This document shows positions 1 through 21,945 of a stretch of DNA of 21,945 nucleotides, piece after piece (position 1 is the first letter of the stretch; every line of letters starts with the position of its first letter). The notes beneath the pieces are model-generated. The model did no database searches and was not told where the DNA came from. It saw nothing but the letters and a program-made list of their open reading frames with translations. Position numbers and translations under genes: made by a program. The DNA is taken from assembly GCA_039208735.1 (NCBI GenBank), contig JBCCQY010000160.1:1-21945 (forward strand), in the 5' to 3' direction. This DNA is from Myxococcota bacterium (GTDB lineage Bacteria; Myxococcota_A; UBA796; GCA-2862545).

Positions 1-1
1 C

Positions 2-1654
2 GCCCTGACCCACGAGGATTGGGGCGAAGCGCTCGACCACGCGCTGGCGGCCTGGAGAGTCAGCCGGCACCCGAAGCTCGCCCTCCTCGTCCGCGAGATC
101 TCAAAGCGCGCCGGCGCCAGCTTCAAGCCGCCCTACGCTCGCACCAGCAAAGCCTTCGAAAAGGCGTGGCTGCGTCTCGCCGACTCCGATGCCTCGGCCG
201 TCGCGACGGGTTGGTTGGCCGAAACCTTCGGTAAGAAGCTGCTTGATGCGTTCAACCCCTTCTGGCAGCGGTTGGACCGCCTTCGCCGACGTCCGCATGA
301 TCCGCGTATCGCCGCCGCGGCGACGGAAGCGCTCCGACAAGGAAAGTACGGCGGAGCCAATCGCGAGGACTCGCGCCGGATTTACGCCCCCATGCTGGAT
401 CTGATCCGCGACACCCAAGACGCCTCGCTCGCCGAGTCCCTGGGCCGCATTGGTGCCGCGCCGCGGTCCCGAAGAGCGAGCACCCGGCGCTTTCTGTCAG
501 ACCAGCTCCCCCCACTGGCCGAGGAACTTCGGGCATTGCAGCCTCGAACCAAAATCGATGACACCGTGATCACGACCGTCGTCGATCAATGGCTCAAACG
601 TGGGTCGGTTGCCCGCGGCACCACGGACAGCGCTTCGATGCTCGAGTATGTGCTTGCAAACCCTCACGATGAAGATGCAAGGGCCATTCTCGGCGATGCC
701 TGGCTGACCGAGGAGTCCCCTCGGGGTCAGCTCGTGGCCCTCGAACGCCGTGGCTGCCGACCCCACGATCGAGCCTGGAAGCGGCTCATGCGGGCGCACC
801 TTCGGGCATGGGTGGGCGATGACATCGCCTCGATCCTCGCCAATCCAAAGTTTCGGGGTGGACTGCTCGAGGAAGCAGCATTGCGACCAACCAGCTCGGC
901 CTCCCAGGAAACCTGGCAAAGGGCCGCTGTGGATGACCGATTCGCGACCTTGCGCCGGTTCTGGATCGGTCGGGGCAGCCACACCTGGTATGCGAGACTG
1001 CTCGGAGCACCCGTCTTGCGGGATTTGCGTCACGTCGAGTTGCGAACCGAAACCCTGGTTCAGACCTTGCTGGCAGGTCCCCCTCGGTCCTATGAGATGC
1101 TCCACTTTCGGTACGACCCGCCGGTGGCACGTCTGCAAGAACTCGGGGTCGCCTTTCCTTCCGTGACGGGGCTTGGCGTTCCGCATGCCACGACGCGAGA
1201 AGACCTGCTCGACCGCGCCGAAGCTGCCGGATGGCGAAACCGGTTGACGGAAATCGCCTTCGAGGACGTACCGGCTTACGAAGGCGTCGTGCTCGAATCC
1301 TGGATTAGTACGCCGCGCGTCTACCCCATCTTGCCTTACCTCGATTGGTTCATCGAGCACTTCCCTGCTTTGCGACGCCTCGAGGTCTCACGCGACAGCT
1401 ACCACCACGCCATCTCGGTGGCCTACGTTCGCAAGGAAGCTGGCTGGATCCTTGAACTTTGCTGCGACCCATGGGCAACCCACCACCGCCAAAGCATCTA
1501 CGACGGGCGAACTTGGTTCACCTTCGAACCAGGGCAACCCGACTTCTTTCGGCTTCCCCAACGCGTGTGCGCGGTGCGCGCCGACCGATCTCCGAATGAC
1601 GCATTCCTCGTTGCCCTCGAAAAGGCGTGGGGCGTTCCCGTGAGTTCGTTTTGA
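2..1654 (+). CDS. TIGR02996-like (repeat-companion) domain protein, 5'-truncated by the window edge
   Basis: The frame of ORF 215..1654 stays open back to base 2 (ALTHEDWGEALDHALAAWRVSRHPKLA...), so the true start lies outside the window. It contains MLEYVLANPHDEDARAILGDAWLTEESPRGQLVALE (~638-745), resembling the TIGR02996 pattern LLxAIxAxPDDDxxRLVYADWLxExGDPRGEFIxLQ. The degenerate leucine-rich C-terminal half is typical of that family. Confidence 0.65.
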   Translation, partial: ALTHEDWGEALDHALAAWRVSRHPKLALLVREISKRAGASFKPPYARTSKAFEKAWLRLADSDASAVATGWLAETFGKKLLDAFNPFWQRLDRLRRRPHDPRIAAAATEALRQGKYGGANREDSRRIYAPMLDLIRDTQDASLAESLGRIGAAPRSRRASTRRFLSDQLPPLAEELRALQPRTKIDDTVITTVVDQWLKRGSVARGTTDSASMLEYVLANPHDEDARAILGDAWLTEESPRGQLVALERRGCRPHDRAWKRLMRAHLRAWVGDDIASILANPKFRGGLLEEAALRPTSSASQETWQRAAVDDRFATLRRFWIGRGSHTWYARLLGAPVLRDLRHVELRTETLVQTLLAGPPRSYEMLHFRYDPPVARLQELGVAFPSVTGLGVPHATTREDLLDRAEAAGWRNRLTEIAFEDVPAYEGVVLESWISTPRVYPILPYLDWFIEHFPALRRLEVSRDSYHHAISVAYVRKEAGWILELCCDPWATHHRQSIYDGRTWFTFEPGQPDFFRLPQRVCAVRADRSPNDAFLVALEKAWGVPVSSF

Positions 1655-1660
1655 GCCACC

Positions 1661-2722
1661 ATGAGCGCTAGCATCACCCAGCGAATCGCAGGCTTGGAAG
1701 ACCTGATCGCCTTTTTGCAAACCGATCCATCCCCAAAAGAGGTGTTGGATCGAACGGTTGGTCTGGCCGACCAAGGCCTCCAAATCCGCGTAGCCGGCAC
1801 CCTCCCGATCATTGTGTTTGATGTAGAACGGGCTTGTGTACGTCAGGGCCCCGATCTAGGACGTTCGAAACGGCTGTACCGTCTCTTTCGAACCATCGCG
1901 ATCGATGGGCCACGGCTCGATGGACCAGGCCTGGTGGCCGCCGAGTGGCAGCGTTCCTTTGATGCCGATGGACGAAATGCGCTCCGGGTGGCGATTTCAC
2001 GTCTGCGGAATCGGCTTGACGACCTGGCGCTGCACACGCGGCCCGACGGTGGGTACGAACTTCGCCCGCAACCCTGGGTCGTGGACGTCACTCCGCTCCC
2101 AAGGCCGTCACCGTGCCGACTGGAACCGTTGTTTGGTCGTCGGGACTTGCTCGACCATCTCGGTCTCGAACGGCCCATCACCGTGACAGGAGCACCGGGT
2201 TCGGGGCGCCATCGCCTCGTGGCGGCACTCCTTGGCCGTGGGGCCATCGACGCAGCGGTCGGCCCTCGCGCCCGTGGCCTCCCCGCAGAACAGGTCGTGC
2301 GACTTGGCGGGTTGCTCCCGGACGCGGCCACGGCACTGGTGCGCTGGCGGGCCCCTCAACTGGGCCAGCGTTCGGTCGAGCCCCTTCTCAGCGTGGGCAA
2401 TGGGCTGCCGTTGGCCCTGGGCCTCGTGGCTGACCGAGCGGCCGAGGAAGGGGTGCAGGCGACCGCCGATGCTCTGCGGAAGGCACGACTCGACGATGTG
2501 GTGACCTGGGCGCTGGCCAAGCTCGACACGTCCGAGCATCAGGCGCTCCGCAAGGCCGCCGAGCGCGGTAGGGCAGGCATTGCTCCCGTCGCGTTAGGGC
2601 TCGCCCTGGCCGAACGATTGTGGGGGTTGGGGCTTGTCGACCGCATGGCGCCACCGCAAGCCCCTCGCAGCGTTCAGCTCACGGTACACGACGTCATTCG
2701 GCGACACATCGCCGTTCGATGA
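1661..2722 (+). CDS. Winged-helix regulator with degenerate NB-ARC/STAND-like remnant
   Basis: OmpR/SARP-like wHTH (NALRVAISRLRNRL...GGYEL), then LFGR...ITVTGAPGSGRH (Walker A with K replaced by R) and GLPLAL. No Walker B and no TPRs. Starts 6 nt after the upstream stop. Confidence 0.7.
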   Translation: MSASITQRIAGLEDLIAFLQTDPSPKEVLDRTVGLADQGLQIRVAGTLPIIVFDVERACVRQGPDLGRSKRLYRLFRTIAIDGPRLDGPGLVAAEWQRSFDADGRNALRVAISRLRNRLDDLALHTRPDGGYELRPQPWVVDVTPLPRPSPCRLEPLFGRRDLLDHLGLERPITVTGAPGSGRHRLVAALLGRGAIDAAVGPRARGLPAEQVVRLGGLLPDAATALVRWRAPQLGQRSVEPLLSVGNGLPLALGLVADRAAEEGVQATADALRKARLDDVVTWALAKLDTSEHQALRKAAERGRAGIAPVALGLALAERLWGLGLVDRMAPPQAPRSVQLTVHDVIRRHIAVR

Positions 2723-5700
2723 GGGCACGAAAGACCTGCGATGCAATGCGGAGGGTGACCATCTTCGCGGACCGTCCCAGGGCCTCCAGTTCCTCCAGGG
2801 CTTTGACCATTCGATCGGCACGGCGGGGAGCACGCGCCGCCTCCAAATGACACCGCGCCATTTGAAGGAAGGCGGTTTCCCACCGCTGGGAAGCCTCGGT
2901 AGAGCGACGCTCGATCCTTTCCAATCGCTGAGCTACCTCGTCGTAGGCTCCGTCCCAAGCACGAACCGACCAAAGGTAGACCGCTCCCCGGTCACGAAGC
3001 GCACGATCAAGTCCCTTCACCCATTCGTCGAGCGTCTCCTCGAGGGTCGCCGCACCAAGCGCCTCTTGACCCGCCAACAATTGTCCCACCCCTCGCAGCT
3101 GACGCTCATGCAGGCGAAACGCTCGGTGGCCGACCCGTTCGAAGCATCCCTTCGCCCGGTCCATCTCGCCAAACGCCGACTCGGGGTTTCCCTCATCAAG
3201 GTGCATTTGAGCCAGCGACAGGTGGGCCAATCCCCGGGAGTCGGGGGGCGTCTGGGGGTCCTGTATGACCGTTGAAAGCAGCTCGCGAGCTTGTGAATAT
3301 CGCGCATGTGACACCAGCAGGGAGCCCAGCGAAGCGCGACAACTCCGAAGACCCGCCAAATCGCCAGTCTGCTCCCGGATGGCCACCCCGCGCCGCGCGA
3401 TGCGGATGGCCTCGTCGGAATACCCCTGGCGATTTCGATAGATCGCGAGCTTCATCATCATGACGGATTCGTGATGCCGAAGTCCGATTTGTCGGAAGAG
3501 CAGCAGCGCCCGGTCGGCCAACGCAACGGCTTCATCCAAGCGCCCGGCTTCGTAGAACACGCTGGATGCGTTGGTCGCAAAGAGCCCTTCGGACTCGCGA
3601 GCATCGACGGCCCTGAATTGTTCAAGGCTTTGGTGGTAGGCCTCCATGGCCGCTTCGAGTCGCCCGCACCGTTTGTGTTCATGCGCTACAAAGGCCTTCA
3701 ACAACGCATGTGAGTACGGGGCCGTCACCCCCTCGAGGAGGTCTTCCGCCTGCTGAAGAATGGGTCTGGCGTCCTCGGGAGGCTTGTAGAGCAAGAGCGT
3801 GTAACCCAGCACAGACAGATTCTGGCCGTGGAGTTCCCGATGGCCAAGTCGCGAAGCGTGTTCGATGGCTTCCCGCATGTACGAAAGCCCGGCATCGACT
3901 TCACCGAGTTCAAGCATGGACTGCCCAAGCGCCATGCGTGCCCGACAAGCGGGCTCTCCGCCGAGCCCAGAATCGACAATGGCGTGGGCCATGGCCAACC
4001 GATCCTGGGTATTGGGAATCGCTCGGCGCCCTGAAAGCAGCAGCATCGCTGCGTGGGCCGCCGATGGCTCCGGCGGGCGCGCATGCAACCTCTCGGCAAT
4101 CGCCAACAGGTTGGCCCGTTCTGCCCATCGCCATTGGTTCGCCACCCATTGCGAATCCCCAGCTTCGAGCGACTTACCTCGACGAACGAAGTACTCGGCG
4201 TGGCGCTGGATCAGGGCAGCGTCGTCACCGCGTTGACGTGCCGCAAAGTCCAGGATGGTTTGGAAGAAGGTGTACCGATCGTCGACGTGCTGCAGCCACG
4301 CGTACGCCACCAAGGCGTCCAGCACATCTCCCAGCCACGTCTCTTGCGCGACCTCCACAATCGCTTGCGCCGCGTCTTCGGTGAATCCGCCACGAAACAC
4401 CGAGACTTGCGCCATGACCGACCGCTCCTCCTGCCCAAGCAGGTCCCAAGACCACTGCAACGCCGCGTCCATCGTGGCGTGGCGCTCGGGAGATGGATCC
4501 CGACGACGTAGTTGCAGCACCGTCGTGGTGTGCTGAACGAGTTCCGGCAGGGTGAGGAGGGCCGCCCGAGCGGCCACGAGTTCGATGGCCAGGGGCAACC
4601 GGTCGACGGCATCGACGATGGTCCCCATCGCATCGCGGGGTTCCTCAAGGTCGACGTTGGAGCGGCTCGTTTGGGCACGGTCGATGAATAGATCGATCGC
4701 TTCAACCCGGTCGAGCGGCGGAACCTCGATCGCATGCTCCTCTTCAACCTCCAGGCGCCATCGCGAGGTCACGACGAATTGCAACGCGTTCGCAGGCTGA
4801 GCGGCGAGGAGGACCTCTACCAGCGCTTGGACGGAAGCCAACACGTGCTCCGCGTTATCGAGCACGACCAAGGTGGGTCCCCGCATCGCGACGCGTTTCG
4901 CAAACGCTTCGGAGCCCCCAGGGTCGTTCACCCCAAGGGCTTGAGCGACCAGGTTCAGCACGGGCTCCGACCGCGTGAGATCGACGAAATGGGCCCCGTC
5001 GGGCCACCGGTCGTCCGGTTCGCGGAACACCTCGACCGCCAGACGACTCTTGCCCACGCCTCCTGGTCCAGTGAGCGTGACGAGCCGAACTCCGGCGTGC
5101 AACGCTTCCCGAAGGCGACGGCGAAGGTGGTAACGCCCGATAAAGCGGCGCTCGGTCGGCATCTGCAGCCCGCTCCCAGTGGCCTTCGGGGACGGGTGGT
5201 ACGCCACCATCGCGTGTGCGCCCGCCAGCACGTAGCCGCCGTGGGGTCCACGCTCCAATTGAGGTCCGCCCTCGGCGAGCCGGGCTCGCAATCGCGTGAT
5301 GGCGACATGCAGCGTGTTCGCCGACGTATCGAGCCACTTGAGTCCCCAAACGCGCTCGTACAGGGCCTCGGGTGCGAGATCAGGAGTCGCAGCGATGGTG
5401 GACAACAATCGGAACAGAAGCTGTGACCGACCAAAGTCCGTGCAGGGCTGACCGTCCCGTCGGAGCACCCGGTGCGGACCGTGCAACACCCACGCAGGCG
5501 ACGGACCTGACCGTAAGACCTTGATTCCCACGCGACGTCGGGCATGCTGGATCCAGACCCCGGCGAGCCGACGGTGGCCCATTGGCCAGGGCCTCAACGT
5601 GGCGTCATGCGCCGCACCGGACGTCCCTTCGTGAGCCACTGCGGCCGCAAGCCCTAGGGGCTCCAACAGCCGCGTCTGCATTTGGGCGGGGGGCAGCTCC

Positions 5701-6083
5701 GAGCCAAGGAGGGCCCCCAGGGCTTGGCGATGCTGCGCCAGATCGGCGCGTTCGAACGGGGGCAACCGGGCGAGTTCCGCCGACGCGCCAATGGGGTCTC
5801 CCACGGCGAGCCGGGCATGCGCCATCCACAAGCCCAATTCGGTGCGTTCCTCTCCTTCCGCCTCTTCGATCGCTTGGGCCAGCGTTTCTCGTGGGTCGTC
5901 ACCTGCACAAAGGGCCGCGATGGCGGCTTGCACCTCGAGGCGCCGGATCAACCAGGGATCCGCCGAGCGCAGCACCGCCGCACGAGCCGCGTCGATCATC
6001 TGTCGCGCATCACGCTCTTCCCCTCGTTCGAGGGCCGCCTTCACCCACGCGAGCGCGCGCCGTCCTTGCTGGACCGCATCCAC
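2694..6083 (-). CDS. STAND-family ATPase transcriptional regulator (helical N-terminus, wHTH, NB-ARC-like ATPase, TPR repeats), ~1129 aa
   Basis: wHTH NTLHVAITRLRARL...GGYVL; FIGR; Walker A TGPGGVGKS; Walker B LVVLDNAEH; VTSR; DRLPLAIELVAAR; LQWSWDLL; C-terminal TPR-like helices. Start re-assigned to in-frame GTG at 6083 behind GGGGAGAG, because the 6887 start of the ORF track overlaps two real plus-strand genes. Confidence 0.85.
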   Translation of the reverse strand: MDAVQQGRRALAWVKAALERGEERDARQMIDAARAAVLRSADPWLIRRLEVQAAIAALCAGDDPRETLAQAIEEAEGEERTELGLWMAHARLAVGDPIGASAELARLPPFERADLAQHRQALGALLGSELPPAQMQTRLLEPLGLAAAVAHEGTSGAAHDATLRPWPMGHRRLAGVWIQHARRRVGIKVLRSGPSPAWVLHGPHRVLRRDGQPCTDFGRSQLLFRLLSTIAATPDLAPEALYERVWGLKWLDTSANTLHVAITRLRARLAEGGPQLERGPHGGYVLAGAHAMVAYHPSPKATGSGLQMPTERRFIGRYHLRRRLREALHAGVRLVTLTGPGGVGKSRLAVEVFREPDDRWPDGAHFVDLTRSEPVLNLVAQALGVNDPGGSEAFAKRVAMRGPTLVVLDNAEHVLASVQALVEVLLAAQPANALQFVVTSRWRLEVEEEHAIEVPPLDRVEAIDLFIDRAQTSRSNVDLEEPRDAMGTIVDAVDRLPLAIELVAARAALLTLPELVQHTTTVLQLRRRDPSPERHATMDAALQWSWDLLGQEERSVMAQVSVFRGGFTEDAAQAIVEVAQETWLGDVLDALVAYAWLQHVDDRYTFFQTILDFAARQRGDDAALIQRHAEYFVRRGKSLEAGDSQWVANQWRWAERANLLAIAERLHARPPEPSAAHAAMLLLSGRRAIPNTQDRLAMAHAIVDSGLGGEPACRARMALGQSMLELGEVDAGLSYMREAIEHASRLGHRELHGQNLSVLGYTLLLYKPPEDARPILQQAEDLLEGVTAPYSHALLKAFVAHEHKRCGRLEAAMEAYHQSLEQFRAVDARESEGLFATNASSVFYEAGRLDEAVALADRALLLFRQIGLRHHESVMMMKLAIYRNRQGYSDEAIRIARRGVAIREQTGDLAGLRSCRASLGSLLVSHARYSQARELLSTVIQDPQTPPDSRGLAHLSLAQMHLDEGNPESAFGEMDRAKGCFERVGHRAFRLHERQLRGVGQLLAGQEALGAATLEETLDEWVKGLDRALRDRGAVYLWSVRAWDGAYDEVAQRLERIERRSTEASQRWETAFLQMARCHLEAARAPRRADRMVKALEELEALGRSAKMVTLRIASQVFRALIERRCVAE

Positions 6084-6176
6084 CGTTCTCTCCCCGCACG
6101 GCCCATCTATCCGTAAGCGAATGGTAAGTGGACCGGCCCCGGCTCCCGCGCGATCCTGCGTCGCGGCGAGGGGAAT

Positions 6177-6608
6177 GTGAATCAGCGAGTTTGGATCACA
6201 CTTTTGGCGTTGGGCTGCACGGTTCCTTGCGACGAGGTCGCACCGCTCGACGTGCAGTTGTCCTCGAGTGACGCCGACGGCTCCCTCTTGACGGCCGACC
6301 CTCGGCCCGCGTTTGGCCCGCAGGGCGGCCAACACCTTTGGCTTGCGGTCACCGTAGGCCGACTCGGCCCCGCTCCGCGCGCCCTCCGGGTGGCGCTTGA
6401 GGCCGTGGACGACACCGAGACCGTCGGCGGGTTCGAGCGCGACATCGACGATCCGCGACAGCCGGGCAGCCGTGGATCGACCGTCCTTGGCCCGCTGAGG
6501 CTCATCGTTGCCTCCTGGACACCAAACGCGCCGCGACGGGTGTGGGCCCAGGTCGACGACGACTGTGGCGCCTCGGGCACCGTTTCCTGGTCCTTCGACC
6601 AACCCTAG
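6177..6608 (+). CDS. Putative lipoprotein of unknown function
   Basis: GTG start after GAGGGGA. Signal peptide with lipobox LLALGC, a GPQGGQHLW motif and a second Cys near the C-terminus. Divergent from the STAND gene. Confidence 0.65.
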   Translation: MNQRVWITLLALGCTVPCDEVAPLDVQLSSSDADGSLLTADPRPAFGPQGGQHLWLAVTVGRLGPAPRALRVALEAVDDTETVGGFERDIDDPRQPGSRGSTVLGPLRLIVASWTPNAPRRVWAQVDDDCGASGTVSWSFDQP

Positions 6609-6615
6609 GAGTCCC

Positions 6616-7284
6616 ATGCTCTTCGCCATGTGGTTTGCGTTTGGATGTGCCGACGAGGCCTTCCTTCCCGAATACGGCCTGTTCCTCGCCGACGGAGAGT
6701 ACGACCCACTCGACGCGAGTGTTGTGCCCCCCACGTTCGATGCCTTCTTCACGGACCGCCTGGGTTGGTCGACCGATGACATCGACGCCGTCCGCAGTGA
6801 CGCAAAAGCCCACATGGCCAAGCGATACGGCATCGACGTGGACGGGCTCGTGGCGGAGGGCCGGATGCAGTGGCTCGAGCTGCACATCGATCCTCGTGCG
6901 AACTATCGAGCCTACGCCCTTCCGGGCTACGCCATCGGACCCGAAGGATGGACGATCCATGAGATCACGCTTTCAGCGATCGCCATCGATCCGAAGGGCA
7001 TCGAACTCGGCGGGCCTTACGCAGGCGCCCGCTTCGGTCCCGGCCCGGTTGGGGCCTACGGCTACTACCAGGTCGAGCCCGACGACAACGACCTCGACCC
7101 TCTGGTGATTCAGTACCAGACCAACGGGTTGATGGGAACCTCCTTCGATGGCCGCAACCTACTGTTTTGCGAGATGACCAGCGACGCCCTCGGTACGGGG
7201 CTTGGGCATGTGACATCCGAGATCCGGCAGCTCGACAACGGCCGTTTGAGCTACGATTTCACGAACGCTCAGCGCTGGGACTGA
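6616..7284 (+). CDS. Putative lipoprotein of unknown function, 222 aa
   Basis: ATG at 6616 preceded by AGGAG (6607-6611), 7 nt after the upstream stop. N-terminus MLFAMWFAFGC (lipobox-like). Acidic globular sequence with GC3-rich codons. Confidence 0.7.
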   Translation: MLFAMWFAFGCADEAFLPEYGLFLADGEYDPLDASVVPPTFDAFFTDRLGWSTDDIDAVRSDAKAHMAKRYGIDVDGLVAEGRMQWLELHIDPRANYRAYALPGYAIGPEGWTIHEITLSAIAIDPKGIELGGPYAGARFGPGPVGAYGYYQVEPDDNDLDPLVIQYQTNGLMGTSFDGRNLLFCEMTSDALGTGLGHVTSEIRQLDNGRLSYDFTNAQRWD

Positions 7285-7371
7285 CCTCGCCGGCTTCCTG
7301 GCGTGCGAAGTAAACGTTTGCACGCACCTCCGCGTCCATGGTGTAGACGTTGAGACGCAGGAGGTCCCTAC

Positions 7372-8730
7372 GTGCTGTTACTCGCCCTCACTACGGCGCT
7401 CGCCGAGGATCCGTTTGCCACCGAGGCGCAGGTTCACGTCCTCGACAATGGCCTGACGGTGTTGCTGCATGCCGATGACCGAACCGACACCATTGCCCTT
7501 CACCTCACCTATGGCGTAGGCTCAAGGGACGAGCGGCCCGGGGAATTTGGCTGCGCCCACCTTTTCGAACACCTGATGTTCGAGGGCTCCGCCAATGTGC
7601 CGCGCGACATGTTCGATACGTGGCTCACGGCCGGTGGCGGCGAGAACAACGCGTGGACGTCCAACGACGAAACCACCTACCACATGACATTTCCATCGAA
7701 TGCACTGGATCTAGCGCTCTTCCTAGAATCGGATCGTATGGGATTCCTCAACGCGGGGCTCACCGAAGAAAACCTGACCAACCAGCAGAAGGTCGTCCTT
7801 CAGGAGCGAGCCGAATACTACAGTTCCCCCAACGGCCGCGACGACGATGCACTGGGCCGGCTGCTGTATCCGGTGGGCCACGGGTACCACTCGCCCATCA
7901 TCGGTACGGTCGCCGACATCAAGGCCCTAAAGGTTCAGCGCATCGCCGACTTCTGGATGCGCCACTACCGACCTCGCAACGCGGTGTTGGCGCTGGTGGG
8001 CAACCTCGATGAAGGCGAAGCGTTGGCGAAGGTCCGACAGTGGTTCGGTGACGTGCCCGACCGTGGTGCACCCGAGCCTCGGGCCGAGCCAGACCTCGTC
8101 AACGGAGGTGGGGTTCCCGAGCTTCAGACGCCGATTCAACGGGGCAAGCTTGTCAGCAAAGTCGAAGAGCGGACGCTGTATCTCGCTTGGTCCACGGTGC
8201 CCCACGGGCACCCCGACGAGCCTGCGCTCGACCTGCTTTCGTGGATCTTGGATGGCGGTCAGGGAACCCGGCTTGCCGACCGTCTTTACTGGAAGAGCAA
8301 GCTGACCAACGACATGTTGGTCACCACGAACAATGGCGACCTTAGCGGTCAGTTCATGATCTCAGCGACGTCGCCGCGCACGAAGCCCGTCAAGCTCGAA
8401 GCCGTGTCCCTTAAGGTGCTTCGGCAGATGATGGCCATGCCTCCCACGCCCGAGGAACTGAATCGAGCACGCCAACAGCAACGGTCCGCCGTGCTCGACA
8501 GCTTAGAAGCCTTCGACTCGCGGGCCGAGGCGATGGTCGATTGCTACCGATCCACCGGACAACCGAACTGCCTGGCGGCCGACTGGGCTCGCTACGAGGC
8601 GGTGACCTCCGACGACGTGGTTCGCGTGATTGGAACCTGGCTCGATCCCAACCGCATGCACGTCCTCGCCGTGGTGCCGACCGACGACAACTCTCTCGCC
8701 GCCGACCTTCCGACCGTGGAGCTGCCATGA
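7372..8730 (+). CDS. M16 (pitrilysin/insulinase) zinc peptidase, catalytic subunit, exported
   Basis: LDNGLTV, VGSRDE, inverted zinc motif HLFEH, NAWTSNDETTY, LESDRMG and downstream VVLQER (third ligand Glu). RBS AGGAGG. Short signal peptide ending ALA. Confidence 0.93.
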   Translation: MLLLALTTALAEDPFATEAQVHVLDNGLTVLLHADDRTDTIALHLTYGVGSRDERPGEFGCAHLFEHLMFEGSANVPRDMFDTWLTAGGGENNAWTSNDETTYHMTFPSNALDLALFLESDRMGFLNAGLTEENLTNQQKVVLQERAEYYSSPNGRDDDALGRLLYPVGHGYHSPIIGTVADIKALKVQRIADFWMRHYRPRNAVLALVGNLDEGEALAKVRQWFGDVPDRGAPEPRAEPDLVNGGGVPELQTPIQRGKLVSKVEERTLYLAWSTVPHGHPDEPALDLLSWILDGGQGTRLADRLYWKSKLTNDMLVTTNNGDLSGQFMISATSPRTKPVKLEAVSLKVLRQMMAMPPTPEELNRARQQQRSAVLDSLEAFDSRAEAMVDCYRSTGQPNCLAADWARYEAVTSDDVVRVIGTWLDPNRMHVLAVVPTDDNSLAADLPTVELP

Positions 8731-10148
8731 TCTTCGCGCTCTGCGCCCTCGCCGGCGCGACCGAGCTACCCGAGCTGAACGCACCCGATCGGTCCGCGCC
8801 GCCCGCGGTCGACCCGCCCGCGCTGCTCGAGTTGGATGAAGCACAGCAGATGACGTTGTCCAATGGCGTTCACGTCGAGTTTGTGCGGGTGCCCGGGGTA
8901 CGGCGCGTCGAGGTCGACGTGCGCATCGAACGGGGTCAAACCGCGCTGCCGGACATCCCAATGGCCCAATGGCAGATGCTTAATGCAGCCCTTGGCGATG
9001 CGACGCGCAACCGTTCTCCCGAGGCCGTCTCGATCTACACCGACCTCTACGACATCGACCTGAACTACTCGGTGAGCGTCCGACGAGGCCGCGCGGACAT
9101 TTCGGTGCCCCGTGAGAACCTGGCGCAGGCGGTAGAACTCCTGGCCGAGACCATCGCCGAGCCAGCGTTTCTTCGCAAGGAACTTCGCCGATCGGCGCGA
9201 AACACCCTGCAATGGGTGGTCGGGCAAGCCCAGCATCGCTTCAGCACGACCGCCAACTACGCCATGGTCTACCACTGGTACCGTGACCATCCCTTTGGTC
9301 GTCGACCGGACTACGCAGGTGCGTTGCGCGTCAAGCCGTCCCAGCTCACCAAGTTGTACGAACGATGGCGGGACGGAGCGCCTGCCATTGTCTCGGTGGC
9401 CGGCGATGTGTCGTGGAGCGACGTCGAGCCCCTGCTCGAGGCTCACCTCGTACCCCTCACACGGCCCGGCCACCGGGCGCCTCCAGTGCCCGAAGTGGTG
9501 CCTCCGGCAGCGTCCGTGTTGGGCATCGACATGCCGGGGAGCTCACAGGCCATGATCCAGCTCCTGGCCGAGGGCCCCCGCCGCGACTCGCCCGAATTCG
9601 CAACTGCGAACGCTGCGAATTTCGCATTGGGGGGTCACTTTCTGTCGAGGCTGAATGCCAACCTTCGTGAAGACAAGGGGCTGACCTACGGGGCGCGATC
9701 GAACCTGTACGCGTTCCTCAACCTGTCGCGGTGGACCTTGTCGGTCGAAGTGCGGGGCAAGGATGTCGGGGCGGCGCTCACCGAAGTCCGGCATGAGCTG
9801 GCTCGGCTCCTCGATGAAGGCATCACCCCGGCCGAACTCGACGCGGCGTGGCGGGCCGAAGCCGTCGCCTGGAATACGGTTCGCGCCAACGCTTCCAGCG
9901 CCTCGAATCAGTACACCACCATGGCCGAGCACGGCGACACGGCGGCGGACGTACGAACCCGAATCGAGCAACTCGCCAACCTCGACCTAAGCACGGTTGG
10001 CCCGACCGTTCGCACCTACCTCGACGCCAGCGCGCCCCACCTTTGGGTCTTCGTCGGCGACCGCGCTACGCTCGAGCCGCAACTCGCGGAGTTCGGACTC
10101 GAACCTCGGTGGATCACCGCCGCTCAAGCGGTGAACGGCCGGTTCTGA
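8727..10148 (+). CDS. M16 peptidase non-catalytic partner subunit
   Basis: ATG 8727 overlaps the upstream stop (ATGA). LSNGV present and HxxEH absent. Carries the R/Y motif SRLNANLREDKGLTYGA typical of the second M16B subunit. Confidence 0.88.
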   Translation: MIFALCALAGATELPELNAPDRSAPPAVDPPALLELDEAQQMTLSNGVHVEFVRVPGVRRVEVDVRIERGQTALPDIPMAQWQMLNAALGDATRNRSPEAVSIYTDLYDIDLNYSVSVRRGRADISVPRENLAQAVELLAETIAEPAFLRKELRRSARNTLQWVVGQAQHRFSTTANYAMVYHWYRDHPFGRRPDYAGALRVKPSQLTKLYERWRDGAPAIVSVAGDVSWSDVEPLLEAHLVPLTRPGHRAPPVPEVVPPAASVLGIDMPGSSQAMIQLLAEGPRRDSPEFATANAANFALGGHFLSRLNANLREDKGLTYGARSNLYAFLNLSRWTLSVEVRGKDVGAALTEVRHELARLLDEGITPAELDAAWRAEAVAWNTVRANASSASNQYTTMAEHGDTAADVRTRIEQLANLDLSTVGPTVRTYLDASAPHLWVFVGDRATLEPQLAEFGLEPRWITAAQAVNGRF

Positions 10149-10214
10149 TCAGCAGCAAGCAACGCCTGCACGAAATCAGAACAGCAGCAAGCAAAGCTTG
10201 CGCGAGTCTGATCA
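10144..10214. repeat. Imperfect ~32-bp tandem repeat (about 2.25 copies) with internal palindrome, between convergent genes
   Basis: TCTGATCAGCAGCAAGCAACGCCTGCACGAAA / TCAGAACAGCAGCAAGCAAAGCTTGCGCGAG / TCTGATCA. The 13-mer CAGCAGCAAGCAA is exact at 10150 and 10182. Confidence 0.75.
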
Positions 10215-10231
10215 CCGCTGGGCCGACGCGG

Positions 10232-11407
10232 TCACTCCCAACGGCGGGAATCCACCAGTGGCGATGCTCCATCGGCAATCGTGCCCGGCGGCACCACCTC
10301 CACCTCGATCTTGATCTTCACCGAACTCGGGGCCGCCGCGGCAAGGTCGGACGCCACCGTTCCCGTCCCATCCGGCGCCTCGACCCTAACGACAAGCCGA
10401 TCCTTGTGGTCCTCTCTCGTGATTGTACCCTGCCATCGCGTCACCGAGGGAAAGCGTCTCACCAACGCCGCGAGTTGGCGAGGATGCACGAACATGCCGC
10501 GCACCTTGACCGCGGCGTCCGCACGTCCCTGCCACCCCATGAGACGTGGCGAGATGCGCCCACACGTGCACGGTGCCATCTCGAGGCTCGAGAGATCCCC
10601 CACGCCAAACCGCACCAGCGCATAGTGAGGAGACATCGAGGTCACCACGACCTCGCCGACCTCGCCGGGAGGCAGAGGAGCCCCTGTGGTGAGGTCGCAA
10701 ATCTCGATCCAGACGTCGTCGGGCACATGCCAACCCGCCAACGCGTCACACTCGAAGCCCAAGTTGCCCGTCTCCGCGGTACCGTAGCCCTGACGAACGG
10801 TCACCCCTCGGTCCTGCAACGCCGACCGCAACGATGGTGGAAGCGGTTCCGCGGTCACGAACGCACGCTCGAACGCCAGCGTCAACCCAAGCGCATCCGC
10901 CTTGTCGAAGAGCGCCTTTAGGTAGGATGGCAGCCCGACGTAGCCCGTCACGCCCAACTGGTGGAGCAACCGGACTTGCTGCTCTTGGTTGCCCACCCCG
11001 CCCGGCACGACCACGCAGCCGACTGCACGCAAGCCCTCATGGAACATGATGCCAGCCGGCGACAGGTGGTACCCAAACGCGTTGAGAACCCGTTCGCCCG
11101 GCGAGAAGCCCGCCGTGCGCAGAGCCGAGGCCCATCGCCACGCATCGGGCACTGCAGGTTCTGGCGTGTAGATGGGCCCAGGAGACTGGTAGATGCCCTT
11201 CAGCTCCGACGGGTCGACCGCCAGGAGCCCTCCGAAGGGAGGGTTTTCCCCTTGCAACGACACAAGCTCGCTCTTGCGTTGAACGGGTAACGCCGCCAGA
11301 TCATCGAGCGTCCGGATCTGACTTGCTTCCAGCCCGGCGGCCTTGAGGCGTTGCGCGAACGCAGGCGCACGAGCCACGAAGTGTTCGATCAGCGCAGGCA
11401 GGTCCAT
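10232..11407 (-). CDS. Phenylacetate-CoA ligase (PaaK-like) family AMP-binding protein
   Basis: IYQSPGPIY, NAFGYHLSPAG, VTAEPLPPSLR, QGYGTAETG, VRFGVGDLS, GRADAAVKVRGMFVHP. ATG 11407 has GGAGGA upstream. Alternative GTG start at 11428 overlaps the upstream stop. Confidence 0.88.
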   Translation of the reverse strand: MDLPALIEHFVARAPAFAQRLKAAGLEASQIRTLDDLAALPVQRKSELVSLQGENPPFGGLLAVDPSELKGIYQSPGPIYTPEPAVPDAWRWASALRTAGFSPGERVLNAFGYHLSPAGIMFHEGLRAVGCVVVPGGVGNQEQQVRLLHQLGVTGYVGLPSYLKALFDKADALGLTLAFERAFVTAEPLPPSLRSALQDRGVTVRQGYGTAETGNLGFECDALAGWHVPDDVWIEICDLTTGAPLPPGEVGEVVVTSMSPHYALVRFGVGDLSSLEMAPCTCGRISPRLMGWQGRADAAVKVRGMFVHPRQLAALVRRFPSVTRWQGTITREDHKDRLVVRVEAPDGTGTVASDLAAAAPSSVKIKIEVEVVPPGTIADGASPLVDSRRWE

Positions 11408-11424
11408 GGGTCCTCCAGACGCCG

Positions 11425-12216
11425 TCACGAAAGCCAGCGTTTGCGGCGGCGGTAGTGCTTCACATCACGATACGACTTGCGGTCCCCACGCTGCGACATG
11501 CCCAGGTAGAACTCCTGGACGTCCGCGTTGCCCTCGAGTTCGGCTGGCGTTCCTTCCAACACGATCCGGCCGCCCTCCATGATGTAGGCGTGGTCCGCGA
11601 TGTCCAATGCGCGCCGGGCGTTCTGTTCGACGAGGAGAATGGTGGTGCCTCGCTCCTCTCTGATGCGGCGTACGATCTCGAAAATTTCGGCCACGAGCAA
11701 CGGCGCGAGCCCGAGTGACGGCTCATCGAGCAACATGAGGGCCGGTTTGGCCATGAGCGCACGCCCGATCGCCAACATCTGCTGTTCTCCGCCCGAGAGG
11801 TACCCGGCGATCTGACGACGCCGCTCTTTCAGGCGCGGAAACCAATCGTAGATGCCGTCGAGATCGGTCGCACCAATACGGTCGCGACGGGTGTGCCCGC
11901 CGGCCAGCAGGTTCTCTTCGACGGTGAGATGCTCGAAGACCCGTCGACCCTCCATCACCTGGAAGATGCCCTGACGAACGATGTGTTCGGGCCGGGCGTG
12001 CTGGATGGGCTCGCCGCGCCAGGTGATGGTGCCATCGCTCACGGCTCCGCGCTCTGGGCCCAGCAACCCCGAGATCGCCTTGAGGGTGGTCGTCTTGCCA
12101 GCTCCATTCGAACCGAGCAACGCGACCACCTTGCCCTCTGGCACCTCCATGGACATGCCCTTGAGCACCAGGATCACCTGGTCGTAGCGAACCTCGACGT
12201 TGGCCAGGCTCAGCAT
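11425..12216 (-). CDS. livF: Liv-type (HAAT) ABC transporter ATP-binding protein, LivF-like
   Basis: Walker A GSNGAGKTT, signature LSGGEQQ, Walker B LLDEPSLGLAP, LVEQN. Start re-assigned to ATG 12216 (MLSLANVEV), 1 nt after the upstream stop. Confidence 0.93.
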   Translation of the reverse strand: MLSLANVEVRYDQVILVLKGMSMEVPEGKVVALLGSNGAGKTTTLKAISGLLGPERGAVSDGTITWRGEPIQHARPEHIVRQGIFQVMEGRRVFEHLTVEENLLAGGHTRRDRIGATDLDGIYDWFPRLKERRRQIAGYLSGGEQQMLAIGRALMAKPALMLLDEPSLGLAPLLVAEIFEIVRRIREERGTTILLVEQNARRALDIADHAYIMEGGRIVLEGTPAELEGNADVQEFYLGMSQRGDRKSYRDVKHYRRRKRWLS

Positions 12217-12217
12217 G

Positions 12218-13474
12218 TCAGGGAGTCTCTGGAACAGGTTCGGCCGGCACCGCATCCGCGGGAGGGGCCACCGGATCCTGGGCCGAGGTGAACCCATCGC
12301 CAATGGCCACCCACTTGCCATCCACCACCTTGTGTAGGCGAAGAGCGGTGTTTCCGCGGTGGCTTTCAGGAGTAAAGGTGATGGGTGCGGTGATGCCGCC
12401 GGTCTCGAAGTCCTTCAGGGTTTCGAGCGACGCCTTGATTTTGGCACCGTCGAGGTTGCCCTCGGGGTCTTGGCGAAGCGCTCGGGCCGCTCCTTCGAGC
12501 ATGACCGCCGCCGACCACCAACCTTGGGTGTAGTGCAGCCCTTTCTCGGCGAGCGAGCTTCCTTTGGACGCGAGGTAAGCGCCGGGGGCCTTCGACCCTT
12601 CAAGCCCCTCCGCCGGAATCGCGAACGGAATGGCGCCGACCACACCCTCCGCCGCCTCACCGGCAAGCTGAAGCAGGATCTCGTCCGCCACCCACACCAG
12701 GCCGACAAACGTAAGATCGAGGCCCTGCGTCTTGGCATCTTTGATCAGCACCGCCGCAGGCCCTGCCGTGTTGTGGATCACGACGTGGGTGGCTCCGGCG
12801 GCTTGCACCCGCGCCAATTCGGCCACAAAGTCCGTGGCGCCCCGCGGCATCGTAATCGCGGTGAGTTCTACCCCGTTAGCCTCGGCAAACGCCCGGGCAT
12901 CGGCCAACGGAGACTCCCCAAACGGACTGTCGTGATGGAGCAGCGCCACCTTCGCAGACCCTTCGCCCCCCTTCGCCCGATGGTCCTCAAGCGCATAACG
13001 AACGCCGATGATCGCCTGATCCGAGTAGGTGGTCCCAACGAGGAAATTGTAGGGCGCTTCATCGATCTTCGCGAGCTGGGCCGAGTAGGAGGCCGACATG
13101 AACGGCACCTGGTCCGACGCGATGCGACCGCGCAATGCCTCGGTGTCACCCGTGCCCCAGCCAAAGAACAGCACCGCGCCCTGCGAAACGTAGCGGGTGT
13201 AGAGCTGCTCGGCGCGGTCCACCTTGTAGGCGTAGTCGGCCGAGAGCAGCTTGAGCGGGCGGCCTTCGATGCCTCCTTGGTCGTTGGTCCACGCGACATA
13301 GTCCTTCATGCCTTCGGCATAGGTCGCGCCCACATCCGAGGTGGCCCCCGTCAAGTCGAAGATTGCACCAATAATGATGGGCTCGGGGCCCGCATCTGCG
13401 GCGGGCTCGGAGCTCCCACAGGCCGTGAGGACCGTCAGCGCGAGCAGCCCTAGGGCGTGAAACCAGTTCAACAT
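12218..13474 (-). CDS. Liv-type ABC transporter substrate-binding lipoprotein (periplasmic binding protein type 1)
   Basis: Lipobox VLTAC; IGAIFDLTGATS; NDQGGIEGRPLKL; GWGTGDT. ATG at 13474 with GAGAGG upstream. Confidence 0.92.
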   Translation of the reverse strand: MLNWFHALGLLALTVLTACGSSEPAADAGPEPIIIGAIFDLTGATSDVGATYAEGMKDYVAWTNDQGGIEGRPLKLLSADYAYKVDRAEQLYTRYVSQGAVLFFGWGTGDTEALRGRIASDQVPFMSASYSAQLAKIDEAPYNFLVGTTYSDQAIIGVRYALEDHRAKGGEGSAKVALLHHDSPFGESPLADARAFAEANGVELTAITMPRGATDFVAELARVQAAGATHVVIHNTAGPAAVLIKDAKTQGLDLTFVGLVWVADEILLQLAGEAAEGVVGAIPFAIPAEGLEGSKAPGAYLASKGSSLAEKGLHYTQGWWSAAVMLEGAARALRQDPEGNLDGAKIKASLETLKDFETGGITAPITFTPESHRGNTALRLHKVVDGKWVAIGDGFTSAQDPVAPPADAVPAEPVPETP

Positions 13475-13484
13475 CAACGTCCTC

Positions 13485-14534
13485 TCACTTCTCGTAGTCG
13501 AAGGGCCAAAGCCAGAAATAGTCCTTCACGTTCTTCCAGATCTCGCTGAGGCCTCGCGGCTCGAAGATGAGGAAAAACATGATAGTCAAGCCGAATACGG
13601 CCTGTTGTACGTACGGAATCGTGGCATCGATCGATGGAATCGTCTCGGACAGAGCGTAGCCAACCTCGGTGATGAGGGCCGGCAGCACGGTGAGCAACAC
13701 AGCCCCCAGGAACGACCCCGTCACGGACCCCAACCCACCGATGATGATCATGGACAGGTAGAGGATCGAGACCTCGATGGTGAAGCGCTCCCACGTGACG
13801 ATGCCGCGATAGTGCGCGGTCAACGCACCGGCGACGCCAACGATGCCCGACGACAGCGCAAAGGCGATGAGCTTCGTCGAAAAGACGTTCACCCCCATGG
13901 CGCTCGCCGCGATGTCCTGGTCGCGGATGGCCACGAAGGCGCGGCCGTAATGCGTACGAAGCAGGTTGAGGTTCGCGAGCGCCGCCAGCGCAGCACACCC
14001 TGCACCCAACCAGTAGAAGTTGAAGTCATCGCGGAAGGACACACCAAACAGCATGGGATCCGGCACTACGATGGCCTCCTTGCCGCCGGTCAGTGCGTCC
14101 CAGTGGGTGACCACCCACAGGATGATTTCCTGGGCCGCAAGTGTAGCAATCGCCAGATACAATCCCTTTAGTCGCAGAGATGGGATCCCGAACAGGAGCC
14201 CCACGACCGCGGCGGCCCCGGCTCCTGCCAACGTCGACAGGGTCCAGTGGACGTCCAGGTTCACCGTGAGCAGGGCTGCAGTGTAGGCCCCCACGGCCAT
14301 GAACCCACCCTGACCCAGCGAGATCTGACCGGTGTAGCCCACAAGGATGTTGAGTCCGATCGCACCCACCGTGGCAATCGCGATTTGGTTCGCGATGGTG
14401 AGTGCATAGCGGTCGGCGAAGAATGGAAACGCCACCACCGCACCCACGAACAGGGCCAGCCGAATCCACTCTGCCCGGGTCTTCCGAAGCGCCATGTCGG
14501 CGCGGTAATTGGTTTGGTAGATCCCGGATTCCAT
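13485..14534 (-). CDS. livM: Liv-type ABC transporter permease, LivM-like
   Basis: GLNILVGYTGQISLGQGGFMAVGAY, LRLKGLYLAIATLA, GRAFVAIRD, IIGGLGS; multiple TM segments. Confidence 0.93.
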   Translation of the reverse strand: MESGIYQTNYRADMALRKTRAEWIRLALFVGAVVAFPFFADRYALTIANQIAIATVGAIGLNILVGYTGQISLGQGGFMAVGAYTAALLTVNLDVHWTLSTLAGAGAAAVVGLLFGIPSLRLKGLYLAIATLAAQEIILWVVTHWDALTGGKEAIVVPDPMLFGVSFRDDFNFYWLGAGCAALAALANLNLLRTHYGRAFVAIRDQDIAASAMGVNVFSTKLIAFALSSGIVGVAGALTAHYRGIVTWERFTIEVSILYLSMIIIGGLGSVTGSFLGAVLLTVLPALITEVGYALSETIPSIDATIPYVQQAVFGLTIMFFLIFEPRGLSEIWKNVKDYFWLWPFDYEK

Positions 14535-15407
14535 CTAGACGCGCTCCACGCGTTGCTCGCCGAAGAGGCCGTAGGGCCGCACGAGCAGGATGCCGACAAG
14601 AATGATGTAGGGCAGCACCTGCTCGAGGCCATCGCCGATGTAGCCCCGCGTATACGCCTGCAAAAGCCCGATGATGAGCCCGCCCACGACCGCACCGGGA
14701 ATGGAGTCCAGCCCGCCCACGATGACCACGGGAAAGACGTAGAGCCCAAAGTGACCGAGTTCAGGTCCCACTCCCACGATGTTCGCCACGATGGCCCCGC
14801 CCAGGGCGGCCGACACCGCGCCAATCGCCCACGCCCAACCGAAGACCCGGTTCACGCTGATGCCCATGCTCATGGCGGCCTGCTGATCATCCGCCACCGC
14901 GCGCATCGCGATGCCTTGACGGGTAAGCCGGAAGAACAGCGTAAAGCCGGCCAGCAGCACCACCGCGACCACGATGGCCCAAAGCCGGTCGGTGCCTACG
15001 GTGGCCGGTCCGATCGAGACGGGCTCGCTGGGAATGAACGAGGGAAAGGCGCGCGGCTGAGTGCCCCAGATCATCCCCACGAACGCCCGAAGTACGCTCG
15101 ACAAACCAATGGTCACCATGATGAGAGAAATGATCGGTTCGCCGACCATTTGGCGGAGCACGAGGCGTTCGACAAGGGCTCCCATCACGACCGCGGCCAC
15201 GATCGTTAGCCCCATCCCCACCGGCCACGGAAGACCGAGCTGCACGATGGCCGCGTAGGCGAAGTAGGCCCCCAGCAACAGGAACTCGCCCTGGGCGAAG
15301 TTCAGCACGTCACTCGCCTTGTAGATCAGCACGAACCCCAAGGCTGCGAGTGCGAGAATCGCGCCGTTGGTCAGGCCCGTCACTGTAAGCTGCACAAAGA
15401 GGTCCAT
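14535..15407 (-). CDS. livH: Liv-type ABC transporter permease, LivH-like
   Basis: ALGFVLIYKASDVLNFAQGE, GIAMRAVADD, VIVGGLDSIPGA, RPYGLFG. Confidence 0.93.
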   Translation of the reverse strand: MDLFVQLTVTGLTNGAILALAALGFVLIYKASDVLNFAQGEFLLLGAYFAYAAIVQLGLPWPVGMGLTIVAAVVMGALVERLVLRQMVGEPIISLIMVTIGLSSVLRAFVGMIWGTQPRAFPSFIPSEPVSIGPATVGTDRLWAIVVAVVLLAGFTLFFRLTRQGIAMRAVADDQQAAMSMGISVNRVFGWAWAIGAVSAALGGAIVANIVGVGPELGHFGLYVFPVVIVGGLDSIPGAVVGGLIIGLLQAYTRGYIGDGLEQVLPYIILVGILLVRPYGLFGEQRVERV

Positions 15408-17302
15408 CAGGGTTTCACCGGCGCTACGGTCTGGATGGTGAGGCTCGTTTCAATCACCGCGCTGGACCCGTCCTGGTAGTGGATGGTGCTGCGGACCTGC
15501 ACCGCATCGCCGTCGCCATACAATCCATCCACGATGTCGCGGTAGCGCTCGGCCACCAGGTTTCGGCGCACTTTGCGGGTCCTCGTCAGCTCGGCATCGT
15601 CGGCGTCGAGTTCTTTGTGCAAGAGCACGAAACGCCGTACTCGCGCGGCCTGTGGCATCTCCGCATTGCGACCCGCCACGTGCGCAAGCACCAACGCGTA
15701 GACCTCGGCCTTCTGTGCCAAGTCGGTGTAGGTCGTGTAGCCAATACGCTGGTTTTCAGACCATTTCCCAACGTTTGCGAAGTCGATGTTGAGCATGGCC
15801 GTCACGAAGGGCCAGTCCCCACCGCCAAACACCACGGCCTCTTTGACGTACGGGCTGAACTTCAGTTTGTTTTCGATGAACTGGGGACTGAAGAGCGTTC
15901 CGTCGGCCAGGGTCATCACGTCTTTGGCGCGGTCGAGCACCACGAGCTGGCCGCGGTCATCGAAGTAGCCAGCGTCGCCAGTCCGAAGCCAGCCGTCCGT
16001 CAACACCTCGGCCGTCGCCGCATCATTTCGGTAGTACCCCTGCATCACCGCGGGGCTTCGCACCAAAATCTGCCCATCGTCATCGAGACGAACTTCGGTT
16101 CCGGGTAGCGGTTCGCCCACCGTGTCGAAATCGATGGCCCCATCCCGATGAAGCACGGCGATACCCGACGTCTCCGTCTGGCCGTAGATCTGTTTCAGGT
16201 TCACCCCGAGCGCGTGGAAGAACCGGAAGACATCGGGCCCCAGAGCCGCCCCGCCTGTGTATGCGCGCACGAGCTGGGTGAGTCCGAGATGCTCCTTGAT
16301 GGGGCGCAGCACCGTGGCGTGGGCCAGGGCGTACGCAACCCGGAGGAACGGACCGGGGGTGCGTCCCGCAAACCGTGCATCCGCCATGCGATGACCGATC
16401 GCGAGCCCCCGACGATAGGCCCATCGCTTCAGGGGGGTGGTGTCTTCGATGCGGGATTGCACCTCGCTGACCAACGCTTCCCAAATTCGGGGTGGGTTGA
16501 ACATGACGCGAGGGGCGATTTCGCGAAGGTCACGGCGCGTGGTGGCGGTTCCCTCCGCGAAGCTCAAGGGAAACCCGACCGACAGCCCACACGCCACCGC
16601 CATCATCTGCTCCCCGATCCAGGCCAGAGGCAGCACGGACACGAAATCATCGCGGGGCTTAAGCGGATCCACGTCCATGAGCGTACGGCCCATCACCAGC
16701 AGATTTTCGTGGGTGAGCATGGCGAGTTTCGGGGTGCCCGTTGTGCCTGAAGTCGACGAGAGAATGGCCAAATCGCCGGGCTTCGTGCGCCGCACCCGTT
16801 CGGCAAACGCCTCCCGTCGACCCGCCCCCTCTGCCTGCACCTCGGTAAAGCGCATCAGCCAGGGCTCGTCGTAGCCTTCGAGGCCCCGAGGATCGTAGTA
16901 GACGACCTTGCGCACCTTGTCGCCCAGGCCGAGTTCGCGCACCTTGTCGACCTGTTCCTGGTCTTCGACGACGATGAACGAGACCTCGGCATGTTCAACG
17001 ATGTAGGCCAATTCCTGGCCAACCGCGTCCTGATAGACCCCGACCGACCGAGCCCCCGCCGCCTGGGCCGCAAGTTCGCTAATCAGCCATTCGGGCCGAT
17101 TGTCGCCGATGATGGCAAGCGTCTCTCCAGGCTGGAGGCCCAGCTCGACCAGCCCTTCGCAAAAGTCGGCCACCTGATCCGCGTACTCTCGCCAGCTCAG
17201 CGTCTTCCAGATGCCGTGGTGCCGTTCGCGGAGCGCGGGACGATGGGGCGTGCGCTCCGCGTGTCCCATGAGCAATCCCGGAAGGGTCTGTGGCCACGTC
17301 AT
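15407..17302 (-). CDS. Long-chain fatty acid-CoA ligase (AMP-binding, FadD-like)
   Basis: STSGTTGTPK, YGQTE, GWLRTGDAG, DRAKD, ELTRTRKVRR. Translationally coupled on both sides. Confidence 0.92.
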   Translation of the reverse strand: MTWPQTLPGLLMGHAERTPHRPALRERHHGIWKTLSWREYADQVADFCEGLVELGLQPGETLAIIGDNRPEWLISELAAQAAGARSVGVYQDAVGQELAYIVEHAEVSFIVVEDQEQVDKVRELGLGDKVRKVVYYDPRGLEGYDEPWLMRFTEVQAEGAGRREAFAERVRRTKPGDLAILSSTSGTTGTPKLAMLTHENLLVMGRTLMDVDPLKPRDDFVSVLPLAWIGEQMMAVACGLSVGFPLSFAEGTATTRRDLREIAPRVMFNPPRIWEALVSEVQSRIEDTTPLKRWAYRRGLAIGHRMADARFAGRTPGPFLRVAYALAHATVLRPIKEHLGLTQLVRAYTGGAALGPDVFRFFHALGVNLKQIYGQTETSGIAVLHRDGAIDFDTVGEPLPGTEVRLDDDGQILVRSPAVMQGYYRNDAATAEVLTDGWLRTGDAGYFDDRGQLVVLDRAKDVMTLADGTLFSPQFIENKLKFSPYVKEAVVFGGGDWPFVTAMLNIDFANVGKWSENQRIGYTTYTDLAQKAEVYALVLAHVAGRNAEMPQAARVRRFVLLHKELDADDAELTRTRKVRRNLVAERYRDIVDGLYGDGDAVQVRSTIHYQDGSSAVIETSLTIQTVAPVKP

Positions 17303-18132
17303 GCCGCCCCCTCCTCGCCCAGGTAAGCTTCGAGAACCCGGGGATCTCGGCTGACTTCATCTGGCCGGCCATCTGCGATCTTCGTCCCAAAGTCCAGCAC
17401 GGCAATGCGGTCGCTAATGTCCATGACCACGCCCATGTCGTGCTCAATGAGCAAGGTCGTGACGCCGTGGTGCTCGGCGACGTCGAGCACGAACCGCGCC
17501 ATGTCTTCCTTTTCTTCTGCGTTCATCCCGGCCATTGGCTCATCAAGCAACAACATCGCGGGACGCAAAGCAAGGGCCCGACCAAGTTCCACACGCTTTT
17601 GCAGTCCGTAGGCCAGCGAGCCGACCGGTCGGGTGCGGATCGCCCCGATTTCCAGCAGCTCAATGATGTCCTCGACGAACTCACGAAACCGGATTTGCTC
17701 GGCTTGGGCGGGTCCCCAGAACACTAGGCTCATGGGAAGGCTCGATCGCATGTGGACGTGACAGCCGGCGAGGAGGTTGTCGAGCACGGTCATGTGCTTG
17801 AACAGCTCGATGTTCTGAAATGACCGCGCCACGCCGAGCCGCGCGATGCGATGGGGTGGCAGCTTCGACGTCGTGTGGGACCGACCCTCGTTGTGAAACG
17901 TGATGACGCCCGTTTGCGCGCGGTACAGCCCGCTGATGCAATTGAGGAGGCTCGTCTTGCCCGCGCCATTTGGCCCGATGATGGCGACGACCTCCCCCTG
18001 GTGAACGTCGAAGTCGATCCCACGCAGGGCGTGAACGCCCCCAAAACGCAGGTCGAGGCCGCGGACAGAAAGTTGGAGTTCCCCCGGTTCAAGGGTGCTT
18101 CGGTTCAGGCGATGCGTGAAACCGCGCTGCAT
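17299..18132 (-). CDS. livG: Liv-type ABC transporter ATP-binding protein, LivG-like
   Basis: FGGVHAL, GPNGAGKTS, ARSFQNIELF, LAYGLQKRVELGRAL, LLLDEPMAGMN, IEHDM, EAYLG. Confidence 0.93.
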   Translation of the reverse strand: MQRGFTHRLNRSTLEPGELQLSVRGLDLRFGGVHALRGIDFDVHQGEVVAIIGPNGAGKTSLLNCISGLYRAQTGVITFHNEGRSHTTSKLPPHRIARLGVARSFQNIELFKHMTVLDNLLAGCHVHMRSSLPMSLVFWGPAQAEQIRFREFVEDIIELLEIGAIRTRPVGSLAYGLQKRVELGRALALRPAMLLLDEPMAGMNAEEKEDMARFVLDVAEHHGVTTLLIEHDMGVVMDISDRIAVLDFGTKIADGRPDEVSRDPRVLEAYLGEEGAA

Positions 18133-18441
18133 GGCGCTCCGACCAGCGAGGGTTCGAGGGCCGCCACTCTACCGCAGTTCCCTGTTGCAGGGGGTGCGGC
18201 ATGGGATGGAGCGGGCCCGACCGACACGACCGCGCCGTCAGGCCCGGCGATCGGTTCCGGGAAACGTGGCCCGTCGCGGTCTCGGGGCTCGGACCCCTCG
18301 CGCCATCGGAGGCACCCAACTGTGACGGAAATGCAAGTTCAAGGAAGCGTACTCAGGCTCGGTACGATTTGAACTATTTCGGCCGGATAGTTGTGGCCCA
18401 CGCCTTCACCCTGCCGGTACACCGGTGGCTGGAGGTTCAGA

Positions 18442-19353
18442 GTGAGTCACACCTTATTTATGTTCAGCCTGCTCGCAGGATGCGTGGGGGAGAGCGACAG
18501 TGACAGCGCCAATACCGAATCGGACGCCGACACCGATGCCGATTCGGACGCCGACACCGATGCGGACTCGGACGCGGACACCGATGCGGACTCGGACGCG
18601 GACACCGATGCCGACTCGGACGCCGACTCCGATGCCGATTCGGACGCCGACACCGATGCCGATTCGGACGCCGACACCGATGCCGATTCGGACGCCGATA
18701 CCGGGTCGACCGCCGCGCTCACGGTCGATGATCTGAACGTTGGTGATCTTGTCATCACGGAGTTCATGTCGAATCCGAGTGTCCTGAGCGGAGAGTGGGT
18801 CGAAATCTTCAACACAACCAACCAGTCCTACGACCTTCAGGGTCTCGTCTTGACCGACGACGGCAGCTCCATCGGAGGCCCCCCCGACCGAGATGTCATC
18901 GATACGCCACTGGTGATCGGCCCTCGCGAGTACTTGGTGCTTGGGAGCAACGATGACCTCGCGACCAATGGGGGAGTCGCCATCGACTGGATGTGGGAGA
19001 CCTTTGATGCCTCCACGAGTCCCGCGACACTCTTCTTCGTAGGCGATCTACTCGATAGCTTCATCCTGGCGCGCGAAGGGGCAAACCCCATTCAGATCGA
19101 CCGCATCGAAATGCCTGCGTGCACGCACAACGGTCCACCCGTGTCAACCGATACGGGGCAACCTGCGCCAATTGTAGGCTCATGCTTCCGATTCCTTGAC
19201 GCAAATACCGCAGACGGCACCGCCCACAATCTTGACGCCGGCTCCATCGACGCTTCGCTCAACGATGACCTGGTGAATTGGTGCTCGTCGACGACGCCGA
19301 TCGCGGGATCAGACCTCGGCACGCCGGGCGCTCCGAACCTTCCCTGTCCGTAG
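18442..19353 (+). CDS. Lipoprotein with Asp-rich repeat stalk and lamin-tail-like domain
   Basis: GTG 18442 behind GGAGG. Lipobox LLAGC, then (SDADTDAD)n, then [12 protein letters not shown]...GEWVEIFN...DLQGLVLTD and C-terminal GTPGAPN, all characteristic of bacterial lamin-tail domain proteins. Confidence 0.85.
18520..18702 (+). repeat. Coding 24-bp tandem repeat (7 full copies plus a partial) encoding SDAD(T/S)DAD
   Basis: Unit TCGGACGCCGACACCGATGCCGAT with synonymous variants at 18520, 18544, 18568, 18592, 18616, 18640 and 18664, and a partial copy at 18688. Confidence 0.95.
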
Positions 19354-19356
19354 CGC

Positions 19357-20094
19357 CTAACGGCGACGCCGGCCGAGAATCAGACCCCCGAGTGCGCCGA
19401 AGAGCCACCCCCAACTGAGCCTCGGAGTCGGCCCCTGCGCGCACCCCTCAGAGGTGAGCGGGGGCTTAGGATCTCCCGTCGCGTCGAGCGGCGGGAAACC
19501 CGCGGAGGCCACAGGGCCGCCCGCCCGCTCGGCGGGTTCGAGCGTTCCTGAGTCATCCTCGTCGAGGAAGAGCGACGAGGTCGTGCGAATCGACTCGGCA
19601 AGCGTCTGTCCCTCCGGGGTGGTCGGATCGAACGTAAACTCCCCGAACTCGATGCCGAGGTCGAGCCATTCGGGTTCACCAAGCTCGATGATGTAGCTCT
19701 CACCATCAACCTCGAAGGGTGCGGCTCCCCAGAGTTCGGCTGGCCCCTCGGGTTGGAGTTGAAGCCCGAACTCGATCGGCGCCGGCGTCGAAGCAAATCC
19801 CGTGAACCCTTGAGGGAACGCCAGTTCGACGCCACACCATTCGCCTCCCGGCGCGGTGAGGGTGGCCCGGCCAAGGGCATCGATCGCTTCGCCTTCGACG
19901 ACCACCTCACGCCCACCCACACAGTCGATCCAGGTCACGTCGGCCGCCTCCAGCCGGGCGAACTCGAACGTGAACTTGGCCGTGGGCGCGGTCTGGACGA
20001 CCGACTTGCCAGGATTACCCACGAAAATGCCTTCGGGCGGGGGCCGATCGCAAGCCCCAAGCCCCAAGACCAGGAAAAATGGCAGACGGTTCAT
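19357..20094 (-). CDS. Lipoprotein with GNP motif, EF-hand-like loop and MYXO-CTERM-like C-terminal tail
   Basis: Lipobox LGLGAC, then GIFVGNPG. EF-hand-like loop DEDDSGTLEPAE. C-terminus SEGCAQG...WGWLFGALGGLILGRRRR. Start overlaps the upstream stop (TGATG). Confidence 0.8.
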   Translation of the reverse strand: MNRLPFFLVLGLGACDRPPPEGIFVGNPGKSVVQTAPTAKFTFEFARLEAADVTWIDCVGGREVVVEGEAIDALGRATLTAPGGEWCGVELAFPQGFTGFASTPAPIEFGLQLQPEGPAELWGAAPFEVDGESYIIELGEPEWLDLGIEFGEFTFDPTTPEGQTLAESIRTTSSLFLDEDDSGTLEPAERAGGPVASAGFPPLDATGDPKPPLTSEGCAQGPTPRLSWGWLFGALGGLILGRRRR

Positions 20095-20966
20095 CAGTTC
20101 GACTCGGGGGCATCAGACAGAGGAAAGAGGCAGACACTCAGTTGGTACACGCGGCCGTCAGCACTCGCTTCGCGATCACACAGATTCAGGACCCGCTCAT
20201 GAAGTGCGAACACCTCTTGCCGCACTTGTTCTAAGAGGTGCTCAGGAACCGCAAGGGTGGAGCCACAAAGTAGCCGCTCCTCGGGATCGAAGCGCTCCAC
20301 CGCTTCCCGCGCCCGGGCCAGCATGCCGTAGTGGTAATTGTGGACGGCTAACCCCGCGACCTCAGGAGCCGTCACCACCGTCGCATCCGTGACACGAATG
20401 CGCCCATCCGGGTCGCGGGCCAACAGCTCGAACTCGAACAGGACATCCAATGCCCGTTGGGCCTCGGCTGGCGTGATGGTGGGCCGGAGTCGCGCGGCCA
20501 ACCAATCCGCATCGGCGATGAAATCTGCGCGATGCGCCAACTCACGAATCGCAGGGTAGTACCAATGCGTCAGGCACTCGAAAGCCGCGCCCTCCACGCG
20601 ACGGGCCCCCAGTGCGCGCTGAGTGGTACTGATTCGCTCCCAAGCCTCATTGCGTTCAAGGTCGCTCGTGGCCTGACCGAGCTTTACCAACCAGCCAAAG
20701 AACTCGGCTTCGGTGTCCGAAAGCTTCAGCGCCCGCGCAAACGCCTCTTGGTTCGCGGGCGTCAGGTTCCGTTCCCCGCGCATCACATGAAGCAAGGCCG
20801 AAGGAGACTTCTGCCCGGCCCGCCGAGCAAAGCCGCGGTGACTGAATCGAGGATTCGACGCCTTCTTCGCGTTGAACCAGTCAACAAGGAACGCGCGGAA
20901 GTCAACGTATTGGAAAATGTTTGGAAGAGAAGGGGAGCTTCGCACGTAGGTCTCAGCAGCGAGCAC
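20094..20966 (-). CDS. TIGR02147 family protein (N-terminal Cro/HTH-like domain plus DUF4423-like domain)
   Basis: PNIFQYVDFRAFLVDWFNAKKASNPRFSHRGFARRAGQKSPSALLHVMRGERNLT, WYYPAIRELA and C-terminal VYQLSVCLFPLS match the family pattern. Start could alternatively be GTG 20945. Confidence 0.88.
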   Translation of the reverse strand: MLAAETYVRSSPSLPNIFQYVDFRAFLVDWFNAKKASNPRFSHRGFARRAGQKSPSALLHVMRGERNLTPANQEAFARALKLSDTEAEFFGWLVKLGQATSDLERNEAWERISTTQRALGARRVEGAAFECLTHWYYPAIRELAHRADFIADADWLAARLRPTITPAEAQRALDVLFEFELLARDPDGRIRVTDATVVTAPEVAGLAVHNYHYGMLARAREAVERFDPEERLLCGSTLAVPEHLLEQVRQEVFALHERVLNLCDREASADGRVYQLSVCLFPLSDAPESN

Positions 20967-21026
20967 TGCGCGCTACTATGAACCGGGATGTTTGGGGGCA
21001 ACCCTCATCCGAAAAAGGAATCGCCT

Positions 21027-21467
21027 ATGCCACCCCTCCGATACGCCCGCCGCCAATGGGGCACCATCCTCTACGTCATCGTAGGACTGTTGATGACCCC
21101 TTTGGTGATCTTCCAAGTTCTTGAGGGCAATTGGGCGGTCGCGAGCGTCATCTTGGCGACGGTTGGACTGACGCTTCTGCTCTTCGGCAGCTTGCTGGTC
21201 ACGGTCGACGCCGAACAGGTTCGCCTGTCGTTTGGGGTAGGGGTGATTCAGCGCCGCATTCCGCTGTCGCAGGTCCTCGATTCCAAGCCGGTCCAGAATC
21301 GAATGTGGTGGGGGTACGGCATCCGCCTCACGCCCCACGGCTGGATGTGGAACATCGCAGGGCTCCAGGCCGTCGAACTCACCCTTGCGTCCGGTCGTCA
21401 CTTTCGCATCGGCACGGGCGAGCCCGAGGCCCTCAACAACGCCATCGCTTCCGCAAAAGCGGGATGA
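21027..21467 (+). CDS. Small membrane protein (2 TM plus soluble PH-like domain), function unknown
   Basis: ATG 21027 behind AAGGA. Two hydrophobic helices, then WWGYGIRLTPHGWMWNIAGLQAVELTL...FRIGTGEPEAL. Confidence 0.8.
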   Translation: MPPLRYARRQWGTILYVIVGLLMTPLVIFQVLEGNWAVASVILATVGLTLLLFGSLLVTVDAEQVRLSFGVGVIQRRIPLSQVLDSKPVQNRMWWGYGIRLTPHGWMWNIAGLQAVELTLASGRHFRIGTGEPEALNNAIASAKAG

Positions 21468-21494
21468 CGGACAACGTCGTGAAGCATTGAAGGA

Positions 21495-21566
21495 TTGGGG
21501 GACTCGGGTTCGAACCGAGGTCTTCCGGGTCAAAGCCGGACATCCATTCCACTGGACCATCCCCCC
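21495..21566 (-). tRNA. tRNA-Gln (anticodon UUG), no encoded CCA, atypical acceptor end
   Basis: The minus strand folds as GGGGGGA-TG-GTCC-AGTGGAAT-GGAT-G-TCCGG-CT[TTG]AC-CCGGA-AGAC-CTCGG-TTCGAAC-CCGAG-TCCCCCA-A. Perfect anticodon and T stems, GG in the D-loop, TTCGA T-loop. Anticodon at 21531-21533. Confidence 0.93.
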
Positions 21567-21567
21567 A

Positions 21568-21607
21568 GAAACGGAAAAAGCCCCTCATGCCAATGGCGCG
21601 AGGGGCT
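21568..21607 (-). terminator. Intrinsic terminator (attenuator 3:4 hairpin) immediately upstream of tRNA-Gln
   Basis: Minus strand AGCCCCUC-GCGCCAUUGGCAU-GAGGGGCU followed by UUUUCCGUUUCU. 8-bp perfect stem (21600-21607 with 21579-21586), extendable by GCC/GGC. Confidence 0.85.
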
Positions 21608-21629
21608 CTTTCAACGATGCTTGTTGGAC

Positions 21630-21710
21630 CTAGTCGCACCCCTCCCGCGACCGACCCGAGGGTTGGCGTTGAAGTTGGTGCCAGCAAATCCAATTGAGCA
21701 TGGGGTTCAT
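21630..21710 (-). CDS. Putative leader (attenuator) peptide MNPMLNWICWHQLQRQPSGRSREGCD
   Basis: ATG 21710 (GAGGTG 10 nt upstream) or in-frame ATG 21701, to TAG at 21630. Three Gln codons, all CAA (21675-77, 21669-71, 21663-65). The stop is 22 nt before the terminator stem. Confidence 0.7.
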   Translation of the reverse strand: MNPMLNWICWHQLQRQPSGRSREGCD

Positions 21711-21735
21711 CTAGCGGGCACACCTCATTCGTCAA
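21708..21735 (-). promoter_or_regulatory. Candidate sigma70-type promoter for the leader-tRNA unit
   Basis: TTGACG (21735-21730), 16 nt spacer, TAGATG (21713-21708). Good -35, imperfect -10. Confidence 0.4.
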
Positions 21736-21804
21736 GCCACCGTCGCATCAAGTGACGCTCGTCTTCGCATTGGCCCGAGCACACGTTTTCGCGGCCTCTG
21801 AAAG

Positions 21805-21945
21805 GAAGGCGTTCGACGAACCCGTGCTGACGGGGATCTCCATGGCCGATAGCGATGGCGCAACAGCACGGAGATCGGCATGGCGAATCGAAGTCGCGAG
21901 GAGTGGCGGGAGCTTGTCTGGCAGTGGGAGCACTCGGGACAGACC
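21805..21945 (+). mobile_element. Probable left end of an IS66-family element (start of tnpA accessory gene at 21880, running off the window)
   Basis: ATG 21880 behind GGAG reads MANRSREEWRELVWQWEHSGQT..., like the N-terminus of IS66 TnpA (W-x-x-L-V-x-x-W-x-x-SG-x-S/T). GAAGGCGTTCGACGAACCCG at 21805 loosely resembles IS66 GTAAGCG-type terminal repeats. Only 22 codons are visible. Confidence 0.55.

Follow-up and report, generated by a model that had tools for sequence, protein, structure and literature searches.

A candidate ribosome-coupled attenuator ahead of a spare tRNA-Gln(UUG) gene in a Myxococcota contig

The classical leader-peptide attenuators include the enterobacterial leaders trpL, hisL, pheL and leuL, the multivalent leaders of thrL and ilvGMEDA, and pheM-pheST, and the control of tRNA genes is usually ascribed to promoter strength, growth rate and the stringent response. 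The stretch of Myxococcota DNA analysed here (the window, 21,945 nt of contig JBCCQY010000160.1) raises the question whether a tRNA gene may itself be the cargo of such an attenuator, controlled by the very codon that it decodes. A sequence-only reading had proposed this for a tRNA-Gln(UUG) gene behind a CAA-rich leader ORF and a terminator. In our analysis, the locus is best explained by a transcription attenuator that is coupled to the ribosome, controls a spare tRNA-Gln(UUG) and is designed mainly to sense the decoding of CAA; we assign this reading a probability of roughly 60%. Its established parts are the layout of the locus, the switch as computed and the agreement between leader codons and cargo at related loci, whereas we infer the translation of the leader, the regulated read-through and the start site.

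The tRNA gene was called by ARAGORN as tRNA-Gln(UUG) at 21495-21567, in agreement with Rfam (RF00005, 53.4 bits), and we annotate it as a supernumerary, array-type tRNA on the minus strand (21495..21566) with the anticodon at 21533-21531. It is the sole tRNA in the 21.9-kb window, and the next gene is a convergent, small membrane-protein-like ORF on the plus strand (20988..21467, from the ORF listing), which bounds the unit and lies outside the switch; the tRNA is thus indeed the only cargo, as had been proposed. The convergent ORF matches no Pfam or NCBIfam family, and it has homologs in two of five genomes (G002 and G003), where the surrounding 1.5 kb contain no tRNA. Because a canonical housekeeping tRNA-Gln(UUG) is encoded on contig C40 of the source genome (G000), the window tRNA is an extra copy. 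All of its stems are intact. At the acceptor end, G1 and A72 form a non-canonical pair (alternatively, U21567 is followed by one extra G), position 73 is A and no CCA is encoded; A73 also occurs in the housekeeping tRNA-Gln(CUG) of the same genome. A close strain carries A instead of T at the base preceding the G run, so this base is not a conserved U1, and a metagenome contig that is more distant lacks one of the Gs, so that its first pair would be a canonical U1-A72. GlnRS prefers a weak 1-72 pair, and contig C65 of the source genome ends in a gene fragment for a GlnRS-YqeY fusion, which scores below the cut-off since it is truncated there. Because of the non-canonical first base pair, the charging and use of this tRNA as a backup can only be inferred. 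The closest sequences in relatives are array tRNAs of the genomes G002, G013 and G076. A D-loop/anticodon pattern gave 11 matches in genome contigs, consisting of five tRNAs, all in clusters of 3-19 tRNAs, and six non-tRNA sequences, and 0 matches in viral contigs.

The candidate promoter that had been noticed upstream is present on the minus strand as a −35 hexamer TTGACG (21730..21735) and a −10 hexamer TAGATG (21708..21713) with a 16-nt spacer, their function being predicted from the sequence. A strict consensus scan of 20500-21945 for sigma-70 promoters and terminators returned 0 promoters and 0 terminators, because the −10 box lacks T6 and the hairpin contains internal loops. Since the tRNA promoters of the source genome have a relaxed −10 box, we do not read this blank as absence; the relaxed form (TTGACN, 16-18 nt, TA....) lies upstream of 12 of its 56 ARAGORN tRNA calls. 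The −10 box is followed after 6 nt by an AUG at 21701, and the leader of another genome (G176) has a comparable spacing (−35/17/−10/7 nt/AUG). Because the promoter puts the transcription start near 21701, the leader probably begins as a leaderless AUG at this position and would encode 23 codons plus TAG (21630..21701, minus strand, with TAG at 21632-21630; ORF listing). The previously proposed ORF of 26 codons (21630..21710, minus strand) exists in the same frame with its CAC CAA CTT CAA CGC CAA run and would apply if the AUG at 21710 were used; this start has a GAGGUG about 10 nt upstream, but lies inside the −10 box and appears less likely than 21701.

Segments 1 to 4 read on the minus strand as had been described, and all three of the mutually exclusive helices could be computed. 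Segment 1 (21658..21668) is the core of a longer anti-antiterminator 5' arm (21701-21658) and pairs with segment 2 (21635..21649, including the 21644-21635 given earlier), which consists of the last leader codons and may alternatively pair with segment 3 (21597..21606), the terminator 5' arm; the 3' arm is segment 4 (21580..21587). The folding energies of the 1:2 helix are −12.3 kcal/mol for the core and −36.5 kcal/mol for the long form, and that of the 2:3 helix is −21.6 kcal/mol. Taken as a duplex, segments 2 and 3 reach −18.3 kcal/mol, a value equalled in 12 of 500 shuffles, and the 141-nt leader region as a whole folds at −68.8 kcal/mol (z −5.77), with none of 200 shuffles as stable. The 3:4 helix forms an intrinsic terminator hairpin (21574..21612, minus strand) of −28.2 kcal/mol with a U5 tract at 21579-21575, and its stem ends 12 nt before T21567, as expected for the U-tailed terminator claimed to precede the tRNA. 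A CAAC/GUUG mini-hairpin suggested to shorten the antiterminator loop is seen in the ribosome-at-stop state, but is absent from the antiterminator of lowest energy, in which the inner helix is GCGA/UCGU. With a short ORF, exclusive helices and a U-tract terminator all present, the layout has the geometry of trp/his/pheST-like attenuators.

The behaviour of these helices was modelled on a nascent transcript extending to 21596, a point at which segment 4 is not yet available, with a ribosome footprint of 12 nt. In this model, the RNA acts as a three-state switch. The antiterminator has a probability of 0.04 when no ribosome is present. This value is 0.84-1.00 for an A site anywhere in codons 1-15 and falls to 0.10 or less once codon 16 is reached, and the permissive edge shifts by one codon if the footprint is set to 9 or 15 nt. 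The proposed outcomes of a stall on CAA (antiterminator) and of a ribosome at the stop codon (termination) are thus reproduced, but the permissive window covers all of codons 1-15 and is not specific for CAA. In the full-length transcript at equilibrium, the terminator has a probability of 0.93 or more at every ribosome position; therefore, the switch must be kinetic. Known attenuators are likewise under kinetic control. The attenuator interpretation is supported by these calculations on the nascent RNA.

According to the preferred reading, RNA polymerase would start near 21701 and the leaderless AUG would be loaded with a ribosome. With rapid decoding, this ribosome would move past codon 16 and cover segment 2, so that segments 3 and 4 could pair and transcription would stop 12 nt before the tRNA. 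Without a ribosome, the long 1:2 helix would hold segment 2, again leading to termination. A ribosome waiting within codons 1-15, most likely at one of the three CAA codons, would instead cover the 5' arm, allowing segment 2 to capture the emerging segment 3 and the tRNA to be transcribed. As the resulting tRNA reads the sensed codon, the system would constitute a negative feedback loop on usable Gln-tRNA(UUG).

Whether CAA is the intended input may be judged first from the leader itself. The three CAA are leader codons 9, 11 and 13 (21663..21677, minus strand), inside the run CAC-CAA-CTT-CAA-CGC-CAA-CCC. CAA accounts for 1.23% of the codons in long ORFs of the source genome, giving P = 6e-4 for three or more within 14 codons, and this number is reached by 24 of its 31,120 short ATG ORFs. 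The residues of the permissive window are L N W I C W H Q L Q R Q P S (14 codons), three of which are read by the cargo tRNA, and CAA is the only codon occurring three times, matching the lone cargo. Because the permissive window also contains codons for Trp (two), Cys, His, Leu (two), Arg and Pro, for which no matching tRNA lies downstream, sensing would be Gln-weighted and not Gln-only. The modelled switch should respond likewise to a ribosome stalled on a codon for Trp, Cys, His, Leu, Arg, Pro, Ile or Asn, so that CAA would be its most repeated but not its sole input, and the width of the permissive window would allow a response to drug-induced stalls at whatever codon.

The hairpin might instead be an ordinary terminator or a damper of a constitutive promoter, with the ORF and its CAA codons present by chance. 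Some codon occurs at least three times in 18% of the short ORFs of the source genome, and terminator-then-tRNA layouts lacking a leader ORF are common among the matches listed in the search described below. A scan of the whole source genome for an ORF plus terminator also returned 20 rows, most of which are probably chance, so that the layout alone is weak evidence and the codon match carries the weight. We nevertheless consider a chance origin very improbable, because the cargo decodes precisely the codon that is repeated, the gap of 25 nt from leader stop to hairpin lies near the mode of about 29 nt (within a selection range of 20-45 nt), the complementarity of segment 2 recurs in six of seven class-level leaders, and the codon match of the wider family, as set out next, is frame-specific.

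The match between leader codons and downstream anticodons was assessed at sites with a GGGCTTTT-type tail just ahead of a tRNA, which were sought in metagenomes (67 loci), in viral contigs (among the matches listed, with complete flanks for at most 80 loci per search) and in class and phylum genomes. The 468 loci examined contained 317 unique tail-plus-tRNA sites among the matches listed, of which 21 were discarded because another tRNA immediately preceded them and 30 because no hairpin reached −10 kcal/mol. Among these matches, 181 of 266 hairpin-plus-tRNA sites lacked a leader ORF, defined as an ATG ORF of 15-60 codons whose end lies 20-45 nt upstream of the hairpin, and the 85 with a qualifying leader were grouped into 38 clusters including the window. 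The leader ORF was chosen by its gap alone, blind to its codons, and one representative was used per cluster; the largest cluster (38 members) has mixed first tRNAs. The evaluated codon window (−22 to −9) was derived from the fold model and fixed after the codon lists had been seen, so its choice was not fully blind. Search motifs and phages both bias this set of clusters, locus length truncates the cargo lists, and the clusters are not independent in a formal phylogenetic sense.

Among the matches listed, cargo-matched codons made up a fraction of 0.229 in the 37 non-window clusters versus 0.129 after permutation (reached in 0 of 20,000 permutations), and the match by amino acid was 0.261 versus 0.156. 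The same 37 clusters showed no excess in frame +1 (11,090 of 20,000 permutations), in frame +2 (2,570 of 20,000) or in the last eight leader codons (1,672 of 20,000), again among the matches listed. The expected correspondence of leader codons and anticodons is thus found, and only in the leader frame and in the upstream codons. It extends beyond glutamine, with values among the matches listed of 0.182 versus 0.085 for the 24 clusters with a non-Gln first tRNA (0 of 20,000) and of 0.170 versus 0.095 for the secondary cargo behind Gln in ten clusters (120 of 20,000). CAA itself accounted for 31 of 230 codons in clusters with Gln(UUG) cargo and for 12 of 244 in those without Gln cargo (Mann-Whitney p 0.008, among the matches listed). 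Two or more CAA were present in 10 of 18 Gln(UUG)-cargo clusters versus 3 of 19 without Gln cargo, the other 8 of the 18 having fewer than two CAA in the codon window, and 23 of the 38 clusters switched in the fold model versus 12.0 expected from shuffled leader ends (all among the matches listed). These data indicate that leaders before terminator-gated tRNA genes are enriched for the codons which those tRNAs read, and this codon-to-cargo match argues for a tRNA-specific design.

Individual loci illustrate the correspondence. A Q/K-rich leader stands ahead of Gln, Lys and Gln tRNAs (L069), a Q/R/L leader ahead of Gln, Leu, Gln, Arg and Arg tRNAs (L076), and an L/S/Y leader ahead of Leu, Leu, Ser, Ser and Tyr tRNAs (L166). 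In genome G176, which belongs to the same class as the source genome, a leader with an H/R/D core precedes Arg, Asp and His tRNAs (L031), and a single-Gln cargo behind a QQ-rich leader was found at L082. Many marine viral contigs (L124-L243) represent a large phage family with a C-W-P-P type leader core before Trp, Pro, Cys and Ser tRNAs, and such phage leaders have at least 38 members in one cluster. With its single-tRNA output, the window would be an instance of a broader design whose usual cargo is a small tRNA array. We slightly favour the generalization that bacteria and phages carry a modular cassette in which one or several spare tRNAs stand behind a leader written in their own codons and are re-supplied only when their own decoding fails, be it by starvation, loss of wobble modification or anticodon-nuclease attack, and that the window shows its minimal one-tRNA form on a bacterial contig.

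The mixed codons of the permissive window also fit a multivalent or general sensor of translation stress using the same switch. The cassette might be the remnant of a larger module with Trp, Cys, His, Gln, Leu, Arg and Pro tRNAs, of which only tRNA-Gln is left, or it might report early ribosome stalls of any cause, e.g., by antibiotics. A permissive window covering codons 1-15 would suit such a sensor, as would the combination of a W-I-C-W motif resembling leaders with Trp/Cys cargo and an H-Q-L-R-P motif resembling those with Gln/His/Leu/Arg/Pro cargo. Of the 20 amino acids, 18 are used in the leader of the C65 array and all 20 in that of the G002 array, and one similar leader gates only an HNH gene. 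L-array tRNAs of Anabaena are described as induced by translation impairment (PMC8421152). Erosion of a larger module is exemplified in the source genome itself, where two tandem leader-terminator units on contig C65 (L007:4257-4440 and 4615-4720) precede an array of Arg-ACG, His-GUG, a degenerate tRNA and Thr-GGU, followed by an HNH gene and a convergent glnS. This tRNA array is an eroded version of the larger G002 array; the first of its leaders has 42 codons and lacks only Cys and Gln. In the window leader, however, CAA alone is tripled, in accordance with the lone cargo, and the single Gln cargo recurs with the QQ-rich leader of L082. Furthermore, in two other lineages (loose ends, X2 and X6) the tRNA is followed by 30 nt that are not tRNA-like by eye, which suggests that the single-tRNA layout recurs. 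We regard a multivalent or general sensor as the chief rival, possible but unlikely.

Rfam recognized RF00005 as the only family in the cassette, with no leader family and no T-box at gathering score, and BLAST of the cassette against phages and plasmids gave no match. An exact ortholog of the leader was not found in 40 relatives, where three weak matches corresponded to two array tRNAs and one coding stretch. A terminator-plus-D-loop pattern matched only the source genome among 182 class genomes, and a strict terminator-plus-tRNA pattern matched three of 401 phylum genomes, one of them without a tRNA. A pattern of the leader end matched seven of 154 order genomes, which is not above the reversed control, and only one of these matches is leader-like; this locus (L497, contig C11 of G076) has a leader-terminator of the same style directly before an array-associated HNH gene with no real tRNA. 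Similar leader-terminator units precede tRNA arrays in G013, G076 and G176, and the class-level leaders with segment 2:3 complementarity achieve it with differing sequences (7-39 of 500 shuffles as strong); in the HNH-gene leader of G076, it was matched by 332 of 500 shuffles. In G176, a swap of A-U to C-G is carried through segments 2, 3 and 4.

The cassette might also be a decaying relic that was acquired horizontally with an array, its tRNA damaged (G1·A72) or unused and its switch not yet eroded. Apart from the non-canonical first pair and the lack of CCA, this explanation may draw on the degenerate tRNA of the C65 array and on the absence of the cassette from the four other genomes of the genus searched (80-95% complete). 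In addition, window positions 21805-21945 contain a stretch of 123-140 nt that recurs unchanged at the ends of three further contigs (C267, C104 and C163) and has about five-fold depth; they are therefore probably the end of a multi-copy mobile element, located 70 nt upstream of the −35 hexamer. The tRNA stems, promoter, ORF and all three helices are intact, however; moreover, GlnRS is encoded in the genome. The close strain, known from two mat-metagenome studies, differs at 21592 in the terminator loop, 21608 in the A-tract, 21624 in the linker, 21567 and 21573 in the spacer before the tRNA, 21727 in the promoter spacer and 21487 on the 3' side of the tRNA. None of the listed changes falls into the leader ORF or the segments, which is weak evidence of conservation because there are only about eight changes in 342 nt and one of the two contigs has a depth of 3.8. 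A further run (X1) was not counted here, as the window itself may stem from it, and no RNA run was listed as containing this DNA. On balance, a relic appears improbable to us.

The cassette shares with the classical attenuators a short ORF that contains cognate codons, three mutually exclusive helices (1:2, 2:3 and 3:4) and a terminator with a U tail, and the position of the ribosome would decide on read-through, here as computed on nascent RNA. It differs in that the cargo is the tRNA decoding the sensed codon instead of a biosynthetic or synthetase gene, and in its probably leaderless start, the lack of an Rfam leader match and its wide, mixed permissive window. In our judgement, it would be a classical attenuator whose cargo, a tRNA gene, is of a new kind. 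ABCF and whiB7 leaders are antibiotic-sensing uORFs, with which the cassette would have in common the relief of termination by a stall and a wide stall window; their stalls are drug-induced and their cargo is a protein, whereas the codon content of the tRNA leaders tracks the cargo anticodons across loci. A further uORF, that of toiL-topAI, relieves premature termination by a ribosome stall (PMC12121999). T-box elements need no ribosome, since their specifier loop and UGGN bulge bind uncharged tRNA directly (PMC4052509, PMC7778990 and PMC2494555). The cassette would resemble them in that the state of one tRNA species sets the choice of terminator or antiterminator, but the window has no T-box match in Rfam and a leader of about 120 nt containing an ORF. 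The L-array tRNAs of Anabaena are stress-induced and often linked to an HNH gene (PMC8421152), and the Anabaena operon is reported to be controlled by the repressor TrcR (PMC10272220). The window tRNA is likewise a supernumerary, array-type tRNA beside a housekeeping copy, and L-arrays are described as horizontally spread tRNA genes, with the HNH linkage also found at C65 of the source genome and in G002; however, the window contains one tRNA in 21.9 kb instead of many clustered ones, and control in Anabaena is exerted by a repressor. The cassette is neither a T-box nor itself an L-array. The main text of PMC8421152 contains no occurrence of attenuat-, leader or terminator, and the available texts of PMC4052509, PMC7778990, PMC2494555 and PMC12121999 contain no case of a tRNA attenuator. 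We found no description of a leader-peptide attenuator of a tRNA gene in the literature, where comparative surveys or supplementary tables could hold cases.

If the preferred reading is true, it would represent a direct, species-specific feedback on the tRNA pool and provide a reason why supernumerary tRNAs of genomes and phages are kept and yet usually silent, namely for the on-demand repair of one failing species. The sequence of a leader would then predict which stress induces which tRNA. The cassette is a possible natural biosensor for the decoding capacity of one tRNA and, because it comprises only about 240 nt with one cargo, an easy test model. The promoter, leader ORF, exclusive pairings, terminator and lone tRNA-Gln(UUG) named in the sequence-only reading are confirmed as present.

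Some arrays of related genomes show other arrangements. In G002 (L005:6550-6720), a 56-codon ORF using all 20 amino acids begins 27 nt past a TTGACG and precedes a 15-tRNA array; because no U-tailed terminator is evident there, the array may be under control of another type. In G076 (L020:1715-1650, minus strand), a second promoter is followed by an ORF of 22 codons, among them codons for Arg, Ile, Asp and Val. About 10 nt separate its end from tRNA-Arg, -Asp, -Ile and -Val, and no terminator lies in between. This is possibly a second type, in which the ribosome might affect tRNA folding, processing or Rho loading. In a Nannocystales MAG (L011), a Gln/His/Pro-rich ORF, identified by eye, ends at the start of a Pro-Gln-His tRNA trio, with no terminator. 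ARAGORN also called a tRNA-Ile with the anticodon UAU, unusual in bacteria, on contig C1 of the source genome (105568-105640). The remainder of the window contains a branched-chain amino-acid-type ABC transporter cluster with two interleaved AMP-binding enzymes on the minus strand (10232-18132), a TIGR02147 gene (20094-20966), an M16 peptidase pair (7372-10148) and a large TPR/NB-ARC-like regulator (2694-6887), all of which are ordinary genes unrelated to the switch.
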